A program made the translations under genes and the position numbers. This document shows positions 1 through 64,000 of a DNA stretch of 64,000 nucleotides, one piece after another. Every line of letters starts with the position of its first letter. Within the stretch, counting starts at the first letter, position 1. The notes below the pieces were generated by a model. The model was given only the letters and a program-made list of their open reading frames with translations, was not told the DNA's origin and made no database searches. The stretch spans positions 69,171-133,170 of the forward strand of contig JAITCH010000011.1 in assembly GCA_031283185.1 (NCBI GenBank), given 5' to 3'. The stretch is from Rickettsiales bacterium. GTDB taxonomy: Bacteria > Pseudomonadota > Alphaproteobacteria > Rs-D84.

Positions 1-453
1 CACAATACCCCACAGAATTCCAAACAAAGTCCAGCCAGTCGCACTTCGTAAATTCACCAGACAAAACGGCGTATATGTTCCCGCAATAAGGGCATAAATC
101 GCCACAGAATCCCATACCTCAAAGAAACTCTCACTCTTTTGCCCAATCATCGCGTGGCACATAGTTGATCCGAAATAAAGGGCAAACATAGTCGCGCCGA
201 ATATAGCCGTCGAAACCACCGCCCAAGGATCTTGCTTTAACACCGCAAACACCACAAGCAGGCACAGCCCCGCAATCGCAAGGCCAATTCCAATGCCGTG
301 CGTCAGCACATCCATTACCCATTCGGATTTGCTTGGTTCCCGTTCCCAGCGAAACAGCCCAGACGCCCGCAGGGCTCTAAGTAATAAATTCCCGCGCGGA
401 TTTTTCTTTATCGCCTTTAATTTTATCTTAACTTCTTTCCTAGTCTTTTTCAT
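1..453 (-). CDS. Hemolysin-III family (YqfA-like) channel protein; N-terminal ~150 aa visible, gene runs off the window start
   Basis: Minus-strand frame from ATG at 451-453 translates to MKKTRKEV...EWVMDVLTHGIGIGLAIAG...; the conserved TH-G-G block of the HlyIII family follows. Start overlaps the gltX stop as ATGA. Absent from the ORF track because no downstream stop falls inside the window. Confidence 0.55.
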   Translation of the reverse strand, partial: MKKTRKEVKIKLKAIKKNPRGNLLLRALRASGLFRWEREPSKSEWVMDVLTHGIGIGLAIAGLCLLVVFAVLKQDPWAVVSTAIFGATMFALYFGSTMCHAMIGQKSESFFEVWDSVAIYALIAGTYTPFCLVNLRSATGWTLFGILWGIV

Positions 454-2072
454 TTTAATCTCCTTTTCACCCTGTCCTCACCCATTACACTTATCATAGA
501 ATACAGATCTGGCGTCTGTTCCCGCCCGCTTAACGCGACCCGCAACGCCATAGCAACATCGCCATTTTTAACGCCCAGTTTTTCCGCGATTCCCTGCACT
601 TTTGCCCACCATTCATCCTTGGTATCCGCCGGATTATACACTGCCAAAAACTCTTTTGTTATTTCATTACCGGGCTGCGCCACAAATCCATCATCAAAGA
701 AAAACGCTATGTTTTCCAAAGTCTGTTTCCAAGTAATAAAGTCCTTACGAACCCGTTTCGGATTATCCCGCTCAATCCCCAATATAGATTTCAGATATTC
801 AATATCTTTCACAGCAGTTCCAAATTCATTCGCCCAATCCACCACGCGCTTGGTCAATTCATTCAACGGCAGTGTCGCAATAAATTCCTTTGCCCACCAT
901 TCCAATTTCTTCATATCAAAAAGCGCGCCGGACATCGGGATTTTCTTCGGTTTCAATTCCCAATCCCAAATGGTCGCCGCCTGCCCTTTGGCTTTCGCCT
1001 CTTCATAACCGCTGGACGCTATATTAAACAGATATTCCAACACCGCCTCTATCGGCCAGCCGTCCGCCACAAACCTTTCAACCGAAGCCTCCGGGTCTTT
1101 GCGCTTTGATAACTTCCTTTGTTTCCCCGTTTCATCATCAATTTTATCCAATGTCGAAGTATGAATATATCTTGGCGGATTCCAACCTAAAACTCCAAAC
1201 ATCTGAATGTGTTTGGGCAAACTACTTAACCATTCTTCGCCGCGAATTACCAATGTCGTCCGCATAAAGTGGTCGTCCACTATATGAGCAAAATGATAAG
1301 TCGGCAATCCGTCATCCGATTTAATCAGCACCACATCTTCATCATCTTCCGGGAAGGCAATAGATCCGCGCACCACATCTTTACAATAAATTTTCTTTGC
1401 CGGATCGCCTTCGGAATATAAACGAATGGTCGGCTTTTCACCAGCAAGCAATCTTTCCGCCACAACTTCGGGCATTATATTTCTATCCCGCGCCCACTGC
1501 CCATAAATCCCGGTCGGCAATCCCAAATTCTTTTGCTCGCTCCTTGTGAGTTCCATATCTTCGGCACTCATAAAGCAAGGGTAAGCCGCGCCGCGTTCCA
1601 ATAATTCGGAGGCAACGCTATGATAAATGTCTTTCCTTTCTGATTGCGAATACGGCGCGTAAGCACCAATCCCCGGCAAATAACCCTTATGCATTTTTTC
1701 CATTGCGGGCGCATATATGGACGAATAAGGGGCATACTCAATAAGCCCGGGCATTTCATCTGGCATCAGATCAAATTGTTTTGCTGAATTTAATATCAAA
1801 CTTACCGCGCCATCTACTTCGCGTTTCGTATCAGTATCTTCAATACGCAAAAAGAAAATACCGCCCGTCTGCTTTGCAATTTTCTTATCAATCAGCATTT
1901 GATACAGCCCGCCAATATGCATAAAGCCAGTCGGACTCGGCGCAAAGCGCGTAATCTCCGCCCCTTCCGCCAGCCCCCGCATCGGATACTTTTCTTCTAG
2001 TTCCGCAATGGAAAACTTCGGCGCGCCGCCCAGAATCTTTTCTATTAAATTTTTATCAAACCCGCTACGCAT
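450..2072 (-). CDS. gltX: Glutamate--tRNA ligase (class I). The first ~30 codons of the ORF may be upstream of the true start; alternative ATG at 1982.
   Basis: HIGH motif RFAPSPTGFMHIGG; KMSKS-type KLSKRK; HFAHIVDDH block typical of GluRS/GlnRS. Confidence 0.85.
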   Translation of the reverse strand: MRSGFDKNLIEKILGGAPKFSIAELEEKYPMRGLAEGAEITRFAPSPTGFMHIGGLYQMLIDKKIAKQTGGIFFLRIEDTDTKREVDGAVSLILNSAKQFDLMPDEMPGLIEYAPYSSIYAPAMEKMHKGYLPGIGAYAPYSQSERKDIYHSVASELLERGAAYPCFMSAEDMELTRSEQKNLGLPTGIYGQWARDRNIMPEVVAERLLAGEKPTIRLYSEGDPAKKIYCKDVVRGSIAFPEDDEDVVLIKSDDGLPTYHFAHIVDDHFMRTTLVIRGEEWLSSLPKHIQMFGVLGWNPPRYIHTSTLDKIDDETGKQRKLSKRKDPEASVERFVADGWPIEAVLEYLFNIASSGYEEAKAKGQAATIWDWELKPKKIPMSGALFDMKKLEWWAKEFIATLPLNELTKRVVDWANEFGTAVKDIEYLKSILGIERDNPKRVRKDFITWKQTLENIAFFFDDGFVAQPGNEITKEFLAVYNPADTKDEWWAKVQGIAEKLGVKNGDVAMALRVALSGREQTPDLYSMISVMGEDRVKRRLK

Positions 2073-2210
2073 TTTTATTTCGCCTTTAATGTTTTACACA
2101 AAAACTGCTCACACCCACCAGCCCAACGAAGAATTATTTTACTGGGCGGGTTGCTACGCAACCCGCTTAGATATTTGCATTATTATATCACCTGCGCTAG
2201 ACTTTGCAAT

Positions 2211-3026
2211 ATGGAACATCTAATTAGAACTTTCGGTAGAATACACGGCAAAAAACTATCCAAACATCAGCAAAATCTGATTGATAGCCTTTTGCCAAAT
2301 TTAATTCCCCGCCAAGGGTGGCGGGGTGGCGGCGCAGCCGACGGGGTGGTTCGAATCCTGGAAATCGGTTTCGGCGCGGGCGAGCATATAATCCACCTGC
2401 TCCAAAATCCGAACTTTCATATAACCGGCGCGGACCCCTTTATTAATGGCGTCGCATCCCTATTGTCTAAATTAATAAAAAATTCTCCTCCTGTGGAGGA
2501 GTCCCCGCGAAGCGGGGGAGGTGGGTCAAACCTTAATATCAAAACGCAGACCCACCCCGGCACGGCAGAGCCGTGCCACCCCTCCACCGGAGGGGAATTA
2601 TTAGATCGTCTCGCAATCCACCCAGGCGATGTCAGAGAACTTCTAATCAAAAACCCCGACATAAAATTTGACCTGATTTATATCCTACACCCCGACCCCT
2701 GGCCAAAAGCAAAGCACGAAAAACGCCGCCTGCTCCAATCCGAATTCCTTAATGTATTAGATGAGCATCTAAATGTCGGCGGTTTGATTATATTCGGAAC
2801 AGACCATACAGATTACTTTAACTGGGCAGAATCTCAAATATTAACTTCCGCATTTATAATGTTGAAACACGATTCGTTTTTTCCGCCCGCATCAGGGCTA
2901 AATACCCGCTATAAAGTAAAAAATAAATTCGGCAGTGAACGCCCGCTTTACGCAGTCCTTGCCCGCCGAACGGAAGATTTTCCCAGTCCAGACCGCTTGG
3001 CCAAACTTGATCTAACGCTTGCATAA
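2211..3026 (+). CDS. trmB: tRNA (guanine46-N7)-methyltransferase carrying an in-frame ~40-aa insertion encoded by a palindromic repeat element
   Basis: SAM-binding ILEIGFGAGEH and PDPWPKAKHEKRR motifs of TrmB. The likely start is MEHLIRTFGRIHGKK at 2211. Residues KNSPPVEESPRSGGGGSNLNIKTQTHPGTAEPCHPSTGGEL are encoded by repeat copy A1. Confidence 0.8.
   Translation: MEHLIRTFGRIHGKKLSKHQQNLIDSLLPNLIPRQGWRGGGAADGVVRILEIGFGAGEHIIHLLQNPNFHITGADPFINGVASLLSKLIKNSPPVEESPRSGGGGSNLNIKTQTHPGTAEPCHPSTGGELLDRLAIHPGDVRELLIKNPDIKFDLIYILHPDPWPKAKHEKRRLLQSEFLNVLDEHLNVGGLIIFGTDHTDYFNWAESQILTSAFIMLKHDSFFPPASGLNTRYKVKNKFGSERPLYAVLARRTEDFPSPDRLAKLDLTLA
2481..2599 (+). mobile_element. RPE-like nested palindromic element, family A copy 1, inserted in-frame in trmB
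   Basis: Termini aattctcctcc-N4-ggaggag and cccctcc-N4-ggaggggaatt with internal GC hairpins. Homologous copies lie at 7922, 14105, 26149, 33925 and 55634. Confidence 0.75.
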
Positions 3027-3334
3027 TTCGGCGCGACAAGCGGATAATCATCCGGCAAACTCCATTTCGCGCGATATGCTTCCGGCGATAAATTAAACTT
3101 CCTTTTCAGATAACGGCGCAGCATTTTGTGCTTTGTCCCATCCTCAAAGCACACTATATAATCGGGCTTAACCGAATCCTTTACCTCCACGGCAGTCAAC
3201 TGATGCGCCGCAACTTTTTTCAATGACGCAAACGCCTCGCGCACCACATCGTCTATATTCAGCGATGGATTTCCCGCGATTTTCGCCGCCGCTATGCTTG
3301 CCGCCGCCGCTAATAATTCATTATCTTTTGACAT
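2948..3334 (-). CDS. MucR/Ros-family transcriptional regulator with a degenerate C2H2 zinc finger
   Basis: C-terminal DYIVCFEDGTKHKMLRRYLKRKFNLSPEAYRAKWSLPDDYPLVAPNYASVRSSLAKRSGLG aligns with Ros/MucR YIVCLECGKKFK...HH...EEYREKWGLP.DYPMVAP.YAE.RS.LAK. The second Cys and both His are replaced. The 3' end overlaps the convergent trmB end. Confidence 0.65.
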   Translation of the reverse strand: MSKDNELLAAAASIAAAKIAGNPSLNIDDVVREAFASLKKVAAHQLTAVEVKDSVKPDYIVCFEDGTKHKMLRRYLKRKFNLSPEAYRAKWSLPDDYPLVAPNYASVRSSLAKRSGLGKSSVRRARTA

Positions 3335-3390
3335 TGAAACTTCTCCAAATTTAGGCTATTATAATAAACATAAAGTAAAAGACAAGTAAA

Positions 3391-4659
3391 ATGACAGAAA
3401 AATCAAATAAACCTCTTGCAGACCTTATGCGCCCAAGCGATATAGACGGCATAGTCGGTCAGAAACTTCTGCTCGGCGACAATGGCTTGGTGCGTCAAAT
3501 GGTCGCATCCAAACATCTCAGCAATATGATTTTATGGGGGCCTCCCGGCTGCGGGAAAACCACCCTCGCCCGCGCACTCGCCAAAACGACCGATATGGAA
3601 TTTATGCAGATGTCCGCAGTATTCTCCGGCACAGCGGACATTAAAAAAGCCGTCGAATCTGCAAAAATGCTCCGCGACATTGGACGCACGACGCTCCTCT
3701 TCATAGACGAAATCCACCGATTTAATAAGACTCAGCAAGACACCTTACTTCCCTATATAGAAGACGGCACGATTATATTTATCGGCGCGACTACCGAAAA
3801 CCCCAGTTTCAATCTGAATAACGCGCTTTTGTCGCGCTGCCATATCGGTGTGTTGGAACCGCTCGGCACCGAAGATTTATTAACGCTACTCAAACGCGCC
3901 GAAGAATTCCTCGGTAAAAAACTCCCCCTCACTAATGAGGCCAAAATCAAACTTGCCCAAATGGCTGACGGCGATGCTCGCTTTTTACTCAATACCGCCG
4001 AATATCTCGCCGCCGCAAAGTTCAATGAAGAATTGGACGCCGCCGCCTTGGTATCCGCCATCAACAAACGCGCACCCCTTTCCGACCGGGATGGGGACGA
4101 ACATTACAATTTAATCTCTGCAATACACAAATCACTCCGAGCATCAGACACTGATGCGGCATTATATTGGGCGGCAAGAATGCTAATATCCGGCCAAGAC
4201 CCACAATATATCTTCCGCCGCCTTTCCAACTTCGCAATGGAAGATGTCGGACTCGCCGACCCCAACGCCCTGGGCATAGTTTTAACCGCTTGGGAAACAT
4301 ATAAACGGATGGGCAGTCCAGAGGGCGACCTCGCCCTAACCCACGCCATCATCTATCTCGGCACCGCGCCAAAATCCACAGCCGGATATAATGCCAAAAA
4401 TGCAGCAATGCTTGCGGCGAAAAAATATGGCACATTAATGCCGCCAAAAAATATCCTTAACGCGCCGACAAAAATGATGAAGGGACTTGGCTATGGCAAA
4501 GATTATATTTACGAGCCTGAAACCGAATCAGGTTTTTCCGGCCAAAATTGCTTTCCAGAAAAAATGGGGAGACTTAGTTTTTACGAGCCACGCGAAATCG
4601 GCTTTGAACGAGAAATTAAAAAGAGAGTTGAATACTGGAACAAGTTAAGAAAGTCATAA
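3391..4659 (+). CDS. rarA: Replication-associated recombination protein A (AAA+ ATPase)
   Basis: Walker A GPPGCGKTTLA, LFIDEIHRFNK, MgsA C-terminal domain, 422 aa. Confidence 0.85.
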   Translation: MTEKSNKPLADLMRPSDIDGIVGQKLLLGDNGLVRQMVASKHLSNMILWGPPGCGKTTLARALAKTTDMEFMQMSAVFSGTADIKKAVESAKMLRDIGRTTLLFIDEIHRFNKTQQDTLLPYIEDGTIIFIGATTENPSFNLNNALLSRCHIGVLEPLGTEDLLTLLKRAEEFLGKKLPLTNEAKIKLAQMADGDARFLLNTAEYLAAAKFNEELDAAALVSAINKRAPLSDRDGDEHYNLISAIHKSLRASDTDAALYWAARMLISGQDPQYIFRRLSNFAMEDVGLADPNALGIVLTAWETYKRMGSPEGDLALTHAIIYLGTAPKSTAGYNAKNAAMLAAKKYGTLMPPKNILNAPTKMMKGLGYGKDYIYEPETESGFSGQNCFPEKMGRLSFYEPREIGFEREIKKRVEYWNKLRKS

Positions 4660-4662
4660 AAA

Positions 4663-4687
4663 ATTCCCCTCCGTTGGAGGGGAATTT
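4663..4687. terminator. Perfect inverted repeat aattcccctcc-gttg-gaggggaatt followed by a T-run; bidirectional terminator-like hairpin between rarA and the PAP2 gene. Same core as the family A termini.
   Basis: 11-bp perfect stem, 4-nt loop, flanked by AAAA and TTTTT. Confidence 0.5.
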
Positions 4688-4688
4688 T

Positions 4689-5369
4689 TTACCTTCCTTC
4701 ACCTTCCAATGCTGCGCGCTTGAAACTTACATAAACAACATCCGCAACTAACAATCCAATAAATGCGCCGAATAAAACATCGCTCGGGAAATGCGCGCCA
4801 ACTATAATTCGGCTAAGACCCAATAAACAAGCAAATGCCCACATAAATTTCTTCGTGGCAGGAAACATCAATCCAATCGCAACCAATGCAGCAAAGGTCG
4901 CAGACGCGTGCGTGCTGGGCATAGATCCCCAGGCATCGTCAAAAGAAAAATTGTTAAAACCCTTCCAATTCATACTTTCATAAAACGCAGGACGGAGCCT
5001 CCCAATCAAAACCTTTAATGTTTCCGATATTATGGTCGCCGATGCAACGCAACATAACACCACGGCAGACGCCGTCAAATATGCCGACCTACCATTGATT
5101 ATAAAGCGCGCCGCCGATCCGGCATTTTTACTAGAAATCCCGGTCGACCACAACTTAAACAGAAATGTGAAGAACGCCAACAACAGCCAGAAATTCGCCG
5201 CGCCAAACATAGTGAACACGCCCCAAAACCTGCCGTCCAAATTCCTCAGTAAATCCGACAGGGGATAATCCAAAAACTCTATCCCTAAGAATACCAACAA
5301 TGCTGCCGCCGCCGTTCCGATTAACAGACGAGGCGCAGACAGACGCGTATAATCATCAACTAGAAACAT
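4689..5369 (-). CDS. PAP2-family membrane phosphatase (undecaprenyl-diphosphatase / phosphatidylglycerophosphatase-like)
   Basis: PAP2 signature GRLRP ... SMPSTHAS ... SRIIVGAHFPSDV; multiple TM segments. Confidence 0.6.
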   Translation of the reverse strand: MFLVDDYTRLSAPRLLIGTAAAALLVFLGIEFLDYPLSDLLRNLDGRFWGVFTMFGAANFWLLLAFFTFLFKLWSTGISSKNAGSAARFIINGRSAYLTASAVVLCCVASATIISETLKVLIGRLRPAFYESMNWKGFNNFSFDDAWGSMPSTHASATFAALVAIGLMFPATKKFMWAFACLLGLSRIIVGAHFPSDVLFGAFIGLLVADVVYVSFKRAALEGEGR

Positions 5370-5371
5370 AT

Positions 5372-6238
5372 TTACACCTGCTTTCTTATATCAAAATTCC
5401 GCAGCAGAGAATTGGAAATCCAAATCGATGTCGCCGTCCCAAGCGCAATGGAAAACAGCATCGCAAGCGCGAATCCGCGCAATGTCTCTCCGCCCCAAAC
5501 AGCCATCGCAACCATCGCCAGCGCAGTGCTGATGGATGTCATCAATGTCCTCCGCAACATTTCATTCACCGATAAATCTATCAATTCATCATTCGGCATT
5601 TTACGATATTTAACGGCATTCTCCTGCACGCGATCGTAATTCACAACCTTGTCATTTACAGAATATCCCAATCCCATAAGTATAACGACTATCGCTACCT
5701 GATTAAACTCCAATCCCGTGATGGAAAAGAATCCGAACATCAAAAAGAATTCCACAAACAATGACAAGAACGCGCCAACCGCATAACCTCCGGCATAGCG
5801 AATCCAAATATATACCGCCATACCGATTAATGAAAACAGCACAGCAAGCAATCCAGACATAATCAATTCATCGCCGATACGCGGGCCCACAACCTGAACC
5901 TGCCGATATTCATATTCATCGCCCAATGATTTTTTAATCTCTGCAACTTTGGCATTCTGCGCCTCGTCAGTCGCATTATCCAATCCAACGCGAATCATAA
6001 CGGCATTCGTCCCGGATATACTTTGCAATTCCGGCTTCCAATCAGAAAGGCGAGTCCGCATTTCATCCATATGAACCAAGCCCGATTTCGGCGCGACTTC
6101 CATCAATATACCGCCCGTAAAATCTATGCCAAAGTTCAAGCTGCGAACCAGCAGACTTGCCACCGATATTAAAATCAGCGCGCCATAGACCATATACGCC
6201 AGCCGCCCATACTTCATAAACTTAAATTGTGTCGCCAT
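5372..6238 (-). CDS. secF: Protein translocase subunit SecF
   Basis: 288 aa, six-TM SecD/F-family C-terminal block, immediately downstream of secD in a yajC-secD-secF operon. Confidence 0.8.
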   Translation of the reverse strand: MATQFKFMKYGRLAYMVYGALILISVASLLVRSLNFGIDFTGGILMEVAPKSGLVHMDEMRTRLSDWKPELQSISGTNAVMIRVGLDNATDEAQNAKVAEIKKSLGDEYEYRQVQVVGPRIGDELIMSGLLAVLFSLIGMAVYIWIRYAGGYAVGAFLSLFVEFFLMFGFFSITGLEFNQVAIVVILMGLGYSVNDKVVNYDRVQENAVKYRKMPNDELIDLSVNEMLRRTLMTSISTALAMVAMAVWGGETLRGFALAMLFSIALGTATSIWISNSLLRNFDIRKQV

Positions 6239-6261
6239 AATTTTACCTTTCGCTGTTAAGT

Positions 6262-6318
6262 CCCCTTCGCGGGCGAAGGGGTGGACGCGAAGCGGACGGG
6301 GTAGTGGTAATTCCGTCC
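6262..6318. repeat. GC-rich hairpin repeat, family D (gtccccttcgc-ggcgaaggggtgga...gacggggtagtgg); second copy at 60290-60345
   Basis: Near-identical ~50-nt palindromic sequence at two loci. Confidence 0.5.
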
Positions 6319-6330
6319 GGCTCCGCTGTT

Positions 6331-7908
6331 TTAATTTGCTGCGCCGGACGAATTATCCTCTACCTTCGCATATCCAATCTTCTTATTCTTACCGCCCATA
6401 TACGCGTCAATTATCAAGCGCGATAACGGAATGCAAGTAAACAAGGTCGTAAATATACCAACCGATAACACCACAGCAAAGCCGCGCACAGGGCCCGATC
6501 CAAACTGGAACAGAACCAACGCGCAAATCAATGTGGTAAGATTCGCATCCAAAACCGTCTTGAACGCACGATTAAATCCAGAATCCACCGCGCGCAATGA
6601 ATTGGAACCAATGCGAATTTCATCCCTTATCCGCTCGAACGGCAAGATATTCGCATCCACCGCCATACCAAGGGTCAACACGATTCCCGCAATGCCCGGC
6701 AATGTCATAGTCGTGCCAAAGAACGAAAGCAGTCCAATCAGCATCGCCAAATTCACCATCAATACCAAGTCCGCAAGGATTCCAAACCGGCGATAAACTA
6801 TCAACATAAACAGCATAACAAATATTATGCCGAATAACGCCGCTATCTTTCCAGCCTTGATTGAATCTTCACCAAGTCCCGGGCCTATCGTCCTTTCTTC
6901 CACCACCACTAATGGCGCGGGCAATGCGCCCGACCGCAACAGAACCGCCAAATCTTTCGCCGCAGCAGCAGTAAAGCCGCCGGAAATCTGTCCGCGGCCG
7001 CCTACAATCGGCTCACGAATTACAGGCGCGCTTAATACCTGCCCGTCAAGAACTATGGCAAATCTTTCTTCCACATGCTCTGTTGTCAGGCGCGCAAATC
7101 TCCGTCCGCCCGCGCTATCAAACACCGTTGTTACAACCGGCTGATTATTCTGATCATATGACACTTGGGAATCGGTCAAACTTTCACCAGACACTTCCAC
7201 ATGAGAATAGACCGCAACCACCGATCCCGGGTCGTTCATATAAGGCAAAAAGTCCGTCCCGGCTGGCGCGCGGCGGCTCCGCTTTTGTTCATCTGACACC
7301 CGCTCATTGACCAAATGAAATGTCATTTTCGCAGTCTTGCCGATTAAGTCTTTTATCCGTTCGGGATTATCCACACCGGGAAGTTGCACCAAAATATATT
7401 CCGATCCCTGCCGCTGAATGGACGGCTCTTTGGTTCCAAGCGCATCAATACGGCGGCGAATAATTTCAATGGAACGCGAAATCGCATCATCCATTTTCTG
7501 CACTTTCGCGCGCGCCGACCATAAAACTTCCACTTTCGCGCCATCTGTTTTTATATCAACGGAGTCGCCAAATTCCGATTTAATGCGGCCTTTGGCGGAT
7601 GACACTTCACCCTTATCCCGAATGTTTAATGACACCACACCGGCTTTTTCTTTCAAGTCCGAAAACCTTATCAACCCTTTATCACGGCGGATCAGCGCGG
7701 AACGCACGCCATCATATAAAGATTGATTTTGATCTTTCTCCATTGACTTGGTATCAACCGCCAATAACAGGTGCGCGCCGCCTTTCAGGTCAAGCCCCAA
7801 CGCTAAGGACTTCATAAAGCCCGGGAAATCGGTAGATGGAAACATCGTTGGCAATGCCATCGCCACACCGAACAACGCCACAAAAATTATCAATATCTTT
7901 TTTAACAT
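6331..7908 (-). CDS. secD: Protein translocase subunit SecD
   Basis: 525 aa, N-terminal TM plus periplasmic domain and C-terminal six-TM block; sits between yajC and secF. Confidence 0.85.
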   Translation of the reverse strand: MLKKILIIFVALFGVAMALPTMFPSTDFPGFMKSLALGLDLKGGAHLLLAVDTKSMEKDQNQSLYDGVRSALIRRDKGLIRFSDLKEKAGVVSLNIRDKGEVSSAKGRIKSEFGDSVDIKTDGAKVEVLWSARAKVQKMDDAISRSIEIIRRRIDALGTKEPSIQRQGSEYILVQLPGVDNPERIKDLIGKTAKMTFHLVNERVSDEQKRSRRAPAGTDFLPYMNDPGSVVAVYSHVEVSGESLTDSQVSYDQNNQPVVTTVFDSAGGRRFARLTTEHVEERFAIVLDGQVLSAPVIREPIVGGRGQISGGFTAAAAKDLAVLLRSGALPAPLVVVEERTIGPGLGEDSIKAGKIAALFGIIFVMLFMLIVYRRFGILADLVLMVNLAMLIGLLSFFGTTMTLPGIAGIVLTLGMAVDANILPFERIRDEIRIGSNSLRAVDSGFNRAFKTVLDANLTTLICALVLFQFGSGPVRGFAVVLSVGIFTTLFTCIPLSRLIIDAYMGGKNKKIGYAKVEDNSSGAAN

Positions 7909-7921
7909 TTTTCTTCCTTAT

Positions 7922-8049
7922 TAATTCTCCTCCATTGGAGGAGTCCGGGCAAAGCCCGGGAGATGGTTTAGCCACATATCACCGCACTGCTCGCCTTAAT
8001 TTGGTTAAACCACCCCGCCCTTCGGGCACCCCTCCACCGGAGGGGAACT
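7922..8049. mobile_element. RPE-like palindromic element, family A copy 2, in the yajC-secD intergenic space (within the operon transcript; opposite orientation to the genes)
   Basis: aattctcctccattggaggag ... cccctccaccggaggggaa termini; internal hairpins tccgggcaaagcccggga and ggtttagccacatatc...gttaaacc. Confidence 0.7.
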
Positions 8050-8055
8050 TACATC

Positions 8056-8340
8056 CTACTTATCCAACCCAATAACACTTTGCCTTAAAACTTCAACCAC
8101 AACACCCTTGGTCAGTTCCACGGATATTTTGTCTTTGCCTAATTTTTTGATGTCGCCAATAAGGCCGCCAGCCACTATAACCCGGTCGCCGACTTTTAAT
8201 GCGCCTTGCATTTCAGCTGTTTCCTGCGCGCGTTTCCTGCCCGGTCTTATTATAAGGAACCATACGACTGCGAATAGCAGAACTATATTCAAGACCAAAC
8301 CCCAAGAATTAGGCTGCGCGACTTCATCCATATTAATCAC
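8056..8340 (-). CDS. yajC: Preprotein translocase subunit YajC
   Basis: ~90 aa, single TM VLNIVLLFAVVWFLIIRP followed by the conserved QGALKVGDRVIVAGGLIGDI block. Confidence 0.8.
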   Translation of the reverse strand: MINMDEVAQPNSWGLVLNIVLLFAVVWFLIIRPGRKRAQETAEMQGALKVGDRVIVAGGLIGDIKKLGKDKISVELTKGVVVEVLRQSVIGLDK

Positions 8341-8374
8341 CTTTATTTATAAGAGAATATAGGAAAAAAGCAAA

Positions 8375-8622
8375 AGCCAGTCAAGCACCCTTTTCCCGCC
8401 CCCGTTGCCGGGGGCATCCCGACCCTCATCCGAACATATTACAAAATTTTCTATGAAAATTTTGTCATTCCTTTGAGGTCGGGAATCTCAAATTGTAAAA
8501 TAATTATAGCGGGTGGGGGTCTCCTGACCCCCACCCGAACATTTTATCAACTTAACTCTTGCGCTTGCCTTAATCTGATAAAACTTTCGGGGCGGGGTCA
8601 GGAGACCCCGCCCCGCATTTAT
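8375..8622. repeat. Composite block of palindromic repeats: a gtcattcc...ggaatgac-type hairpin, a 30-nt motif shared with 53315, and a ~110-bp MITE-like unit with inverted termini gcgggtgggggtctcctgacccccacccg / cggggcggggtcaggagaccccgccccg
   Basis: Inverted and direct repeats read directly; caaaattttctatgaaaattttgtcattcc is repeated at 53313-53342. Confidence 0.55.
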
Positions 8623-10818
8623 CTACCTCTTCCCAACACTCACCTGATCGCCAAACCCAGAAATAACACTACCCGCAACTTTGCATTGCACAGACTCAAA
8701 GCCTTTATCCACTTGGTTCGCCTTAACGAAATGGTTCGTCAAAAAACCACCCAAAGCACCAACCGCCACAGCACCGGCGGCATCAAACCCAAGCCGTTTC
8801 CAGTTGGTCTCACCATCCGTCTTTTTCAGCCACGACGCTTTGTCTAATTGAAACGCCGATAGATCCGCCAGGGTCTCCACCTTATCCGTAGTGTCGTCTG
8901 TTTTAGTTTGCTGGTCGTCCTTTTTATCAGGTTCCGGCTGACAAGCGGCTATAATTTTATCTAATTTCTTATCCGCCGCACCTTCTTCTTTCTTAAACTT
9001 TTCCAATGTCTTGCAAGCCTTACAGACCTCTACGATATTATCCGGGAATTGATCTTTAACCGCTTTTATAAATTGATCGCCATCCTTTCCACAGGCTTCA
9101 CGGATCTCGTCGTTCTTCCTCTTTTCTTCGACTGCCTGTTCACAAGCCTGTATCGCCTGTCCAGCATCTGAAATAGTATCCGGCAATTTAATATTCAACT
9201 TCAACGCATCTTTATTACAAACATTGCAAAGTTGTTCGTTTCTTAAAGCATCTTCTTCGGTAATTTGCAAAAATATATTTCTGATTTCTTGTTTCCATTC
9301 ACACTTGAATTTCTCAACAACATTAAAACCCGCATTTGGGTCGCATATTTTCTTTATGGCTAAATTGGCCTGCCAATACTTATTACAAAGCGATTTATTC
9401 TCCGCATTATTTTTATCCAAATCAAAAGTCTTTTCACAAATTACATCTTCCGGGATTGTTGCAGTCTCCTCATTAATTTTTTTCTTAAATTGCTCGCCAT
9501 ACTTGTTTGGACAAAACTTAGCATTCACTACGGCATTTTTAATGAGAGTCTTAGTAAGTTCACTAGGACATTCACCTGCACATTCCGCATTATTAACCCG
9601 GCACCCGGCTACCCCCCGGTCTCTCCAATTCCACCATCCGTCTTTCTGGCAAACCAAGTGTTCACCTGTCTTGCAATTCGCCTGTGCCTGTGGCCATTTA
9701 CCTTCATTCTGCGTATCGGCGGAACTGAATGAATAAACAAATTGCAACGACTCATATTTTTTACCAACCTCACAGCAGAACCAGTTTCCACCATCGTCCC
9801 GCACGCAATTTCCCTTATCTTTTTCTAAATCTTCCAACAATTTTTGCTTATCTTTATCGCAAGATGCATTCGCGGTCAGTTCCAAATTTATTCCGCTTAT
9901 ATCCCATTTTTGTGTAGTGATATTGTCTTTTTTATATTTTTTCACACAGTCATCAAATTTTACATAACACCCCGACCATACACCTCCGGCTATGTTAAAC
10001 ATTTTTTCGCAAGTCCGCACCTGATTATCCGGGCAAAGATTTTCGACTTCATAATTATCTTTTTGGTAATAATACTTTACTTTTGCCTCATCTTCTTTGC
10101 CTTCCTTCTTCAATTTAAGCGATCCGTATTTATCTTTCCCAACTTCACAGCAAGCCCAGTCCTTATCCCATGTTTGTGTGCAGCGTCCTTTGAGCCTGTC
10201 TTGAAAAAATTGATTTTCTAGTTTCTCATCATCAGTCTTCTTGCACCACGACCATCCGCCTTTTTCACAAGTCTTCACTTCGCCCTGTTTGCTGCAAACA
10301 TCAGGACTTTTGCCGCCGGTTTTAAAGTAATGAAATGTCGCAAGGGTATTGTATTCTTCGGTAAAATTACAGCAAAAATACTCTTGACCTACCTTATCAC
10401 ATCTCTTTTTATATTTATCCAAATTAAACTGCCTCATTAACGGCAGTTCGCACTTCGACCATTGTCGATTTCTCTGACAAATGCTATTTTCGCCAGAATT
10501 TCCACAATTTATTGGGTCGCCTGTATTCTTAATGGTAATATCTTTTCCATTTATAATCAATTGATCAACATTGCAGCAAAAGATTTTGTTGTTTATCTCT
10601 TTGCAAGTTTCATCGTTCTTATATTTATTTAATAATTCTTCACTAGTAAGTTTTTTGGGAGCAATTATAGAATCTGGCTCGTGACTAACAAAATCCTGTT
10701 TGTGAGTGGCATTCGCCCGCGCCCCACCCGTCCAAACGGACGCGCACAATAGAACCGCAAAAATTATCTTTGCAGTATGTATAGGTGTGTGTGTGTGTAG
10801 GTTTCTGCGGGTTTTCAT
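8623..10818 (-). CDS. Large secreted cysteine- and tryptophan-rich repeat protein (731 aa from Met at 10818): Sec signal peptide, internal CCxVG / GWxWC-type repeats, C-terminal glycine-zipper hydrophobic segment. No recognisable family.
   Basis: Signal peptide MKTRRNLHTHTPIHTAKIIFAVLLCASVWTGGARA. More than 60 Cys, with recurring FCCNV, WACCEVGKDKYGSL, WFCCEVGKKYESL, CEKGGWSWCKK and CQKDGWWNWRDR units. C-terminal GFDAAGAVAVGALGGFL. A (GT)7 tract sits in the signal-peptide codons. Confidence 0.6.
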   Translation of the reverse strand: MKTRRNLHTHTPIHTAKIIFAVLLCASVWTGGARANATHKQDFVSHEPDSIIAPKKLTSEELLNKYKNDETCKEINNKIFCCNVDQLIINGKDITIKNTGDPINCGNSGENSICQRNRQWSKCELPLMRQFNLDKYKKRCDKVGQEYFCCNFTEEYNTLATFHYFKTGGKSPDVCSKQGEVKTCEKGGWSWCKKTDDEKLENQFFQDRLKGRCTQTWDKDWACCEVGKDKYGSLKLKKEGKEDEAKVKYYYQKDNYEVENLCPDNQVRTCEKMFNIAGGVWSGCYVKFDDCVKKYKKDNITTQKWDISGINLELTANASCDKDKQKLLEDLEKDKGNCVRDDGGNWFCCEVGKKYESLQFVYSFSSADTQNEGKWPQAQANCKTGEHLVCQKDGWWNWRDRGVAGCRVNNAECAGECPSELTKTLIKNAVVNAKFCPNKYGEQFKKKINEETATIPEDVICEKTFDLDKNNAENKSLCNKYWQANLAIKKICDPNAGFNVVEKFKCEWKQEIRNIFLQITEEDALRNEQLCNVCNKDALKLNIKLPDTISDAGQAIQACEQAVEEKRKNDEIREACGKDGDQFIKAVKDQFPDNIVEVCKACKTLEKFKKEEGAADKKLDKIIAACQPEPDKKDDQQTKTDDTTDKVETLADLSAFQLDKASWLKKTDGETNWKRLGFDAAGAVAVGALGGFLTNHFVKANQVDKGFESVQCKVAGSVISGFGDQVSVGKR

Positions 10819-10904
10819 AAGGTTTATTATATCACATCCAGTCCTATTTTGGAAAAACAAATCTGCCCCCACGAAACAGCATTTTATCTTGACAAATTAA
10901 TTAT

Positions 10905-11396
10905 TTGATTCATAATCGCTATGAAGAAACCATATCAAGGACTAAAATTATGGAAAATACACAACAGATTAACTCTGGCGTTAATGGCGCAAAACCGGGC
11001 AAAATCGCACTGGGGGGGGCATCCGTTATGCCAAAATTCGTAATGCCGAAAATGGACGCCATTACATTCGCCCGTTCGGACGAAATTACAAAGGAAATTA
11101 TGACCAAAGCAGTCAAAATGCAATTATTGCTCGCGGTGAATTCAGACCCTGTTTGCAGTATTTTCAATTATGACCCGTCAACGACCTGTGTAGATGAATC
11201 TGATTATAACCGCTTTATAAACCTGAACGAAGCCATTATAAAAACGGCAGAGGCCCCCTATATCATAGAACTGGCATTGGAATATGACAGAAAAAAGGAA
11301 GATTTAGAGGCGCATAATGTGCCGGATTTGCCGTATAGACCCGATATGCTTGACGCTTATGTTCATAGAAATAAACAGAAAACCCGGGGCAGATAA
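10905..11396 (+). CDS. Hypothetical protein (163 aa; alternative start at MENTQQ around 10950), divergent from the Cys-rich gene
   Basis: ORF with coding-like composition, no recognisable motif; translationally coupled to the next ORF through a TAAnATG junction. Confidence 0.35.
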   Translation: MIHNRYEETISRTKIMENTQQINSGVNGAKPGKIALGGASVMPKFVMPKMDAITFARSDEITKEIMTKAVKMQLLLAVNSDPVCSIFNYDPSTTCVDESDYNRFINLNEAIIKTAEAPYIIELALEYDRKKEDLEAHNVPDLPYRPDMLDAYVHRNKQKTRGR

Positions 11397-11397
11397 T

Positions 11398-11598
11398 ATG
11401 TATGACGAAATAGATATTAAGTGCGGTAATTATGAAAGCAATGGTGTGGGCCAAAAAGTTTTTGTTTATGCCCATCAATATCCCACGACAAGACCTGAAC
11501 CGCGAACCATAACCCTTTGTAGCGATACGGAGATTATGAAAGTAGTTCTGGATGAGGCAGGAATCGTGAATATTTTAAGAATGGCAAGGGTAAGATAA
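11398..11598 (+). CDS. Hypothetical small protein (66 aa, MYDEIDIKCGNYESNGVGQKVFVYAHQYPTTRPEP...)
   Basis: ATG one nucleotide after the upstream stop; no known motif. Confidence 0.3.
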   Translation: MYDEIDIKCGNYESNGVGQKVFVYAHQYPTTRPEPRTITLCSDTEIMKVVLDEAGIVNILRMARVR

Positions 11599-11653
11599 AA
11601 GTTAAAGATAGAAGGGATTTGCCCTCTGGCCTTTTGATTTGCCGGGGCAAATC

Positions 11654-11850
11654 CCACCAAACCTATTAATATCGTGCAAAAAAACAATAATAAATAAACT
11701 CAAAACCCGTTAGGGGAATCGCAACGCCGCGATAGGTCGTCCAATACCAAGGAAACCCGACCTGCGGTGGACTGGATGTCCATAATGTGTCGGGTTTCCG
11801 AAGTGTAGTGGGCGAAAATATCGCGGCGGGATGAAAAATTCCCCTTACGG
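11654..11850 (-). repeat. Family B ~160-bp structured intergenic element, copy in reverse orientation, with a variant core hairpin ggaaacccgac/gtcgggtttcc
   Basis: Reverse complement of the conserved flanks tttttcatcccgccgcg...ggtattgg...ttttttgcacgatat. Core stem sequence differs from other copies but stays paired. Confidence 0.65.
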
Positions 11851-11861
11851 GTTTTGTCCGC

Positions 11862-12275
11862 TTATCTTTCTTGTTTCTCTTTTGCCTCTTGTTCTGCTAT
11901 GGTGATGCGGGCAATCGGTCGAACCATAAGCCGCTTTAATCCAATCTCATCCCCGGATATTTCAGAATATCCATAAGTCCCGTCTTCCAATCTTTTCAAT
12001 GCCGCGTCTATGAACTGGATCATATTACTATCGCGGTTAGCGATTTTGATTTCCATATTAAGAGTCATATCTTTATCGGCGGCGTCTTCCAAATCGCCCG
12101 GCGCATCGTCATTATCGCGCATAGTATTGCGAAGTTCAGATTCTTCCTCAATTAATTCCGCTTTTTCAGCATTAAGAAGTTGATAAAAATACGCCTTTTG
12201 CTCCAAGCACATATATGGCTCTGTTAATCTCGGCTTATATCCGGGCTCTAATGCAAGTGTTTTGTAGTCGTCCAT
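11862..12275 (-). CDS. dksA: DksA-family RNA-polymerase-binding transcription factor, cysteine-free (no C4 zinc finger)
   Basis: Coiled-coil with acidic tip GDLEDAADKD. C-terminal GYSEISGDEIGLKRLMVRPIARITIAEQE aligns with the E. coli GYCESCGVEIG...ADLCIDCKT zinc-finger region, with all four Cys substituted. Confidence 0.65.
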   Translation of the reverse strand: MDDYKTLALEPGYKPRLTEPYMCLEQKAYFYQLLNAEKAELIEEESELRNTMRDNDDAPGDLEDAADKDMTLNMEIKIANRDSNMIQFIDAALKRLEDGTYGYSEISGDEIGLKRLMVRPIARITIAEQEAKEKQER

Positions 12276-12299
12276 AAGTCGCTCCTTTTTATTGGTTGT

Positions 12300-12611
12300 T
12301 TATTTATTAAATGCCTCGGCAAAAAATGCCTCTAAACTGGCGGGATCCATCGCGCCGGAACGCGCGATTTTGAGTTCGCCGTTCTGAAACGCCATAAGCG
12401 TAGGAACCGAACGGATACCGAATTTTTGGGCAATGCCGGGGGCTGTATCTACATCAACTTTGAAAAACGAAATGTCCTGATGGATTTCCGAGGCCGCCTC
12501 GATTATCGGCATAAACATTTTACAAGGTCCGCACCACGGAGCCCAACAATCAACGATTGCATTGCCGCTTGCGATTGATTCTTGAAAATTTGCTTCGGTT
12601 AATTCTCTCAT
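12300..12611 (-). CDS. trxA: Thioredoxin
   Basis: WAPWCGPCKMF active site, 103 aa. Confidence 0.9.
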   Translation of the reverse strand: MRELTEANFQESIASGNAIVDCWAPWCGPCKMFMPIIEAASEIHQDISFFKVDVDTAPGIAQKFGIRSVPTLMAFQNGELKIARSGAMDPASLEAFFAEAFNK

Positions 12612-12699
12612 ATCTTAAACCTCTTGTGTTTTGGCGAACCTGCCCTTATAATGGACAAACAATATGACACCGCGCTTTCATTAGGTCAAGGATTAATAA

Positions 12700-13797
12700 A
12701 TGAAAAATGATTTTGCTGAAATTTCGGGAATTTATGCGGATTCTGCCGCTTCGGCGTTAAAGCCAGAGGTTGTAATCGCCGCGGAATTGGACTTTATTAG
12801 GAATCATTATGCAAATGCGGGGCGCGGAATATGTCGCCGGGCAGAGGCGTCAGACGCCGTGGTTGCGCGGGCGCGGGCGGCGACTGCCGAGTTTATGGGC
12901 GCGGCAGGCGCGGATAATATCATCTTTACCCACGGGGCAAGCGAAGGCCTGAACAGGGTTGCGAATATGCTGAATTTGAGCCCGGACGATGTGGTTATTG
13001 CATCAGATTTGGACCACCATTCTGCGCGCTTGCCGTTTATGATGCGGGCAAGGGTGGAACCTTGCGCGTTGGATAAAGATTTCAATTTGGATGCCGAATG
13101 GCTGCGGGCGCGTTGCGCGCGTGGAGATGTTCGGGCAGTGGTCATAACTGCAATGTCAAATGTTCTTGGGATGCCGCAGGATGTGAAGAAACTGGTGGTG
13201 GCGGCGCAGGGGGCATTTACTTTGGTTGATGCGGCGCAATATGCCGCGCATTCGGATATTGATGTGGCGGATTGGGGCGCGGATGCGGTGGCGTTTTCAG
13301 CGCATAAAGTTTATGGCGGAACGGGGTTGGGCGTTTTATATCTGAAAAATCCATCTGCATTAAAGTCGGATATGATCGGCGGCGGAAGTATCGCCTGGGT
13401 GGATGGTGATAAATGGGAACCGGCGGCGAGCGCGGCTCGGTTCGAGGCTGGAACATTGCCATTGGTGCAGTTGGCGGGTTGGCCGATTGCAATGGAATAT
13501 GCGAAGAAAAACAGCGTTCATAATTTGACAGAACGGCTGCGGGCGGGGCTGGCGGAAATTCCAAATGTGCGGATTATTTCACCGAATGGTGCGGCATTGA
13601 CCACGATTTATCACGAGAAAACTCACGCGCTTGATTTAGGGTCGCGGCTGGGCGCAAAGGGGATTTGCTGCCGCGCAGGCACTATGTGCGCCAGTTGGAT
13701 TCATAAAAAATTGGCATTGCCCGCAACGCTGCGCTTTTCACTTGGCGCGTGGAATGATGACGCGGATGTTGATGCTATTTTAGAGGCTTTGCAATGA
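12700..13797 (+). CDS. sufS: Class V aminotransferase / cysteine desulfurase (SufS-like)
   Basis: PLP-lysine context FSAHKVYGG; catalytic-Cys loop CRAGTMCAS; followed by the sufT and sufE homologs. Confidence 0.6.
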   Translation: MKNDFAEISGIYADSAASALKPEVVIAAELDFIRNHYANAGRGICRRAEASDAVVARARAATAEFMGAAGADNIIFTHGASEGLNRVANMLNLSPDDVVIASDLDHHSARLPFMMRARVEPCALDKDFNLDAEWLRARCARGDVRAVVITAMSNVLGMPQDVKKLVVAAQGAFTLVDAAQYAAHSDIDVADWGADAVAFSAHKVYGGTGLGVLYLKNPSALKSDMIGGGSIAWVDGDKWEPAASAARFEAGTLPLVQLAGWPIAMEYAKKNSVHNLTERLRAGLAEIPNVRIISPNGAALTTIYHEKTHALDLGSRLGAKGICCRAGTMCASWIHKKLALPATLRFSLGAWNDDADVDAILEALQ

Positions 13798-14102
13798 CCG
13801 AACTAGACATCATTAATGCCATCAAAAATGTATATGACCCGGAAATTCCCGTGAATGTTTATGACCTGGGATTGATATATAAAATTGATATTAATGGTGC
13901 GAATGTGAATGTTGATATGACGCTTACTTCGCCGTCTTGTCCAATGGCGGAAGAGATTCCAGTAATGGTGCGGATGGCGGTGCTGGGGGTCAAGGGAGTA
14001 GATAAAGCGGATGTGAAAATTGTATGGGAACCGGCTTGGAATCTTGATATGATGTCGGACGAGGCAAGGTTTCAACTGGATCTGAGCAAAGAGGGCTGGT
14101 AG
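13794..14102 (+). CDS. sufT: Fe-S assembly SufT / DUF59 (MIP18-family) protein
   Basis: IKNVYDPEIPVNVYDLGLIY...TLTSPSCPMAEEI conserved DUF59 block; 4-nt overlap with sufS. Confidence 0.7.
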   Translation: MTELDIINAIKNVYDPEIPVNVYDLGLIYKIDINGANVNVDMTLTSPSCPMAEEIPVMVRMAVLGVKGVDKADVKIVWEPAWNLDMMSDEARFQLDLSKEGW

Positions 14103-14104
14103 AA

Positions 14105-14233
14105 AATTCCCCTCCCCGGGAGGGGTGCCCGAAGGGTGGGGTGGGCAATGAGCATAGTCAAAATGCAGAGCCTGTGATTAATGGTAGACCCACCTCGGCG
14201 GCTACGCCGCCACTCCTCCATTGGAGGAGAATT
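14105..14233. mobile_element. RPE-like palindromic element, family A copy 3, inserted between sufT and sufE (inside the operon)
   Basis: aattcccctccccgggaggggtgcccgaagggtggggtgggc ... ctcctccattggaggagaatt. Confidence 0.7.
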
Positions 14234-14246
14234 AAAAGGATGTATT

Positions 14247-14627
14247 ATGGAAAAGTTTGAGAATATAAAAGAGATTGCGGCCGAGATGCCGGATGATGAA
14301 GCGCGCTTGGAATATGTTATGGAACTCGGCGAAAATCTGCCACCTATTCCGGCGGGCCGCGTTGGCATAGAGGTCAAGGGCTGTTCTTCGCGCGTGCATA
14401 TTTACAGCGAACAGGGCGATGATGGCCGGATGAAATTCTATGCGTCCGCAGATTCGCGTATGGTGGGTGGCCTTGTGCATTGTATGTTAAGTTTGGCAGA
14501 CGGCAAAACCCGCGATGAAATCAAAGGTATTGATTTTAAGATGTCCGTTGGACGATTGGGCTTTCCAATCGGCGCAAGCCGTCTGATCGGTATGGAAGCA
14601 GTGGAGAAGTTGTTAAAGGGGGAATAA
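14247..14627 (+). CDS. sufE: Cysteine desulfuration protein SufE
   Basis: Conserved VKGCSSRVHIY (SufE active-site Cys motif). The ORF-track start at 14181 lies inside the repeat; the real start is most likely MEKFENIKE at 14247. Confidence 0.7.
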   Translation: MEKFENIKEIAAEMPDDEARLEYVMELGENLPPIPAGRVGIEVKGCSSRVHIYSEQGDDGRMKFYASADSRMVGGLVHCMLSLADGKTRDEIKGIDFKMSVGRLGFPIGASRLIGMEAVEKLLKGE

Positions 14628-14903
14628 ATGGAACCGGGGAAGAGATTATTATGGTTTATGATTTTGCTGCTGATGGGGATGGTTTCGCTATCACTCATTC
14701 TGCAATCATTTGCGGCGAAAACTAATAGCCAACTTCGCGCGAAAAATGTGGAAAGTATGAATCTTGACCGGGAATTGGCAGAGGCAAAAAATCAGTTTTC
14801 GGCATTGGTGCATATAGATGTCTTGCGATCCGCCGGGGCGGAAATCTTTCCAAAGCACAAGACGATAAAATTCGGCGGCAAGGTCGGCGCAGGAGAATTA
14901 TAA
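14628..14903 (+). CDS. ftsL: FtsL-like cell-division protein (single TM, coiled-coil), immediately upstream of ftsI
   Basis: 91 aa, N-terminal TM LLWFMILLLMGMVSLSLIL; position upstream of PBP3. Confidence 0.45.
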   Translation: MEPGKRLLWFMILLLMGMVSLSLILQSFAAKTNSQLRAKNVESMNLDRELAEAKNQFSALVHIDVLRSAGAEIFPKHKTIKFGGKVGAGEL

Positions 14904-14913
14904 AAGCGAAAAA

Positions 14914-16509
14914 ATGTTTGAGGTAGGCAGCGATGCGATTTTATCAATTAAAAGCGGAATGAAAAAAAATGATTTCCGCGTGGATTTCGCGCGCATAGTT
15001 TTACTTGTCCTATTCTTTATATTCTCAATCCGTATCGTGCAACTTGGTTTAGAATCGCCAAATGCAAAACGGCGCAGTGTGGGGAATGCCGCTTGGCAGA
15101 CGCTTAGGGCGGATATAGTTGACAGGAATGGCGAATTATTGTCCGGAACTGCGCCTGGATTTTTCATCAAAATCTATCCTGGGCGCATAAAGGATTTGGC
15201 CGCAACGAAAGAGGTTTTAGAAAAAATTTACCCCGGGTTTGACGCGTCATTAGTGGAATCGAAAAAGACCGCGCTTTATCTTAATTATATCCCTCTGGGC
15301 CCGACAGATCCGGCGGTTTTGGCGGCGCGTGAAATTCATCAAAACTGGTTGGATTTGGAAGAGCGGCGCATCCGGCAATATGCGAAAAAGAGAATCTCCG
15401 CGCATATATTGGGCTTTGTCGGCAAGGACGGGGCGGGGTTGGAGGGCGCGGAAAAGTTCTTTGACGCACGGCTGAAATCTTCGGCGGAACCAGTCGCGCT
15501 TTCCATAGATTCGCGGATTCAATCATTGCTTTATCAAGAATTGTCGGATGCTAAAAATAAATATCATGCGAATTTTGCCGCCGGAATTCTAATGGATTCT
15601 ACAACCGGTGAAATTATCGCCGCCGCGCAGGTTCCAGACTTTGATCCGAATGACGCAGGATCGTCCCGCGCAGCCGACAGACAATTTATTCCGATGCGGA
15701 GCGTGTTTGAGATTGGAAGTATTTTCAAGATTTTTAATACCTTGCTCGCGCTTAAAACCGACCCGAATGCAAAAAAGAAATACGATGTGTCAAAGCCCGT
15801 GCAGATTGGCGCGGCAACCATTCACGATAAAAGTTCCCATAGCAAAACCAACTTTATGAATGTAGAAGATATTATGGTGCATTCTTCTAATATAGGTTCG
15901 GCGCGCGTGGCGTTGGCGCAGCCCGCAGGCGTGCAGGCGGAGTTTTTTAGAGAACTCGGACTTTATACGCCGCTGAATGTGGATGGCTTGGGTCGGACGG
16001 CAGTCTGGCCGGAAAGGAAAAATCCTCAGCCGATAGAGGTGGCAAATATGGCGTTCGGCCACGGCATTTCTGTATCAATGATGAATCTAATCGCGGCGGT
16101 AAATGGCGTGGCGAACGGAGGGGTTTTTGTGCAGCCTAGACTTACCAAGGCTATGGCAGGCGAAGGGATTGAAGGTCGGCGCGTGGTATCGGCGGACGCT
16201 TCTAAAACTTTGCGCCGAATGATGCTGCGGGTGTCAGAGGAAACCACAGGCAAGTTAGCGCGAGTCGGCGGGATTGATATAGCTTCAAAAACTGCGACTG
16301 CGGAAAAATTGGTCGGCGGGCGATATTCGGACACAAAGAATCTGAATAGTTTTGTTGCTGTGTTTCCCGTGGAATATCCGCGATATATTTTATTGATTAC
16401 GATTGACGAGCCGCAAGCGATAGATGGCGGCGGGCGGACATCTGCGTTTAATGCGGTGCCGGTTGCTGGGCGTGTTTTAGATGTCGCCGTCCCCTTGTTG
16501 ATGAAATGA
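14914..16509 (+). CDS. ftsI: Peptidoglycan D,D-transpeptidase FtsI (PBP3)
   Basis: SxxK (SIFK), SSN (HSSNIG) and KT(A)T motifs; PBP dimerisation domain; 531 aa. Confidence 0.8.
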   Translation: MFEVGSDAILSIKSGMKKNDFRVDFARIVLLVLFFIFSIRIVQLGLESPNAKRRSVGNAAWQTLRADIVDRNGELLSGTAPGFFIKIYPGRIKDLAATKEVLEKIYPGFDASLVESKKTALYLNYIPLGPTDPAVLAAREIHQNWLDLEERRIRQYAKKRISAHILGFVGKDGAGLEGAEKFFDARLKSSAEPVALSIDSRIQSLLYQELSDAKNKYHANFAAGILMDSTTGEIIAAAQVPDFDPNDAGSSRAADRQFIPMRSVFEIGSIFKIFNTLLALKTDPNAKKKYDVSKPVQIGAATIHDKSSHSKTNFMNVEDIMVHSSNIGSARVALAQPAGVQAEFFRELGLYTPLNVDGLGRTAVWPERKNPQPIEVANMAFGHGISVSMMNLIAAVNGVANGGVFVQPRLTKAMAGEGIEGRRVVSADASKTLRRMMLRVSEETTGKLARVGGIDIASKTATAEKLVGGRYSDTKNLNSFVAVFPVEYPRYILLITIDEPQAIDGGGRTSAFNAVPVAGRVLDVAVPLLMK

Positions 16510-16664
16510 CAAAAAACATAACCTCGGTTTTTCGTTTGTTGTCTATAACGGCTACTAACTTCGGAACGGCAGGGAAACTTATGGGCGGATAGCCCACCGC
16601 GCCCTGCCGTTCCTGGTTATTATCCGTTCTATCCTAACAAACGCGACCTCGTTAATGTTTTTTG
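16507..16664 (+). repeat. Family B structured intergenic element starting on the ftsI stop codon; core stem ggaacggcaggg/ccctgccgttcc
   Basis: tgacaaaaaacataa...ttcggaacggcagggaaacttatgggcggatagcccaccgcgccctgccgttcc...gttctatcctaacaaacgcg...ttttttg. Confidence 0.7.
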
Positions 16665-16723
16665 AGTTTATTTATTATTGTTTTTTGCACGATATTAAAA
16701 TACCCCGCCCGTGCGGGGGATTT

Positions 16724-19204
16724 TTACTGGCGGGAGAGGTGGTCGCAGGTATGGTATTTTGCCTCACCATCAAGATTCGGATACTCCGCGCCGTCCACAC
16801 TATATTTCTCAAACAGCCATTTCACCCTTTCCACAGCGCGGATAATAATCGCCGGATCGGTATAAATATGATTCTTATTCGTCTTTAAATCCAATATCCG
16901 CATCTCGCGGCATTTCGTTTTTCCAAACTCCGTAAATCCGCCGCTTTCTAAAATATAAGCCGTTATCGGAACCTGCGGAGAATTGCCTTCCGTCATTGAT
17001 TTCGCAGATGGAGCGCGCCCGGTTTTTATATCCATAACCACGCCGTCCCAAATCCTGTCAGCCCTTGCCGTAATGCGCCGCCTTGCAATAGTCGCCGCGC
17101 CGGATATTTCAGATTTCGCTCCCGCGCTTTCCTTAATCGTTTCCTCTATTAATGGCAAGGATTCCGCAAATCTCTTTTTCCAAAAATAAAAAGTCGCTGA
17201 TTCCATCGGCGCGAGCGCGGCAGCGAGCATATCAAAATCCGCCGGATTTCCATTCTCTATCAATGAATGCAACAAGATCCCGTAATCGCGGTTATCCGCC
17301 CCAGTCCGAATTGCTTCCATCGGGCGAAGGCGCAAAATATGCTTTGCATAAAACTCAAACGGATTATGCACAAATGTATCCAATGCCGTTGCAGATACTG
17401 GGTCAAATGTCGCAGGCGGCCGCGGCGCAGAAATTAATTCAGGCGCAAAATCCGGCAGGCGAAGTCCAGCATTTCGTAATTGAACGCCCGAAGTTTCAGC
17501 AAATACTTCCGCCCTTGTCAGAAAACGCGATTTGATTGCGGACGCGCCGCCAGTCCGTTTCGATCGCGTCCAAAAGACTTCCGCATTACAAGACAGATTA
17601 ATAAAGTCCATCGCCATAAGTCCCGTCTTGCGTTCCGCCGCTGGCAATCCGATTGCATCCGCAACCTTGCCCGGCAGCCAAGGGTGGCTAAATCCGCGCT
17701 TGGGAAAAAAGCCTTCGTTAAGGCCGCATATAACCACGACATCGGTCGGAACCATTCGCGCTTCTATTGTTCCCAGCACGCGCACGCGAGACAAAGGGTT
17801 TGATATGTTTCTGATTTTTATTCCGCCTGCAATAAATTCGAACAAAGCGGCAAAATCAAAAATGCTTCCATTCGCCAAAACACCCGCCCGCACAACCGCG
17901 CGCCATATATCCGCATTATCCGGCGTCATATTAGGACAAAGATATTCCACTGCCGCAAAAACAGAATTCGCAAAATTATTTTCAGGCGGAATAAATGCGA
18001 TGGATAATTTCGGATCCATTTCCAATATGTCCTGCATCTTGCCCGGGCGATCGCGGAACCGCTCTTTTATAAATTCATCCAGGTTCGGACGCGCATCAAC
18101 CAATCCGTTTTTAAGGATTGCGATGGCGGCGCGGACTTTATCATTCTCGCCAGTCCATAATCTCAGGATGGAAATTATCAGTTTTGATATAGGCAGCATA
18201 GTCGCCGGCTGACCGATGGACAGATCTGCCTCAATTCCAAGTTTCCCAAGTTCCAAACTAAGCCGATATGAAGCACTGACATCCGGCGAAATGGCCAGAA
18301 CGGACTTGCCTGATTTTGCCGCGTCATTAATTATGTTTGCCGCCTCGGTCATCTCGCTTGCCTCTGAATCGCATTCGGTAAGGGTAATTTTGCGCGCGGA
18401 CGCCGGTTCCAAATCGGGCTGGAAAATCAGATTCATAAAGTCGGCATTTGATTCGCCAGTATCTAAAATCCGAACGGACGAATGGGGTGTTTCAGCAGCG
18501 GCGAGCAACTTAGCCTCGGCATTATAAGGGTGCAAATCGGTCAAATTTCCCGGCATTTTCGCAATTTTGCCGGGAAGAAGCACAAATCCGTTAGAAAGGG
18601 AGGCAATTTTGACCAATAAATCGCGTGTCGCGGGAATACTGCCAGTCGAGCCACAGGCAAAAACACGAAAAAAAGCCGGGTTTTGCACTTCGGATAGCCA
18701 AGAACGAATGTCCCGGACGCGTTTTCTTGCATCCGTGTCTTTTAGTTCTGCAACTATGTCAAACAGGTCTGCTTTTTGAGAAAAATGATGTGCGAAATCA
18801 CCCGAAATAAGGTTATGAAAGTCGGGTCGGGGCATTTCTTCGGTGTCCAAATAGTCAATTATATGGATCAGGTCGTTTGTTATGCTGATGGCAAGGCTGA
18901 GATTGCAGTTAAGAGAGCGTTGAATCCTCCTGGCGGCAACGAATACCCGGTCAGCCTGGTTTTCGGCGTCCAAATCGTCTGATTCTTCCACCCCAGTTCC
19001 AAGCGGCACGAGTTTTGGAAGCAGAACTGCGCCACCTGTTTTTTCTACCAGCATTTCTTCAATGGCGATCGCGCTGCGGCGAGATGGAACGAAGATCAAA
19101 TCGCGCGAATAATCGTTATCAAACGGACGACCCATCAACTGCCAAAGACCATCTAAGATCTTTGCAGGATTGGTGCAGCAGAAAAAACCATTTTGATATG
19201 TCAT
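16724..19204 (-). CDS. addB: AddB-type double-strand-break repair nuclease (PD-(D/E)XK family); no addA adjacent
   Basis: 826 aa; C-terminal RecB-like nuclease motif VMDIKTGRAP and a terminal Cys cluster (YHTCDHLS); degenerate N-terminal helicase-like region typical of alphaproteobacterial AddB. Confidence 0.6.
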   Translation of the reverse strand: MTYQNGFFCCTNPAKILDGLWQLMGRPFDNDYSRDLIFVPSRRSAIAIEEMLVEKTGGAVLLPKLVPLGTGVEESDDLDAENQADRVFVAARRIQRSLNCNLSLAISITNDLIHIIDYLDTEEMPRPDFHNLISGDFAHHFSQKADLFDIVAELKDTDARKRVRDIRSWLSEVQNPAFFRVFACGSTGSIPATRDLLVKIASLSNGFVLLPGKIAKMPGNLTDLHPYNAEAKLLAAAETPHSSVRILDTGESNADFMNLIFQPDLEPASARKITLTECDSEASEMTEAANIINDAAKSGKSVLAISPDVSASYRLSLELGKLGIEADLSIGQPATMLPISKLIISILRLWTGENDKVRAAIAILKNGLVDARPNLDEFIKERFRDRPGKMQDILEMDPKLSIAFIPPENNFANSVFAAVEYLCPNMTPDNADIWRAVVRAGVLANGSIFDFAALFEFIAGGIKIRNISNPLSRVRVLGTIEARMVPTDVVVICGLNEGFFPKRGFSHPWLPGKVADAIGLPAAERKTGLMAMDFINLSCNAEVFWTRSKRTGGASAIKSRFLTRAEVFAETSGVQLRNAGLRLPDFAPELISAPRPPATFDPVSATALDTFVHNPFEFYAKHILRLRPMEAIRTGADNRDYGILLHSLIENGNPADFDMLAAALAPMESATFYFWKKRFAESLPLIEETIKESAGAKSEISGAATIARRRITARADRIWDGVVMDIKTGRAPSAKSMTEGNSPQVPITAYILESGGFTEFGKTKCREMRILDLKTNKNHIYTDPAIIIRAVERVKWLFEKYSVDGAEYPNLDGEAKYHTCDHLSRQ

Positions 19205-19773
19205 TCTATCCCTAATGCTTTGCGAACCTCTTCTGCTCCGATTTTTTTTGCTGCTGATGTAATGATAACATCTGCGCGCGCGGCAGGTCTTTTCTGTATC
19301 TCCGCCTTGACCGATCCCAAAACTTCTTTCAATTCGGACGAATTTAATTTATCTGTTTTCGTTAATATGATTTGATAATTCGTCCCGGTGCGATCAAACG
19401 CATCCATAACTTCTATATCGCTTTGCATAAAGCCGCGGCGCGAATCTATCAACAGCATTACCGCAACCAAGTTCGGTCGTCCGCCTATATATTCCGCAAC
19501 CATTTCCTGCCACGCGCGCACATCAGATTTTGACGCAACGCTATATCCATATCCCGGAAGATCCGCGAGTGTTCGCCCTCCGAACTCGAAAAGATTAATC
19601 GTCTGTGTTCGGCCGGGAGTATTGGATGCGCGCGCCAAATGCGAAAAGCCGGTCGCAAGATTTATAAGCGTTGATTTGCCGACATTAGACCGCCCAAGGA
19701 AGGCGTATTCGGGATTATTTAATACGGGCAATTCGCCCGCGTCAGTCCAACTGCCAATGAATTCTGGTTTCAT
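19201..19773 (-). CDS. engB: Ribosome biogenesis GTPase YihA/EngB
   Basis: G1 GRSNVGKSTLIN, 190 aa. Confidence 0.85.
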   Translation of the reverse strand: MKPEFIGSWTDAGELPVLNNPEYAFLGRSNVGKSTLINLATGFSHLARASNTPGRTQTINLFEFGGRTLADLPGYGYSVASKSDVRAWQEMVAEYIGGRPNLVAVMLLIDSRRGFMQSDIEVMDAFDRTGTNYQIILTKTDKLNSSELKEVLGSVKAEIQKRPAARADVIITSAAKKIGAEEVRKALGIE

Positions 19774-20582
19774 TTTTTTGCTCCCAACGCCAAGTCGTAA
19801 GCGTCTTTTTTAGATATGCCGGATCGGGCGGAGATTTCTTCGGCCGCATCTTTGGTTTTTATATTTCGTTTTGCAACATCTTCTACGATTTCTTTTATTG
19901 CCTCATCGGATAATGCGGCGCGCGGCGCAGGCTCTATCAGCAAGACCATTTCTCCGCGACACTCGAATTCTGGAAAGTCAGCGGGGTATCCGACAACGAC
20001 TTCTTCATATATTTTGGTTAATTCCCGCGCGACTGCGATTTTCCGTTCCGGCATAATTTTCGCCAATGCGGCGATGGTATCCATAATGCGATTCGGCGAT
20101 TCGTAATAAATGATTGTTATGGGAATGCGCGCTGCAATGCTAAGTTCTTTATCCCGCGCCATATCTTTTGCTGGCAGAAACCCCAGGAATGAAAATCGGT
20201 CGGTTGGAAATCCAGACAGCACCAATGCGGATACCAATGCGGATGCCCCCGGCACAACGGATATTAAAATTTTGCGCGCCCGCGCTTCGCGCACCAACTT
20301 AAATCCCGGGTCGGATACCAATGGCATTCCGCTATCGGATATTAATGCGACAGCCATTCCGCCATCTATTTTATCAATTATATCGGGAATGGACTGACCT
20401 TCATTATGTTCGTGAAAAGCGGATAATTTGGTCTTAATATCAAAATTAGCGCATAATTTGCCGGAAACCCGCGTATCTTCGCATAAAATCAGGTCGGCGT
20501 CCCGTAATGTCTGGACTGCCCGCGAAGACATATCGGATAGATTTCCGATTGGCGTGCCGACTATGTAAAGTCCCGCTTGCAT
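19770..20582 (-). CDS. rsmI: 16S rRNA (cytidine1402-2'-O)-methyltransferase RsmI
   Basis: Tetrapyrrole-methylase fold; LYIVGTPIGNLSD ... LILCEDTR. Confidence 0.8.
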   Translation of the reverse strand: MQAGLYIVGTPIGNLSDMSSRAVQTLRDADLILCEDTRVSGKLCANFDIKTKLSAFHEHNEGQSIPDIIDKIDGGMAVALISDSGMPLVSDPGFKLVREARARKILISVVPGASALVSALVLSGFPTDRFSFLGFLPAKDMARDKELSIAARIPITIIYYESPNRIMDTIAALAKIMPERKIAVARELTKIYEEVVVGYPADFPEFECRGEMVLLIEPAPRAALSDEAIKEIVEDVAKRNIKTKDAAEEISARSGISKKDAYDLALGAKK

Positions 20583-20629
20583 TTCGCGTCCTTTTCTTTT
20601 ATCTTAAACCAACCCAACAGGAATCTCAA

Positions 20630-22396
20630 ATGAAAATTACTAAAATATCAGTATTAATGCTTGGTTTGCTTGCCGCTTGCGGCGGACAGCAGGAACTATA
20701 TAAACCGATGCCGGTATCATATGATGTCCCGGCCGACCTGCTTTACGGCACATACCGCGGGTCGGATGCCGAGGGCGGCTATTCTGGACGCGGGAAAATC
20801 GCCGCAGTTCTGCCTTTATCCGGGAAATTCGCATCCGCCGGAACAGGCATACAAAAAGCCATAGAAATGGCCGCGCTTAAATCCAAGGACGCGCCGGTTA
20901 TAGAATTCTTTGATTCCGGCGCGGATAAAGAAGGCGCGGTCAAAGACGCGTTAAACTCCGGCTCGGACATAATCATAGGTCCCGTATTCGCTGACGAGGC
21001 TATGATTCTACGCGGGCGGAATTATAATAGAATCCCCGCGCTTACATTTACTTCGGATGCCGAAGCATTGGGATCTGGCGTTTATTCCATCGGAATTATG
21101 CCGGGACAGCAAGCAGAACGCATAGTTAAATACGCCGCCGCTATGGGAAAAAATAATATGCTTATCCTTGCGCCGGATTCCAAACAGGGCAGAGTATTGG
21201 CGACAGCATCTGTTGCAGCCGCCGATGTTTATGGCGTGAACATAGTCGGGCTTTATTACCACGATGAAAATGGAAGTCCAGATAAACTCCGCGAACTTGC
21301 AAAAAAAGTTTCCCTTAACAAAGCTCGGAACGCCGCCAATAACGAGGCAAAAAGCATAATCTCCGATATTCTGTCCGAAGGCAAAATCAGCGGATCAGAA
21401 CGAGATATGCTGGAAACGGAATTGAAAGCCCGCACACAGGAAGATTCGCTTGGGGCGTTGCCATATGATTCCGTGCTGATATTGTCTTCCGGCAATGATG
21501 TGAAGAATATCGCCTCGTTCCTGCGCTATTATGATGTGAAGGCAAATGATGTGCAGTTCTTTGGCACGGCTGCGTGGGATTCGGACGATACGCGGCACGA
21601 TATGATCTTGGTCGGCGGCGCATTCCCCGGAATGCCCGTCAATATGCCCGAATTTGCAAATAGTTATACCGCATTGGACGGGCGCGCTCCGTTTCGTATG
21701 GCCAGTATGGGATATGACGCGTTTATGATCGCATCCAAGGTGCTGGGACGCGGACAGAAAGTAGAAGATGTCTTACGCGACCCGGCGGGCTTTAAGGGCG
21801 CGGATGGCATAATCCGATTCGGCGAAAACGGGGAATCGGAACGGGGACTTGCAATATATAAATTAAACGGCTTGTCGAAACCGATGGTATCCGACCTGCC
21901 GCCCAGCAGTTTTATGAAGCCGATATATAAGGTGTCCAAAGTCCCGTTCTTGGCGGGGAATTTGGTGGACTTGCCAACGATGGATATAGATCCGATTGAT
22001 TATATAAATGTGCCGGAACGATTAAAGGGTAAATGGCGGCGCAGCCATAATTCGGCGACAGCGGGCGCGAAAATGACCGGGACGAATCTTATACATGCGG
22101 AAGATATGTCCGGCGAAGTAATTGTTGAAGAAGATTTTTCAGGCTCTGCAATGCCTGAAAAAATAGAACAACAATTATTGGATAATGTGGAAATTGTGGA
22201 AAAGCCCAAGGCGGCAAATAAGAAAAAGCCCGCGCCGGTTATAAAGAAAAAGGCAGATGCTGCTAAACCCGCCGCGCCAGTTGCATTGAGATCTGCGGCT
22301 GCGGCGGCAAAAAAGCCGGAAACCAAGAAGGGGAAGACCAAGACGCGGCCATTACCCCCAAAGAACGACGACTACATAGATGTCGATCCGATGTAA
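20630..22396 (+). CDS. LpoA-like / periplasmic-binding-protein (type 6) family lipoprotein with a C-terminal Lys/Ala/Pro-rich tail
   Basis: Lipobox LLAAC|GG; GKIAAVLPLSGKFASAGTGIQKAIEMA ... ILAPDSKQGR; last ~90 aa KPKAANKKKPAPVIKKKADAAKPAAPV...KKPETKKGKTKTRPLPP. Confidence 0.5.
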   Translation: MKITKISVLMLGLLAACGGQQELYKPMPVSYDVPADLLYGTYRGSDAEGGYSGRGKIAAVLPLSGKFASAGTGIQKAIEMAALKSKDAPVIEFFDSGADKEGAVKDALNSGSDIIIGPVFADEAMILRGRNYNRIPALTFTSDAEALGSGVYSIGIMPGQQAERIVKYAAAMGKNNMLILAPDSKQGRVLATASVAAADVYGVNIVGLYYHDENGSPDKLRELAKKVSLNKARNAANNEAKSIISDILSEGKISGSERDMLETELKARTQEDSLGALPYDSVLILSSGNDVKNIASFLRYYDVKANDVQFFGTAAWDSDDTRHDMILVGGAFPGMPVNMPEFANSYTALDGRAPFRMASMGYDAFMIASKVLGRGQKVEDVLRDPAGFKGADGIIRFGENGESERGLAIYKLNGLSKPMVSDLPPSSFMKPIYKVSKVPFLAGNLVDLPTMDIDPIDYINVPERLKGKWRRSHNSATAGAKMTGTNLIHAEDMSGEVIVEEDFSGSAMPEKIEQQLLDNVEIVEKPKAANKKKPAPVIKKKADAAKPAAPVALRSAAAAAKKPETKKGKTKTRPLPPKNDDYIDVDPM

Positions 22397-22398
22397 GG

Positions 22399-22658
22399 CC
22401 AAAAAACATAAGGTGCATTTTTGAGATATTTATTGGATGGCCTATCAAGCCGTTGCGATGTCGCTGGATTTTTTGAGATTATTATTATAATTAATATCGT
22501 GCAAAAAACATTAACGAGGTCGCGTTTGTTAGGATAGAACGGATAATAACCAGGAACGGCAGGGCGCGATGGGCTATCCGCCCATAAGTTTCCCTGCCGT
22601 TCCGAAGTTAGTAGCCGTTATAGACAACAAACGAAAAACCGAGGTTATGTTTTTTGGC
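22399..22658. repeat. Two family B elements in tandem: a core-less flank-only copy followed by a full inverted copy
   Basis: aaaaaacataaggtgcattttt...gttgcgatgtcgctggatttttt, then the reverse complement of the 16507-16664 element. Confidence 0.65.
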
Positions 22659-24339
22659 ATTTAGGCAATAAAGAATTAATAGCTGGGCGCAAGTTGGATG
22701 CGTTGAATAAATAACTCCCGCTGACCAACTCATCCGCCCCGGCGCGCCAGCATAACTGCGCCGTCTCTTCATTTATCCCGCCATCCATTATTATCTGAAA
22801 TTTCAATCTGCCCTTGGCGCGGACTTTACAAAGCCTTCGCACCTTATCCAAAACCTCTATCATAAACTGCTGCCCGCCGATTCCCGGCACCACCGACATC
22901 ACAATAATTCTATCAAGGTGTTTTATTATCGGCGCAATCGTATCAATTTCATCTTCCGGGTTTAGAGCAATGCCGCATTTGACCCCCGCCTGCTTTATAT
23001 GGGCAAGGTTCTGGGCAAGGTTTCGAGACCCGGTGATGAGGACAATTGAATCCGCCCCCGCCCGGATGAATTTCGGAATTTCAGGCGCAGGATCGCCCGC
23101 CATTAAATGCGCCGAAAATTTCAATGCGGAATCACGGGTTATATTTGCGGCATCCTTTGCCGAACCTGTTTTTTGCGGCGTCCATTTTCCATCCATAAAG
23201 TCATAATGGATTTCGCGCACACCGGCTTCCTCGAATTGGCGGAGAAGACTTCGGGTCATTCTACCAAAAGAAAGCGAGCTGGGCTGGATGGGACATTTCG
23301 GACTGGCCAAGCGATATATAATTCTTCTTAAAAACATAACGATGCGCGAACGGGATGGTTGCTGCGAAGTGCTGCGGCAAGCGGCGGCGATGGCGGTATC
23401 CGCTGCGGCGGCGATGGCGGTGCCATCCAAAGTTTCGGATATGATTTTGGACGCGACTTTGACATTGCTGCCGCCGCCGAAGAGAATGATTTTTTTAGGA
23501 ATTTCACCTGGAAATTTAGCCGCCAATTCGTCCGAAATTTTCCCGGCCAAAATCTTGAAAAAGCCGGAGATTTCGTCCTTTATATCTGCGGCATTTACAG
23601 ACCCGATTGTATCAAATTGGTCTTCCAATTTAAGGGGGGAAACGGCGGCCTGGATTTTCAATTTTTCCGCATCTAAAAAACTGATGTCAAACCTGTCCGC
23701 GATCTGTTTGGTCAAGTCCATTTGTCCGATGCCCAGTTCATCCATATGGACTATGCCGGCGTCATTTCCGACCGCAATGCGGGTTGCGGATCCGCCGAGA
23801 TGAATGAGTAATGCTTCGCCTGAAAATTTATACATAACCTGCATCATATCTATAAAGCCGACTGGTTCCAGATAAGATGCCTCCGCCGTTCGGGCGAGGC
23901 ATTCGGTTTCTTGGCGCGGGCAAAGGATGGCGAAAAAATCGCCCCTAAGATCTGCTGTTCTGATGCCGACGGGCGAGTCTACATTTTGTCCATCCGCATC
24001 CCAGCGAATAGGGACAAGATGAATGGTTGAGAGTTCCGGGTTTTGGAGTTCTGGTAATGCCGCGATCATTTTGCGGACATCCGATTCCGTTATTTTCTTG
24101 GGGTATGGAAAGGCGAGGCTGTTAGACACTATGCCCGAAGTTTGTCCGCCGAAATATCCCGCGATAAAGGCGCGTTTGAATCGGCTGCGGGTTTCGGCCT
24201 CCAATTCGTCCAAGACTGCGTTTAATGCGTCCCCGGGATTGGCTGAAATATCTTTTGTTTTGATGATTATTTTATCGTTAAAGGATGCGGCTGCCTTGAC
24301 CCGGTTTCTTCCGAAATATATGACGATTGCATCGCTCAT
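22645..24339 (-). CDS. Single 564-aa reading frame: truncated FtsA-like actin-family domain (residues 1 to ~335) fused without a stop to a complete ribulose-phosphate 3-epimerase
   Basis: FtsA blocks LLIHLGGSATRIAVGNDAGIVHMDELGIGQMDLTKQIA and KKIILFGGGSNVKVASKII. The first phosphate loop is degenerate (VIYFGRNR) and the FtsA C-terminus is missing. After an Ala-rich linker the Rpe blocks follow: IHYDFMDG, HLMAG, MSVVPGIGGQ, IIMDGGIN, AGADELVSGS. Confidence 0.6.
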   Translation of the reverse strand: MSDAIVIYFGRNRVKAAASFNDKIIIKTKDISANPGDALNAVLDELEAETRSRFKRAFIAGYFGGQTSGIVSNSLAFPYPKKITESDVRKMIAALPELQNPELSTIHLVPIRWDADGQNVDSPVGIRTADLRGDFFAILCPRQETECLARTAEASYLEPVGFIDMMQVMYKFSGEALLIHLGGSATRIAVGNDAGIVHMDELGIGQMDLTKQIADRFDISFLDAEKLKIQAAVSPLKLEDQFDTIGSVNAADIKDEISGFFKILAGKISDELAAKFPGEIPKKIILFGGGSNVKVASKIISETLDGTAIAAAADTAIAAACRSTSQQPSRSRIVMFLRRIIYRLASPKCPIQPSSLSFGRMTRSLLRQFEEAGVREIHYDFMDGKWTPQKTGSAKDAANITRDSALKFSAHLMAGDPAPEIPKFIRAGADSIVLITGSRNLAQNLAHIKQAGVKCGIALNPEDEIDTIAPIIKHLDRIIVMSVVPGIGGQQFMIEVLDKVRRLCKVRAKGRLKFQIIMDGGINEETAQLCWRAGADELVSGSYLFNASNLRPAINSLLPKCQKT

Positions 24340-25022
24340 TGTGAAACCAGGGTTCTCGCGCTGTCGCGCAGATCAAGTGTCTTTAATTTCTTGCCAAGTA
24401 TTTTATCTGATTTTTGGAGCGCGGATAAACGCGCCAGCGATTTATCCAAATCTTCGCCAAGCAGGACGCGCCCCCCGCCCTTTATATTGATGTTATATCT
24501 GCGGGTTTCTATCAATTCCACGCTGCGGATAAAGGGGTTCAGGTCTGGGAATTTAGCGAATGCACGGATTATGATTTCAGCATCGGTCGGGCGAAGGCCT
24601 TCAAATAACAGGCCGTTGAATTTTTTAACAGGGATGCGGACGATTGCGCCATTGCTTGCCATCGGATATATGTCTCGTCCGTCTGTCCAAAATGCGATGG
24701 GTTTGAGTTCTTCGATGAGTAATACTATGCGTCCGTTAGGGAATCGCTTGGCGCGGGCGCGGGATATTTCTGGCAATGATATAGCGGCGGACGCAAGGGT
24801 ATTAAGGTCTATGTCGTAAACGGAAGAGCCTTTTTTTATACCGAGTTTACCGACTACTTTATCACTGGTTATGGTTTTTGGGGCGGGCATTATCAGGATG
24901 GATCGGATTGGGGCGGCACCTGTAAGTCCTGCGGAAATCATAATACCGCGGATACAGGCATATCCTGCCGCGATAAGGGTAGCGATGGCGCAAAGCCATA
25001 AAACGGGTTTATTGCTGGTCAT
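24336..25022 (-). CDS. ftsQ: Cell-division protein FtsQ (POTRA domain)
   Basis: N-terminal TM LWLCAIATLIAAGYACI; POTRA-like region; ATGA overlap with the downstream ftsA-like gene. Confidence 0.6.
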   Translation of the reverse strand: MTSNKPVLWLCAIATLIAAGYACIRGIMISAGLTGAAPIRSILIMPAPKTITSDKVVGKLGIKKGSSVYDIDLNTLASAAISLPEISRARAKRFPNGRIVLLIEELKPIAFWTDGRDIYPMASNGAIVRIPVKKFNGLLFEGLRPTDAEIIIRAFAKFPDLNPFIRSVELIETRRYNINIKGGGRVLLGEDLDKSLARLSALQKSDKILGKKLKTLDLRDSARTLVSQ

Positions 25023-25093
25023 ATAAGGATTATATCATAAAGAGCGCAAAGTATGAAGTGGAGAGTGGAAAGTGGAGAGTGGAAATGTGAAAT

Positions 25094-25150
25094 ATGAGTC
25101 TAACCACCCCGGCGGCTTTGCCGCCACCTCGCCACCATTGGCGGGGAATT
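25094..25150. repeat. GC-rich hairpin repeat, family C (accaccccggcggctttgccgccacc...ttggcggggaatt); second copy at 33311-33360
   Basis: Near-identical 50-nt palindromic sequence at two loci. Confidence 0.5.
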
Positions 25151-25154
25151 GTCT

Positions 25155-26075
25155 TTATAGTTTGGAATAAAGTTCTATGTATTCAGATGCGGTTTTATTT
25201 ATGTCTAAAAACTTCTTCGCAAACTTGGCATTATCCATTGCAATTTGTGATTTTTCCCCGGTGGATAAATCAAGCGCGGCAGAAAACGCATCACGGAATT
25301 CTTCCACATCATCCGGGTCAATTTCCCAGTTCGTTGGAATTTCCGGAGCAAGCCCCCGCTTCATCGCAATAACAGGCGTCCCAAGGCTAAGCGCGGCCGG
25401 CATATATTTGTGATCATATAAAGACAGCACAAAGAATGCAGAGCGCAGCAAACTTGGCATATCCGGCTCTACCCCGATGAATATGATTTTATCCCCGAGA
25501 CCGGCTTTACGGGCATCTTTGGTAAGTTTCTTGCCGCTGGCTGGGGAAAGTTCGCCAACCATTGCGATTATGAAATCCTGGCGATCTAAATCTTCGGCCA
25601 TATCAATAATATCCGGCAGGCTGTCTTTGACGGGGCCGAGTGCCACAATCATCTTCCTGTCGTGCGGGATATTGTATTTTTGGAATATGTCGGTTTGGCG
25701 GCGGGCAGGTATGGCGTCGGGATTGAATATGGCAAGGTTTAGCCCTGTGCGGATGACTGATTTGATCCCCCAACCATTCCCGATGAATTTGGAAGTCGCA
25801 ATAAGTTTTGCGCCGCGAATCCAGGACTTTTGCCGCCATTTGGCCATAAAATGGTTGTCGGGTTCTTCGGACAGGGTAATGACGCGCGGGTTTTTAAGGC
25901 GGTGCGTGGCCTGCGCGGCGCGCAGCCCAAAGCAATGGACGATGGCGTTTTTGTCGGTTATTTTATCGCCTGTGCGAAGAGAGTCCACGGCGACACCCAT
26001 AACGGATAATGATTTAGCCAACGGCGCGACTGAACGCGATAAAGGATTGTCTGAGACGAGTATTACTTTTTTCAT
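25155..26075 (-). CDS. Glycosyltransferase (GT-B fold, GT4-like C-terminal half)
   Basis: 306 aa; C-terminal ...IGVEPDMPSLLRSAFFVLSLYDHKYMPAALSLGTPVIAMKRG... resembles the GT1/GT4 nucleotide-sugar-binding region. Confidence 0.4.
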   Translation of the reverse strand: MKKVILVSDNPLSRSVAPLAKSLSVMGVAVDSLRTGDKITDKNAIVHCFGLRAAQATHRLKNPRVITLSEEPDNHFMAKWRQKSWIRGAKLIATSKFIGNGWGIKSVIRTGLNLAIFNPDAIPARRQTDIFQKYNIPHDRKMIVALGPVKDSLPDIIDMAEDLDRQDFIIAMVGELSPASGKKLTKDARKAGLGDKIIFIGVEPDMPSLLRSAFFVLSLYDHKYMPAALSLGTPVIAMKRGLAPEIPTNWEIDPDDVEEFRDAFSAALDLSTGEKSQIAMDNAKFAKKFLDINKTASEYIELYSKL

Positions 26076-26148
26076 TTTTTGTTTTATGCCTTTCTATTCA
26101 TTATCATTATAGATAAATAATTTCCAAAAATCCAGTGGTATAAATAAA

Positions 26149-26277
26149 AATTCCCCTCCGATGGAGGGGTGCCCGAAGGGCGGGGTGGTTTAACCACATA
26201 TTACCACAATACTTGCCAAAATGTGGCTAAACCACCTCCCCCCACTTCGTGGGGGACTCCTCCACAGGAGGAGAATT
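26149..26277. mobile_element. RPE-like palindromic element, family A copy 4
   Basis: aattcccctccgatggaggggtgcccgaagggcggggtgg...gggggactcctccacaggaggagaatt. Confidence 0.7.
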
Positions 26278-26282
26278 TTTCT

Positions 26283-26663
26283 TTATGAAGCCCTTAATAA
26301 ATAGCCCTTCTTAAACATACATTTCCGATAGACGCCTACCGAATTGGACGACATATTAGATGGGGCGGATACCAAAACCCGCTGACCCACCCCTTGGAAT
26401 TCATTTGACTGGAACGACACCCATAATCCGTCCCATTCGGGCAAAGAACTGATTTGTCCGGGCATAAGGAGTTTGGCAAGTTTAGATCTCGGTTCATTCA
26501 TATCCCGGTTTATCCCCAAACATTCCTTATGGTCGCTGGTAAAGCGGTCTTGGGTAACAGATTCGTTTTCCCAATTCATAATGGTGGCGTTATCCAATCG
26601 CCCCCGGCTGGTGGAAGAGCAAGCGGCAAGAATAACCAGTAAAGATATTGCGTATTTATTCAT
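26283..26663 (-). CDS. Hypothetical lipoprotein (126 aa)
   Basis: Signal and lipobox LLVILAAC|SS; no known domain. Confidence 0.4.
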   Translation of the reverse strand: MNKYAISLLVILAACSSTSRGRLDNATIMNWENESVTQDRFTSDHKECLGINRDMNEPRSKLAKLLMPGQISSLPEWDGLWVSFQSNEFQGVGQRVLVSAPSNMSSNSVGVYRKCMFKKGYLLRAS

Positions 26664-26687
26664 AGGTCAATTATAACTAAAAAGGGG

Positions 26688-26716
26688 TTGATTGGCAAGG
26701 CTGATATTTCTATAAT
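26688..26716 (+). promoter_or_regulatory. Consensus sigma-70-type promoter (TTGATT-17 nt-TATAAT) upstream of the 26784 / 27098 gene pair; a tcccgc-cttc-gcggga hairpin lies in the predicted 5' UTR
   Basis: ttgattggcaaggctgatatttctataat: hexamers matched, 17-nt spacer counted directly. Confidence 0.4.
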
Positions 26717-26783
26717 GAAAAAAGATATTTACAATTTGAGATTCCCGCCTTCGCGGGAATGACGATGAGGTAGAGGGAAATTT

Positions 26784-27101
26784 ATGGATTCTGCGGGAAG
26801 ATTTGAGTTTTTAGCGGATTTATACGAACGCACGGACAGGGCGGCGGATGCCGTTTGCGCGGCCAAGGGGCTTGACCGCGATAATTATGCCCCGCGCGTC
26901 TTCGTTTATGACCTGCTGGAATTGGCCGTGCGTGCCGGTGAATTGGCGGCGTCATCCAATTCAGGAATCAAAACGCGCCTGAATCCGCTGGTTAAAAAAT
27001 TAGAAAAAGTAAAGGGCGAGACGACCCCGTCTGCAAAGCCCATTCATAAAATGACTATGGAAGAGTTCCTAAAACTCATCGCTCCGGGGGAGAATAAATG
27101 A
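26784..27101 (+). CDS. Hypothetical small protein (105 aa), translationally coupled (ATGA) to the downstream lipoprotein gene
   Basis: ORF preceded by an RBS gaggtagaggg; no recognisable motif. Confidence 0.35.
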   Translation: MDSAGRFEFLADLYERTDRAADAVCAAKGLDRDNYAPRVFVYDLLELAVRAGELAASSNSGIKTRLNPLVKKLEKVKGETTPSAKPIHKMTMEEFLKLIAPGENK

Positions 27102-28399
27102 AAAATTGGGCATTATATTTCGCGGCTTTGGTCGCCTTGTCAGCCTGCAATAATCAAGCGGTGGATTTCGTAGAGGTTCGCACGACCAATAACTATGTCG
27201 TGGACAGCCGCAGCGTTCCCATATTCCCGAAAAAGGCCGCGCTTACCACAGATACAGCGCGTAGATTCTCCATAGAACTGCCGAAACGCTGCCATGTGGA
27301 TTGGGATAACCAAAGCGTTTTATCAATTTTGCCGTTCGAGGAAATAAATATCTATCGCGCCGATTTGGGCGATACTATGCCGAACTTGGCCGTCAAAGAT
27401 TATACTTTCGAGAAGATGAAAACCGAAGACGCATTGGCCGGTCTCTTGGACGGCACAGGCATTTCAGTTGTTTTGGATTCCGTCATAGAAACAAAAATTT
27501 CGGGCGAGATAAAGTCCGGCAGTTTGGCTGACTCGGTAGAACTGCTGACGCGGATGGGCAAGACATATTATAGTTATGACGCGTTCGCCAAGGAACTTCA
27601 TTTATTCTCCCGCACCAAATGGGTTATGAAAATGCCCAAAGACCAGCAGATTATAATCGCGTTGATTGACGCAATGCGCGGAGTTGAAAAACGCAATCTA
27701 ATAGTCAACTGGGAAGACAAGACATTAATGTTCGAGGGCGATTTCACAACAGAGAAATCCGTCCGCCGCCTTATATCCGAACTGGGATCTAAGAAGAACT
27801 TGATTGCATTTGATATGGACATATATCGCATTTATCCGCGGCAGAATGATGCCGTTGCATGGATGGATATTCTTCCTGCGTTCGGAACGAACAATATAAA
27901 GATGTCGGTGCCGGGCGTGGTCGGCAGAATGCTTGTCGTATCGCCCGAAATAAACACCAAGACCTTGCAGTCGTTTATGGCGCGGAATTCCAGTGCCGTC
28001 CTTATATCGCAGGGAACATTCATAATTCCAAACGGCTGGAATTCAAGATTTGATATTGGGCAATGCTCCAAGGAAGATCGCTTGGAAACGGAATTGATAA
28101 TCGGCGCAAGGGCGAAATTCGTGGACTTTGCCGGACTGGGGAAAAAGAAAGTTGATTCAGAAATCGTGCTTTATACCAAGCGCGGCGAATTGTCTTCATT
28201 CAAGGTTCCATCAACCCTCGGCGACAATTATGTCGTAATCGGCATACCAACCCATTCGTTTGTGTCTGAACCCGAAACCCTGGTCTCTCCGTTTGCAGAA
28301 CTGGTGGTATTCATCAGCCCGCGCGTTATAGAGGTCTTGCAGCCGGAAGATAATTTACAGGACTTGCCGGGTGATATAGTCCGCGCGATGTCGGATTAA
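27098..28399 (+). CDS. Hypothetical outer-membrane lipoprotein with a secretin-like C-terminus (433 aa)
   Basis: Lipobox LVALSAC|NN; C-terminal ...YVVIGIPTHSFVSEPETLVSPFAELVVFISPRVIEV resembles the secretin C-terminal ...LGG...vlfITPrIV signature; immediately upstream of lolCDE. Confidence 0.35.
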   Translation: MKNWALYFAALVALSACNNQAVDFVEVRTTNNYVVDSRSVPIFPKKAALTTDTARRFSIELPKRCHVDWDNQSVLSILPFEEINIYRADLGDTMPNLAVKDYTFEKMKTEDALAGLLDGTGISVVLDSVIETKISGEIKSGSLADSVELLTRMGKTYYSYDAFAKELHLFSRTKWVMKMPKDQQIIIALIDAMRGVEKRNLIVNWEDKTLMFEGDFTTEKSVRRLISELGSKKNLIAFDMDIYRIYPRQNDAVAWMDILPAFGTNNIKMSVPGVVGRMLVVSPEINTKTLQSFMARNSSAVLISQGTFIIPNGWNSRFDIGQCSKEDRLETELIIGARAKFVDFAGLGKKKVDSEIVLYTKRGELSSFKVPSTLGDNYVVIGIPTHSFVSEPETLVSPFAELVVFISPRVIEVLQPEDNLQDLPGDIVRAMSD

Positions 28400-28403
28400 A
28401 AAT

Positions 28404-29657
28404 ATGGCGAATATAGAAAAATTCATTGCATTCAGATTCCTGCGGTCAAAGAAAAAAGACGGCTTTATATCCCTTATATCTTCCATCTCATTGGTCGGAA
28501 TCGCATTGGGCGTGGCGACATTGATTGTCGTGATGTCCGTAATGGGCGGATTTCATAAAACATTATTGGGCCGCATCATCGGTATGAACGGGCATTTGGT
28601 CGTGTATTACGAAGGCGGCGCGCTTAAAGATTATGACTTCCTTATATCAAAAATCGAATCTAATGCGATGGTTATGAAGAATTTGGTTGGAATAATGCCG
28701 GTCGCCGAAGGGCAAGTAATGGTATCGGCAAACGGCAATGCAAAGGGCGCGATATTGCGCGGCGCGCGCCTGGGCGACCTGAACAGATTTACCGAAGTCG
28801 GCAAGCGGCTATTTGGCAAAGATTTGGACAAGGTCAAAGAAGGCGAATTGATAATGGGCAGCGTTCTGTTCAGATCTCTTCGCATTCCGCACGGGGAGCC
28901 CGCCACATTGATGTCAATGTCCGGCGGACAGCAGACGGCATTTGGCACTATGCCGCGGGTGCAGTCTTATCCGATTGTATCTAATTTCAAGATTGGAATG
29001 TATGAATATGACGCGGGCTTTATATTTATGCCGCTGGAATCAGCGCAAACATTCTTGAATATCCCGGGCGGCGCGACCCATATAGATATATTTATCAAAG
29101 ATCCGGAAAATACCTTTGCTGTGAAAAGCGCGCTCCGCGGCATATTGCCGGACGGCTTTGTGGTGCGCGATTGGAAGGAATTAAACGCAGGCTTTGTCGG
29201 CGCATTGGAAGTCGAAAAAAATGTTATGTTCCTAATTCTGATGCTGATAATTCTTGTCGCGGCATTCAATATCATTTCAACCCTTGTGATGATGGTCAAG
29301 GATAAGGGGCGCGACATCGCAATTATGCGGACAATCGGAATGCCCCGCTCATCCGTATCGCGCATATTCATTATCAACGGGACATTGACCGGCTTTATCG
29401 GCGCGTTCTTTGGAACGACCTTGGGCGTCTTGGTGGCGATGCATATAGAACAGATCAGAAAAATCGTGCAGCATTTGACAGGGCGCGATCTCTTCCCGGC
29501 TGAAATATATTTCCTCAGCGAACTGCCCGCAGAAATTAATGCCGTGGAAGTATTTGCAGTATTCGGATTCGCAGTGGTGCTGTCGTTCCTTGCGACTTTA
29601 TATCCGGCGCGGCGCGCGGCAAAATTGGAACCGGCAGAGGTGTTGAAATATGAGTGA
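28404..29657 (+). CDS. lolC: Lipoprotein-releasing system permease (LolC/LolE; FtsX/MacB fold)
   Basis: 417 aa; N- and C-terminal TM segments with a large periplasmic loop; FtsX-like C-terminal helices; followed by lolD. Confidence 0.75.
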   Translation: MANIEKFIAFRFLRSKKKDGFISLISSISLVGIALGVATLIVVMSVMGGFHKTLLGRIIGMNGHLVVYYEGGALKDYDFLISKIESNAMVMKNLVGIMPVAEGQVMVSANGNAKGAILRGARLGDLNRFTEVGKRLFGKDLDKVKEGELIMGSVLFRSLRIPHGEPATLMSMSGGQQTAFGTMPRVQSYPIVSNFKIGMYEYDAGFIFMPLESAQTFLNIPGGATHIDIFIKDPENTFAVKSALRGILPDGFVVRDWKELNAGFVGALEVEKNVMFLILMLIILVAAFNIISTLVMMVKDKGRDIAIMRTIGMPRSSVSRIFIINGTLTGFIGAFFGTTLGVLVAMHIEQIRKIVQHLTGRDLFPAEIYFLSELPAEINAVEVFAVFGFAVVLSFLATLYPARRAAKLEPAEVLKYE

Positions 29658-30372
29658 GATATTGAAATCACTTGCAAAGGCGGAAAGAATGGCCGGATCC
29701 AAAGATGCGGCGTTGGAAACATACGGATTATCCAAAGTCTTCAAGGATTCCAGCCGTCCACTACCCATATTAAAGGGCGGCGACCTGCGCGTGAACAAGG
29801 GCGAAATAGTCGCGCTTGTTGGACCATCGGGCTGCGGCAAATCAACTTTTCTGCAATGCGCGGGACTTCTTGATAAAGCAAGCGGCGGAAACATATTTAT
29901 TGGCGGCGTTCCTGCGGCAAGCCTTGGTGATAACGAACGGACAAAACTCCGCCTTCTCAAAATCGGATTTATATATCAGAAGTATAATTTGCTGGGGGAT
30001 TTTTCCGCGCTGGAAAATATAATGATGCCGATGCTGGTAGCCGGAGTGCGCCGCGTAGAGGCGGAATTTCGGGCAAAAAAATTAATTCGCGCAGTGGGAT
30101 TAGGCGCGCGGGAAAATCATAGACCAGCGCAATTATCCGGCGGCGAACAGCAGAGAGTTGCATTCGCGCGCGCTTTGGCAAATAACCCGGATATTATTAT
30201 GGCGGACGAGCCGACAGGGAATTTGGATCCTTCCAATGCTGGCGCAGTGTTTGATTTGGTGCTGGATTTGGTGAAGAAGACGGGGCTGGCGATGTTGATT
30301 GTCACCCACGATTCTGACATAGCCGCCCGCGCCGACCGCATAGTATCCATCAAAGACGGCATCATCGGTTAA
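29650..30372 (+). CDS. lolD: Lipoprotein-releasing system ATP-binding protein LolD
   Basis: Walker A GPSGCGKST, ABC signature LSGGEQQRVAFARAL, Walker B IIMADEPTGNLD. Confidence 0.85.
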   Translation: MSEILKSLAKAERMAGSKDAALETYGLSKVFKDSSRPLPILKGGDLRVNKGEIVALVGPSGCGKSTFLQCAGLLDKASGGNIFIGGVPAASLGDNERTKLRLLKIGFIYQKYNLLGDFSALENIMMPMLVAGVRRVEAEFRAKKLIRAVGLGARENHRPAQLSGGEQQRVAFARALANNPDIIMADEPTGNLDPSNAGAVFDLVLDLVKKTGLAMLIVTHDSDIAARADRIVSIKDGIIG

Positions 30373-30465
30373 TGCCAAAAAATCCTATCGTTGTATTTCA
30401 TCCTGCCGGGCAAAATCGCTTCTCCGTCATCAAATGCCGACACCTTATGTATATAAAATACACCG

Positions 30466-30541
30466 CGGGTCGGGTTTCCTTGGTATTGGACGGTCTATCA
30501 AGCCGTTGCGATGCCGCTGGATTTTTTGCACGATATTATTG
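30466..30541 (+). repeat. Family B element, 3' half only
   Basis: gtcgggtttccttggtattggacggtctatcaagccgttgcgatgccgctggattttttgcacgatattattg. Confidence 0.55.
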
Positions 30542-33229
30542 TTGAGTTTGACCTTCCGAAATAGTGGTTTCTTCGTCTGGCTCTTCTTCGGCTTTGGTAG
30601 TTGGAATTGCTGAAACAATCTTTTCGCCGTCATCCAATCTAAACAAAATGACACCCGCTGTTGCGCGGCCTGCTATGCGAATAGATGCGGCAGGCGTGCG
30701 GATAATTTTTCCGCCGTCCGTCACCATCATAATATCATTATCGTCATTCACCGGGAAACTTGCCGCAACGGCGGTATTCTTCGTCCCAAGTTTAATCGCC
30801 GCATAGCCGCCGACTCCGCGATGGGTGGCGCGATATTCATACGCGGAACTGCGCTTGCCAAAGCCGTTTTGCGATACGACCAAAATAAATTGTTCAGCCG
30901 CTTTCATTTCCGCATATTTTTCAGCGGATAATGTTATATCTGCGACGCCTTCTTCAACCTCGGTCGGTTCGTCTTCGTCCCTGCGTTCCGCGCGGGATTG
31001 TTTGATATAGGCAGCGCGTTCTTCGGGGCTATATTTGCCAGTTGCCAGCAATGCGGAACTGATTACTTCATCCCCTGCGGATAGTTTAACACCGCGGATT
31101 CCGTCTGAATTGCGGCTGGCGAATACGCGGCATTCGCTTACATTAAATCTGATACAGCGACCGAGTTTGGTGGATAGGAAGAGATCTTGCGACTCATCGC
31201 AGATAAGGACATCTACAAGTGATTCGCCGTTCTCTAACTTCATAGCGATTTTGCCGCCTGCGCGGATATTCTCGAAGTCCGCGGCTTTGTTGCGGCGGAC
31301 ATTTCCGCCCGAAGTGATGAACATCAAACTCTTTTCTTCACTGCCTTCTGGCACCGGGAGTATGGTCGTGATTACTTCGCCCGCTGTCAGCGGTAATAGA
31401 TTGACCAATGGGCGACCCTTGCCTGCGGCTGCGCCAACCGGGAGTTTATAGGTTTTGATGCGGTAGACGAGTCCCTTATTAGAGAAGAACATCAATGGAG
31501 TATGGGTATTGGCCACGAACATTTGGGACACATAATCTTCGTCTTTGGTGGTCATAGCGTTCCGTCCCTTGCCGCCGCGTTTTTGGGCGCGGTATGTATC
31601 GGATGCAACGCGTTTGATATAGCCGGTATTGGAAATGGTGACGACCATATCTTCTTTGGCAATTAAGTCTTCAATATCAATATCGCATTCCTGGTCGGAT
31701 ATTTCTGTGCGGCGCGCCCCGCCGTGTTGCGTGCGGATCCCAAGGGTTTCGTTCCGAATGATTTCAACTACCTTGGCCTTGTCCCCAAGGATGGTGAGCA
31801 GGCGTCTGATTTCTTCGCCAAGTTCGGTAAGGTCGCCGTGAATCTTGTCGCGTTCCAAGCCGGTTAAGCGATGCAGGCGAAGTTCCAAAATTGCCTTTGC
31901 CTGGTCTTCGGACATATAGAAGAGGCCGTCCCTGAAATCGGTATTTGGATCGGCGATTAGATTGATATATTCTGCTATGTCGCTGGCTTTCCAGCCGCGT
32001 CCGACAAGTGCCGCCTTGGCAGCCTCTGGCGTTTCAGAGCCCTTAATAAGCGCAATTACTTCGTCTAAATTGCCGCAGGCGACCGAAAGCCCCAATAATA
32101 CATGAGCCTTAGAGCGGGCTTTGTTTAACTCGAATATCGTGCGGCGGCGAATTACATCGTGGCGGAAGTCAATAAACGCATCCAAGACGCCGCGAACATT
32201 AAATAGCGCGGGCCGTCCCTGGTTGATTGCCATCATATTGACTGGGAAACTGATTTGCATCTGTGTTTTCTCGAACAGATGGTTAAGGACTATATCCGGG
32301 ATGGCATCGCGCTTTAATTCAATTACAACACGCACGCCAGCGCGGGAAGATTCATCCCTGAGTTCCGATATGCCCTCTACGATTTTTTCCTTTGATAGGT
32401 CGTTTATTTTGATAATAAGTTGGGATTTGTTCACCTGATATGGCATTTCGGTTATGATAATTGCCGAATGGTCTTTATATTCTTCTATTTCTGTCCGTGC
32501 GCGGAGTATGACAGAGCCTTTACCTGTGGTATGCGCCTTCCACGCGCCGCTGCGCCCCATAATGATTCCGCCTGTCGGGAAGTCTGGCGCGGGCAGGATT
32601 GCAAATAGTTCTTCGTCAGTTATGCCGGGGTTATCAAGAACGGCAAGAGTTGCATCGCATACTTCGGCGAGCGAATATGGAGGAACATTGGTAGCCATAC
32701 CGACAGCGATACCCGATCCGCCGTTGACCAAAAAGTTCGGGAATTTAGCGGGCAGCACTTCGGGTTCCGATAAGCTTTCATCAAAGTTCGGACGCATATT
32801 GACGGTTTCCTTGTCCAAATCGTCCATAAGGAAATTGGAAATTTTTGCAAGTTTAGCCTCGGTATAACGCATAGCCGCCGCGCCGTCTCCGTCCATAGAG
32901 CCGAAGTTTCCTTGACCTGTTACCAGCATTTCGCCCATAGAAAAGTCCTGAGCCATACGAACCATTGACTCGTAGATCGCGCTATCGCCGTGGGGATGGT
33001 ATTTACCCATAACATCACCGACTATGCGCGCGGACTTTACATAACTTTTTGCGACATCGTTCATAACGAAGAGGATTCTGCGGTGGACGGGCTTGCAGCC
33101 GTCCCTGACATCGGGCAGCGCGCGGTCAATTATAACAGACATAGCATAGTCTAAGAACGAGGTCTGCATTTCCTTTTCGATGGCGGCGACAGCGACCTGC
33201 GGAGCGGCTTTAATTTCCATTTCGGACAT
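30536..33229 (-). CDS. gyrA: DNA gyrase subunit A
   Basis: GKYHPHGD catalytic-region motif, 897 aa, C-terminal beta-pinwheel repeats and acidic tail [17 protein letters not shown]. Confidence 0.9.
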
Positions 33230-33310
33230 AGTATTTCCTTTTTCTTTTTTGTCTTAAAAATCTACTATAAAAGGCTGGGCATTTCAAGTTATTTATTCGG
33301 TAATAAGACG

Positions 33311-33360
33311 AACCACCCCGGCGGCTTTGCCGCCACCCCGCCACCCTTGGCGGGGAATTT
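33311..33360. repeat. Family C GC-rich hairpin repeat, copy 2
   Basis: gaaccaccccggcggctttgccgccaccccgccacccttggcggggaattt. Confidence 0.5.
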
Positions 33361-33429
33361 ATATTTGTAGTTGAAATGTTAAATTAAATAGTTATAATGG
33401 GCGTTAATCTAATAATAAAGGTTAAAGAA

Positions 33430-33582
33430 ATGGCAACGAAAAGAACTTATCAGCCGTCCAAGACAAGACGCGTAAAAACCCACGGATTCCGTGAAAAGAT
33501 GGAAACCCGCAGCGGCCGCGCCGTTTTATCGCGCCGTCGTGCCAAAGGCCGCGCCCGTGTTGCGGTTTCGGCGGTAAATTAA
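33430..33582 (+). CDS. rpmH: 50S ribosomal protein L34
   Basis: [41 protein letters not shown] matches the bL34 consensus; rnpA follows. Confidence 0.85.
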
Positions 33583-33587
33583 ATGAT

Positions 33588-33926
33588 ATGGCGGTATTTC
33601 GCCGTAGTTTTAGCAACAGGGCAGATTTTATCCGCTTGAAAGAAAGCGGAAAATTTGCTCGCACTTCATTTTTTATTATGAATTTTGCGCCTGCCCGGGA
33701 GATTCCCGCGCGGTATGGTTTGATTGCGGTTAAAAAATCGTTTGGCACGGCCATTAGTCGTAATCGCGCCCGGCGTCTGATGCGGGAATGGTTAAGGTTG
33801 TCTGCGGGGCTGCTTGACCCAAATATGGATTACGCGTTGGTATTGATGCCAGAGATTTTAAGGGCGAAAAAGGAAGATGGCCTTAGGGAATTAGAAAGGG
33901 CGGTTAAAAAGTTGAGAGTAAAATAA
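33588..33926 (+). CDS. rnpA: Ribonuclease P protein component
   Basis: Conserved RNR motif (ISRNRARRLMRE); canonical rpmH-rnpA linkage. Confidence 0.8.
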   Translation: MAVFRRSFSNRADFIRLKESGKFARTSFFIMNFAPAREIPARYGLIAVKKSFGTAISRNRARRLMREWLRLSAGLLDPNMDYALVLMPEILRAKKEDGLRELERAVKKLRVK

Positions 33927-34039
33927 TTCCCCTCCGGTGGAGGGGTGGTCGCGGAGCGACCAGGGTGGGTCAAGCGTGTGGTATTAAGGGTAGACCCACC
34001 TCCCCCGCTTCGCGGGGACTCCTCCCAAGGAGGAGAATT
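33925..34039. mobile_element. RPE-like palindromic element, family A copy 5, abutting the rnpA stop
   Basis: aattcccctccggtggaggggtggtcgcggagcgacc...gactcctcccaaggaggagaatt. Confidence 0.7.
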
Positions 34040-34054
34040 AATAAGGAATATAGG

Positions 34055-34498
34055 ATGAAATATATCATTTTTATTTTGGCATTTATGATGGCGGGATGTT
34101 CTTCGGTAATGGTCAAAGAGGGGACATTGGATAAAACCCAAGGCAAGGTATGGGTTCAGCCGGGCGGATACCAAATGCGGCACGCCATAAAGCATTCGTT
34201 AGAGGAAAGAAATTTTGATTTGGTTGTTGGGAAATTATCCACGGCAAAATCATTAAAAGATATTGCGGAAATAGATACATATACATCTGACGCCAGATAT
34301 GCGGTTAGGATTGAAGAGGGCGGGCGTTGGCTGAATCCCGTATGCCTGTTTAACGGCTTTTGGTATTGGAGTTTTAACGCATCTATAAGCGATAACCAAA
34401 CGGGCAAAGAACTGCTTAGTTGGAATGCAAGGGGCTGTCAGGGATATGTCTTGCGGCGGTTAGAAGACTACCTTGATAAATTAGAAGGGAAGAAGTAG
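34055..34498 (+). CDS. Hypothetical lipoprotein (147 aa)
   Basis: Signal and lipobox LAFMMAGC|SS. Confidence 0.4.
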   Translation: MKYIIFILAFMMAGCSSVMVKEGTLDKTQGKVWVQPGGYQMRHAIKHSLEERNFDLVVGKLSTAKSLKDIAEIDTYTSDARYAVRIEEGGRWLNPVCLFNGFWYWSFNASISDNQTGKELLSWNARGCQGYVLRRLEDYLDKLEGKK

Positions 34499-34507
34499 GA
34501 TTACATT

Positions 34508-36841
34508 ATGGATTACAAAATAATAGAAAAGAAATGGCAGGATAAATGGTTTAACTCCGATGTCTTTACAGCGGGTCTGCCGGTTAATTCCAAAAAAGAA
34601 AAGAAATATGTGTTGGCGGAATTTCCATTCCCAAGCGGGGACGGGCTTCATTTGGGGCATATATTGAATTATTCAGGATTGGATGTTGTGGCGCGGTTTT
34701 GGAGGATGATGGGGCGCGATGTCCTGTTTCCATTCGGCTTTGATTCTATGGGTATAGCGGTTGAGAATTACGCCGTAAAAAATAATATGACGCCGCAGGC
34801 GGCACTTGCCAAGTCTTCGGCGAATGTTCTGCGGCAGGCCAAGGCGTTTGGGCTGAGTTATGATTATTCCAAAGTGTTGATGACTTCCGACCCGGAATAT
34901 GTGAAATGGACGCAATGGCAGTTTATTCAACTCTTTAAGTTGGGTCTATTATATAAAGCCCCATTGCCGATTAATTGGTGCCCTGCTTGCCGGACGAATT
35001 TAACCAATGAAGAATTGGATGAAAATGGCTGCTGCGACAGATGCCACGGGCCAATGGAAAAGAAGAATAAAGAGCAATGGAATTTTGCCATAACGAAATA
35101 TGCCGACCGCCTTGTGGATGACCTTGCGCTGGTGGACTTTCCAGAAAATGTGAAAGAAGCGCAAAGGAATTGGGTGGGTCGTTCCTATGGGGCAGAGATA
35201 GACTTTAATGCTTTCCGTGTTTATACAACGCGTCCTGATACTATATTTGGCGTGTCGTTCTGTGCTATATCGCCGGAACATAATTTGGTTGCGGAATGGT
35301 TGGCGGCGGGTCGCGTTAAGAATGCGGATGCGGTTAAAAAATATATAGCGGATGCCAAGGCGAAAACACTGATTGAACGCACCGATATTACGAAAGAGAA
35401 AACGGGCGTGAAGATTGAAGGGGTGGTTGCGACCAATCCATATAATAAAAAAGAAGTTCCGATTTTTGTTGCGGATTATGTCTTGGCAAATTACGCAACC
35501 GGCGCGATTATGGCAGTGCCGTCAGAGGACGAACGCGATAGGGAATTTGCAGAAAAATTCGGCATAGAAATTATAGAAGTAAAGGACGCGGATGGACGCG
35601 CAATAAACTCTGATTTTATGAATGGAATGGACAAAGATGCGGCGATAAAAAAAGCCATAGAAAATGGTGAAAAAGCCGGGTTTGCAAAGGCGGCAAAAAA
35701 GTATAAAATGACGGATTGGGGCTTTTCGCGCCAGATGTATTGGGGCGAGCCGATTCCGCTGGTATATTGCCCTGAACACGGATGGCAGCCGGTGCCGGAA
35801 AATGAATTGCCTTTGTTGCAGCCGGTTATGGATAATTTCAGACCGACCCCGGAAGGCGAATCGCCATTGGCGCGCGCTACTGATTGGGTCAAGGCGAAGT
35901 GTCCCGTATGTGGTGGCGCGGCAATGCGTGAAACGGATACTATGCCGCAATGGGCTGGTTCCTGCTGGTATTATATCCGTTTTATAGATCCGAAAAATGA
36001 CAAGGCTTTTGCCGACAAAGAATTGATAAAAAAATGGCTGCCGGTTGACCATTATAATGGCGGCTTTGAACATGTAACGCGCCATATGATCTATGCCCGT
36101 TTTTGGTATAAGGCATTATTTGATTTGGGTTTGGTGCCAAGCCCCGAGCCGTTTGCAAAGCGCACCATTAATGGATTGGTATTGGGCAAAGACGGATTTA
36201 AGATGTCTAAATCGCGCGGGAATGGAATTAACCCGGATGATTTGATTTCCGAGATGGGCGCAGACGCGGCGCGTTTATTCGTGCTATTCTTGGGTCCCTG
36301 GGATCATAATACCCTGCCGCTAGATGATGTGAAGACGGGCGTGAAAAGGTTCTTGTCAAAGGTAGAAGGTTTAGCCGCCCGCGTGCAAGATGTGGATGGT
36401 GATGTTGCGGCGCGGATGAAGTTTATAAAGGATATTACAGAACGGATTCCCGATATGCGGTTTAATACTTCGATTGCCAGAATGATGGAATATGCGAATG
36501 AATTGGGTAAAACGGACGCGGTGCCGCGTGCAGGTTATGAATCCCTGATAAAGGCTTTATCTATATTCGCGCCACATTTTGCCGAGGAAATCTGGGAAAA
36601 TCTAGGGCATAAGGACTTTATTGCATCCGCAGATTGGGATAAGTTTGACGCAGCGTTGGCAGAATCCGGCGATATAGTAGTCGTAGTATCAGTTAATGGA
36701 AAACGCCGCGCGGAAATAAATGTTAAGAAAGACGCAAAAGACATAGAAGAATTGGCGCGTGATGCGGCGTCCAAATTTATAAATGCGCCGGTTAAACGCG
36801 TGGTGGTGGTTCCGAATAAAATGGTGAATTTTGTCCTATGA
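34508..36841 (+). CDS. leuS: Leucine--tRNA ligase
   Basis: HIGH-region PFPSGDGLHLGHILNYSGLDVVARF; KMSKS FKMSKSRGNG; Zn-binding CPACRTN...CCDRCH; 777 aa; canonical leuS-lptE-holA order. Confidence 0.9.
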   Translation: MDYKIIEKKWQDKWFNSDVFTAGLPVNSKKEKKYVLAEFPFPSGDGLHLGHILNYSGLDVVARFWRMMGRDVLFPFGFDSMGIAVENYAVKNNMTPQAALAKSSANVLRQAKAFGLSYDYSKVLMTSDPEYVKWTQWQFIQLFKLGLLYKAPLPINWCPACRTNLTNEELDENGCCDRCHGPMEKKNKEQWNFAITKYADRLVDDLALVDFPENVKEAQRNWVGRSYGAEIDFNAFRVYTTRPDTIFGVSFCAISPEHNLVAEWLAAGRVKNADAVKKYIADAKAKTLIERTDITKEKTGVKIEGVVATNPYNKKEVPIFVADYVLANYATGAIMAVPSEDERDREFAEKFGIEIIEVKDADGRAINSDFMNGMDKDAAIKKAIENGEKAGFAKAAKKYKMTDWGFSRQMYWGEPIPLVYCPEHGWQPVPENELPLLQPVMDNFRPTPEGESPLARATDWVKAKCPVCGGAAMRETDTMPQWAGSCWYYIRFIDPKNDKAFADKELIKKWLPVDHYNGGFEHVTRHMIYARFWYKALFDLGLVPSPEPFAKRTINGLVLGKDGFKMSKSRGNGINPDDLISEMGADAARLFVLFLGPWDHNTLPLDDVKTGVKRFLSKVEGLAARVQDVDGDVAARMKFIKDITERIPDMRFNTSIARMMEYANELGKTDAVPRAGYESLIKALSIFAPHFAEEIWENLGHKDFIASADWDKFDAALAESGDIVVVVSVNGKRRAEINVKKDAKDIEELARDAASKFINAPVKRVVVVPNKMVNFVL

Positions 36842-37326
36842 AAAAGTTAACCTGCATTTTTGCTGTTCTTGTTTCCGCTTGCGGATGGACGCCGCTTTAT
36901 TCCACTGGCGAAAAGAATCAGTTGGAATATCCTGTGCATATAAAGGCGATTGCCGGTGCGGAAGGTGTGGTGCTGAGAAACCGAATTCGGACGGAATTAA
37001 ATCCTTTTGGCGAGCCTAACGACCCGCGCTATACATTGGCTGTTAAATTAAATCCCCGGGCGGAGACATATAAGGGCATTCAGAGGACGGGGGATGCAAC
37101 CTGGCAGGAGATTCGTATAACGGCTTCGTTTGACTTGATTGATTCTGTGTCCGGCAAGGCTGTTCTCAGCGACTCTGCCGAGGTGTCGGAATCCTATACA
37201 TTTGTGCAGAATTTAATAGCGGCGAATTCTGCGTCAGAGGCGGCGACTTCGTCCGCATTAAGAATTCTATCAGAGAAGATTTCCATGCGGATAAAGATCT
37301 TTATCAAATCCGGGGCGGCGATATGA
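36838..37326 (+). CDS. lptE: LPS-assembly lipoprotein LptE (RlpB)
   Basis: Lipobox LVSAC|GW; 162 aa; conserved position between leuS and holA. Confidence 0.55.
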   Translation: MKKLTCIFAVLVSACGWTPLYSTGEKNQLEYPVHIKAIAGAEGVVLRNRIRTELNPFGEPNDPRYTLAVKLNPRAETYKGIQRTGDATWQEIRITASFDLIDSVSGKAVLSDSAEVSESYTFVQNLIAANSASEAATSSALRILSEKISMRIKIFIKSGAAI

Positions 37327-38312
37327 AGTGGAAAGAAATTGATTTGGACACCGCTGTCGCCAATAAAATGGCAGGGTTAAGGGGTGTTTTATTGGCCGGA
37401 CAAGATGCCGGTAAAATTTCCGAAAATGCCGGGAGAATTGTGAAATCTTTGGGCTTGCAGAAAGACTGCATAATCAAATGCGCCCTGACCGAATTGAAGT
37501 CTGATTCCGATCGCCTTTTTGCAGAGGCCTGTTCCGATTCATTATTCGGAGACAGGCGCGGCATTGTTATAACCGATGCGACTGCAACCAAAGGGGACGC
37601 GAATGTTATAATGGATTTATGTCGTGAACCGACCTTATCCGCGTTTGTAATCGTGCAGGCCGGAGATATGAAAAAAGATGCGGAATTAAAAAAGTTTTTT
37701 GAGGCTGCCGCGGACTTTGCGTCCGTGGATCATTACCTGGATACCGAGCGGGATTTGCCCAATATCATCAAAAACATTTTGTCAGCGGAAGGGGTCATAG
37801 ACATTTCAAGGGACGCGATGGTTTATATGTCGAGATCCCTGGGGGGCGACCGGGGACAGACGCGCCGCGCATTGGAAAAACTTGCGATGTTCGTCCAGGG
37901 GCGGAAAGTCGAATTGGAAGATGCTGTCGCTTGTATTGGGGATTCTGGCGCGGCGGCGATTGATCAACTGCTTTATTCTGCGACTGCCGGGCGGGCGTCT
38001 GATACGGCGTCTGCATTTGACCGATTAATAGAAGATAAAATTGTTCCAGCCCAAATTATCCGCGCGCTGTCCCGACATCTTAAAACATTGTTGGCGGCGA
38101 AATCATCCAATCTGCCGCCGGTGGTGTTTTGGAAATATAGGGATTTGGCGGCCGAGGCTTGGAAATTATGGACCCCGGACAGATTGTCGCAGGTCTTGGC
38201 GAGGGTGCCCGAGGTTGAAAAGGATTTGCGCGGATCAAAGTCCGAAGAAGCCGTATTATCCAAGTTCTGTTTGGATATTGCGGTTTATGCGGCGAAATTC
38301 AAGAAGAGGTGA
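37323..38312 (+). CDS. holA: DNA polymerase III subunit delta
   Basis: 329 aa; position after leuS-lptE; delta N-terminal domain pattern (MKWKEIDLDTAVANK...). Confidence 0.55.
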   Translation: MKWKEIDLDTAVANKMAGLRGVLLAGQDAGKISENAGRIVKSLGLQKDCIIKCALTELKSDSDRLFAEACSDSLFGDRRGIVITDATATKGDANVIMDLCREPTLSAFVIVQAGDMKKDAELKKFFEAAADFASVDHYLDTERDLPNIIKNILSAEGVIDISRDAMVYMSRSLGGDRGQTRRALEKLAMFVQGRKVELEDAVACIGDSGAAAIDQLLYSATAGRASDTASAFDRLIEDKIVPAQIIRALSRHLKTLLAAKSSNLPPVVFWKYRDLAAEAWKLWTPDRLSQVLARVPEVEKDLRGSKSEEAVLSKFCLDIAVYAAKFKKR

Positions 38313-38315
38313 GAT

Positions 38316-39083
38316 ATGCTTCCCAGCGTTTATGCACCAAAGGATTTTAAGAGATTGCGTCAGGCGGGGGCGATAGTCGCCCGGGCATTGGAATATATCG
38401 GGCAGTTTGTGAAGCCCGGCGTGTCCACGGCGGAATTGGATGAGATAATTGCAAAATTCTTAAAGGAAAATGATGCCAGGTCAAGTTGCCTTGGATATAA
38501 GGGTTTTCCGAAATCTGTATGCACTTCGATCAATGATGTTATAGTCCACGGGATTCCGAGCGACAAGGATATATTGAAAGAAGGCGACATTATTAATATA
38601 GATTTAACGGCGGAGTTTAAGGGCTTTCATGCGGATTCTTCACGGATGTTTGCCGCAGGGCGCATCTCGGACAATGCAAAGAAAATCAATCAAACGGCGT
38701 TGGATGCCTTGATGACATCTATATCTGCTTGCGAACCGGGCGTGCCTCTGTCGGAAATCGGCAGGATCTGCGAAGGCCTGGCCAAGGCGCGGGGATTCTC
38801 AGTGTCCAAGGACTTTGTGGGGCACGGCATAGGCAAAGTTATGCACGACGAGCCGCAGATCTATCACTTTTATGATAAGAAAATGGATTCCGTTATTATG
38901 TGCCCGGGATTGGTCTTTACCATAGAGCCGATGTTATGCGAGCATTCCGCAGCGATGAAAATTGATGCGGATGGCTGGACTGCACGGACAAAGGACGGGG
39001 GATTATCCGCGCAATGGGAACATACAATCGGTATAACCGAAGACGGCTGCGTTATCTTTACAGAATTGCCGGACGAGGGATAA
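38316..39083 (+). CDS. map: Type I methionine aminopeptidase
   Basis: Metal-ligand blocks ...CLGYKGFPKSVCTSINDVIVHGIP, DIINIDLTAEFKGFHAD, VGHGIG, EPM; 255 aa. Confidence 0.85.
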   Translation: MLPSVYAPKDFKRLRQAGAIVARALEYIGQFVKPGVSTAELDEIIAKFLKENDARSSCLGYKGFPKSVCTSINDVIVHGIPSDKDILKEGDIINIDLTAEFKGFHADSSRMFAAGRISDNAKKINQTALDALMTSISACEPGVPLSEIGRICEGLAKARGFSVSKDFVGHGIGKVMHDEPQIYHFYDKKMDSVIMCPGLVFTIEPMLCEHSAAMKIDADGWTARTKDGGLSAQWEHTIGITEDGCVIFTELPDEG

Positions 39084-39088
39084 TAAAA

Positions 39089-39763
39089 ATGAGCGGATGG
39101 AGAGAGGGGCATAGAAAACGGATTTTTGATAAATTTGATAAGGGATTGGATATGTCGCCTTATGAAATTTTAGAGATAATTTTATGTTATTGTATTCCGC
39201 GGATGGATGTGCGGGGAACGGCTTCGCAATTGGTGAAAAAATATGGCAGTCCGTTGGCTGCTTGTATTCAATCTGAAAAATCATTGTTGGAAAACGAGGG
39301 AATTGGAATTTCTTCTGCGCGGTTGTTGCGGGCAATAGGCGGGCTTTATGAAGATAGTTTTGCGATTAATATGAAGGCAGAGCCGATATATCATAATATC
39401 CAGATTCTTTATGATTATTGTAGGATTAAGATGGCGGCGTTGGAAGAAGAGCGGGTTTTAGTGCTTTATTTGGACGCGAATATGAAGTTGATAAAGTCGG
39501 AAGAGCATACCAAAGGATCGGCGGCGGAATCTGCGTTGTATAAGGATAAAATTGCGAAGAACGCATTGGTTATGGGCGCAAGGAATGTGGTGGTTGTGCA
39601 TAATCATCCTGCTGGCGGGGATTTTTCGATTGATGATTATAATGTTTCGTGCGCGCTTAGGGACGCGCTGGGAACGATTGATGTGAAGTTGTTTGATCAT
39701 CTGCTGGTGAGCGATGGCAGAGTTCTATCTGCGAAAGAAAAATGGCCCGAATTGGGCGTATGA
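39089..39763 (+). CDS. radC: RadC-family JAB-domain protein (UPF0758)
   Basis: JAMM motif VHNHPAGG; N-terminal HhH-like region. Confidence 0.75.
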   Translation: MSGWREGHRKRIFDKFDKGLDMSPYEILEIILCYCIPRMDVRGTASQLVKKYGSPLAACIQSEKSLLENEGIGISSARLLRAIGGLYEDSFAINMKAEPIYHNIQILYDYCRIKMAALEEERVLVLYLDANMKLIKSEEHTKGSAAESALYKDKIAKNALVMGARNVVVVHNHPAGGDFSIDDYNVSCALRDALGTIDVKLFDHLLVSDGRVLSAKEKWPELGV

Positions 39764-39928
39764 CAAAAAACATAAGGTGCATTTTTCGTTTGCGGTCTAT
39801 ATCGCCCAGAATCAAGGAAAATGGGGGCACACTCATTGGCATACAGCCAACTTCACCCCCATTTTCCTTGATTCTGGGCGTTCTATCCTAGCAAACGCGA
39901 TGCACCTAATGTTTTTTGCACGATATTA
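39761..39928 (+). repeat. Family B element starting on the radC stop codon (core ggaaaatgggggcac...cccccattttcc); followed at 39929-39953 by a terminator-like aattcccctcc hairpin shared with argS
   Basis: tgacaaaaaacataaggtgcatttttcgtttgcgg...ttttttgcacgatattaaaattcccctccgatggagtggaatt. Confidence 0.65.
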
Positions 39929-39955
39929 AAATTCCCCTCCGATGGAGTGGAATTT

Positions 39956-41647
39956 TCACATCCCTTTCGGCACTTCCATACCTAATAATTCAATAGCCTT
40001 GCTCAGTATCCTATGCGTCCGCCAAATCAACGCCTTCCTCTTCGCCGTTACCGCCTCATCAATACCGCCTTTCAATACTGGATATTCGTGATAATAACCA
40101 TTCGCAAGTTGCGCCAAATCATATACGAAATTTGCTACAATGGATGGATCAAAATTCTCCCCGGCTCGTTGCACCGCCCTATCAAATTCCAATAACTGCA
40201 AAATCAAAGCCCGCTCAGCCGCGCCTTCTATCGCACCGCTCGGCATATATATTCCGAAATCCTCCCCCGCCTTGGCCATAATGGACGCCAGCCGCACCGC
40301 CGTATAAAGCACATAAGGCCCCGTATGCCCCTCAAAACTTGTAATCTGCTCTGGATCAAATGCAAAATTATCCAACGCCCCATGCGAAAGATAATTGAAT
40401 TTCAACGCCGCAATGCCAATCTTTTTAATATCTTCCGCGGGCAGTGATTTACCAGCCTCGGCCACTCGCGCCGCCGCCGCGTCTATTGTCGCATTTATTA
40501 CATCGCGGAGGTTGGGCGCGCCGCCATCCCGCGTCTTAAACACCCGCCCGCCTTTGGCCACCACCGCCCCATATCCAATATGCGTCATTCCATCCGCGGG
40601 CGCAAAGCCCGCCCGGGTAGCAACATCAAACACCTGGGACAGATGAAGTTTCTGCCGCACATCCACAATATAAACCAATTTGTCCGGTGTATATTCTCTT
40701 TGCCAAGTCCTAACATTCGTCAGATCCGCAGTGGCATAAGTTTCCGCCCCCGCGCCCGTCCTGAATAATAACGGCGGCGCGTCAAATGAAACGCGAACAA
40801 CTTCCGCCCCGGCATCCGTCTCTAATAATCCTTTATCGCGCAATATCTTCTCTACATCCTTAACAAACGGCGCGCTATATCTCTCGCCGTGCCAATTATC
40901 AAACGGCAATATATCCAGCATCGAAATAGTCTCTTTTATATCAGCAATGGAGATGGCCAAAAACTGCTCGTAAATTTTCATATATTCAATATTCCCGTCT
41001 TGAAATTCGGCTGTAATTTTCCGAACCTTTTCCAGATATTCCGGGTCATCTTTCGCGCGAATGGAAGACGATGGATAAAATCCATTTAATTCTTCGGCCG
41101 ATAAATTATTCGGCAAACCACCCGGATATTTCTCAACTATCCAGGCGATAACCATACCCATATTCCTGCCCCAATCGCCAATGAAGTTGTTGGATATAAC
41201 GCGATGCCCAACGGCAGTCAAAATGCGCGAAATAACATCGCCCAGCAGGGTCGTGCTGAGATGCCCGATGTGCAAGGCCTTGGCTATATTGTATCCGGCA
41301 TATTCAAGACCAATGGTCGCAGGCTTTGCCACAGGGGAAATCACGCCCGCGCCCTGCGCGGATTCCATCAGAAAGTTATCCGTTAAACAAAAATTCACAA
41401 AGCCCGGGGCTGCGACAATAATTCTATCGACTTCGGGGATCATTGTTAATTCGACTGCCAAATCGGCGGCGACTTCCATTGGTTTTTTACCCAGTGTTTT
41501 GGCGGCAATCATTGCGAAGTTAGTGGCGTAATCGCCGTGTTCCGGACTTTTGGAAGTTTCAACGGCAAAGCGCGCGACCAAATCCGCTGGGTATTTGGAT
41601 TTAAGAATAGTTTTCGCCTTGTCCGTAATAAAATTCTGAATGTTCAT
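39956..41647 (-). CDS. argS: Arginine--tRNA ligase
   Basis: 563 aa; HIGH-type AKALHIGHL; ArgRS N-terminal additional domain and DALR anticodon-binding C-terminus. Confidence 0.85.
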   Translation of the reverse strand: MNIQNFITDKAKTILKSKYPADLVARFAVETSKSPEHGDYATNFAMIAAKTLGKKPMEVAADLAVELTMIPEVDRIIVAAPGFVNFCLTDNFLMESAQGAGVISPVAKPATIGLEYAGYNIAKALHIGHLSTTLLGDVISRILTAVGHRVISNNFIGDWGRNMGMVIAWIVEKYPGGLPNNLSAEELNGFYPSSSIRAKDDPEYLEKVRKITAEFQDGNIEYMKIYEQFLAISIADIKETISMLDILPFDNWHGERYSAPFVKDVEKILRDKGLLETDAGAEVVRVSFDAPPLLFRTGAGAETYATADLTNVRTWQREYTPDKLVYIVDVRQKLHLSQVFDVATRAGFAPADGMTHIGYGAVVAKGGRVFKTRDGGAPNLRDVINATIDAAAARVAEAGKSLPAEDIKKIGIAALKFNYLSHGALDNFAFDPEQITSFEGHTGPYVLYTAVRLASIMAKAGEDFGIYMPSGAIEGAAERALILQLLEFDRAVQRAGENFDPSIVANFVYDLAQLANGYYHEYPVLKGGIDEAVTAKRKALIWRTHRILSKAIELLGMEVPKGM

Positions 41648-41690
41648 TTTTGCCCGCCTAGATAAACTTTAACCGCCACTCGGGCGGTTT

Positions 41691-41720
41691 AATTTGGTTG
41701 CGGGAATAGGATTTGGATTT
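41691..41720 (-). repeat. Degenerate duplicate of the tRNA-fMet 3' end (20 of 24 nt identical), 157 bp upstream of the intact tRNA
   Basis: tttggttgcgggaataggatttgga compared with tttggttgcgggagttggatttgaa at 41851-41875. Confidence 0.45.
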
Positions 41721-41852
41721 CGCCCTTACGGGCTCATCCGACCTTGGCCAATTCTCGCTCCGCTCGAACCGGCATCCTTTCGTCTGCCTTTGGCCGGCGG
41801 TTGAACCAACTTTTTCATTGGTTCAAATCCCGTTTGTCTTTTGGATTAACTT

Positions 41853-41929
<77 letters not shown>

Positions 41930-41970
41930 ATACATAGACATTATCTATTTGATGCCCAGAAAAGTCAAGA

Positions 41971-42858
41971 TTATATTATCTCATAATTATCCGGGTCGGA
42001 AAATAACATCCTTAACGCCAGATTATTCAACGCGTGCGAGCCTTTATAACTCTCCACCCTGCCTTGCAACACACCGCCAGCCAACGCAAAATCCCCCAGC
42101 ATATCCAGCACCTTATGCCGCGCAAATTCATTCTTCCATCTCAGTCCCCAAGGCTTCGGATTCGCCACTCTATCCCCATCCAATGCAATAACATTCTCTT
42201 CATTCGCACCCCGCGCCATACCGCGCTTTTTCAACGCATCCCACTCCGCCAAGTTCCCAAAAGTCCTTGCCCTTGCCACATCTTTCTCAAAATCCTTAAT
42301 ATCTTTCAGGGCAAATTTCTGGTCGCCAATGATTTTATTATTATAGACCAACCGCGCTGAAAATTCCGCCTTTCGCGCTGGCGAAATCTTTACATATCCA
42401 TCCCTGCCCCCGCGCCGAAACAGCCCCAAAATCCGCATCAATAACGGCATTTTCAAGCGCAAATCCCTTGCCCGCGCCACAATCTCTTTTTTAACAATTA
42501 TCGTTTTGGGCTTTCTGCCCGCCACCACCGGCTTTAACTTTTTATAAAACTCCTCGGCGCAGCCATCCATAATCGGAATCTCCGCCCCGTCCGTTTCCAC
42601 CACCGCATTATCAATCCCCAAAGCATAAAAAGCCGCCATCAAATGCTCTATCGTCTGAACCCGCGCCTTGCCATCCTCCAACGAAGTGCTTCGCATCTCC
42701 GTCCCGACTACATTATCAAACCGCGCCAAAACACTTTTGCCCAAATCGGAACGCGTAAAGACCACCCCGCCATTTCCCGGCCGTAGAGTCATATTAAACG
42801 CCTCGCCCGAATGCAATCCCACGCCGCGAAATTTGACTATATTTTTGATGCCAGCCAT
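41971..42858 (-). CDS. lpxC: UDP-3-O-acyl-N-acetylglucosamine deacetylase
   Basis: N-terminal IVKFRGVGLHSGEAFNMTLRP and later LpxC Zn-site blocks; 295 aa. Confidence 0.8.
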   Translation of the reverse strand: MAGIKNIVKFRGVGLHSGEAFNMTLRPGNGGVVFTRSDLGKSVLARFDNVVGTEMRSTSLEDGKARVQTIEHLMAAFYALGIDNAVVETDGAEIPIMDGCAEEFYKKLKPVVAGRKPKTIIVKKEIVARARDLRLKMPLLMRILGLFRRGGRDGYVKISPARKAEFSARLVYNNKIIGDQKFALKDIKDFEKDVARARTFGNLAEWDALKKRGMARGANEENVIALDGDRVANPKPWGLRWKNEFARHKVLDMLGDFALAGGVLQGRVESYKGSHALNNLALRMLFSDPDNYEII

Positions 42859-43748
42859 TTATAAAACCCCTCCTCAATCACCGCTTTCATTTTCAAGATT
42901 TTCACTTTTTCCAATGCCCATCCAGGCAGACGCGCGGCATCCTTTTCAGTCGTCCAAATTTCCCCCGGCATTGCAAAAATCTTCTTCAATTCTCTCTTCG
43001 TCCAATTATGATGATCTGGAAACGGAAGTCTTTTTATCGCCCGCTCTGATAATTCTTCCAATGACGCAAAGAACTTTTCAGGATAGCCCAGCCCCGAAAA
43101 AGCCACTATCTTTTTTCCAAATTCCGCAGGCTCGAAAACCCGCTCCGCACTAAATACAGGTATCGAAATTTTATCCCTTAACCCCGTTTCATCTTCCCCG
43201 ATTATGATCGCCGCGTCCGCCCTTTTCAGTCCCGAACGCAATGTCTCACGCAGGGGTCCCGCAGGCAAGACAAATCCGTTTCCAATTCCGACCACCCCAT
43301 CAAAAACCAAAATCGACACATCTTTTTTAACAATCGGATTCTGAAATCCATCGTCCATTATTATGTAGTCATATGTCTCCATCAGCGGCAAATTATCCTG
43401 CCGCTTTGCTCCTACAAATACATCAAAATGCTCTGCCATCATACGCGCCTCATCACCCACTTCGCGCGCCGTGTCGATTGGCAAAACCCTCCCCGTTTTC
43501 TTACCCCCATATCCCCGGGTCAGCACAGCAGAATTTTTTAACCGCCCCGCTACCTCCATAACAATCGGCGTTTTTCCAACCCCTCCCGCAAGGATATTCC
43601 CGATGCAAATTACCGGCTTTTTTGCACTTTTTGCTCGAAAAAGCCGGGTTTTATAAACAATTTTAGAGACTATTAAATACAGCCACGACACCGACAGCAA
43701 AGCCTTGGCAATCCAATTTCTTTTCATAAACCATTTCGGAGTTTTCAT
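42837..43748 (-). CDS. lpxK: Tetraacyldisaccharide 4'-kinase
   Basis: P-loop GNILAGGVGKTP; 303 aa. Confidence 0.8.
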   Translation of the reverse strand: MKTPKWFMKRNWIAKALLSVSWLYLIVSKIVYKTRLFRAKSAKKPVICIGNILAGGVGKTPIVMEVAGRLKNSAVLTRGYGGKKTGRVLPIDTAREVGDEARMMAEHFDVFVGAKRQDNLPLMETYDYIIMDDGFQNPIVKKDVSILVFDGVVGIGNGFVLPAGPLRETLRSGLKRADAAIIIGEDETGLRDKISIPVFSAERVFEPAEFGKKIVAFSGLGYPEKFFASLEELSERAIKRLPFPDHHNWTKRELKKIFAMPGEIWTTEKDAARLPGWALEKVKILKMKAVIEEGFYKWLASKI

Positions 43749-44455
43749 ATCTGTCCCTTAAATTCGCCCTGCGTTAACGCATCGTATCCAAATTCCGCGT
43801 CCAATTTATGCAGCTGATCTACCATCGTTTTTTCCAGATCTTCACGAATCAAATTCCACTCGTTTTCGGTCGCATTCCGCGGCACAAAAACCGGATTTCC
43901 CAAATTAAATTTTATCCGACCAAACGGCAACGCCAGCATATATTTATCCCAATTTTTATTAAACCTGGCGCGCGAACAAGAATAGCATATCGGAATAATC
44001 GGCACCCCTGTCATTTTGGCAAAATATAAAATCCCGTCTTTTAATTGCATCCGGGGACCCCGCGGACCATCCGGCGTCATCATCAAAACCTTGCCCTTTT
44101 TAAGCACGGAAAGCCCCCCTCTTAACACCGACAAACTATCCCTTTTACTTGACCCCTTTATCGGTTTTAATCCGAACAATCTTTGCAACTTTGCCATCAA
44201 TCTTCCATCTTCGTGAATGGATGAAACCGCGTATCCATCCAGGCCGTAAAGATATACCAGCGGGGATAAGACAAAACTTCTCCCGTGCCAAAAAGCAAAT
44301 ACCGCCGGCTTGCCTTTCAGGTTTTTCAAGATCTCTTCGCCCTCTATTTTTCGTCTGCTGCTAAGGAATATGAACCATATGACGAAGGCCGCAAAAACGG
44401 CAATCATCCATTGCACCAGCGCATTCTTGAAAATAGATTTCATTATTTTCTTCAT
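43745..44455 (-). CDS. DUF374 / lysophospholipid-acyltransferase-like membrane protein (commonly linked to lpxK-kdtA)
   Basis: N-terminal TM, FAFWHGR and MTPDGPRGP blocks; 236 aa. Confidence 0.5.
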   Translation of the reverse strand: MKKIMKSIFKNALVQWMIAVFAAFVIWFIFLSSRRKIEGEEILKNLKGKPAVFAFWHGRSFVLSPLVYLYGLDGYAVSSIHEDGRLMAKLQRLFGLKPIKGSSKRDSLSVLRGGLSVLKKGKVLMMTPDGPRGPRMQLKDGILYFAKMTGVPIIPICYSCSRARFNKNWDKYMLALPFGRIKFNLGNPVFVPRNATENEWNLIREDLEKTMVDQLHKLDAEFGYDALTQGEFKGQI

Positions 44456-44469
44456 AAGGGAATTATAAC

Positions 44470-44898
44470 TTACTTCGTGCGGTTTTCAATGCTTATTTCC
44501 CGCCGGGCTCCGCCCGCATCCCTAATCATAATATCTATCGCCGGTCTGAGATCCGCTATCAATTCCGGCCATTCCACCAGCACTATCCCTTCTTTTATAT
44601 GCTCAAACATCCATAATTCTTCCAATTCATCCCTGGATTTCACCCGATAAAGGTCAAAATGCGCCAGATTTCCGCCATCCGCCGTCTGATAAGTCTGCAC
44701 GATATTAAAGGTCGGACTGGGCACAACCAGTTTCTTATCCCCGCATAATTCCCGAATAACCGCGCGGCAAAACTCAGTCTTACCCGCGCCCAAATCGCCC
44801 GTTATCCGCACCAAGCACGGCGATTTTAACTTTGCCGCGAATTTCTCCGCGAAGTTTTTCATTTCCGTCAAAGATGCAATTTTCTTTTTCATTTGCAT
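44470..44898 (-). CDS. tsaE: tRNA threonylcarbamoyladenosine biosynthesis protein TsaE
   Basis: P-loop GDLGAGKT; 142 aa. Confidence 0.75.
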   Translation of the reverse strand: MQMKKKIASLTEMKNFAEKFAAKLKSPCLVRITGDLGAGKTEFCRAVIRELCGDKKLVVPSPTFNIVQTYQTADGGNLAHFDLYRVKSRDELEELWMFEHIKEGIVLVEWPELIADLRPAIDIMIRDAGGARREISIENRTK

Positions 44899-45473
44899 TC
44901 CGCCAAGTGATCGCTATGTGGATTTTTATCTAAATTCCTGTTCCGCACCCCTGCCTCGGCCTCTATTTTCCGCAGCACCATTACCAATTCCGGGTCGGAT
45001 TTTATATCTTCTGCGCGCGCTGATTTCGCCGCAGATTTCAACGCTTTCTCAAATTCCGCAGCAAAATCCCGCAATGTCGCCATATATATATTAATATGAT
45101 CTTGTTCGTGGCGCAATACCGCATTATATTCGCAACTGCCTTCATTAAATCTGCCATCAATCCTTATATCAAAATCATATCCAATTTCAGCGCGCACCGA
45201 TTTCAGCGCAGTGCAGCCATCAAATTCTTCCATTTTCAGGTCGTATTTCGCCCGAAAAACCGCCTCAACATCGCCAAAATGATCGGACAAGTCCGCGCCC
45301 TGAGACACGGAAATCTCCGGCTTTAATACCCTCACCCCCACCAAAACAGACGATTTCGGACAGGCGGCAATCGCAGGCATTACCAAAATCAGACTAGCCG
45401 CCAAAAGACCGCAGATATTCCCAAACAAAGCCACTTCCTTGTTTTTTATAAATCTCTTCCGCCAATAATACAT
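44889..45473 (-). CDS. Putative secreted/lipoprotein Zn-metallopeptidase-like protein (HExxH; DUF922/COG5661-like). Start at MYYWRKRF (45473) overlaps the virB4 end; alternative start at MPAIAAC (45380).
   Basis: Signal peptide with lipobox LVMPAIAAC; HEQDH motif (RHEQDHINIY). Confidence 0.35.
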   Translation of the reverse strand: MYYWRKRFIKNKEVALFGNICGLLAASLILVMPAIAACPKSSVLVGVRVLKPEISVSQGADLSDHFGDVEAVFRAKYDLKMEEFDGCTALKSVRAEIGYDFDIRIDGRFNEGSCEYNAVLRHEQDHINIYMATLRDFAAEFEKALKSAAKSARAEDIKSDPELVMVLRKIEAEAGVRNRNLDKNPHSDHLAECK

Positions 45474-47802
45474 TTTTCCGCCCGCTCTCAAATAGTCTTA
45501 TATAGCCACCAAGTCCCGCCAATTCCGTATTCAATATGACCGATTCCCCGGTAATTGGCCGCCGTAGCAATAATCCGCGTTTAAGATTTGGATAAAGTTT
45601 CCCCTGGATAAACGCCTGCTCCATCGGATTCAGACGCCAATGCTCGTAATCCGAAATATCCGCCGCCGGATTACGGAAGAACAATATAGTCTGCGCCTGA
45701 CCACGCACAACATCCCCAATCCCCAGTTTATCCAATATATTCGCCCGCTGAAACGCCGCCATATACGCCTGCCGGTTTTTCCGCCCCTCTTGTAATCCTA
45801 TGATAAAGTTCTTTCTGAACTGCTCGTTTTCCAACATCGGCGCGGTTTCGTCTATCATTACCAAACTGGGATTTCCGCCCGACAGGGTTATATTATTCAC
45901 CCTTTGCAGCAAATAACTCAGCACCGCCGGAGACAGAGTTTTATCCTCTAATATATTCGTAAAGTCAAAAGTTGTGAGCCGCGACCTTAGATCCACATTA
46001 TCTTCTTTGGCATTAAACACAGATCCATATTGGTTGTCATCAATCCATTTCTTCATATTCGCGCGGACATCACCCTGGCTGGAAAAGCACGCAGGCACAA
46101 GGTTTTTCAGATTCCTGTCGTCTTTATCTATATAATCAAATACGACTTCCACAGCCTCTGCAATTTCGTCCATTGCCGCCGCGCCATTCGCCTCTGAAAT
46201 TATCCCCAGCCATCTTTTAAGAAAGTCTCTGTTCGCCGCGCTATCATCCATCATCAACGGATTCATACTGGCTTTTACACCGGCCGCTATATTATCCGCA
46301 TTTTCGGATTTGCTATCAAATGTAATGTATTTCCCGCCGATCCCAAGAGTAAATATCTCCGCGCCGCGATTCCTGTCGAAAAAGAAGGTTTTTAATTTCT
46401 GATGTCTTAACGATTGCGAAATCAAAAATGAAAATAAAGTCGTCTTACCAGTTCCTGTCGGCCCTATCACAAGACTATGCGCCACCGCCGCCGGGGCATT
46501 CGACACATGGAACTGGAATTTATACGGCGTTCCTTCCGCAGTCGGGAACACCGCGATCGCCCCGTTTCCCCAATCCGAATTATCATTGCCCTCGGGCACT
46601 GATGCCAGCGGAATACTCGCGGACGCAGCATTGGTCAGCATTGCAAAACTTCGCGGGAACATATCAAATCCCGGCATAAGCGAAAAGAACGCTGGCTTTA
46701 ATGCAAAATTTTCCGCAACCGAAGACACGCCAAAACTCGCGCAGATCTTTCCAAATTCCGCCGCCGCAATTTTTAACTCTTCTTTTGTATCGGACATAAT
46801 CATAAACAGCGGATAATAATCTATCAGATTTTGATTGCCGGCAGTTTCCTCATCCATTCTATCCCGCGTTTCTTCAATCTGTCTGTTTAAGGTATCAAAT
46901 GCCCGCTCGTCATCCGCCGATACTTGTTTTCTCTTAAATAAATTCTCCGCCGCTTTTTTCGACATAAACTTCATACCATTCATTACCACCATCTCGCTCT
47001 GCACCGCCGATAACGAAGTAAAGAAATCTTCATCCATAAAATCCGGCGCAGTGCGATATGATAATATATTCGCATATTTTACCCCGGTGCCGGATGAAAA
47101 CACCAATGTTCCATTATCAAATGATACCGAATCTGTCGCTACAATTTCAGATATATCTAAATTCTTCATCAACACATTATGTCCCGAAACCGGGGATAAA
47201 ATTTTTGCATAAAATGATGCAAAATTTTCCCTTTCCGAATGCCTTGCAACCCGCGGATTATAAGGCGCGAACATATTCTCGAATAATTCAGATACTTTGG
47301 ACAGCGAACTTATATCCGGCGCGTCTATTACCATATAATGTTCGTTCTTATATAGTTTCATCCCTTGGCTATTCCAAGCGTCATGAATTTCCTGTAATAT
47401 CTTTTCATCAAACTCGAAATTCGTCCGCGCATCATCCTTCGTTCGCGTCATAAAGAAACGAAGTGTCGCGCCATCAACGCCCGCCATATTCAAGAAGCGA
47501 GATCTCAGGTCAAAATACTGCGCTCTTTTATTTTCATCCTGCATCGCCAACTGCACACCTGAAATTTTATAAATCCGCGCATAATGTTTATTTTTTAATG
47601 TAATCGTAATATCGTCTTCCAATGCATTCATAAACGGCAGATAATTTCCATATCTTAAAAATCCAAATTTGGGAAACAAAATTTTCGACAGCACAGATGC
47701 ATATAAAAGAAACAAAATAAACAGCGTGAACAATCCACCCATAACCGAAAGCAAGGTTATATAATCGCTATTCGCCGTAAAAACATTTATCAGATTTTCC
47801 AT
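45394..47802 (-). CDS. virB4: Type IV secretion system ATPase VirB4/TrbE
   Basis: 802 aa; Walker A IGPTGTGKTTL; VirB4 C-terminal blocks; preceded by virB3. Confidence 0.75.
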   Translation of the reverse strand: MENLINVFTANSDYITLLSVMGGLFTLFILFLLYASVLSKILFPKFGFLRYGNYLPFMNALEDDITITLKNKHYARIYKISGVQLAMQDENKRAQYFDLRSRFLNMAGVDGATLRFFMTRTKDDARTNFEFDEKILQEIHDAWNSQGMKLYKNEHYMVIDAPDISSLSKVSELFENMFAPYNPRVARHSERENFASFYAKILSPVSGHNVLMKNLDISEIVATDSVSFDNGTLVFSSGTGVKYANILSYRTAPDFMDEDFFTSLSAVQSEMVVMNGMKFMSKKAAENLFKRKQVSADDERAFDTLNRQIEETRDRMDEETAGNQNLIDYYPLFMIMSDTKEELKIAAAEFGKICASFGVSSVAENFALKPAFFSLMPGFDMFPRSFAMLTNAASASIPLASVPEGNDNSDWGNGAIAVFPTAEGTPYKFQFHVSNAPAAVAHSLVIGPTGTGKTTLFSFLISQSLRHQKLKTFFFDRNRGAEIFTLGIGGKYITFDSKSENADNIAAGVKASMNPLMMDDSAANRDFLKRWLGIISEANGAAAMDEIAEAVEVVFDYIDKDDRNLKNLVPACFSSQGDVRANMKKWIDDNQYGSVFNAKEDNVDLRSRLTTFDFTNILEDKTLSPAVLSYLLQRVNNITLSGGNPSLVMIDETAPMLENEQFRKNFIIGLQEGRKNRQAYMAAFQRANILDKLGIGDVVRGQAQTILFFRNPAADISDYEHWRLNPMEQAFIQGKLYPNLKRGLLLRRPITGESVILNTELAGLGGYIRLFESGRKNVLLAEEIYKKQGSGFVWEYLRSFGG

Positions 47803-47803
47803 C

Positions 47804-48094
47804 TTACCCTATTAAATTCTTTGGAATCTTCATACTTATCATTCCCATTTTCGCCGCAATCATTTTTCCCAGTTGCGGTTCCGACTTTGATACATTCGCC
47901 AATATATAATGCATAATTATAAACGGCATCACAAACCAAAGCGGATTTATCCCATCCCCAAATACCACAAAATGCGCCATAAAAGCCCCTATGAAAATAA
48001 GGAAAAAGACAAAAAAATTAACCATAGCAATGCCATACGGCACACCCAAAATCCTTATCGGATTCGTAATCGCTTTATATATCGGTTCTCTCAT
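47804..48094 (-). CDS. virB3: Type IV secretion system protein VirB3/TrbD
   Basis: 96 aa with two TM segments (GIAMVNFFVFFLIFIGAFMAHFVVF...), directly upstream of virB4 with a 1-nt gap. Confidence 0.6.
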   Translation of the reverse strand: MREPIYKAITNPIRILGVPYGIAMVNFFVFFLIFIGAFMAHFVVFGDGINPLWFVMPFIIMHYILANVSKSEPQLGKMIAAKMGMISMKIPKNLIG

Positions 48095-48389
48095 CTCTCC
48101 CTCTCATCCCAATTCTAACATTTTCAACAATTTTTAACAAGAGATTACCCCATATTCTCAATAATTGTTAAATCAACATTTTATCCACAATAATTAACAT
48201 ATCTGTTAATAATGTGTTTTATTGGCTTAAATCAATGATTTATTATGTTAATATATCTGTTTATAAGTTTTATTAACTGATTTAACACCCTAAACAACAA
48301 AAACAATAATACTTATTTGTTATATGAAAAATCCCCATTGCAAGCAAAGGGGATAATGACACAGGCATTTTGAGTTATGATAATCAAGA

Positions 48390-48524
48390 TTATTTCTTCT
48401 TATAACCCTGTTTTGCCTTGAACTTAGGATTCTTTGGATCCAATAATATAACCTGTTTTCCGCGTCTGACCTGTTTCAGATCGCCGCGCTTTTTCCAACC
48501 TTTTAACGAACTTAATATTTTCAT
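48390..48524 (-). CDS. rpmJ: 50S ribosomal protein L36, type B (zinc-independent paralog); 44 aa, absent from the ORF track
   Basis: Minus-strand translation MKILSSLKGWKKRGDLKQVRRGKQVILLDPKNPKFKAKQGYKKK aligns along its full length with bL36 ([37 protein letters not shown]). The four Zn ligands are replaced, as in the E. coli YkgO-type C-minus form. A TTGATT-17-TATAAA promoter-like sequence lies upstream at about 48545-48575. Confidence 0.7.
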   Translation of the reverse strand: MKILSSLKGWKKRGDLKQVRRGKQVILLDPKNPKFKAKQGYKKK

Positions 48525-48622
48525 CATAAATTCCTTTGATAAATTTTCCGTATATTTATAATATAATTATCTTGAAAAATCAAGCAATAAGGATAAACTT
48601 CTAAAATAGGGGTTATAAAACT

Positions 48623-49483
48623 ATGTCTATGATTAAAACTTATAGCAGTTCGGACTATATGAATATGGTCTGGAACGCCATCAAAAAAACAGCCGCTTGG
48701 ATTGCCGCGCCGGCATTTTTTATCTATATTATGATTTCCAAGCCTGACCACGATTTCCTTAACGCGCTTCATAAACCAGTCGCATCTATATTTATTCCAG
48801 TCGGTCAAGCGTTAACCTGGCCAATCCGCAGTTCCGGCAGATTTTTAACAACAATAGCCGAATATCACGACATTCACAAGGAAAACGAAATGCTTCGCAA
48901 GCAACTTGATGAACGGCTGCGCGACAATTCCGACTGCGAAGTTTTACGCGAAACAAACGCCAAACAAGCCCGCCTCCTTGGAATCCCAGAACGCGAACGG
49001 ATGAAATCAGCATATGGCGAAATCGTCAGCAGCAATTCATTCGGCGGCAACTCTTTCATAACCAACATTGGATTCAAAGACAACATTCACGAAGGCGATA
49101 TGGTATTATCATCTCGTGGAAATGTTATTGGATTTGTATCTTCCGCAACAGATAACTATTCCAAAATTAAATCCCTTACCGACATCAATTCACAGATCCT
49201 GGCCAAAGTATCCGGCACGGAGATATTTGCATTTTTACAAGGGAACAACACTGAATATCCATATTTGGAATACTATTCCAATCCTGATTTTGTCCCGGAA
49301 ATCGGCATGAAAATATCAACTTCTTCGGTTAATTCATTAATGCCCGAAGACATTCCAATCGGCGAAATTAAAAAGATAGTGAACAAATCCCGCGCGCTGA
49401 TTGAACTTTATGACAATCCGCAAAAAATTATAAATGTCCAGATACTCAAATATAATTTCCGCGATAAATACAAGGCCCTATAA
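48623..49483 (+). CDS. mreC: Rod shape-determining protein MreC
   Basis: 286 aa; N-terminal TM, coiled-coil (ENEMLRKQLDERL), beta-domain; followed by mreD-mrdA-rodA. Confidence 0.7.
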   Translation: MSMIKTYSSSDYMNMVWNAIKKTAAWIAAPAFFIYIMISKPDHDFLNALHKPVASIFIPVGQALTWPIRSSGRFLTTIAEYHDIHKENEMLRKQLDERLRDNSDCEVLRETNAKQARLLGIPERERMKSAYGEIVSSNSFGGNSFITNIGFKDNIHEGDMVLSSRGNVIGFVSSATDNYSKIKSLTDINSQILAKVSGTEIFAFLQGNNTEYPYLEYYSNPDFVPEIGMKISTSSVNSLMPEDIPIGEIKKIVNKSRALIELYDNPQKIINVQILKYNFRDKYKAL

Positions 49484-49981
49484 ATGCTGAAATGGATGAT
49501 AAAAGATCTTATCCATAAATGTAAGGCCATACTTCCGGCGACACTCGCCATATTTTTTATATTTACGCCCAGCAGTTTCTTAAATCCGGGCGGAATCATC
49601 GCGCTTATTCCTATATTTTATTTTCTGCTGATTTCTGAAAAATATATGCCGCCTTTACTTGCATTCGCGCTGATTATGTTTTTAGATTATATGCAGAATT
49701 CCGTTTATATATGGACTTTTATTTTTATGATTTTCGTATCGGTTGAAAGCATCCAAAAGATATTCGTCCTCCGCGAACAGAAATTAAATGCGGCCGTAAT
49801 TTTCACCGCGCTTATATTTATCGGCTGCATATTACAATGGATAATTGCTATGAATGTCGCGGGACTTGGCTGGTCGGCATCCTTCCTGCTTTTATTCAAG
49901 GCGATATTCGCCATAATTTGGACAAGCGCGATTTACATCCCCGCCAGTTATCTATTCAGAGGAATCTTCCATGATAGATAG
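49484..49981 (+). CDS. mreD: Rod shape-determining protein MreD
   Basis: 165-aa polytopic membrane protein between mreC and mrdA. Confidence 0.5.
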   Translation: MLKWMIKDLIHKCKAILPATLAIFFIFTPSSFLNPGGIIALIPIFYFLLISEKYMPPLLAFALIMFLDYMQNSVYIWTFIFMIFVSVESIQKIFVLREQKLNAAVIFTALIFIGCILQWIIAMNVAGLGWSASFLLLFKAIFAIIWTSAIYIPASYLFRGIFHDR

Positions 49982-51773
49982 CGAACAGAGTTTTGTATTT
50001 GATCGAAGAAGTTTCATTGTTTTGGCGGCCGGCGGCGCATTATCAATGCTGCTGATATTTCGTATGGCGCAATTACAAATCGTAGGCGGCGGCAGATACC
50101 GCAGGCAATCTGAAAAAAGCTTGATGAAGGTTCGTATAAATGTTCCGCCCCGCGGAATTATTTATGCGCGGGATGGCAGCGCGCTTGCGACAAATATAAC
50201 TTCATACCGCGCTTACATTATTCCGCGCGAAGTCCAGGATATAAATTTGGTTTTGGATTTGCTGCGTTATAAATTCGGATTTCGGCAATCAAAACTTGCA
50301 TTTGTTGAAAAGAACTATCGCAAAAATCGCAGATCATATTCACCATTATTCGTCAAAGAAAACATTTCCTGGAAGGATATGAGTGATTTAAGAACGCATA
50401 ACAAAACCCAGGGATTTTATGTAGAACAAAGTTTATCCCGCAGTTATCCGAATGGCGCGCTTGGGGCGCATGTAATCGGCTATGTTGGAAATGTGGATGA
50501 AAACGATCTGAAAACCCGCTTTGATCCGAATAGTGAAATTTTATATTTTAAGATTGGTAAAACGGGACTTGAAAAGAAATTTGACGCGCAACTTCGCGGC
50601 ATAGCCGGGCGCAGTATGTATATGGTTGATGTTCTTGGTCGCGTTGTTCGGGACGGCGTGGCGGTGCGGGACGGCGTGGCGGGTGAAAACCTGCATACCA
50701 CCATATCACCATCTATTCAGAAATCCCTTGAAACCGCATTTGCAGATTATCCATCCGTCTCCGGCGTTGTTATGGAAATAGAAACAGGCGAAGTTCTTGC
50801 TATGGCATCCACCCCGAACTTTAATCCTGAAAAATTCCAATCGGACGAACTGGGCGAATATTTCGAGGAACTTAAAAACGATAAACATAAACCATTTGTG
50901 AACAAGGCAATCGAAGGCGGCTATCCCCCAGGATCCACCTTCAAGATTGTTGTCGCAATGGCCGCCTTAGAGGGCGGCGCGATTACCCCTCAGGAATCTG
51001 TCGTCTGCACGGGCGAATGGATGTATGGAAATCATAAATATCATTGCTGGAAGAAAAACGGCCACGGACGGCAGAATATGTTTGACGCCATCGCCCATTC
51101 CTGCGATATATATTTCTATCAGTTGGCTCTTAAAATCGGAATGGACGCGATAAAGGCTATGGCGTTAAAACTTGGCTTTGGCGTAGTATTACAAAATGAT
51201 TTGGCGGGCGAAATCCCGGGTATTATTCCAGACCGCAAATGGAAAGAAAGGCGTGTCGGTTCCAACTGGGTGCACGGAGACACCGTTATCTCCGGCATTG
51301 GCCAAGGATTTGTAGTCGCAACGCCGATACAGATATGCACGATGATGTGCCGTCTTATATCCAATACCAAAGTTGTTCCGAAAATCGTTAATTATTCGGA
51401 TCATTCCGCGCCCGCGCCGAAATTGGATTTACATGAACCGAATGTCCAAATTGTTTTAACTGGACTTGGCAATGTTACAAAAAAAGGCGGAACCGCCGAA
51501 ATCGCCAATATCAATGTGAATGGCAAAACTATGGGTGGAAAAACCGGAACTTCACAAGTCCGCCGCATATCAGAACAAGAACGAGACAGCGGCGTCCGCA
51601 CCAACGACCAACTGCCGTGGCATCTTCGCAACCACGGACTCTTTGTCGGATTTGCACCGACGGACGCACCGAAATATGCAGTGATGGTTGTTACAGAACA
51701 CTCCGGTGGCTCCACCAATGCGGCCCTCATCGCCTCCCGTGTAATGCGTGATATACTCAAAGGTGAGAAATGA
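49971..51773 (+). CDS. mrdA: Peptidoglycan D,D-transpeptidase MrdA (PBP2)
   Basis: SxxK GSTFKIV, SxN and KTGT (GGKTGTSQV) motifs; PBP dimerisation domain; 600 aa. Confidence 0.85.
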   Translation: MIDSEQSFVFDRRSFIVLAAGGALSMLLIFRMAQLQIVGGGRYRRQSEKSLMKVRINVPPRGIIYARDGSALATNITSYRAYIIPREVQDINLVLDLLRYKFGFRQSKLAFVEKNYRKNRRSYSPLFVKENISWKDMSDLRTHNKTQGFYVEQSLSRSYPNGALGAHVIGYVGNVDENDLKTRFDPNSEILYFKIGKTGLEKKFDAQLRGIAGRSMYMVDVLGRVVRDGVAVRDGVAGENLHTTISPSIQKSLETAFADYPSVSGVVMEIETGEVLAMASTPNFNPEKFQSDELGEYFEELKNDKHKPFVNKAIEGGYPPGSTFKIVVAMAALEGGAITPQESVVCTGEWMYGNHKYHCWKKNGHGRQNMFDAIAHSCDIYFYQLALKIGMDAIKAMALKLGFGVVLQNDLAGEIPGIIPDRKWKERRVGSNWVHGDTVISGIGQGFVVATPIQICTMMCRLISNTKVVPKIVNYSDHSAPAPKLDLHEPNVQIVLTGLGNVTKKGGTAEIANINVNGKTMGGKTGTSQVRRISEQERDSGVRTNDQLPWHLRNHGLFVGFAPTDAPKYAVMVVTEHSGGSTNAALIASRVMRDILKGEK

Positions 51774-51930
51774 CAAAAAATCCTAACTTTGTTTTTCATC
51801 CCGCCGCGATATTTCCGTCCACTACACTTCGGAAACCGGGGGCACACTCATTGGCATCCAGCCAACTTCGCCCCCGGCTTTCCTCGGTATTGGACGGCCT
51901 GGCGCGCCGCTCAGACAAAGTTGGATTTTT
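51771..51930 (+). repeat. Family B element starting on the mrdA stop codon (core ttcggaaaccggggg/cccccggctttcc)
   Basis: tgacaaaaaatcctaac...tttttcatcccgccgcg...ttcggaaaccgggggcacactcattggcatccagccaacttcgcccccggctttcctcggtattgg. Confidence 0.7.
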
Positions 51931-51951
51931 AGAATTTATTAGAGGGGGTGT

Positions 51952-53133
51952 TTGATGGGTTTAGCAGTTCGCATCACTCGCGCAGAATCTCTATCCATTA
52001 TGGACAAGATACCGCGCATCAACAAACCGCTCCTCGGCTGTATGTTTCTATTACTCTTCATATCAATCGCCACGCTCTATTCAATCGGCGGACGCCCCTG
52101 CAATGCATTAATAGAATGCACTTTCGGCGGATGGAATCCATATGCCTGGCAGCAACTACTTAAAATCGGACTTGGTCTTATCGTCTTCGCCATCGCCGCA
52201 TTAATCAATATAAAATTCGTCATCCGTTCCAGTTATATAATGTTCACTATCGCGCTTGTAATGGTTCTAATGGTCAGCCTTTGGGGACATACAGGAATGG
52301 GCGCGGCCAGATGGCTTGATTTATGGCTATTCAAGGTTCAACCCTCCGAATTTATAAAAATATCTATGGTCGTATGTATCGCCCGATATTTTTCCTGGCT
52401 TAATTCGGCCGAGGTCAAGGATTGGAAACAATATCTTATCCCCATCATACTATTCGCCGCGCCATTCGTTTTGGTGTTAAAACAGCCTGATTTGGGCACA
52501 GCAATATCCCTCTTTTTGATAATCAGCACTATGTTTTTTATGATTGGCGCGCCGCGCAAATGGTTTATCGTAATCATTTCGCTGGTTTTATTATCTTCGC
52601 CTGTCGTTTGGAAATTCGCAATGCATGATTACCAGCGCGACCGCATTTTAACCCTGATTGACCCGGCCAAGGATCCAAAAGGCAAGGGATACCAAATCAT
52701 TCAATCCAAAATGACAATCGGATCGGGCGGCTTTGCCGGCAAGGGTTATTTGTCCGGCGCGCAAGCGGCATTGAACTTTTTACCCGAAAAACAAACCGAT
52801 TTTATCTTCGCAGTATGGGGCGAACAATTCGGATTCCTTGGCGCGATTTTCCTGCTTGCCATTTATACAATCATATCCGTCTTGCTTTATAGAACGGCGC
52901 GAAGTTCTAAAAACCGATTCGGACAATTATTATCCATTGGCTTTATGGTGAGTTTATTTGTATATTATTTTGTGAATATGGCGATGGTTATGGGACTTAT
53001 GCCGGTGGTTGGCACGCCGCTGCCTTTATTAAGTTTCGGCGGATCGTCTTTAATCTCACTGATGCTGGGCTTTGGGCTTGTCCAGAACGCCCATATCCAC
53101 AAAGACATCCAACTTTCCGGCAAAGGGAACTAA
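51952..53133 (+). CDS. mrdB: Peptidoglycan glycosyltransferase RodA (SEDS family)
   Basis: 393 aa, 10 TM segments, SEDS blocks (PSEF.K, GSGG..G.G); follows mrdA. Confidence 0.85.
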   Translation: MMGLAVRITRAESLSIMDKIPRINKPLLGCMFLLLFISIATLYSIGGRPCNALIECTFGGWNPYAWQQLLKIGLGLIVFAIAALINIKFVIRSSYIMFTIALVMVLMVSLWGHTGMGAARWLDLWLFKVQPSEFIKISMVVCIARYFSWLNSAEVKDWKQYLIPIILFAAPFVLVLKQPDLGTAISLFLIISTMFFMIGAPRKWFIVIISLVLLSSPVVWKFAMHDYQRDRILTLIDPAKDPKGKGYQIIQSKMTIGSGGFAGKGYLSGAQAALNFLPEKQTDFIFAVWGEQFGFLGAIFLLAIYTIISVLLYRTARSSKNRFGQLLSIGFMVSLFVYYFVNMAMVMGLMPVVGTPLPLLSFGGSSLISLMLGFGLVQNAHIHKDIQLSGKGN

Positions 53134-53135
53134 AT

Positions 53136-53310
53136 GACAAAAAACATAAGGACAATTTTTCATCCCGCCGCGTCATTTCCGTTCACTACACTTCGGAACG
53201 GCAGGGAAACTTATGGGCATCCAGCCCACCGCGCCCTGCCGTTCCTTGGTATTGAACGCAATGCCGCGCCGTTGCGATTGTCCTAATGTTTTTTGCGGGT
53301 TATTAAAACA
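53136..53310 (+). repeat. Family B element after rodA (core ggaacggcaggg/ccctgccgttcc), followed by a gtcattccc-gcgaaggc-gggaat hairpin shared with 8440
   Basis: atgacaaaaaacataaggacaatttttcatcccgccgcg...ttcggaacggcagggaaacttatgggcatccagcccaccgcgccctgccgttcc...ttttttgcgggttattaaaac. Confidence 0.7.
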
Positions 53311-53398
53311 AAATTTTCTATGAAAATTTTGTCATTCCCGCGAAGGCGGGAATAGGGCTAAAAATCGCGGGCAAAGCCCGCCACGAAGGAACCAACTT

Positions 53399-55633
53399 AT
53401 GAACTTACTAATAGTCGAATCACCGGCAAAATCTAAAACAATCGAAAAATACTTGGGCGCGGACTTCAAGGTAATGGCATCTATCGGCCATGTCCGCGAC
53501 CTACTCCCAGAAGACGGCTCCGTTGACCCAAATAATAACTTTAAGATGATCTGGCAAATTATGCCCGATAAAGAAAAACAAATAAAGGCCATATCCGACG
53601 CGCTTAAAAAATCCGATACGCTCTATCTCGCAACCGACCAAGACCGCGAAGGAGAGGCCATCGCTTGGCATCTCTATGATATATTGTCCGAACGCGGATT
53701 ACTTGTCGGCAAAAAAGTATATCGCATAACATTTAATGAAATTACCAAACGCGCAGTTCAAGCCGCTTTGGAATCCCCGCGCGAAATAGACCAAAGTTTG
53801 GTTAATGCCTACCTTGGCCGCCGCGCTTTGGATTATCTTATGGGATTTAACCTGTCCCCCGTTCTATGGCGCAAGGTTCCGGGCGCGAAATCCGCAGGCC
53901 GCGTTCAATCCGCCGCGCTCGCATTATTGGTCGCCCGCGAGCGTGAAATTGAAGAATTTAACCCGGTTGAATACTGGTCAGTTGACGCGGATGTCAAGGC
54001 CAAGGGCGGAAAATTTAATGCCAAACTTTCCGAATCAAATGGCAAAAAAATAGATAAACTATCCATTTCTACCAAGGATCAAGTTGATGAAATCCTATCC
54101 GCGCTTGTCCCGAACCTGCCGGGCGTGGTTAAAAAAATAGAGAAAAAGCAAACCTCGCGCCGCCCCGCCGCGCCGTTCACCACTTCCACCCTGCAACAAG
54201 AGGCATCTCGCAAACTTCATTTTGGCGCGCAGCGCACTATGCGTGCCGCTCAAAAACTTTATGAAAAGGGATTTATAACTTATATGCGAACGGACGCAGT
54301 CAACCTTTCCGAAGACGCACTTTCCGCTATCCGTTCTTACATTTCTTCCAGTTTTGGCGCGCCATATTTACCCGCCGCGGCCATTCGCTATGCAAACAAG
54401 TCTAAAAACGCGCAGGAAGCGCATGAAGCCGTCCGCCCTACTGATTGCGCCAAGACATCCGTAATCGGCCTTGTGGAGCATACCGATGAAGAGAAATTAT
54501 ATGAATTGATTTGGAAACGCACCTTGGCCTGCCAAATGACAGACGCAAAATTTGATGCGGTCGCCGTGGACATTATCCCGGCCAAAGTATCCGCAGTATT
54601 CCGCGCAACCGGCAGCACCCAAACCTTTGACGGATTCCTTAAATTATATCAGGAAGGCGAAGACGATAAGGAAGACGAGAACGAGGTTAAAATCCCGCCG
54701 CTTACCGAAGGCGAAGAAATAGTATTTACGGCATTCAATTCCGAACAGCATTTCACTATGCCGCCGCCGCGCTTTACCGAAGCGACCCTGGTTAAAAAAC
54801 TGGAAGAACTTGGCATAGGACGGCCTTCAACTTATGCGACCATTTTGGGTGTCATAGTTGACCGCGAATATGCAAAATTGGAAAAGCAGAGATTTTTCGC
54901 AACAGAAAAAGGTTGGATAGTCGCCGCATTCCTCGGTAAGTATTTCGAGCAATTTGTCGCGTCAGATTTCACCGCAGGCGTAGAAGACAACCTTGACCAG
55001 ATTGCAGAATCCAAAGCCGAATGGACAAAAGTTTTGCGCTCTTTCTGGGATTTGCTCTCATCCAAAATCGCCGCGGCCAAGGAAGTATCAACAGCGGATG
55101 TTATGACTGAAATAAACAAAATCCTTAGCCCCCATTTATTCAAGGACGGCGGCGACATTTGCCCTGAATGCAAAAAGGGCAAGGTCGGATTACGGCTGGG
55201 CAAATTCGGCGCGTTCCTCGGATGCGGAAATTATCCCGACTGCAAATACATCAAAAACATTGGCGATAACGCCGCGCCCGCAGGCGGATCCGCAAACAAA
55301 GACTTGGGAGACGGAGTATTCTTCAAGGTCGGACGATACGGCCCCTATGTTGAGCAAGGCGACAAACGCGCATCGGCAAAAAACGAAACTTCGGAAACCA
55401 TAACTCTTGAAAAGGCACTTGAACTTTTATCAACCGGCGGACGGGCGGAGGCCGAAGAACTAGGCGATCATTCCGGCACCCCGATAAAATATCACGCGAC
55501 TGGAAAATTCGGCCCCTATATTTCTTGGGGCAAGGTCAACGCCTCGGTCAAAACCCGCCCAGAGTTAGAGGACGCAATCGAAATCATAGAAAAGAAAAAA
55601 CTCGCCCCTAAAAAGTTTTTTAAGAAGAAATAA
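53399..55633 (+). CDS. topA: DNA topoisomerase I
   Basis: TOPRIM N-terminus MNLLIVESPAKSKTIEKYLG, catalytic region, C-terminal C4 zinc ribbon CPECKKG...CGNYPDC; 744 aa. Confidence 0.9.
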   Translation: MNLLIVESPAKSKTIEKYLGADFKVMASIGHVRDLLPEDGSVDPNNNFKMIWQIMPDKEKQIKAISDALKKSDTLYLATDQDREGEAIAWHLYDILSERGLLVGKKVYRITFNEITKRAVQAALESPREIDQSLVNAYLGRRALDYLMGFNLSPVLWRKVPGAKSAGRVQSAALALLVAREREIEEFNPVEYWSVDADVKAKGGKFNAKLSESNGKKIDKLSISTKDQVDEILSALVPNLPGVVKKIEKKQTSRRPAAPFTTSTLQQEASRKLHFGAQRTMRAAQKLYEKGFITYMRTDAVNLSEDALSAIRSYISSSFGAPYLPAAAIRYANKSKNAQEAHEAVRPTDCAKTSVIGLVEHTDEEKLYELIWKRTLACQMTDAKFDAVAVDIIPAKVSAVFRATGSTQTFDGFLKLYQEGEDDKEDENEVKIPPLTEGEEIVFTAFNSEQHFTMPPPRFTEATLVKKLEELGIGRPSTYATILGVIVDREYAKLEKQRFFATEKGWIVAAFLGKYFEQFVASDFTAGVEDNLDQIAESKAEWTKVLRSFWDLLSSKIAAAKEVSTADVMTEINKILSPHLFKDGGDICPECKKGKVGLRLGKFGAFLGCGNYPDCKYIKNIGDNAAPAGGSANKDLGDGVFFKVGRYGPYVEQGDKRASAKNETSETITLEKALELLSTGGRAEAEELGDHSGTPIKYHATGKFGPYISWGKVNASVKTRPELEDAIEIIEKKKLAPKKFFKKK

Positions 55634-55762
55634 ATTCTCCTCCGATGGAGGAGTCCCGGCGTAGCCGGGGAGGTGGGTCTACCCTAAATCAAAGGCTCAA
55701 CATAGGGACTACGCTCATTGCCCACCCCGCCCTGCGGGCACCCCTCCCGGGGAGGGGAATTA
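55634..55762 (+). mobile_element. RPE-like palindromic element, family A copy 6, filling the whole topA-dnaG spacer
   Basis: aattctcctccgatggaggagtcccggcgtagccggggaggtgggtctaccc...cccctcccggggaggggaatt. Confidence 0.7.
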
Positions 55763-55771
55763 AAGGAACAA

Positions 55772-57340
55772 ATGGCAAACGACTACAAATCTTTTAGGGA
55801 CGAACTCTTAGGCCGCATCTCTATCGTAGATGTAGTCGGCCGCCGCGTCCCGCTTAAAGCCAAGGGTCAACATTTTTGGGGCTGCTGTCCGTTCCACAAT
55901 GAAAAAACCCCCTCATTCTCTGTCAGCGAAGAAAAAGGATTTTACCATTGCTTTGGCTGCGGCGCGCACGGCGGCGCGATAGACTTTTTAATGAAGACCG
56001 AAAACCTGCCGTTTATGGAGGCTATGGAACATTTGGCGCAGATGGCCGGAATGGAAATGCCGAAATTCGCGCCCGTTGATCCCGCCCAGGCCGCCCGCGC
56101 AATGGGTTATGTTGATATTATGGCGGAGGCGGCGCAGATTTATTCGCAGGCTCTGTTTCAACCCGAAGGGAAACAAGCATTGGAATATCTTCGGGGTCGC
56201 GGCTTTACGGATGAAATGATTGGCAAATATCAACTCGGCTTTGCGCCGAAGGGGAATAAAATCGCCGCAAAATTTGCCGGGCGCGACCGCAAATTATTAT
56301 TATCCACTGGGATTGTCCGTCCGTCCAACACTCCCGGCGGCGCGGATTATGACTTTTTCCGCGGCCGCGTAATGTTCCCGATATTGGACGCCAAAAACCG
56401 CGTCATTGCTTTTTCCGGCCGCTCTATGGACGGCGAAGAGCCCAAATACATCAACATAGCCGAAACCGAATTTTTCCATAAGCGGCGCACCCTTTATGGA
56501 TTCAACTTCGCCCGCAGCGACATAATTAAAAACCGCCGCGCCATAGTAGTCGAAGGCCAAATAGACGCACTCCAAATGCAATGCGCGGGATTCGGCGAAA
56601 CCATCGCGCCACTCGGTTCCGCATTAACAGATGACCACGCACAGATATTACTGAAAATAACCAAATCAATCGTCCTCTGCTTTGACGGCGATAATGCGGG
56701 TAAAAAAGCCGCCGCCCGCGCAGTTGATGTAATACTGCCATTTATGACAGCTGAAATGGATATAAAAATTTTGACCCTGCCCGGCGGCAAGGATCCCGAT
56801 GACATCATCCGCAATTCCGGCGCGGCGGGTATGCAGGATTTATTAAATGGCGCGACTCCACTCCCCGAGTATTTATGGAATATGGCATTAAATAATTTTG
56901 CTGTGCAGACTCCGAACGGACGGGCACTCGCTGAAAAGTTTTTAATAGAGCGCAGCGATATGATTGGAGACGACACATTGCGCCGCCATATGTTCACGAC
57001 GCTTAAAAATATGATGTGGGATAATTGGAAGGGCGGAAAGACAATTTCCAAAACCAATATCAAAATTCCCGTTATAAAAACCGAGGAAGATTTTTTATCC
57101 GAAATCGCAGAAACATACCCGGAACTTAGGGATAAATACTTTGAGTTGTTTGCCAGTAAAAATTGCAAAAAAGCCGGGGTTAAAACCACAATACCCGAAC
57201 AGGACGCCGAGAAATTTATCCGTAAAATAAAACTCAAAGATTATATAAGCGGGCTTAAAGCGGATTATGAACAATCTCAATCTGCCACCCTCCTCTCCGA
57301 AATCGTCAAAATGGAAAAAGCCTTGGAAGAACTTGTATAA
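55772..57340 (+). CDS. dnaG: DNA primase
   Basis: Zn-ribbon CCPFHNEKTPSFSV...YHCFGCGAHG, TOPRIM EGQIDAL; the true start MANDYKSFRDEL lies downstream of the repeat-derived ORF extension. Confidence 0.85.
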   Translation: MANDYKSFRDELLGRISIVDVVGRRVPLKAKGQHFWGCCPFHNEKTPSFSVSEEKGFYHCFGCGAHGGAIDFLMKTENLPFMEAMEHLAQMAGMEMPKFAPVDPAQAARAMGYVDIMAEAAQIYSQALFQPEGKQALEYLRGRGFTDEMIGKYQLGFAPKGNKIAAKFAGRDRKLLLSTGIVRPSNTPGGADYDFFRGRVMFPILDAKNRVIAFSGRSMDGEEPKYINIAETEFFHKRRTLYGFNFARSDIIKNRRAIVVEGQIDALQMQCAGFGETIAPLGSALTDDHAQILLKITKSIVLCFDGDNAGKKAAARAVDVILPFMTAEMDIKILTLPGGKDPDDIIRNSGAAGMQDLLNGATPLPEYLWNMALNNFAVQTPNGRALAEKFLIERSDMIGDDTLRRHMFTTLKNMMWDNWKGGKTISKTNIKIPVIKTEEDFLSEIAETYPELRDKYFELFASKNCKKAGVKTTIPEQDAEKFIRKIKLKDYISGLKADYEQSQSATLLSEIVKMEKALEELV

Positions 57341-57354
57341 AAGGTCATTCCAAT

Positions 57355-57452
57355 CTAAATCGTCACCCCGGCGGAGGCCGGGGTATATTGTAGATACACA
57401 GACGCGACACTTACGACAAAATATCCCGGCCTTCGCCGGGATGACGAATAGT
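57355..57452. repeat. Two GC-rich hairpins (cgtcaccccggcggaggccggggta and atcccggccttcgccgggatgacga) between dnaG and the SufD-like gene
   Basis: Inverted repeats read directly; related to the gtcattcc / ccggc hairpin families elsewhere in the window. Confidence 0.45.
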
Positions 57453-57465
57453 TTAGGATTGCACA

Positions 57466-58155
57466 TCAGACGGGTAAATGAGAAAAGGTTTCATTCCGAA
57501 ATGCTTCCCTCAGCGCTGCGCGCGCCTCTGCATTATCCAATCCAGCCTCGCTTAAAAATATAATCTGTTTTTCATCCGTTCCGAATGTCGCCGCTTCGTG
57601 CCCCGCTTTAACCTCCGCCGAACTGATTTTTTGATTCGGCGAAATCTTTAATGATTTTAATTTCTCATCCGCCAATACCTTAAAGCCAATCAAACTTTCC
57701 GCGCCCTTAACACCACGCCCCATAATCGCCTCCGCCTCCGCCAAAGTTTCTGACCCCACGCCCGCCTCTATATGCACCCGCACCTTTATCAATGTATTAT
57801 CCGCCTCGTGCCGCACCTTTATTTTTATATCCGCGCTCCCTTTATTTTCCAAAAACAATCCGGCTTGCAATTTTGCCCCCGTCCCCCGCGCTACCACATC
57901 CACTGCCCCCAAATCTGTAACAGCCCCGGACATATACGCACCCGCATCTTCATTCAATACTACGCGCAAATTTTCCGCCGCCGCGCCCTGCATAATAATA
58001 TGCAGGGGCAAATCATCCTTAAACACCTCAATATCCGCGCCTTGCACCACTGCCCTGCCCAAATCCGACAGATCAGCCCGAAACGCCCCGCCCAAAAAAA
58101 CTGCGGTGCGCGCCTTAAATACGGGGACGGCAAATTGTTCCCAAAGATAATTCAT
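57466..58155 (-). CDS. SufB/SufD-family Fe-S assembly protein, short form (C-terminal beta-helix domain only; 229 aa)
   Basis: C-terminal GHEATFGTDEKQIIFLSEAGLDNAEARAALREAF matches the SufB/SufD conserved sHGaa.G.l...lFYL.sRGi block. Confidence 0.5.
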   Translation of the reverse strand: MNYLWEQFAVPVFKARTAVFLGGAFRADLSDLGRAVVQGADIEVFKDDLPLHIIMQGAAAENLRVVLNEDAGAYMSGAVTDLGAVDVVARGTGAKLQAGLFLENKGSADIKIKVRHEADNTLIKVRVHIEAGVGSETLAEAEAIMGRGVKGAESLIGFKVLADEKLKSLKISPNQKISSAEVKAGHEAATFGTDEKQIIFLSEAGLDNAEARAALREAFRNETFSHLPV

Positions 58156-58207
58156 TTGATTTTCGCTCGGTTTCGGTTATGCTTATCGGCATTATAGGAG
58201 TTTTACA

Positions 58208-59269
58208 ATGGGATTCAAGTGCGGCATAGTCGGATTGCCAAATGTCGGCAAATCTACAATCTTTAATGCGCTGACCGCAAGTCGGTCGGCAGCGGCCGCC
58301 AATTACCCATTTTGCACCATTGAACCCAACGAAGGCTCGGCTGTCGTCCCAGATGAAACCCTTCATCGCCTTGCCGCAATCGCCAAATCCGCAAAAATCA
58401 TTCCCGCCCAAGTAGAGTTCGTTGACATAGCAGGACTTGTCCGGGGCGCGAGCACTGGCGAGGGCCTCGGGAACAAGTTCCTCGGCCATATCCAAGCCGT
58501 GGACGCAATCGCCCATGTAGTTCGTTGCTTTGTTGACGATAACATCATTCATGTCGCAGGCGAAGTGAATCCGCTTGGCGATATAGAAACCATAGAACTG
58601 GAATTACAACTTAGCGACTTGGAGTCTATTGAAAAGCAAATCGCGGGGCTTTCCAAACGCGCCAAGGGTCAGGATAAAGACGCCATTAAATCTCTCGCCG
58701 CCGCCGAACAGATTCGGGACGGGCTAAAATCTGGCAAATCCGCCCGCGATATATCGGACGGCAATCCCTTTAATCTTTTAACCGCCAAACCCGTAATGTT
58801 CGTCTGCAATGTGGACGAGATGGATGCCGCAACCGGCAACGCGCTTTCCAAATCTGTCATTGATAAATTCGGCGGGGTAATAATATCTGGCAAAATAGAA
58901 CAGGAAATTTCCGAATTATCAAGTGAAGAAAAGATTGAATTTATGAAGGAACTCGGGCTTGCCGAGTCCGGCCTAGATCGCGTTATAAAGGCAGGATATA
59001 AACTCCTCGGCCTACAAACATTCTATACCATTGGCCCCAAAGAGGCGCACGCTTGGACTATCCGCACGGGGGACACCGCGCCGCAGGCGGCCGGACGAAT
59101 TCATACGGATTTCGAGAAGGGCTTTATTCGCGCCGAAGTGATTAATGCAACCGACTTTATCGCCCTTGGCGGCGAAGTTCCCGCAAAGGAAGCAGGTAAA
59201 ATGAGGGTCGTTGGAAAAGATTATGTAATGTCCGAGGGCGACATCTGCCATTTCCTTTTCAATAACTGA
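58208..59269 (+). CDS. ychF: Ribosome-binding ATPase YchF
   Basis: G1 GIVGLPNVGKSTIFNALT, TGS C-terminal domain, 353 aa. Confidence 0.9.
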   Translation: MGFKCGIVGLPNVGKSTIFNALTASRSAAAANYPFCTIEPNEGSAVVPDETLHRLAAIAKSAKIIPAQVEFVDIAGLVRGASTGEGLGNKFLGHIQAVDAIAHVVRCFVDDNIIHVAGEVNPLGDIETIELELQLSDLESIEKQIAGLSKRAKGQDKDAIKSLAAAEQIRDGLKSGKSARDISDGNPFNLLTAKPVMFVCNVDEMDAATGNALSKSVIDKFGGVIISGKIEQEISELSSEEKIEFMKELGLAESGLDRVIKAGYKLLGLQTFYTIGPKEAHAWTIRTGDTAPQAAGRIHTDFEKGFIRAEVINATDFIALGGEVPAKEAGKMRVVGKDYVMSEGDICHFLFNN

Positions 59270-59270
59270 A

Positions 59271-59440
59271 TGACAAAAAATCCTAGCGACATTTTTCATC
59301 CCGCCGGGCTATAACGACCACTACCTTCGGAAACCGGGGGCACACTCATTGGTAGACACCAACATCGCCCCCGGCTTTCCTCGGTATTGATCGTTCTATC
59401 CTTGGCGTTGCGATGTCGCTGGATTTTTTGCAGGTTAATT
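59271..59440 (+). repeat. Family B element immediately after the ychF stop
   Basis: tgacaaaaaatcctagcgacatttttcatcccgccggg...ttcggaaaccgggggcacactcattggtagacaccaacatcgcccccggctttcc...gttgcgatgtcgctggattttttgcagg. Confidence 0.7.
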
Positions 59441-59534
59441 AATTCCTCTTGCATTTTACAAATTTTCCCCCATAATCCAACCGAACTCCCCATGGGTCTT
59501 TCGCATACCCCAAGGAAAGCAAAAGGAAAATAAA

Positions 59535-59735
59535 ATGCCGAAACTGAAAACAAAGTCGAGCGTTAAAAAACGATTCGCAACTACCGCATCCGGTAAGGTC
59601 AAAGCCGCCGCTTGCAATAAAAACCACTTCAAGTCCAAGAAATCATCTCGCGCCCTCGCAGACATCTGCCACGGCAAAACGCTGAATTCTACAAACGCTA
59701 AGAAGATGAAAAAACTCGCCCCATACGGGCTTTAA
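59535..59735 (+). CDS. rpmI: 50S ribosomal protein L35
   Basis: MPKLKTKSSVKKRF...KKSSRALAD consistent with bL35; followed by rplT. Confidence 0.8.
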   Translation: MPKLKTKSSVKKRFATTASGKVKAAACNKNHFKSKKSSRALADICHGKTLNSTNAKKMKKLAPYGL

Positions 59736-59758
59736 ACCGAGATTGAAGAGGTAATAAA

Positions 59759-60127
59759 ATGGCAAGAGTAAAACGCGGAACATCCGTAAAAAAATCACAT
59801 AAGAAAACATTGGCGATGGCAAAAGGCTATATCGGCCGCCATCACTCAGATATAACAATCGCACGGGAAAAAGTCGAAAAGGCCGGGCAATACGCTTACC
59901 GCGACCGCAAGGTTAAAAAACGCGATTTCCGCAGTCTGTGGATTATCCGTATCAATGCCGCCGTCCGCGAAGCAGGCCTGTCGTATTCATTGTTTATGAA
60001 TGCGCTCAAAGGTTTGGGGATTGGGCTGGACCGCAAGGTCCTCGCCGAAATGGCATACGACAAAGATCCGTCGTTAAAAGAAATAATTGCCCGCGCAAAA
60101 CAATTCGTAGCAGCCAAAAAATCCTAA
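59759..60127 (+). CDS. rplT: 50S ribosomal protein L20
   Basis: [27 protein letters not shown]... bL20 consensus. Confidence 0.9.
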
Positions 60128-60285
60128 CGGCATTTTTCATCCCGCCGGTCTAAATCGTCCACTATCTTCGGAAACCGGGGGCACACTCATTGGCAGACGC
60201 CAACTTCGCCCCCGGCTTTCCTTGATATTGAACAATTTATCCTCGGCGTTGCGATGCCGTTGGATTTTTTGCACGATATTATTGG
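60121..60285 (+). repeat. Family B element after rplT; followed at 60290-60345 by family D hairpin copy 2
   Basis: cctaacggcatttttcatcccgccgg...ttcggaaaccgggggcacactcattggcagacgccaacttcgcccccggctttcc...gttgcgatgccgttggattttttgcacgatattattgg. Confidence 0.7.
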
Positions 60286-60413
60286 TGCAATTAAGTCCCC
60301 TTCGCTGGCGAAGGGGTGGATGCCGAAGGCAGACGGGGTAGTGGTTAATAAAATTTTCCTGCCCCCAGAAATGGGGGCGGGATGTCCGGCAAAGCCGGAC
60401 AAGGTGGGGGACT

Positions 60414-60788
60414 ATGAACTTTCTAAAACGACTATTTTTCGGAAGGAAAACCGATGCGCCTTTAATCATAACCGCTAAAATTATTTCAATCGTTAAACAC
60501 CATAACTCCGACCACCTTAATATCCTATCCGTCTATATCGGCACAAACGAACCACAACAAATCGTCTGCGGCGCGCCTAATGTCCGGGTCGGACTTGTCG
60601 GCGTCCTCGCCCGCCCGGGCGCGAAACTCCCCTGTTTTCCAGAGCCCCTAAGTATTCGTGAAATCCGCGGAATCAAATCTTTCGGTATGATGTGCAGCGA
60701 ACAAGAACTCGGAATCAGCGATAATCACGACGGAATAATTGAACTCCCCTCTAACAGCAAGATAGGTGTAAAATATGAACGATCTTAA
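60414..60788 (+). CDS. Stand-alone tRNA-binding (OB-fold, EMAP/Trbp111-like) domain protein corresponding exactly to the N-terminal tRNA-binding domain of PheT
   Basis: HHNSDHLNILSVYIG...QIVCGAPNVRVGL...KLPCFPEPLSIREIRGIKSFGMMCSEQELGISDNHDGIIEL aligns with E. coli PheT residues ~45-150 (HPNADKL...DIVCGAPNCRQGL...[29 protein letters not shown]). Overlaps the pheS start. Confidence 0.65.
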   Translation: MNFLKRLFFGRKTDAPLIITAKIISIVKHHNSDHLNILSVYIGTNEPQQIVCGAPNVRVGLVGVLARPGAKLPCFPEPLSIREIRGIKSFGMMCSEQELGISDNHDGIIELPSNSKIGVKYERS

Positions 60789-61764
60789 AAAAGAATTATC
60801 AGAAGTCAAAACCCCTCAGGATTTAGACAATATCAAATCCAAATGGCTGGGTAAAAAAAGCGAAATCCGCAATCGTATGGACGCGCTTAAAAATCTGCCC
60901 GATGAAGACCGCAAAACCGAGGGCGTCAAAATCAATAAAGATAAAGAAAAAATCGAACATCTAATCGAAGAAACCAAGGCGGATCTTACCAAAAAACTCA
61001 TCGATGCAAAACTTAACACCGATAATTTCGATATAACCCTTCCCGGCCACGGCGGAAATGTCGGCGCGCTTAACCCAGTCTCCATAATAGAACAAAAATG
61101 TATCGCCGCTATGCGCCGCCTTGGATTCCAAGTCGTAGTCGGCCCAGAAATTGAAACCGCAGAAAATTGCTTTGATTTGCTGGATGTCCCGCCGCACCAC
61201 CCTGCCCGCGACCTGCAAGATACCTTTTGGATTGAAGACCAAAAAATCCTACCGCGCACACACACAACCTCCGTCCAATCCCGCTTTATGTTATCCCTTA
61301 ATGGGGACGAAACCAAACTGCCAATCCGCATCGTTTCCCCGGGCAAGGCTTATCGCAACGAAGCCGTTGATGCCACCCACCTTGCGATATTCCATCAGTT
61401 CGAGGGGCTTTATGTCGGAGTGGATGTCAAAATGCCGGAACTGAAAGGCACATTGGAATTTATATTACGAGAGATTTACGGCGCGGAAATTAAAATCCGA
61501 TTCAAGCCTAAATTTTACCCATATACCGAACCATCAATCGGCGCGGATATTTTCGCCGATGGCAGATGGATAACAATAGTCGGCGCAGGTATGGTCAGCC
61601 CGAAAGTATTACAGAATTTCGGCTTTGACCCATCGCGCGTATCCGGCTTTGCATTCGGATTCGGCACTACGCGTTTGGCGAGTGAATTCTCGGGCGCAAC
61701 ACCCCGCGAATTATATGGAATGGATCTACGCGTTCATAAAAGGATAAAAAATGAAGAACAATAA
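60775..61764 (+). CDS. pheS: Phenylalanine--tRNA ligase alpha subunit
   Basis: Class II motifs (HPARD, FRxE, GxGxGxER-type C-terminus AFGFGTTRLA); 329 aa. Confidence 0.9.
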   Translation: MNDLKKELSEVKTPQDLDNIKSKWLGKKSEIRNRMDALKNLPDEDRKTEGVKINKDKEKIEHLIEETKADLTKKLIDAKLNTDNFDITLPGHGGNVGALNPVSIIEQKCIAAMRRLGFQVVVGPEIETAENCFDLLDVPPHHPARDLQDTFWIEDQKILPRTHTTSVQSRFMLSLNGDETKLPIRIVSPGKAYRNEAVDATHLAIFHQFEGLYVGVDVKMPELKGTLEFILREIYGAEIKIRFKPKFYPYTEPSIGADIFADGRWITIVGAGMVSPKVLQNFGFDPSRVSGFAFGFGTTRLASEFSGATPRELYGMDLRVHKRIKNEEQ

Positions 61765-61772
61765 ATCAAAAT

Positions 61773-61900
61773 CGGTCTATAACGACCACTACCTTCGGAA
61801 ACCGGGGGCACACTCATTGGCGGACGCCAACATCGCCCCCGGCTTTCCTGGGTATTGTTCGTTCTATCCTCGATTTTGCGATTGTTCTAACATTTTTTAA
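61773..61900 (+). repeat. Family B element after pheS, lacking part of the 5' flank
   Basis: cggtctataacgaccactaccttcggaaaccgggggcacactcattggcggacgccaacatcgcccccggctttcctgggtattg... Confidence 0.65.
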
Positions 61901-61920
61901 TTTATTAATAAGGATAAAAA

Positions 61921-63840
61921 ATGAAATTCTCTAAAAAAATTCTTGAAAAATTTATCAAACTCCCGGCCAACTGGGTTGATCTATTTGAGGACTTGGGACT
62001 TGAAATAAAATCCCGGGATGGCGATAACTTTACACTTGAACTACTCGCTAACCGCGGCGACCATTACTGCTATAACGGCATCGCCCGCGAAATCGCCGCG
62101 CGCCTTGGCATTCAGCACAATGCGCCCGATATATTACCCCTAAGCGAGGTTAAAAATACCGGCATTTTCGCAATAAAAACCGAGAAATGCCTCGCTTTCT
62201 CCCTAACAAAATTTGATATATCCCACGCGAAAAAATTTGACGCATCCGAAATGCTTTCGGCAAGTGGCGTCAACACCATTTCGCCCGCCGTGGACATAAC
62301 AAATGTTGTAATGCTTGAACTTGGCCAGCCCACACATATCTATGACGCAGATAAAATCAAGGGTCAAATAGTCATCCGCGAATCCGTTCGCGGCGAAAAA
62401 GCCGAATTGCTTTTCCACGAAGGCGAAACCGCGCTACCCACCGGCACAATGGTAATCGCAGACGAAGAAAAGATTTTATGTATCGCCGGCGTAATCGGAT
62501 GCCGCGCAGCCGAAGTAGATGAAAACACCACCAACATTTTATTCGAAGCCGCGTGTTTTGATCCCGTTTCCGTCCGTAAAACTGCCCGCGCCCTGGGTGT
62601 CTGCACAATTTCCAGCCAAATTTTCGAGCGCGGCGCGGACATCGCCAATGTCCGCATTGCACCACAACGCGCAAATAAACTCTATTACAGCATCGGCGTG
62701 AAGATATCAGGCGACATAAACATCATAACCCGGGAAATGCCCGGAAAACCTATTGAAATGAAGGGTGATTATGTGCGTGCAGCTCTCGGATTAAAAATAA
62801 CTGACGAGAAAATTGCCGAAATACTTGCCAGATATGGATTTTCGCAACACGGCAATACATACTCAGCCCCCTCCTGGCGCGTCTGGGACATCAAGAATTC
62901 ACCCGCGGATCTGGTCGAAGAACTCGCCCGCGGCATCGGATACAACAAAATCCCCTCCGTTTTACCGCCCGTCGTCCTTGGCGCAGCACCAACCGCCGTG
63001 GACGCCCGCAAAACCGCAATAGAAAACTATTTAATCAGCAACGGATTCTATGAAGTCTTGATTGATAATATGTATTCGCCGAAACATGCAGACTTATCCC
63101 CGGATTCCAAGCATATAAAAATCATAAATTCGATTGAGGGCGGCTATGCCTTTATGCGAAACAACGCGATTGTCCAGGCGGCCGAACTGGTTTATGAGAA
63201 TTTATGCGTCAAAAATGCGGCCATACGCGCATTTGAATGGGGCAAGATCTTCCCGACCGCAGGCGAAAAGAATGTTTTATGGGGCATTATGACCGATGCC
63301 GACCCGCTGGAACTAAAAGGAATCTTAAACGGCCTCGCCGCAACCCTAGACATATCAATAGAATTCCCACAAAATAGTGTCGGTGTTGCACCAAAGGTCG
63401 CAGGCTGGTTTGATTCTTCCGTTCAGAAATTATTATCCCCAAAACGGAATTCCAAAATAACGGCAAACGGCTCGCCCATCGGAATTTTTGGCGAACTGCA
63501 TCCGACATTGCTCGCCGCTTGGGACATCAAAGGGGCCCAGCCGGTTTATTTCGAGTTTGGGACAGACGCCCTACTCGCCCTGTCCCCACGCCAAGTTCAA
63601 TATACGCCGCCGTCCAAGACTCAATCGTCAGTGCGCGATTTGACCTTGGCTGTGCCGTATGGCACGACTGCGGCCGACACCACTGCCCGAATCCTTAAAA
63701 CCCCGGAAATAACCGCCGCGAAGATAACGGATGTATTTGATAAGCCGACCGAATCCGTCCGCAATATAACCTTTGCCCTGACCTTTACCGATGGCCTAAG
63801 CACAGATGAAATCAATAAAATTCTGGTAAGCATAAAATAA
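61921..63840 (+). CDS. pheT: Phenylalanine--tRNA ligase beta subunit lacking the N-terminal tRNA-binding domain (639 aa)
   Basis: The N-terminal 40 aa (MKFSKKILEKFIKLPANWVDLFEDLGLEI) match the PheT start, then run directly into the B3/4 domain (NRGDHYCYNGIAREIA, compare NRADCLGIIGVARDVA), skipping the ~105-aa tRNA-binding domain. B5, catalytic-like and FDX-ACB domains follow. Confidence 0.85.
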   Translation: MKFSKKILEKFIKLPANWVDLFEDLGLEIKSRDGDNFTLELLANRGDHYCYNGIAREIAARLGIQHNAPDILPLSEVKNTGIFAIKTEKCLAFSLTKFDISHAKKFDASEMLSASGVNTISPAVDITNVVMLELGQPTHIYDADKIKGQIVIRESVRGEKAELLFHEGETALPTGTMVIADEEKILCIAGVIGCRAAEVDENTTNILFEAACFDPVSVRKTARALGVCTISSQIFERGADIANVRIAPQRANKLYYSIGVKISGDINIITREMPGKPIEMKGDYVRAALGLKITDEKIAEILARYGFSQHGNTYSAPSWRVWDIKNSPADLVEELARGIGYNKIPSVLPPVVLGAAPTAVDARKTAIENYLISNGFYEVLIDNMYSPKHADLSPDSKHIKIINSIEGGYAFMRNNAIVQAAELVYENLCVKNAAIRAFEWGKIFPTAGEKNVLWGIMTDADPLELKGILNGLAATLDISIEFPQNSVGVAPKVAGWFDSSVQKLLSPKRNSKITANGSPIGIFGELHPTLLAAWDIKGAQPVYFEFGTDALLALSPRQVQYTPPSKTQSSVRDLTLAVPYGTTAADTTARILKTPEITAAKITDVFDKPTESVRNITFALTFTDGLSTDEINKILVSIK

Positions 63841-63865
63841 AAACGGCGCAACGCGCCGTTTTTGA
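63841..63865. terminator. Bidirectional rho-independent terminator (aaaaacggcgc-aac-gcgccgttttt)
   Basis: 8-bp GC-rich stem, 3-nt loop, A-run and T-run on either side; sits between pheT and a convergent partial ORF. Confidence 0.6.
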
Positions 63866-63883
63866 TTATTCTGACTCGCTTTA

Positions 63884-64000
63884 TTACGCCGCTTGTCTTG
63901 CGTGCAAATTCAACAAAAATTCCTGCAACTTTGCATCGTGTTCCAACCATTTCGGCGTTCCGGCTACGGATTCTTTTCGCACTTTTACCCTATAAGTCGC
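63884..64000 (-). CDS. C-terminal end of an unidentified minus-strand gene (partial; ...KVRKESVAGTPKWLEHDAKLQEFLLNLHARQAA*)
   Basis: Open frame running from the window end to TAA at 63884-63886, convergent with pheT and sharing its terminator. Confidence 0.2.
   Translation of the reverse strand, partial: ATYRVKVRKESVAGTPKWLEHDAKLQEFLLNLHARQAA

Follow-up and report, generated by a model that had tools for sequence, protein, structure and literature searches.

The window, i.e., the whole 64,000-nucleotide stretch of DNA analysed here, carries on its reverse strand a gene in which an FtsA-type cell division module and a ribulose-phosphate 3-epimerase (Rpe) are read in one frame. We consider it likely that this ORF, spanning positions 22645–24339, encodes a single polypeptide that arose from formerly separate, neighbouring ftsA and rpe genes and that most likely does both jobs. 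The product, with a predicted mass of ~62 kDa of which the Rpe barrel accounts for ~24 kDa, is deposited at NCBI as MDR2685957.1 with 'ribulose-phosphate 3-epimerase' as its sole annotation, and a literature search found no paper describing an FtsA-ribulose-phosphate 3-epimerase fusion. An earlier note on this DNA had described an uninterrupted 564-residue ORF with an FtsA-like N-terminus and a full Rpe C-terminus, overlapping the upstream ftsQ as ATGA, and both ORF calling and Pfam confirm this description. The features of the locus are the following:

22645–24339, reverse strand: ftsA::rpe fusion ORF, 564 codons plus stop, uninterrupted and complete
23365–24339, reverse strand: FtsA-type actin-fold core, residues 1–325, with subdomains 1A, 1C/SHS2, 2A and 2B (AlphaFold and Foldseek)
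24295–24324, reverse strand: degenerate phosphate-1 loop, residues 6–15, VIYFGRNRVK, with Y8 in place of the conserved Asp (family alignment)
23917–24135, reverse strand: subdomain 1C, the SHS2 insert typical of FtsA and PilM, at about residues 69–141 (PF02491; strands and helices 69–141 of the AlphaFold model)
23779–23811, reverse strand: phosphate-2 loop, residues 177–187, LLIHLGGSATR, with H180 in place of the conserved Asp (family alignment)
23347–23364, reverse strand: short disordered linker, residues 326–331, RSTSQQ (pLDDT below 50 at 327–331)
23305–23346, reverse strand: basic amphipathic helix, residues 332–345, PSRSRIVMFLRRII, continuing into YRLA (AlphaFold helix 332–345)
22669–23292, reverse strand: ribulose-5-phosphate 3-epimerase TIM barrel, residues 350–557 (PF00834, NF004076 and Foldseek)
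24336–25022, reverse strand: ftsQ, 228 residues, POTRA_1 and FtsQ_DivIB_C domains, its stop overlapping the fusion start (Pfam)
25155–26075, reverse strand: group-1 glycosyltransferase (GT1) gene upstream of ftsQ (PF00534, 39.7 bits)
20507–22396, forward strand: convergent gene for an LpoA-like periplasmic-binding lipoprotein (Peripla_BP_6, PF13458, 39.7 bits, above the cutoff)

The sequence comes from a metagenome-assembled genome, and conservation along the protein is lowest at the junction, two circumstances that would suit an assembly or sequencing artefact in which a stop or a frameshift between separate ftsA and rpe genes had been missed, as the earlier note allowed. This explanation is effectively refuted and keeps next to no probability: the independent Logan assembly of SRR14710906 (L002), made with a second assembler, matches window positions 22628–26191 at 100%, both other frames contain stops across the junction, and the in-frame junction recurs in intact ORFs at 82 loci recovered by many studies and assemblers. 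A homologue, P0002 at locus L001, is 47% identical to the window fusion over 99% of its length and lies in a neighbourhood like that of the window (LolCDE, unknown ORFs, GT1, FtsQ, fusion). The fusion is genuine, and the reading of the earlier note as a true FtsA-Rpe chimeric protein is the one that gains support.

The searches recovered 82 complete single-ORF fusions, corresponding to 76 distinct proteins of 563–608 residues; no split fusion genes were found among the family loci, the three partial ones being cut by contig ends. The gene occurs in 35 species genomes of GTDB and in 56 metagenome contigs of JGI, and it ranges over Candidatus Enterousia, uncultured gut Alphaproteobacteria related to these bacteria and the lineage of the window. 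The clade of gut Alphaproteobacteria in which it is fixed is large, taking in Candidatus Enterousia and relatives from ruminants, horses, humans and termites. Candidatus Enterousia belongs to the GTDB order Rs-D84, with genomes mostly below 1 Mb, and a partial non-oxidative pentose-phosphate pathway has been reported for Rs-D84 bacteria in a paper that makes no mention of FtsZ, FtsA or cell division (PMC12306168). Only an exhaustive HMMER search reached the family: for the isolated FtsA part it ranked fusions of 552–623 residues first, and ordinary FtsA proteins of 400–420 residues appeared only from E ~1e-15, whereas a word-indexed protein search returned only the query with the FtsA part alone and only P0001 and P0002 with an 18-sequence alignment. 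The locus scan was run with a 4-sequence alignment of the FtsA part, a 10-sequence one being too diverse. The Rpe part is the best-conserved region (mean pairwise identity 57% vs 39% for the FtsA part), and in the Enterousia clade, for pairs with dS of 0.3–0.6, dN/dS is 0.03–0.11 for the FtsA part and 0.04–0.12 for the Rpe part; both halves are under strong purifying selection there.

The N-terminal module is, as modelled, a compact and complete FtsA-type core that includes the 1C subdomain. The AlphaFold model of the whole fusion has a pLDDT of 89.4, mostly 85–96 over the FtsA block; the domain arrangement and the junction helix are of low confidence, because the pTM is only 0.58 and the helix has a pLDDT of ~60. 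In Foldseek the best PDB matches of the FtsA domain are FtsA structures (3wt0, 3wqu, 7q6i and 4a2a, E ~2e-19, target TM-score 0.67–0.70), with ~365 alignment columns covering the 370–380-residue crystal cores of the S. aureus, Vibrio and T. maritima proteins, and the family profile matches FtsA in the PDB at E 1e-24. The sequence models give mixed signals: Pfam FtsA (PF14450) scores 36.2 bits over residues 178–305 (cutoff 31.8), SHS2_FTSA (PF02491) 23.9 bits over residues 76–137, just below its cutoff of 25.4, and the NCBIfam FtsA equivalog TIGR01174 44.7 bits, far below its cutoff of 175.85. Two other identities were considered for this domain and rejected, namely PilM (Foldseek match 5eou) and MreB, whose structural or profile matches are weaker than those of FtsA and whose genomic context is wrong. 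The statement that FtsA is truncated before its C-terminal subdomain and membrane-targeting helix does not survive these comparisons, and the presumed Ala-rich linker, TAIAAAADTAIAAAC, is in the model the last strand and helix of the FtsA core (strand 307–310, helix 315–325).

The first phosphate-binding loop had been described as degenerate, correctly, since Tyr replaces the Asp in VIYFGRN, and the phosphate-2 Asp turns out to be replaced as well. Across the family, the phosphate-1 Asp is kept in 46 of 53 members and is Tyr only in the window, L001/P0002, P0003 and P0004; the phosphate-2 Asp is kept in 44 of 53, the window's subclade having His or Asn instead. In the window protein, the D.G..K and D.GGG.T nucleotide-binding loops lack these Mg/ATP-coordinating aspartates; the Gly, Thr and GGG adenosine motifs remain. 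With both aspartates lost, the canonical ATP-dependent behaviour of FtsA cannot be assumed for the window protein, and in the subclade formed by the window, P0002, P0003 and P0004 the module probably has little or no ability to bind nucleotide and would act as a scaffold.

The same two substitutions, confined to the window's subclade, could also be taken to mean that the FtsA half is there a decaying or non-functional remnant, retained only for the promoter, the translational coupling and the membrane tether that it provides for Rpe. This explanation, which would also account for the weak TIGR01174 and sub-cutoff SHS2 scores and for the mean identity of only 24.5% between the FtsA part of the window and the rest of the family, is in our judgement improbable. 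The four lineages of the subclade are 36–48% identical and keep an FtsA part of equal length in open frame, with ~120 positions invariant between the window and P0002, whereas a neutral remnant would carry stops and indels at such divergence; furthermore, the predicted fold is FtsA-like and confidently modelled over the whole core, and the ATGA coupling to ftsQ is retained. Together with the low Enterousia dN/dS, these data leave the proposal of a deletion joining a decaying ftsA to rpe unsupported. As for the suggestion that the divisome is unusual and its FtsA undergoing loss or remodelling, loss finds no support and remodelling is a fair term, because the putative membrane helix is internal, before a ~24-kDa barrel, and both nucleotide-loop aspartates are gone in the window's subclade.

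The junction helix (residues 332–345) occupies the position where the C-terminal membrane-targeting helix of FtsA would be, but is internal here. Its hydrophobic moment, 0.78, equals the value computed for the membrane-targeting sequence of E. coli FtsA and is among the top 1–2% of windows in the fusion protein, and the median of the maximum hydrophobic moment across the family is 0.76. In 74 family members the 30 residues preceding Rpe strand 1 have a mean net charge of +9.6, the remainder of the proteins averaging –0.4 per 30 residues. In a small subclade (P0016, P0017 and P0021) the linker is short and an amphipathic helix is not clearly recognisable. The same segment is where two proteins might come from the one ORF, either by internal initiation near M336 or by cleavage in the 326–349 linker, which would free Rpe and leave a C-terminally anchored FtsA. 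The window does have an in-frame ATG (M336) 15 codons ahead of Rpe strand 1, L001 has one 13 codons ahead of it, and the linker is predicted to be disordered at 327–331. Against this, none of the internal candidate starts has a Shine-Dalgarno-like motif ahead of it, and these starts are unconserved, L012 and L015 having no ATG, GTG or TTG in the 30 codons before Rpe. Internal initiation as a general mechanism was rejected on these grounds, and the two-product explanation as a whole appears quite improbable.

The C-terminal module has the fold and the catalytic residues of an Rpe. Pfam Ribul_P_3_epim (PF00834) matches residues 362–545 with 139.5 bits (cutoff 21.1, 1.2e-40) and the NCBIfam rpe subfamily model NF004076 scores 175.4 bits (cutoff 165), the stricter Rpe equivalog TIGR01163 remaining below its cutoff (156.8 vs 212.6 bits); in Foldseek the domain superposes on 2fli with a target TM-score of 0.92, an rmsd of 1.3 Å and 37% identity, and many other Rpe structures match. 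The claim of a full-length Rpe with all catalytic blocks holds: the metal/catalytic residues H378, D380, H411 and D519, the methionine cushion M382/M413/M481 and the phosphate loops PGIGGQ and SGS (S541-G-S) are all present, with the roles that these residues have in Rpe structures. The catalytic residues are conserved in 51–52 of the 53 family members, and the family carries a signature of its own in this domain, DGFYV instead of DG.FVPN plus CW.AGAD. In L068 the Rpe domain appears to have been replaced.

The origin of the fusion is suggested by an unfused relative. In L100, an AT-rich alphaproteobacterial metagenome-assembled genome, ftsQ is followed by an ftsA of 420 residues, a 16-nt gap containing GGAGG and an rpe of 224 residues; this FtsA (MCT4552437.1) ends in an amphipathic helix, KILAKVKKWIDDNF up to the stop, and the Rpe begins with the Lys/Arg-rich MFKKRKQKIQISPS. 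With only 24% (FtsA) and 32% (Rpe) identity to the fusions, L100 shows that the gene order exists and not that the ancestry is direct, and the arrangement suggests that the fusion came about by loss of the ftsA stop codon. According to this scheme, the stop codon and the short spacer would have been lost, placing ftsA and rpe in one frame, and the junction of the fusions resembles the helix at the end of FtsA and the Lys/Arg-rich start of Rpe joined end to end.

A neutral join of this kind is not the only conceivable history, and two very AT-rich lineages, P0046 (gene GC 20%) and P0020, deserve attention in this respect, because their Rpe domain has lost the catalytic residues, yet at least 10 assemblies still carry it at full length. 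Changes in the dead domain of the P0046 lineage number 7 synonymous and 7 nonsynonymous, against an expected nonsynonymous share of 80% (P = 0.011), in a test that rests on 14 substitutions. The persistence of the domain in these lineages suggests that it may do more than catalysis, and one may propose that the Rpe barrel was recruited into the divisome, either structurally, oligomerising or clustering FtsA at the membrane (Rpe enzymes form dimers or hexamers), or as a sensor of pentose phosphates, the fusion being selected for division and this role outlasting catalysis in P0046 and P0020. Besides the dead domains and their apparent constraint, this proposal could draw on the family-specific signature and on the absence of any reversion of the fusion in 82 loci with identities down to 22%. 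However, a catalytic set kept almost throughout, in the best-conserved part of the protein, is what an ordinary working enzyme would be expected to show, the adjoining unfused ftsA and rpe of L100 offer a simple neutral route, and the selection test is small; we regard recruitment as possible, though unlikely. Its extreme version, i.e., reduced-genome bacteria without FtsZ that divide by a machinery based on FtsQ and FtsA-Rpe, is at best highly improbable.

The reading that we favour, as judged from the sequences, is that of a fusion protein that most likely still does the work of both FtsA and Rpe. The FtsA module would be attached to the cytoplasmic side of the membrane by its internal amphipathic/polybasic segment and act in the divisome beside FtsQ, to whose gene the fusion is translationally coupled through the ATGA overlap, and the membrane-tethered Rpe module would go on interconverting ribulose-5-phosphate and xylulose-5-phosphate for the partial non-oxidative pentose-phosphate pathway.

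The adjacency of ftsQ and the fusion is found also in L001, L009, L040 and L042, and ftsQ adjoins the unfused ftsA in L100. The order GT1-ftsQ-fusion is repeated in L001 and L040, a terminator-like site lies upstream of GT1 in the window (26169–26153), and GT1 is probably the first gene of a GT1-ftsQ-ftsA::rpe unit in the window's subclade. Downstream, the site where ftsZ was expected is filled by the LpoA-like gene, which the earlier note had already placed on the opposite strand; its LppC match (PF04348) reaches 27.0 bits, below the cutoff of 28.8, and its translation probably begins at M42, at ~20630, with a lipobox thereafter. That the locus has no ftsZ was likewise borne out: tblastn with E. 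coli FtsZ, a query verified as FtsZ by Pfam, found none in the window, and neither 99 related loci totalling 1.43 Mb nor the neighbourhood of the unfused ftsA of L100 contains one. This absence, being common to every related locus and to the unfused relative, does not alone point to a cell without FtsZ. The occurrence of lpxC near the fusion in relatives was considered as a possible mark of an inverted ftsZ-lpxC block and rejected, lpxK and not ftsZ being the gene that precedes lpxC.

The bacterial division ring is anchored to the membrane mainly by FtsA, whose C-terminal amphipathic helix normally forms the very end of the protein; in a whole clade of gut Alphaproteobacteria, FtsA has instead an internal helix followed by a full enzyme of central metabolism. 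The public annotation names only the epimerase, with the consequence that ftsA looks absent and that metabolic reconstructions count the gene as Rpe only, and it should be corrected for the family. These proteins represent a natural test of the tolerance of FtsA for a C-terminal cargo and of the function of an internal membrane helix, and the dead-Rpe lineages, together with the aspartate-less subclade of the window, allow a direct test of the co-option of a metabolic fold into division in shrinking genomes. Even if it were merely a neutral join of neighbouring genes, the fusion would still be a clean, datable marker for a poorly known clade.

Compared with canonical FtsA (E. coli, T. maritima and S. 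aureus; 7q6d, 4a2a and 3wqu), the fusion shares the actin-like fold with 1C replacing 1B, the 2B motif GQ.DLT..IA..F.I....AE.LK., the position directly after ftsQ and the succession of core, flexible linker and predicted basic amphipathic helix, and alphaproteobacterial FtsA proteins are its closest sequence relatives outside the family. It differs in a core shorter by ~60 residues, in a linker of 6 residues (~20 in E. coli FtsA), in an amphipathic helix placed internally, ahead of a 215-residue enzyme, in having no ftsZ downstream, in the replaced phosphate-1 and -2 aspartates of the window's subclade and in falling below the NCBIfam FtsA equivalog cutoff. PilM has an FtsA-like fold with 1C, and the fusion gives a weak Pfam PilM_2 match (19.5 bits) as well as Foldseek matches, which are weaker than those to FtsA (E 9e-15 vs 2e-19; target TM-score 0.57 vs 0.68); moreover, the fusion gene adjoins ftsQ and not pilNOPQ.

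With stand-alone Rpe (S. pyogenes 2fli; E. coli Rpe) the C-terminal module has in common the (beta/alpha)8 barrel, the His/Asp/His/Asp set, the methionine cushion and the PG.GGQ and GS phosphate loops. Unlike these enzymes, it lies behind FtsA with no start codon of its own, its DG.FVPN loop has become DGKWTPQ in the window and DGFYV in the Enterousia clade, with the family-specific CW.AGAD, and it scores above the NF004076 subfamily cutoff but below that of the TIGR01163 equivalog. The L100 locus resembles the fusion in gene order and strand, in the absence of ftsZ after ftsA, in the amphipathic helix ending FtsA and in the Lys/Arg-rich start of Rpe, and departs from it in having two genes, with a stop codon and a 16-nt spacer carrying a GGAGG ribosome-binding site between them, whose FtsA is of the canonical DIGT type (97.6 bits to PF14450) and whose Rpe has the VPN loop. 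Finally, UgtP of B. subtilis, OpgH of E. coli and GdhZ/KidO of Caulobacter are metabolic enzymes that act on the division machinery as separate FtsZ-binding proteins; they are precedents for a metabolic enzyme or fold physically tied to the Z-ring machinery, whereas in the fusion, known here from its sequence, the enzyme is covalently attached to FtsA itself.

The FtsA and ribulose-phosphate 3-epimerase (Rpe) sequences of the window lie in one open reading frame, in the following setting:

22645-24339, minus strand: ftsA::rpe fusion ORF, 564 codons in a single uninterrupted frame
24336-25022: ftsQ, upstream of the fusion, its stop codon overlapping the fusion ATG as ATGA
Next gene downstream of the fusion, convergent: LpoA-like lipoprotein gene

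Pfam places FtsA (PF14450) at residues 178-305 (36.2 bits, above the cutoff), the SHS2_FTSA insert at residues 76-137, slightly under the cutoff, and Ribul_P_3_epim at residues 362-545 (E 1e-40); in NCBIfam the C-terminal part matches the rpe subfamily NF004076 above its cutoff, and the N-terminal part gives a weak match to the FtsA model TIGR01174. Stops are present in both other reading frames across the junction. With the open frame, these matches and the ATGA overlap, the ORF coordinates and most of the description in the earlier note proved correct, as did the gene it had placed after the fusion on the opposite strand. The window also encodes MreC, PBP2, RodA and an FtsI-like PBP (14914-16509).

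An assembly error, or the missed frameshift or stop that the earlier note had considered, is excluded: a 3,564-bp contig of the Logan assembly of SRR14710906 is 100% identical to window 22628-26191, and the fusion is intact in related genomes, where the same note had proposed to look for it. A protein from a different run (P0002, 563 aa) is 47% identical to the window fusion over 99% of its length, with the same two-domain architecture and matching neighbours (LolD, LolC/E, three unknown ORFs, a GT1 glycosyltransferase and FtsQ, then the fusion). When an exhaustive HMMER search was made with a profile restricted to the FtsA part, about 20 clusters (50% identity; 552-623 residues) ranked first, every one a fusion or a contig-end fragment of a fusion, and ordinary FtsA (400-420 residues) entered the ranking only from E ~1e-15. 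Locus scans with an alignment containing the junction found the fusion in 35 species-level GTDB genomes and 56 JGI metagenome contigs; all loci together yielded 82 complete single ORFs (76 distinct proteins, 563-608 aa) and 3 incomplete ones, all cut by contig ends, and among them no split version. The fusion is thus more solid and widespread than could be known from the window.

GTDB record titles name the carriers as species of Candidatus Enterousia and as uncultured Alphaproteobacteria; the guts they come from are those of yak, goat, sheep, roe deer, horse, Hadza humans and termites. Enterousia belongs to the uncultured order Rs-D84, with genomes mostly below 1 Mb and a partner-dependent lifestyle, and MreB, RodA, MrdA and most non-oxidative pentose-phosphate genes have been reported for Enterousia/Rs-D84 (PMC12306168). 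The window protein (NCBI MDR2685957.1; its MAG is labelled Rickettsiales bacterium) forms with P0002, P0003 and P0004 a separate subclade, whose upstream synteny is common to Enterousia; the window's lineage has ~48% GC, lipid A genes, VirB4 and an AddB-like nuclease.

In an AlphaFold2 model built on an 18-sequence family alignment (mean pLDDT 89.4, pTM 0.58), residues 1-325 adopt an actin-type fold including the 1C insert. The best PDB matches of this part are the FtsA proteins of S. aureus, Vibrio, Xenorhabdus, E. coli and T. maritima (E ~2e-19, ~350-380 aligned columns, target TM-score 0.64-0.70), whereas PilM matches more weakly (E 9e-15, TM-score 0.57); FtsA also ranks first when the family profile is compared with the PDB (E 1e-24). 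Residues 350-557 fold as an Rpe barrel, which can be superposed on the S. pyogenes enzyme (2fli) with a TM-score of 0.92, an rmsd of 1.3 Å and 37% identity. Since the modelled fold of residues 1-325 is FtsA-like over its full length, the FtsA part is compact but complete, not truncated as had been read from the sequence, and the stretch taken for an Ala-rich linker is the final strand and helix of its core.

Between the two domains, residues 327-331 are disordered in the model and residues 332-345 (SRIVMFLRRIIYRLA) form a helix of moderate confidence. Its hydrophobic moment, 0.78, lies in the top 1-2% of sequence windows of the fusion protein and equals that of the E. coli FtsA membrane-targeting sequence by the same calculation. 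In 74 members, the stretch of 30 residues that leads into Rpe strand 1 averages a net charge of +9.6 (-0.4 for 30 residues elsewhere) and contains about 10 hydrophobic residues; the median maximum hydrophobic moment of the junction segment across the family is 0.76. This segment looks like the membrane-binding tail of FtsA in an internal position, and membrane binding is predicted for it. In a small subclade (P0016, P0017, P0021) the linker is shorter, without a clear helix.

In an alignment of 53 members, H378, D380, H411 and D519 of the Rpe part are kept in 51-52, and the methionines and phosphate loops are likewise present; the FtsA phosphate-1 and phosphate-2 aspartates are found in 46 and 44 of them, respectively. 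The degenerate phosphate loop noticed earlier is real, of VIY.GR type, but this variant and IHLG/INLG are confined to the window's subclade, and so represent a local derived state, not a general property of the fusion. The FtsA module of this subclade probably no longer binds Mg-ATP normally and would act as a scaffold.

Within the Enterousia clade, pairs whose dS is not saturated (0.3-0.6) have a dN/dS of 0.03-0.11 in the FtsA part, 0.04-0.12 in the Rpe part and 0.08-0.24 in the linker. Mean pairwise identity is 39% in the FtsA part, 57% in the Rpe part and 26% in the linker. Each half is a functional gene, under strong purifying selection. The window's subclade contains no close pairs, and there the argument for constraint rests on open frames at 36-48% identity and a confident fold. 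The reality is less dramatic than the loss of FtsA suggested at first, the FtsA part being complete and its frame kept open. Neither a conserved in-frame start codon nor a Shine-Dalgarno motif was found before the Rpe part, and in two loci the preceding 30 codons hold no candidate start; post-translational cleavage into two parts is considered unlikely.

Two very AT-rich lineages, P0046 and P0020, have lost Rpe catalytic residues and retain the full-length two-domain ORF. In the P0046 lineage (L042/L043/L102/L103; at least 10 assemblies, contigs up to 198 kb; gene at 20% GC, intact ORF of 589 aa), the first His, its Asp, the DGG Asp and the PG.GGQ loop are gone, together with the FtsA nucleotide loops. 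Three variants of this lineage differ by 7 synonymous and 7 nonsynonymous changes in the dead Rpe part, against 80% nonsynonymous expected (P = 0.011), and by 13 and 19 in the FtsA part (P = 0.003). The deficit in the dead part faintly suggests a non-catalytic role of the barrel, such as oligomerising FtsA, which we consider unlikely; an active Rpe is the reading preferred for the family. In another locus (L068, OFGH01001779.1), the sequence that follows HVDVMDG (residues ~410-597) is an Rpe of canonical type, with FVPS and NPGFGGQ; its identity with E. coli Rpe is 45%, versus ~31-34% for other members. Either recombination has replaced the domain naturally or the metagenome contig is chimeric.

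The closest named unfused relative, a 420-aa alphaproteobacterial FtsA (P0024, MCT4552437.1), lies in the order ftsQ-ftsA-rpe, all on one strand (L100, 6001-7954). This ftsA ends ...KILAKVKKWIDDNF-TAA and is followed by 16 nt containing GGAGG and by an rpe starting MFKKRKQKIQISPSIFAAD. The stand-alone Rpe already has a Lys/Arg-rich N-terminus (MFKKRKQK), unusual for Rpe. Because the fusion junction, an amphipathic helix followed by a Lys/Arg-rich stretch and P-I-x-P-S, resembles these two ends joined, loss of the ftsA stop codon and spacer would be the simplest origin, and the fusion may have been neutral when it arose. As FtsA and Rpe of this locus share just 24% and 32% identity with the fusions, it is evidence that the class contains this gene arrangement, not of direct ancestry.

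This ftsA, too, has no ftsZ after it. By tblastn with E. coli FtsZ, a query confirmed as genuine by Pfam, nothing was found in the 64-kb window, and none of 99 related loci (1.43 Mb) has FtsZ-like sequence within 10 kb of the fusion; the absence first noted in the window is therefore the norm for the clade, and speaks for the locus and says little about the genome, each locus being ~2% of ~0.9 Mb. To our knowledge FtsZ is present in every studied alphaproteobacterium, so that ftsZ is expected elsewhere in these genomes.

Further features of the window are:

27098-28399, plus strand: ORF of 433 aa without Pfam match
26784-27101, plus strand: ORF of 105 aa without Pfam match
26283-26663, minus strand: ORF of 126 aa without Pfam match
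48623-53133: mreC-PBP2 (mrdA)-rodA cluster
45394-47802 and 41971-44455, minus strand: VirB4/TrbE-type type IV secretion ATPase with an adjoining 200-aa unknown ORF; downstream, DUF374, lpxK and lpxC
8623-10872, minus strand: ORF of 749 aa, GTG start, no Pfam match

The three ORFs at 26283-28399 lie between lolC/E and ftsQ/GT1 in the window, in the P0002 locus (L001) and in L040 and L042, while in L009 the large one is present and the small ones differ; two have lipobox-like N-termini (ALSAC, ILAAC), and they appear to be conserved unknown lipoproteins adjoining the Lol system. Directly upstream of the mreC cluster there is no mreB ORF of 180 aa or more; the lowest GC of the window (0.37-0.42) is at 47.8-50 kb. 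In the relative L040 the same block (TsaE, DUF374, LpxK, LpxC near VirB4) is close to the fusion gene. The 749-aa ORF adjoins a stretch of low GC (0.40 at 10-12 kb). For the LpoA-like ORF, the listed start is probably too far upstream (20507-20630): the 5' end as listed overlaps the end of rsmI (19770-20582, minus strand), and a Met at residue 42 precedes a typical lipoprotein signal (MKITKISVLMLGLLAAC). The methionine aminopeptidase (38316-39083) and RadC-like (39014-39763) ORFs overlap by 70 nt as listed, and the true RadC start is probably further downstream.

The FtsA-Rpe fusion is most likely a bifunctional protein, in which the FtsA module would sit beside FtsQ in the divisome, tethered to the membrane through the basic, amphipathic internal segment, and would drag along an active Rpe serving the residual pentose-phosphate pathway. 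No paper describing an FtsA-Rpe fusion was found in the literature; the sequences are already public, annotated just as Rpe, with 'ribulose-phosphate 3-epimerase' the sole annotation of all named members, MDR2685957.1 included. What is new is that a divisome protein and a metabolic enzyme are fused throughout a clade; the system itself is not of a new kind.

Follow-up and report, generated by a model that had tools for sequence, protein, structure and literature searches.

A short gene on the minus strand of the window, which is the whole 64,000-nucleotide stretch of DNA analysed here, very probably represents a type B rpmJ, likely the sole bL36 gene of its organism, whose zinc independence was inherited and did not arise as a local adaptation. 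Under this explanation, finding a YkgO-like L36 free of Cys in an alphaproteobacterium points to the normal housekeeping protein and should not be taken to signal zinc starvation. The gene would form a one-gene transcription unit under a conserved sigma-70 promoter of its own and be translated from an AAGGA ribosome-binding site, its transcript would be terminated before virB3, and the protein, carrying no zinc ion, would occupy the usual place of bL36 in the 50S subunit. The type B form itself would have brought the zinc independence, having Arg in place of ligand 1 and a hydrophobic residue in place of ligand 4 throughout, so that the order Rs-D84 would have lost only the last non-liganding relic Cys of bL36. 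The Cys4-less DksA of the same window and its MucR with C,D,Y,F would likewise be inherited variants that work without zinc. The features on which this explanation is built are collected in the table.

Coordinates of the window features discussed in the text, with the evidence for each
Feature	Position	Strand	Evidence or description
mucR/ros family regulator	2948..3334	-	PF05443 107 bits (cut-off 25.4); GenBank MDR2685937.1; alignment to Ros87
dksA	11862..12275	-	Pfam DksA_N, TIGR02420; GenBank MDR2685946.1; alignment of 64 homologs
leuS (control)	34508..36841	+	CxxC pairs kept (CPAC...CDRC, CPVC); Pfam and motif listing
lpxC, zinc-dependent deacetylase (control)	41971..42858	-	EHL and HKVLD (His/Asp site) kept; Pfam LpxC 241 bits
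virB4	45394-47802	-	After virB3; gene calls and Pfam, own contig and relatives
virB3	47804..48094	-	Conserved downstream neighbour of rpmJ; gene calls and Pfam, own contig and relatives
Terminator-like hairpin (AUCCCC...GGGGAU and short U run)	48326..48354	-	Between rpmJ and virB3; RNA fold
rpmJ (type B, zinc-free bL36)	48390..48524	-	44 codons and stop; Pfam, NCBIfam, GenBank, type B PDB matches, pN/pS
Shine-Dalgarno-like AAGGA	48532..48536	-	4-7 nt 5' of the two candidate ATGs; from sequence
Sigma-70-type promoter	48555..48583	-	-35 TTGATT 48583-48578, 17-nt spacer, -10 TATAAA 48560-48555; sequence and footprint
topA (control)	53399..55633	+	C4 zinc ribbon intact (CPEC...CGNYPDC); Pfam Zn_ribbon_Top1 residues 587-622
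dnaG (control)	55718..57340	+	CHC2 finger intact (CCPFH...CFGC); Pfam Zn_ribbon_DnaG 123 bits

The rpmJ ORF, translated from the window sequence, reads MKILSSLKGWKKRGDLKQVRRGKQVILLDPKNPKFKAKQGYKKK followed by its stop codon. An in-frame ATG at 48527, one codon 5' of the ATG at 48524 (ATGATG), would give a 45-aa form beginning MMKIL..., and this longer form is matched exactly over its 45 aa by GenBank entry MDR2685982.1, "50S ribosomal protein L36", which is annotated from the 48527 start on a contig of 142,120 bp. The proteins of the relatives begin with MK(I/F)L, and this speaks for the ATG at 48524 as the rpmJ start. The earlier note on this DNA called the gene unlisted, which is true of the ORF list that its reader had been given but not of GenBank, and the type B L36 gene found here belongs to an already known, annotated class.

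Profile and structure searches placed the protein in this class as a distant member. The Pfam family PF00444 (Ribosomal_L36) aligned residues 1-40 of the ORF to profile positions 1-38 of 38 with an E-value of 1.1e-5, although the score of 25.9 missed the gathering score of 26.1 by 0.2 bits, and a precomputed PF00444 match is present on several of the relatives. The sole NCBIfam match, with an E-value of 5.4e-8 and 32.6 bits against a curated cut-off of 70, was to NF002021, 'type B 50S ribosomal protein L36'. Because its scores fall below the curated cut-offs of both collections, the window bL36 can be regarded as a divergent type B member, and automated pipelines can miss the bL36 of Rs-D84/Enterousia, or leave it unnamed in some assemblies, when it lies under such thresholds. 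The top matches among solved structures were type B bL36 chains in ribosomes (9hig_3, 24yw_6, YkgO in 6i7v, and 28ye_Z). An AlphaFold2 model made from a 14-sequence clade alignment was of low confidence (pLDDT 62, pTM 0.28), and a Foldseek search of this low-confidence model against the PDB returned no match at E<=0.001, the top two matches (E about 4) being bL36 of P. gingivalis.

The alignment with E. coli YkgO (bL36B, 6i7v chain C5) extends over the full length and includes the extra residues of the first knuckle and the basic KKK tail at the C-terminus, and both proteins lack the Cys of ligand 1 and the His of ligand 4. YkgO keeps two Cys, whereas the window bL36 has none. In the HMM alignment, R13, L16, D29 and F35 of the window protein occupy the columns of C11, C14, C27 and H33 of E. 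coli RpmJ, the sequence of which was verified against the PDB. The absence of all four zinc ligands was thus correctly recognized in the earlier note, while the residues that it placed there (W, R, L and N) have to be replaced by R, L, D and F. Its assignment of the ORF to a Cys-minus, YkgO-type bL36 homolog is borne out by the Pfam and NCBIfam matches and by the structure match to YkgO, and the ORF is, on the sequence evidence, a genuine gene whose bL36 product falls into type B, the Cys-minus class that includes YkgO.

Conservation among relatives bears on whether the ORF is a gene at all, and the earlier note had considered that it might prove non-conserved. The first homolog search returned thirteen 90%-identity clusters with 78-98% identity, all of them Cys-free, and a scan with one genome per GTDB species recovered a relative of rpmJ in 265 genomes. 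The locus was retrieved for 80 of these 265, and the protein was Cys-free in every one (80/80). Against six relatives, pS ranged from 0.72 to 0.94, so that synonymous sites are nearly saturated, while pN was 0.057-0.093, and the resulting pN/pS of 0.06-0.13 indicates strong purifying selection. An ORF of only 44 codons that scores just below a Pfam gathering threshold might in principle be a chance open frame and no gene, but with such selection, retention in 265 species genomes, type B bL36 matches along the full length, and conservation of the promoter, the ribosome-binding site and the terminator, a chance frame is almost inconceivable.

The wider class to which this gene belongs was surveyed with a clade profile of 14 members, scored against 1.84 billion representative proteins. 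The profile matched 254 proteins at E<=1e-3, and the best 149 of these 254 matches were bL36 proteins exclusively, all of type B. Aligned to E. coli RpmJ, these best 149 most commonly showed R-C-N-F (70) or R-C-C-F (35) in the ligand columns; a Cys at ligand 1 occurred in none of them, a His at ligand 4 likewise in none, and 20 of the 149, from at least three distinct sequence groups, were entirely Cys-free. The type B class as a whole is therefore zinc-independent, and within it the relic Cys have been fully lost repeatedly. The nearest named matches outside the clade were the bL36 proteins of Lyticum sinuosum and Candidatus Organicella extenuata, two alphaproteobacterial symbionts. Together with 28ye_Z, these type B proteins (WP_322498396.1 and WMI30542.1, respectively) are about 41-44 aa long and share with the window bL36 the pattern MK(V/I)xSSLK...RR...NP(K/R)FKA(K/R)QG; some of them are Cys-free, and they are recorded plainly as bL36 or L36.

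Within this class, the Rs-D84 clade is distinguished by an invariant Trp10, by G(N/D) where D-C is found elsewhere, by RRGKQ in place of the RR(K/R)GR seen elsewhere, and by Asp-Pro (Asp29-Pro30) where other type B proteins have (Asn/Cys)-Lys, and these substitutions account for the score under the NCBIfam cut-off. One Candidatus Enterousia MAG contained two slightly different L36 loci (JAZUKY010000081.1 and JAZUKY010000050.1), which would reflect either a mixed-strain bin or a duplication.

The genomes with rpmJ relatives are MAGs from termite gut, rumen, and human or animal faeces, and many of them are titled Candidatus Enterousia. Candidatus Enterousia belongs to the GTDB order Rs-D84 of the Alphaproteobacteria, whose members live in the gut, have genomes of about 0.75-1.0 Mb, and have been suggested to depend on a partner. 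The source organism is a member of this gut-associated, genome-reduced lineage, and its NCBI label "Rickettsiales bacterium" is a placeholder. This placement speaks against the zinc-poor intracellular niche proposed in the earlier note, since the organism is a gut-associated Rs-D84/Enterousia bacterium and no demonstrated intracellular Rickettsiales.

The rpmJ gene lies between mreC, which is divergent on the plus strand, and virB3-virB4. In the relatives examined, mreC-mreD-mrdA-rodA stand on one side of rpmJ and virB3-virB4 on the other, and rpmJ adjoins virB3-virB4 in all eight loci checked. Relative to virB3-virB4, rpmJ has the window orientation in relatives from termite gut and the opposite one in the Enterousia group, and genes for PilO and T2SS-E were seen nearby in relatives.

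The promoter-like sequence TTGATT-17-TATAAA reported earlier upstream of the ORF is indeed present and coincides with an invariant footprint in the relatives. Across six loci, the only invariant intergenic blocks upstream of rpmJ were TTGATTTTT and TTATAA, with a variable spacer between them. Among the 79 relatives with sufficient upstream sequence, 77 showed TTGATT-N16/17-TA(T/A)AA(T/A); in 74 of these 77 the -10 hexamer was the consensus TATAAT, and in 73 of the 77 the motif ended 21-24 nt before the ATG. An AAAGGA block also recurs in the aligned upstream regions of the relatives, in keeping with the Shine-Dalgarno-like sequence of the window. A generic promoter and terminator scanner flagged neither the promoter nor a terminator of rpmJ in the window, and it missed the promoter because the -10 hexamer ends in A instead of T. 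On the 3' side, the 83-nt stretch with the window hairpin had a folding energy of -13.4 kcal/mol with a z-score of only -0.75, which makes it a weak hairpin, while a clearer, non-homologous GC hairpin with a T run follows rpmJ in all six relatives examined. From the promoter footprint and the downstream hairpins, rpmJ can therefore be taken as a monocistronic unit with a strong and conserved promoter of housekeeping type.

In E. coli, YkgO is a second copy beside the zinc-binding RpmJ, is controlled by Zur, and is co-located with ykgM. The earlier note saw the window gene in the same light, as a paralog for zinc starvation, in which case a zinc-binding rpmJ would be found elsewhere in the genome and the window copy would be a back-up kept silent by Zur as long as zinc lasted. 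The shared sequence class with YkgO is compatible with such a role, as is the fact that only 64 kb of the source genome were read, but the regulatory and comparative evidence renders it highly improbable. The Caulobacter Zur study provided the core of the proteobacterial Zur box, GTTA-N5-TAAC, which had no exact occurrence in the 64-kb window; sites with one mismatch numbered 11 against 16.9 expected by chance, none of them in the rpmJ promoter, and an exact core was found upstream of rpmJ in only one of 79 relatives, the other 78 lacking it. Since the promoter spacer is variable, it leaves no room for a conserved Zur operator and shows no operator footprint, while the near-consensus promoter itself has been kept across the 79 relatives examined. 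Neither a type B L31 gene nor zinc-uptake genes are linked to rpmJ in the window and the relatives examined, and no second L36 was seen in the 64-kb window or within flanks of up to 10 kb in the relatives. Unlike ykgO, the window rpmJ thus has no Zur-box core, has other neighbours, and is preceded by a conserved promoter of its own.

Precedents from other Alphaproteobacteria also argue against a back-up copy. The Zur regulon of Caulobacter crescentus includes no ribosomal-protein genes and its genome has no ribosomal-protein paralogs, zinc regulation of ribosomal genes was not seen in Paracoccus denitrificans, and no more than three out of 995 bacterial genomes lack bL36. Given these precedents, the near-universal presence of bL36, and lineage genomes of under 1 Mb, a sole and constitutive bL36 is the simplest reading. 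On the 64 kb of genome and the short flanks of relatives that were read, the window rpmJ is thus most likely the only bL36 of the organism and constitutively expressed. Alphaproteobacteria as a rule use type B as their bL36 and are not known to carry another form, in accord with the Caulobacter Zur regulon and with the names of the PDB chains.

The two other proteins of the window that had been described as zinc-free, DksA and MucR, were aligned with their homologs. At the positions of C114, C117, C135 and C138 of the verified E. coli reference, the window DksA has S, S, T and E and the Cys4 zinc finger is absent; the earlier note was right that all four Cys are gone, and its reading of S, S, T and A is corrected at the last position. 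The zinc-finger domain PF01258 accordingly scored 18.2 bits against a cut-off of 24.9, whereas the coiled coil was recovered (PF21157, 40.1 bits) with an intact DxxDxA tip (DLEDAA). The pattern S,S,T,E was shared by all 41 closest DksA clusters, and the next group, which is the nearest outgroup, had C-T-(C/S/T)-A. DksA of Rhodobacter sphaeroides (RSP2654), which likewise has no Cys4 finger and retains one of the four Cys, is experimentally functional. Both this protein and DksA2 of P. aeruginosa are functional regulators that resemble the window DksA in having the DxxDxA tip and no Cys4 finger, but they carry C-T-T-A and C-T-C-A, that is, one and two Cys, respectively, where the window protein has S,S,T,E.

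The window MucR, aligned to Ros87 (PDB 2JSP) with an E-value of 1.2e-20, has C, D, Y and F at Ros C79, C82, H92 and H97, in agreement with the earlier count of one ligand kept out of four. The coordination sphere of C2H2 (or C-D-H-H) type is absent from it, and a His that is conserved four positions past the Asp (G-T-x-H) could still act as a ligand. Among the best 120 MucR homologs, C,D,Y,F was the commonest pattern (58), followed by C,D,H,Y with 32 and C,D,Y,Y with 27 homologs; C,C,H,H did not occur (0). The Ml4 and Ml5 proteins of Mesorhizobium loti are zinc-lacking Ros/MucR proteins that fold and bind DNA; the window MucR is like them in lacking the C2H2 set. The alignments of orthologs that had been proposed as a check thus indicate a lineage-wide loss in both proteins. 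From their sequences, DksA without its four Cys and MucR with C,D,Y,F are best described as inherited, lineage-wide variants of kinds already studied in other Alphaproteobacteria, and as inherited variants they provide no evidence of local zinc adaptation or of lost zinc homeostasis.

The earlier note had drawn the three proteins together into a wider zinc-sparing trend, that is, a lineage-specific adaptive cut in zinc demand caused by a zinc-poor niche or by lost zinc homeostasis. It is true that bL36, DksA and MucR are all without their ligands and that bL36 and DksA have lost even the last relic Cys, one step beyond their nearest outgroups. However, the loss of zinc binding is older than the lineage in all three families, so that the traits predate the organism, and the zinc sites of TopA, DnaG, LeuRS and LpxC, four other zinc-site proteins encoded in the window, are intact. 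Cys usage is also normal, at 1.08% of the 18,680 residues of the window proteins. Relic Cys that no longer serve as ligands are expected to drift, and the habitat would be the lumen of an animal or termite gut or a partner cell, which are not known to be short of zinc. An adaptive reduction of zinc demand is consequently a distinctly unlikely explanation, and inheritance of older zinc-free forms is preferred. Low-GC bias as a driver of Cys loss was considered as well and rejected, given that the window has 46.9% GC together with the above Cys content.

What does set Rs-D84 apart is the number of relic Cys, which is zero in its bL36 against one or two in the sister groups and zero of four in its DksA against one or two. 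Active purging of relic, non-liganding Cys from once zinc-binding modules is an unlikely but conceivable cause. If it were true, it would point away from drift and to selection in a gut symbiont that depends on a partner, either against reactive thiols or in favour of needing as little metal as possible. The loss of the relic Cys may be compensated by newly acquired residues that contribute to packing, for example Trp10, which is invariant, and Asp29-Pro30 in bL36. Drift explains this loss adequately, and none of the results speaks for selection against thiols.

A 749-aa ORF of the window at 8623-10872(-) has 43 Cys (5.7%), a repeated '(W/F)xCC(E/N)' module, and a C-terminus that includes a hydrophobic stretch, and no Pfam match was found for it. 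It may encode a Cys-rich secreted or surface protein, and so many Cys run counter to the notion that Cys is avoided.

Several further features of the window were noted. The medium-sized ORFs of 433, 162, 329 and 110-177 aa at 27098-28399(+), 36838-38312(+) and 33422-34498 had no Pfam match at E<=1e-4, and they are lineage-specific putative proteins. The longest ORF of dnaG (from 55718, plus strand) begins with TTG and carries a leader of 18 residues that does not look native (LPTPPCGHPSRGGELKEQ), and translation probably begins instead with the ATG of codon 19 (MANDYKS...). A 66-aa L35-like ORF (MPKLKTKSSVKKRF...) at 59535-59735(+) is located directly upstream of rplT (L20, 59759-60127), which is followed by an ORF with a tRNA-binding domain, pheS and pheT. 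Upstream of ftsQ, a 564-aa ORF at 22645-24339(-) combines an FtsA-like N-terminal part (SHS2_FTSA, FtsA) with a C-terminal ribulose-phosphate 3-epimerase domain, and this fusion is not a local assembly error, because a 573-aa protein of one relative (L007) has the same combination of Pfam domains.

Follow-up and report, generated by a model that had tools for sequence, protein, structure and literature searches.

The analysis of a 64,000-nt stretch of contig JAITCH010000011.1 from a Rickettsiales bacterium (hereafter the window) revealed that the ORF at 60414..60788 encodes an OB-fold tRNA-binding domain of the B2 class, known from the beta subunit of phenylalanyl-tRNA synthetase (PheRS), as a polypeptide of its own. 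The arrangement in which this gene is found is old and inherited and does not go back to a recent split of the pheT gene in the window. Taken as a whole, we consider it probable that the ORF is a free copy of B2 in an inherited operon, descended from the canonical alphaproteobacterial domain, which is portable and serves as a cofactor in trans.

The operon has the order rpmI-rplT-OB-pheS-pheT, with all genes on the plus strand. Its first gene, rpmI (59535..59735), encodes ribosomal protein L35, as indicated by the ORF and by the syntenic genes in relatives, which are annotated as Ribosomal_L35p. It is followed by rplT (59759..60127) for ribosomal protein L20, the product of which shows 60-69% identity to RplT of relatives from the same clade. 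The OB gene starts with ATG, and its last 14 nt overlap in a different frame with the start of pheS (60775..61764), which encodes the PheRS alpha subunit (TIGR00468, 240 bits, above the cut-off; Pfam tRNA-synt_2d). The pheT gene for the beta subunit (61921..63840, 639 aa) is the last one, and a terminator-like hairpin on the same strand (63838..63864), consisting of a 12-pair stem and a subsequent T run, was the best site of the scan at the operon end. The overlap of the OB ORF with the pheS start, as originally predicted, also occurs in every relative that has the OB gene, where it amounts to 4 nt (ATGA). This suggests translational coupling, and since the OB stop overlaps the pheS start, the OB protein is probably made together with PheS.

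The assignment of the 124-aa protein to PheT-type tRNA-binding domains, which had been proposed from the sequence, was confirmed by several matches. Pfam tRNA_bind (PF01588) aligned to residues 18-119 with its positions 1-95 of 96 (E=5.3e-18, 65.3 bits at a cut-off of 27), and positions 46-151 of the 798 in TIGR00472 (pheT_bact), which correspond to the B2 domain, matched with 105.8 bits, so that the protein belongs to the PheRS-beta B2 subclass by both models. The top matches among PDB sequences were B2 domains of proteobacterial PheRS beta (6p8t, 75.8 bits), and residues 45-146 of the E. coli subunit (3pco) matched with 71 bits. An AlphaFold2 model (pLDDT 91.3, with low confidence for residues 1-17) was superimposed by Foldseek on B2 of E. 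coli PheRS beta with an rmsd of 1.1 A, a TM score of 0.8 and 41% identity. According to the alignment, the protein consists of a conserved basic leader (residues 1-17, MNFLKRLFFGRK...) and the OB domain (residues 18-122), and the alignments show no variation in the B2 hallmark motifs QxVCGAPN and GMMCSxxELG. Thus, the protein shares fold and motifs with B2 of the known bacterial PheRS beta structures (E. coli 3PCO/6OZ5, P. aeruginosa 4P71, T. thermophilus 1PYS), but unlike them it forms a polypeptide of its own, which has a basic leader of 17 residues and is terminated by a stop after ...IGxKYERS. Whereas domains of the subclass lie as an insertion within B1 of PheT, the OB domain is encoded, here as in five relatives, by a separate ORF upstream of pheS, and the accompanying PheT has no B2.

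The original prediction that PheT of the window lacks exactly this domain was borne out by Pfam, by the junction alignment and by an AlphaFold2 model. The Pfam scan of the 639 aa yielded B3_4, B5, CLM and a weak FDX-ACB match, and no tRNA_bind domain. B1, B3/4, B5, B6-7 and B8 are all present, so that B2 is the only beta-subunit domain that is missing, and the protein aligns with canonical PheT from about residue 154 on. In the model (pLDDT 89.6; Foldseek E=1e-48 to bacterial PheRS beta) B1 is intact, and strands 28-33 and 36-40 are linked by a tight two-residue turn (34-35) at the site where B2 is inserted in canonical PheT. The motif LELLANRGDHYCYNGIAREIA, which had been read as B3/4, is actually the second half of B1 and aligns with the canonical TPNR(A/P)D... 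segment; the Pfam B3_4 match begins at residue 110. With 332.3 bits the protein stays below the TIGR00472 equivalog cut-off of 402.65 and, having no B2, does not show the full B1-B8 set of pheT_bact either. It works like a bacterial PheT yet belongs to a B2-less sub-lineage.

Inspection of relatives showed the order rpmI-rplT-OB-pheS-pheT(no B2) for at least five of them (L001, L002, L003/L004, L005, and L038). Their OB orthologues occupy the same position and share 52-62% identity with the window protein, and their PheT proteins are 50-54% identical to that of the window. This conservation of the operon, together with the 4-nt overlap, argues for vertical inheritance under purifying selection. 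All of the 120 best PheT matches are devoid of PF01588 as well and have a length of 633-722 aa. The B2-less PheTs are monophyletic with respect to canonical PheTs, including alphaproteobacterial ones (100% bootstrap), and the same holds true for the partnering PheS proteins (100% bootstrap), among which the window PheS is found. All members have one common junction, GLE(V/I)K-turn-LELLANRGDH, and among them are MAGs that carry the labels Myxococcota, Acidobacteriota and Gammaproteobacteria. The B2-less PheRS is thus an old and widespread lineage, whose beta subunit never had B2 as far as the lineage can be traced. The distant B2-less loci, like many close relatives, have no OB gene near pheST; for L006, L007, L036, L037, L039, and L008-L012 this applies to about 6 kb around pheST where the contig reaches that far, which in L037 leaves only about 0.2 kb upstream of pheST. 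Since many B2-less PheRS lineages apparently manage without an OB gene beside pheST, PheRS may not require the module.

The closest relatives of the free domain are C-terminal domains fused to methionyl-tRNA synthetase (MetRS) in sister lineages. A profile built from the free OB proteins scored 146 bits with these domains, compared to 131 bits with the best PheT B2, and free and fused domains end at the identical ...IGxEYK position in the alignment. The fused domain itself matches PheT B2 with 70.8 bits, whereas the classical MetRS C-domain (1mkh) is matched only with E=0.38. In neighbour-joining trees, which comprise about 100 columns and have weakly supported key nodes (28-55%), free and fused domains group in 50-55% of the bootstraps; the strictly defined fused set comes out as one clade in 86% of the replicates, and in 54% if P0008 and P0010 are counted in. 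Three addresses of the module were found within the clade, which consists of uncultured alphaproteobacteria, several of them with small genomes: free before pheS (window, L001, L003/L004, L005, L038), attached to MetRS at its C-terminus (L040 and a subclade that is very abundant), and inside canonical PheT (L050). B2 therefore behaves in this clade as a portable module that is not tied to PheRS. It is conceivable, though we regard it as somewhat doubtful, that every genome retains a single B2-type module, be it in PheT, free with PheS or on MetRS. This has been shown directly only for L050, a close relative with a canonical, B2-containing PheT and a MetRS of the plain type on one contig, and indirectly for L040, where the fused MetRS occurs with MnmG and FabG that are 72-82% identical to those adjoining OB-less operons. 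A search for the MetRS of the window's own genome had no result. A plain MetRS is present in L042. This locus shares its metagenome with the OB-plus operon L004, but the MetRS could not be attributed to the L004 genome.

As to the origin of the free domain, the domain tree places it among canonical B2 domains of the alphaproteobacterial PheT type, from which it would descend. It shares 46-55% identity with alphaproteobacterial B2, which is inside their mutual range of 43-70%, whereas the PheT body of the window shares 21-28% with alphaproteobacterial bodies and is thus at or below their range of 25-58%; the excess similarity of the OB protein to canonical B2 is, however, only about 1.2 SD over the B2-versus-body trend. 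Such an outlying PheRS body next to an ordinary B2 would also be expected if a foreign B2-less pheST had replaced the canonical pheST in the ancestor of the clade and the needed B2 piece had survived. In this context, it fits that in close relatives the position after rplT is taken by either a canonical or a B2-less pheST, and that B2 of L050, the relative with a canonical PheT, is among the most similar ones (up to 61% identity). However, the ORF is located upstream of pheS and not where the old pheT would be expected, which requires extra deletions. Furthermore, L050 is nested in the clade according to RplT and MetRS, so that its canonical PheRS may have been re-acquired, and the module groups with the L050-type B2 in only 2-3% of the bootstraps. 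Thus, we regard such a displacement as possible, but rather unlikely.

It might also be that the ancestral state was a MetRS with a C-terminal B2-type domain, which became detached from metG in termite-gut lineages and moved before pheS. The protein would then chiefly be a MetRS or general cofactor that is merely housed in the pheST operon. In the MetRS tree, the fused proteins fall on three distinct branches among which plain forms are scattered, and the plain MetRS of L042 ends in a linker stub (...AEMTAKYVKRKA) that resembles the fused linker, with the domain absent. Given this mixture of forms in the tree and the stub kept in L042, the direction could be from fused to free. The MetRS linker can be weakly aligned with the leader of the free protein and also contains the start of P0010 (MTEKYEAK), and the unrooted OB tree is compatible with a corresponding rooting. 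By contrast, the free forms are basal and the fused ones derived when the OB tree is rooted with an outgroup, and the OB-plus lineages (window, P0125) are basal with 76-83% support in the PheT tree rooted on distant B2-less PheTs. Moreover, the domain is absent from all more distant MetRS (40-49% identity). We therefore infer the direction from free to fused and consider an origin from MetRS unlikely.

According to the original prediction, B2 had been excised from the pheT gene of the window. Here, recombination between flanking repeats would have cut the domain out and re-encoded it before pheS in a recent fission, the products of which reassemble a canonical-like PheRS. At first glance, this is suggested by the PheT-B2 type of the OB domain, by its identity with the one absent from PheT, by the overlap of the ORF with pheS, and by the repeats bordering rpmI-rplT and OB-pheS. 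The repeats around pheS and rplT indeed exist: three 164-nt copies of a palindromic dispersed repeat, which has about 11 copies in the window, lie on the plus strand between ychF and rpmI (59274..59437), between rplT and the OB gene (60115..60278), and between pheS and pheT (61742..61905). However, the repeat was absent from all 121 related loci searched, and the rplT-OB spacers of the relatives measure 62-104 nt and are repeat-free. Since the relatives named above have the same gene order without it, the repeats are later insertions and not part of the gene arrangement, which contradicts a repeat-mediated rearrangement. In addition, the junction is common to PheTs of 35-40% identity from MAGs labelled as other phyla, which have no OB gene nearby, close relatives with the same B2-less PheT are without the ORF, and the PheT body and the OB domain differ in how similar they are to PheT of the canonical alphaproteobacterial type. 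The repeat-free relatives and the deep B2-less lineage thus speak against an excision from the present pheT that was recent or driven by repeats, and the fission model is largely refuted and very improbable.

That an unrelated stand-alone CsaA/Trbp111/YgjH or YtpR protein was acquired beside pheS is hardly credible: the protein is free-standing and Trbp111-sized and exceeds the cut-off of 100 of the NCBIfam YtpR model (NF045760) with 108.6 bits, but this match covers model positions 78-183 of 185 and leaves out the N-terminal half of YtpR, and the model does not separate YtpR from N-terminal fragments of ordinary PheT, which NCBI also labels "YtpR family". The two-part YtpR architecture is thus not present. 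YtpR (B. subtilis; S. saprophyticus structure 3BU2) resembles the window protein in being free-standing with a B2-like OB domain (56 bits, TM 0.8); it differs in its genomic context and in an additional domain of about 80 residues at its N-terminus, in place of which the window protein has only the 17-aa leader, and the latter is closer to PheT B2. Trbp111/CsaA/YgjH, the classical MetRS C-domain and Arc1p/EMAPII, which are appended or trans-acting tRNA-binding synthetase cofactors (PMC11286949), share the OB superfamily PF01588 with the window protein. Trbp111/CsaA/YgjH are of a different subclass, with Foldseek matches (TM 0.56-0.65, 19-24% identity) much weaker than that to PheT B2, and no PDB sequence of this group matched at E<0.01. 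A CsaA/Trbp111/YgjH origin is therefore refuted, as is the former description of the protein as Trbp111/CsaA-like. Two observations had been set against the original prediction, namely relatives with a naturally B2-less PheT and a grouping of the protein with CsaA/YgjH; the former exist, whereas in the phylogeny the protein groups with PheT B2 domains.

Among known systems, the closest parallel comes from CPR bacteria, for which B2-less PheRS beta, B2-TyrRS fusions, and a B2-like C-terminal domain on LysRS have been described (Mukai et al., 2017, PMC5370408). There, too, B2 is gone from PheRS beta and attached to or associated with another synthetase. The window clade belongs to another phylum, the Alphaproteobacteria, and its module either stands alone and overlaps pheS or sits at the MetRS C-terminus, neither of which is mentioned in the passages of PMC5370408 considered here. 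As far as these passages go, the free or MetRS-fused B2 is a further case of the phenomenon already reported in CPR. The NCBIfam family TapR (NF045867) comprises a protein that is associated with TyrS and akin to the N-terminal domain of PheT; the OB protein reaches 39.9 bits with this model, under the equivalog cut-off of 120. MetRS with a C-terminal OB domain is a classical architecture (PMC11286949), which the fusions of the window clade realize with a B2-type domain, unlike the classical MetRS-C.

To our knowledge, B2 is the sole bacterial PheRS domain for which there is no agreed function, and it is not known to contact tRNA in the solved PheRS tRNA complexes. Based on homology and on the pheS overlap, we suggest that the free OB protein is co-produced with PheS and serves as a tRNA-binding cofactor in trans. 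By analogy to related appended OB domains, it would bind tRNA non-specifically, and it might thereby let PheRS, and perhaps other synthetases, bind tRNA with a higher effective affinity, with the conserved basic N-terminal peptide MNFLKKLFxKK as a candidate tether. Appended OB domains increase tRNA affinity in cis or in trans (PMC11286949), and the B2-like YtpR reportedly binds GatB and thus serves an enzyme other than PheRS (bioRxiv 10.1101/2022.07.26.501605).

For annotation, these data are a warning, since the labels "YtpR family" and "partial PheT" are put indiscriminately on such proteins. In the MetRS fusions, the architecture of a MetRS with a C-terminal tRNA-binding OB domain was re-invented from a different OB subclass. 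The clade offers closely related genomes with the same module in PheT, free by pheS, or on MetRS, complemented by a wider PheRS lineage that is wholly without B2, and this comparison makes it testable what the job of B2 is and whether covalent attachment is needed for it. If each genome indeed keeps one module, this would constitute a natural domain-swap experiment on B2 function, and it would mean that B2 performs a synthetase-independent handling of tRNA, which is kept by selection wherever the domain is attached.

The operon of interest starts with rpmI (59535-59735) and continues on the plus strand with rplT (59759-60127), a 124-aa ORF (60414-60788), pheS (60775-61764), whose start overlaps this ORF, and pheT (61921-63840). 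The 124-aa ORF (OB ORF) matches the Pfam family tRNA_bind (PF01588, E=5e-18) and aligns with the B2 part of the bacterial PheT model (positions 46-151), B2 being the tRNA-binding OB domain inserted in domain B1 of canonical PheT. The AlphaFold2 model of the protein (pLDDT 91.3, with low confidence for residues 1-17) superimposes on the E. coli B2 domain at 1.1 A with 41% identity. These three lines of evidence bear out the original prediction that the ORF encodes a PheT B2-type domain. Among solved structures, the top sequence matches were B2 regions of proteobacterial PheRS beta, with a YtpR-like protein ranking lower; no CsaA, Trbp111, or YgjH chain was found at E<0.01. Trbp111, the MetRS C-domain, and EMAPII reached just TM values of 0.45-0.65 at 19-24% identity to the model. 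An origin from CsaA/Trbp111/YgjH was thus dismissed for want of sequence matches and because of the far weaker fold matches, and true membership was rejected for YtpR since the architecture differs and for TapR since the score lies below the cut-off. The ORF keeps the invariant B2 motifs, is conserved across orthologues, and is well folded in the model; its leader (MNFLKRLFF...), considered as a possible Phe-codon attenuator, has just two Phe positions that the orthologues share. An Rfam search of the operon yielded no match.

The pheT gene of the window was assessed by Pfam domains, alignment, and an AlphaFold2 model (pLDDT 89.6). Pfam assigned B3/4, B5, a catalytic-like module, and a weak B8 match to the protein but no tRNA_bind domain. 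The alignment with canonical PheT picks up again at about residue 154, and in the model a two-residue turn joins strands 28-33 and 36-40 at the usual B2 insertion site. By Foldseek, the model resembles bacterial PheRS beta along its length (E=1e-48). The predicted lack of B2 was therefore confirmed; the segment beginning with LELLANRGDH, which had been read as B3/4, is the second half of B1. Since Pfam, PheT model, structure matches, and PheT domain content agree, the combination of a free-standing B2 domain with a pheT without B2 is real and far beyond chance. The anticodon-binding B8 domain (63613-63837, PheT residues 565-639) gives a marginal Pfam match (E=0.0024), and for most clade PheTs the precomputed Pfam lists contain no B8; nonetheless, the C-terminal B8 fold is present in the window model and folds confidently. 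It is a divergent B8, and such divergence might make an additional tRNA-binding module useful.

When relatives were checked for the same arrangement, it was found repeatedly. The identical 124-aa protein appears as LBB23_04460 in the annotation of a MAG labelled Rickettsiales bacterium, and orthologues of 113-123 aa share 52-62% identity with the window protein. The order rpmI-rplT-OB-pheS-pheT occurs in all readable contexts, namely the related loci L001, L002 (a short contig that stops before pheT), L003/L004, L005, and L038. In each of them the OB stop and the pheS start overlap by 4 nt, so that the OB gene overlaps pheS in the window and in all readable relatives. Where readable (L001, L003/L004, L005, and L038), pheT encodes 661-691 aa without tRNA_bind. 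The spacer between rplT and the OB gene comprises 62-104 nt in the relatives versus 286 nt in the window. A terminator-like hairpin after rplT is conserved with compensating stem changes between L003 (5918-5985), which has the OB gene, and L039 (4741-4800), which lacks it, and may act as an attenuator of pheST expression. In the DNA alignment of these two loci, the OB gene is cleanly present versus absent downstream of the hairpin.

The original prediction held that the domain had been excised from the present pheT. However, the best 120 matches of the window PheT (633-722 aa) all lack PF01588; among them, at 34-40% identity, are proteins of MAGs with the labels Gammaproteobacteria, Myxococcota, Thermoanaerobaculia, and Acidobacteriota, whereas canonical PheTs share just 21-30% identity with it. 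In neighbour-joining trees, the B2-less PheTs are monophyletic with 100% bootstrap support; outgroups were canonical PheTs of Gammaproteobacteria, Clostridia, and Aquificaceae as well as 16 of the full-length PheTs whose B2 domains come closest (the four of these with a checked source name are all alphaproteobacterial). Their PheS partners are likewise monophyletic (100% bootstrap). All B2-less PheTs have a single junction in common, consisting of GLE(V/I)K, a short turn, and LELLANRGDH. No OB gene was found near pheST in the distant B2-less members L006, L007, L036, and L037 or in the close same-synteny relatives L008-L012 and L039. From the shared junction, the monophyly, the OB-less loci, and the presence/absence difference between L003 and L039, it follows that B2 loss and the OB ORF do not go back to one event. 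The B2-less state of the window pheT was not created jointly with the upstream OB ORF, and excision from the present pheT was not supported.

Two of the OB-less loci deserve a separate remark. In L006 (4056-8094), the gene immediately preceding pheS-pheT encodes a cyclodipeptide synthase (CDPS), and ParB/RepB and recombinase genes are nearby. The pheS-pheT pair may be an additional PheRS copy residing on a mobile element or a biosynthetic island; this neighbourhood is relevant because CDPS enzymes use aminoacyl-tRNAs. L012 (OZ246409.1), a complete chromosome of 716,531 bp titled “uncultured Muribaculaceae bacterium,” carries the alphaproteobacterial rpmI-rplT-pheS-pheT operon of the clade. The record is probably mislabelled, and the chromosome size indicates strongly reduced genomes in the group.

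A repeat-mediated rearrangement had been proposed as the mechanism. The window contains about 11 copies of a 164-nt repeat, with copies of ~110-165 nt at 11718-11839 (minus strand), 16541-16635, 22531-22625 (minus strand), 30471-30535, 39765-39925, 51774-51895, 53139-53278, 59274-59437, 60115-60278, and 61742-61905. The three operon copies examined each lie directly after a stop codon. Since the repeat folds into a single long imperfect hairpin whose stem has 32 pairs, with compensatory changes between copies at 14 of these, it looks like a lineage-specific palindromic dispersed element, similar to REP/MITE-like repeats or the palindromic elements of Rickettsia; Rfam gave no match to it. Not one copy was present in the 121 related loci searched, and those among them with the same gene order have it without the repeat. 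The repeat has entered the spacers of an operon arrangement that was already in place, and a repeat-mediated rearrangement is therefore excluded. In the region 61751-61900, two NCBI accession numbers fall between the OB protein (MDR2685995) and PheT (MDR2685998). One would be pheS and the other implies an additional annotated gene, probably a 49-aa ORF wholly inside repeat copy c, which is likely spurious.

Regarding the source of the free domain, a tree of 89 domain sequences places the free proteins inside the radiation of alphaproteobacterial-type canonical PheT B2 domains, which supports the predicted origin from a PheT B2. The free domain shares 46-55% identity with these B2 domains, within the range of 43-70% among them, whereas the PheT body shares just 21-28% with the corresponding canonical bodies, compared to 25-58% among those. 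This discordance, modest at about 1.2 SD, agrees with the trees. The free domain and the present window PheT have different histories. B2 can also be tandemly duplicated, as two tRNA_bind stretches each occur in the related proteins P0295 (a PheT of 910 aa) and P0241 (331 aa, with only the tRNA_bind domain shown).

An exclusive link of the module to PheRS was not upheld, as sister lineages carry it as a fusion to MetRS. Intact MetRS proteins of 661-683 aa with tRNA_bind are very abundant, the homologue search being dominated by one abundant subclade with at least 78% identity and extending to no MetRS of the genomes with the free OB gene. Between the fused C-terminal domain and the window protein, identity amounts to 47-52%, and the similarity takes in part of the leader and a common end at ...IGxEYK. 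A profile of the free proteins scored 146 bits for fused domains versus 131 bits for the best PheT B2, and the fused domain is of B2 type (70.8 bits to PheT 6p8t versus E=0.38 to the classical MetRS C-domain 1mkh). In a metagenome scan, clade-level MetRS with the domain (L043, L045, L048, L049, L052, and L053) and without it (L042, L044, L046, L050, L051, L059, and L108) were found, with metG-queH-fabD synteny in all of these loci long enough to show flanks; the domain was absent from all more distant MetRS. L040 belongs to the clade with OB-less operons: identity reaches 72-73% between its MnmG and the MnmG of L009 and L012, and 82% between its FabG and that of L008. On the L050 contig, rplT and a canonical pheS occur together with a plain metG and a canonical pheT of 768 aa that includes B2. 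Both RplT and MetRS place L050 inside the clade; its RplT shares 77-87% identity with those of all clade members apart from the divergent window (64%). A single B2 module per genome is directly evident in L050 only, and in L040 by indirect evidence. In L050 (2-7143), two ORFs of no assigned family (199 and 255 aa) are inserted between metG and queH; the locus is rearranged, since L051, its nearest MetRS relative, keeps the usual accB-rnpA ... metG-queH context. Within the window no metG was found, and a weak match at 34508-36841 belongs to a 777-aa protein that, going by its sequence, reads as a LeuRS. Several apparent free homologues were set aside: P0298 (L041) is a canonical pheT disrupted by a frameshift, on a long-read contig of 3.5x coverage, P0250 (L040) is a MetRS C-terminus cut by a 10-N scaffold gap, and P0008 and P0010 appear to be fragments of MetRS fusions or to stem from fission at the linker. 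Overall, the domain identity and B2 origin of the original prediction stand, whereas its mechanism, its timing, and the exclusive PheRS link do not.

Concerning the order of free and fused forms, the domain tree rooted with PheT B2 has free forms basal and fused forms derived (86% support for the strict fused set, 50-55% for free and fused together), and the PheT tree has the OB-plus lineages (window and P0125) at the clade base with 76-83% support. Both trees are evidence that the free form may be the older one. Evidence pointing the other way, to a possible fused-to-free direction, comes from the MetRS tree, in which fused and plain forms are mixed, and from L042 (4001-5689). Here, MetRS ends with ...RIDDDRIAEMTAKYVKRKA, resembling the MetRS-OB fusion linker, without the domain and with queH 48 nt further, which looks like a secondary loss. 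This linker stub implies at least one domain loss from MetRS.

The overlap with pheS suggests translational coupling, by which the OB protein would probably be made together with PheS, and the conserved basic leader MNFLKKLFxKK is, speculatively, a candidate tether. By analogy with appended OB domains, YtpR-GatB, and the MetRS fusions in sister lineages, the free protein may be a trans-acting accessory that binds tRNA: appended OB domains of related type increase the affinity of synthetases for tRNA in cis or trans (PMC11286949), and the B2-like YtpR serves GatB (bioRxiv 10.1101/2022.07.26.501605). For CPR bacteria, Mukai et al. (2017, PMC5370408) describe many PheRS-beta proteins without B2, some TyrRS that carry B2 at the N-terminus, and some LysRS with a B2-like C-terminal domain. 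In NCBIfam, the families YtpR and TapR comprise free proteins with a relationship to the N-terminal domain of PheT. Going by that study and these families, the general phenomenon is already known. What is new here is that the module stands free and overlaps pheS in Alphaproteobacteria, that a B2-type domain is fused to MetRS, and that three addresses of the module, beside pheS, on MetRS, and inside PheT, occur side by side among close relatives.
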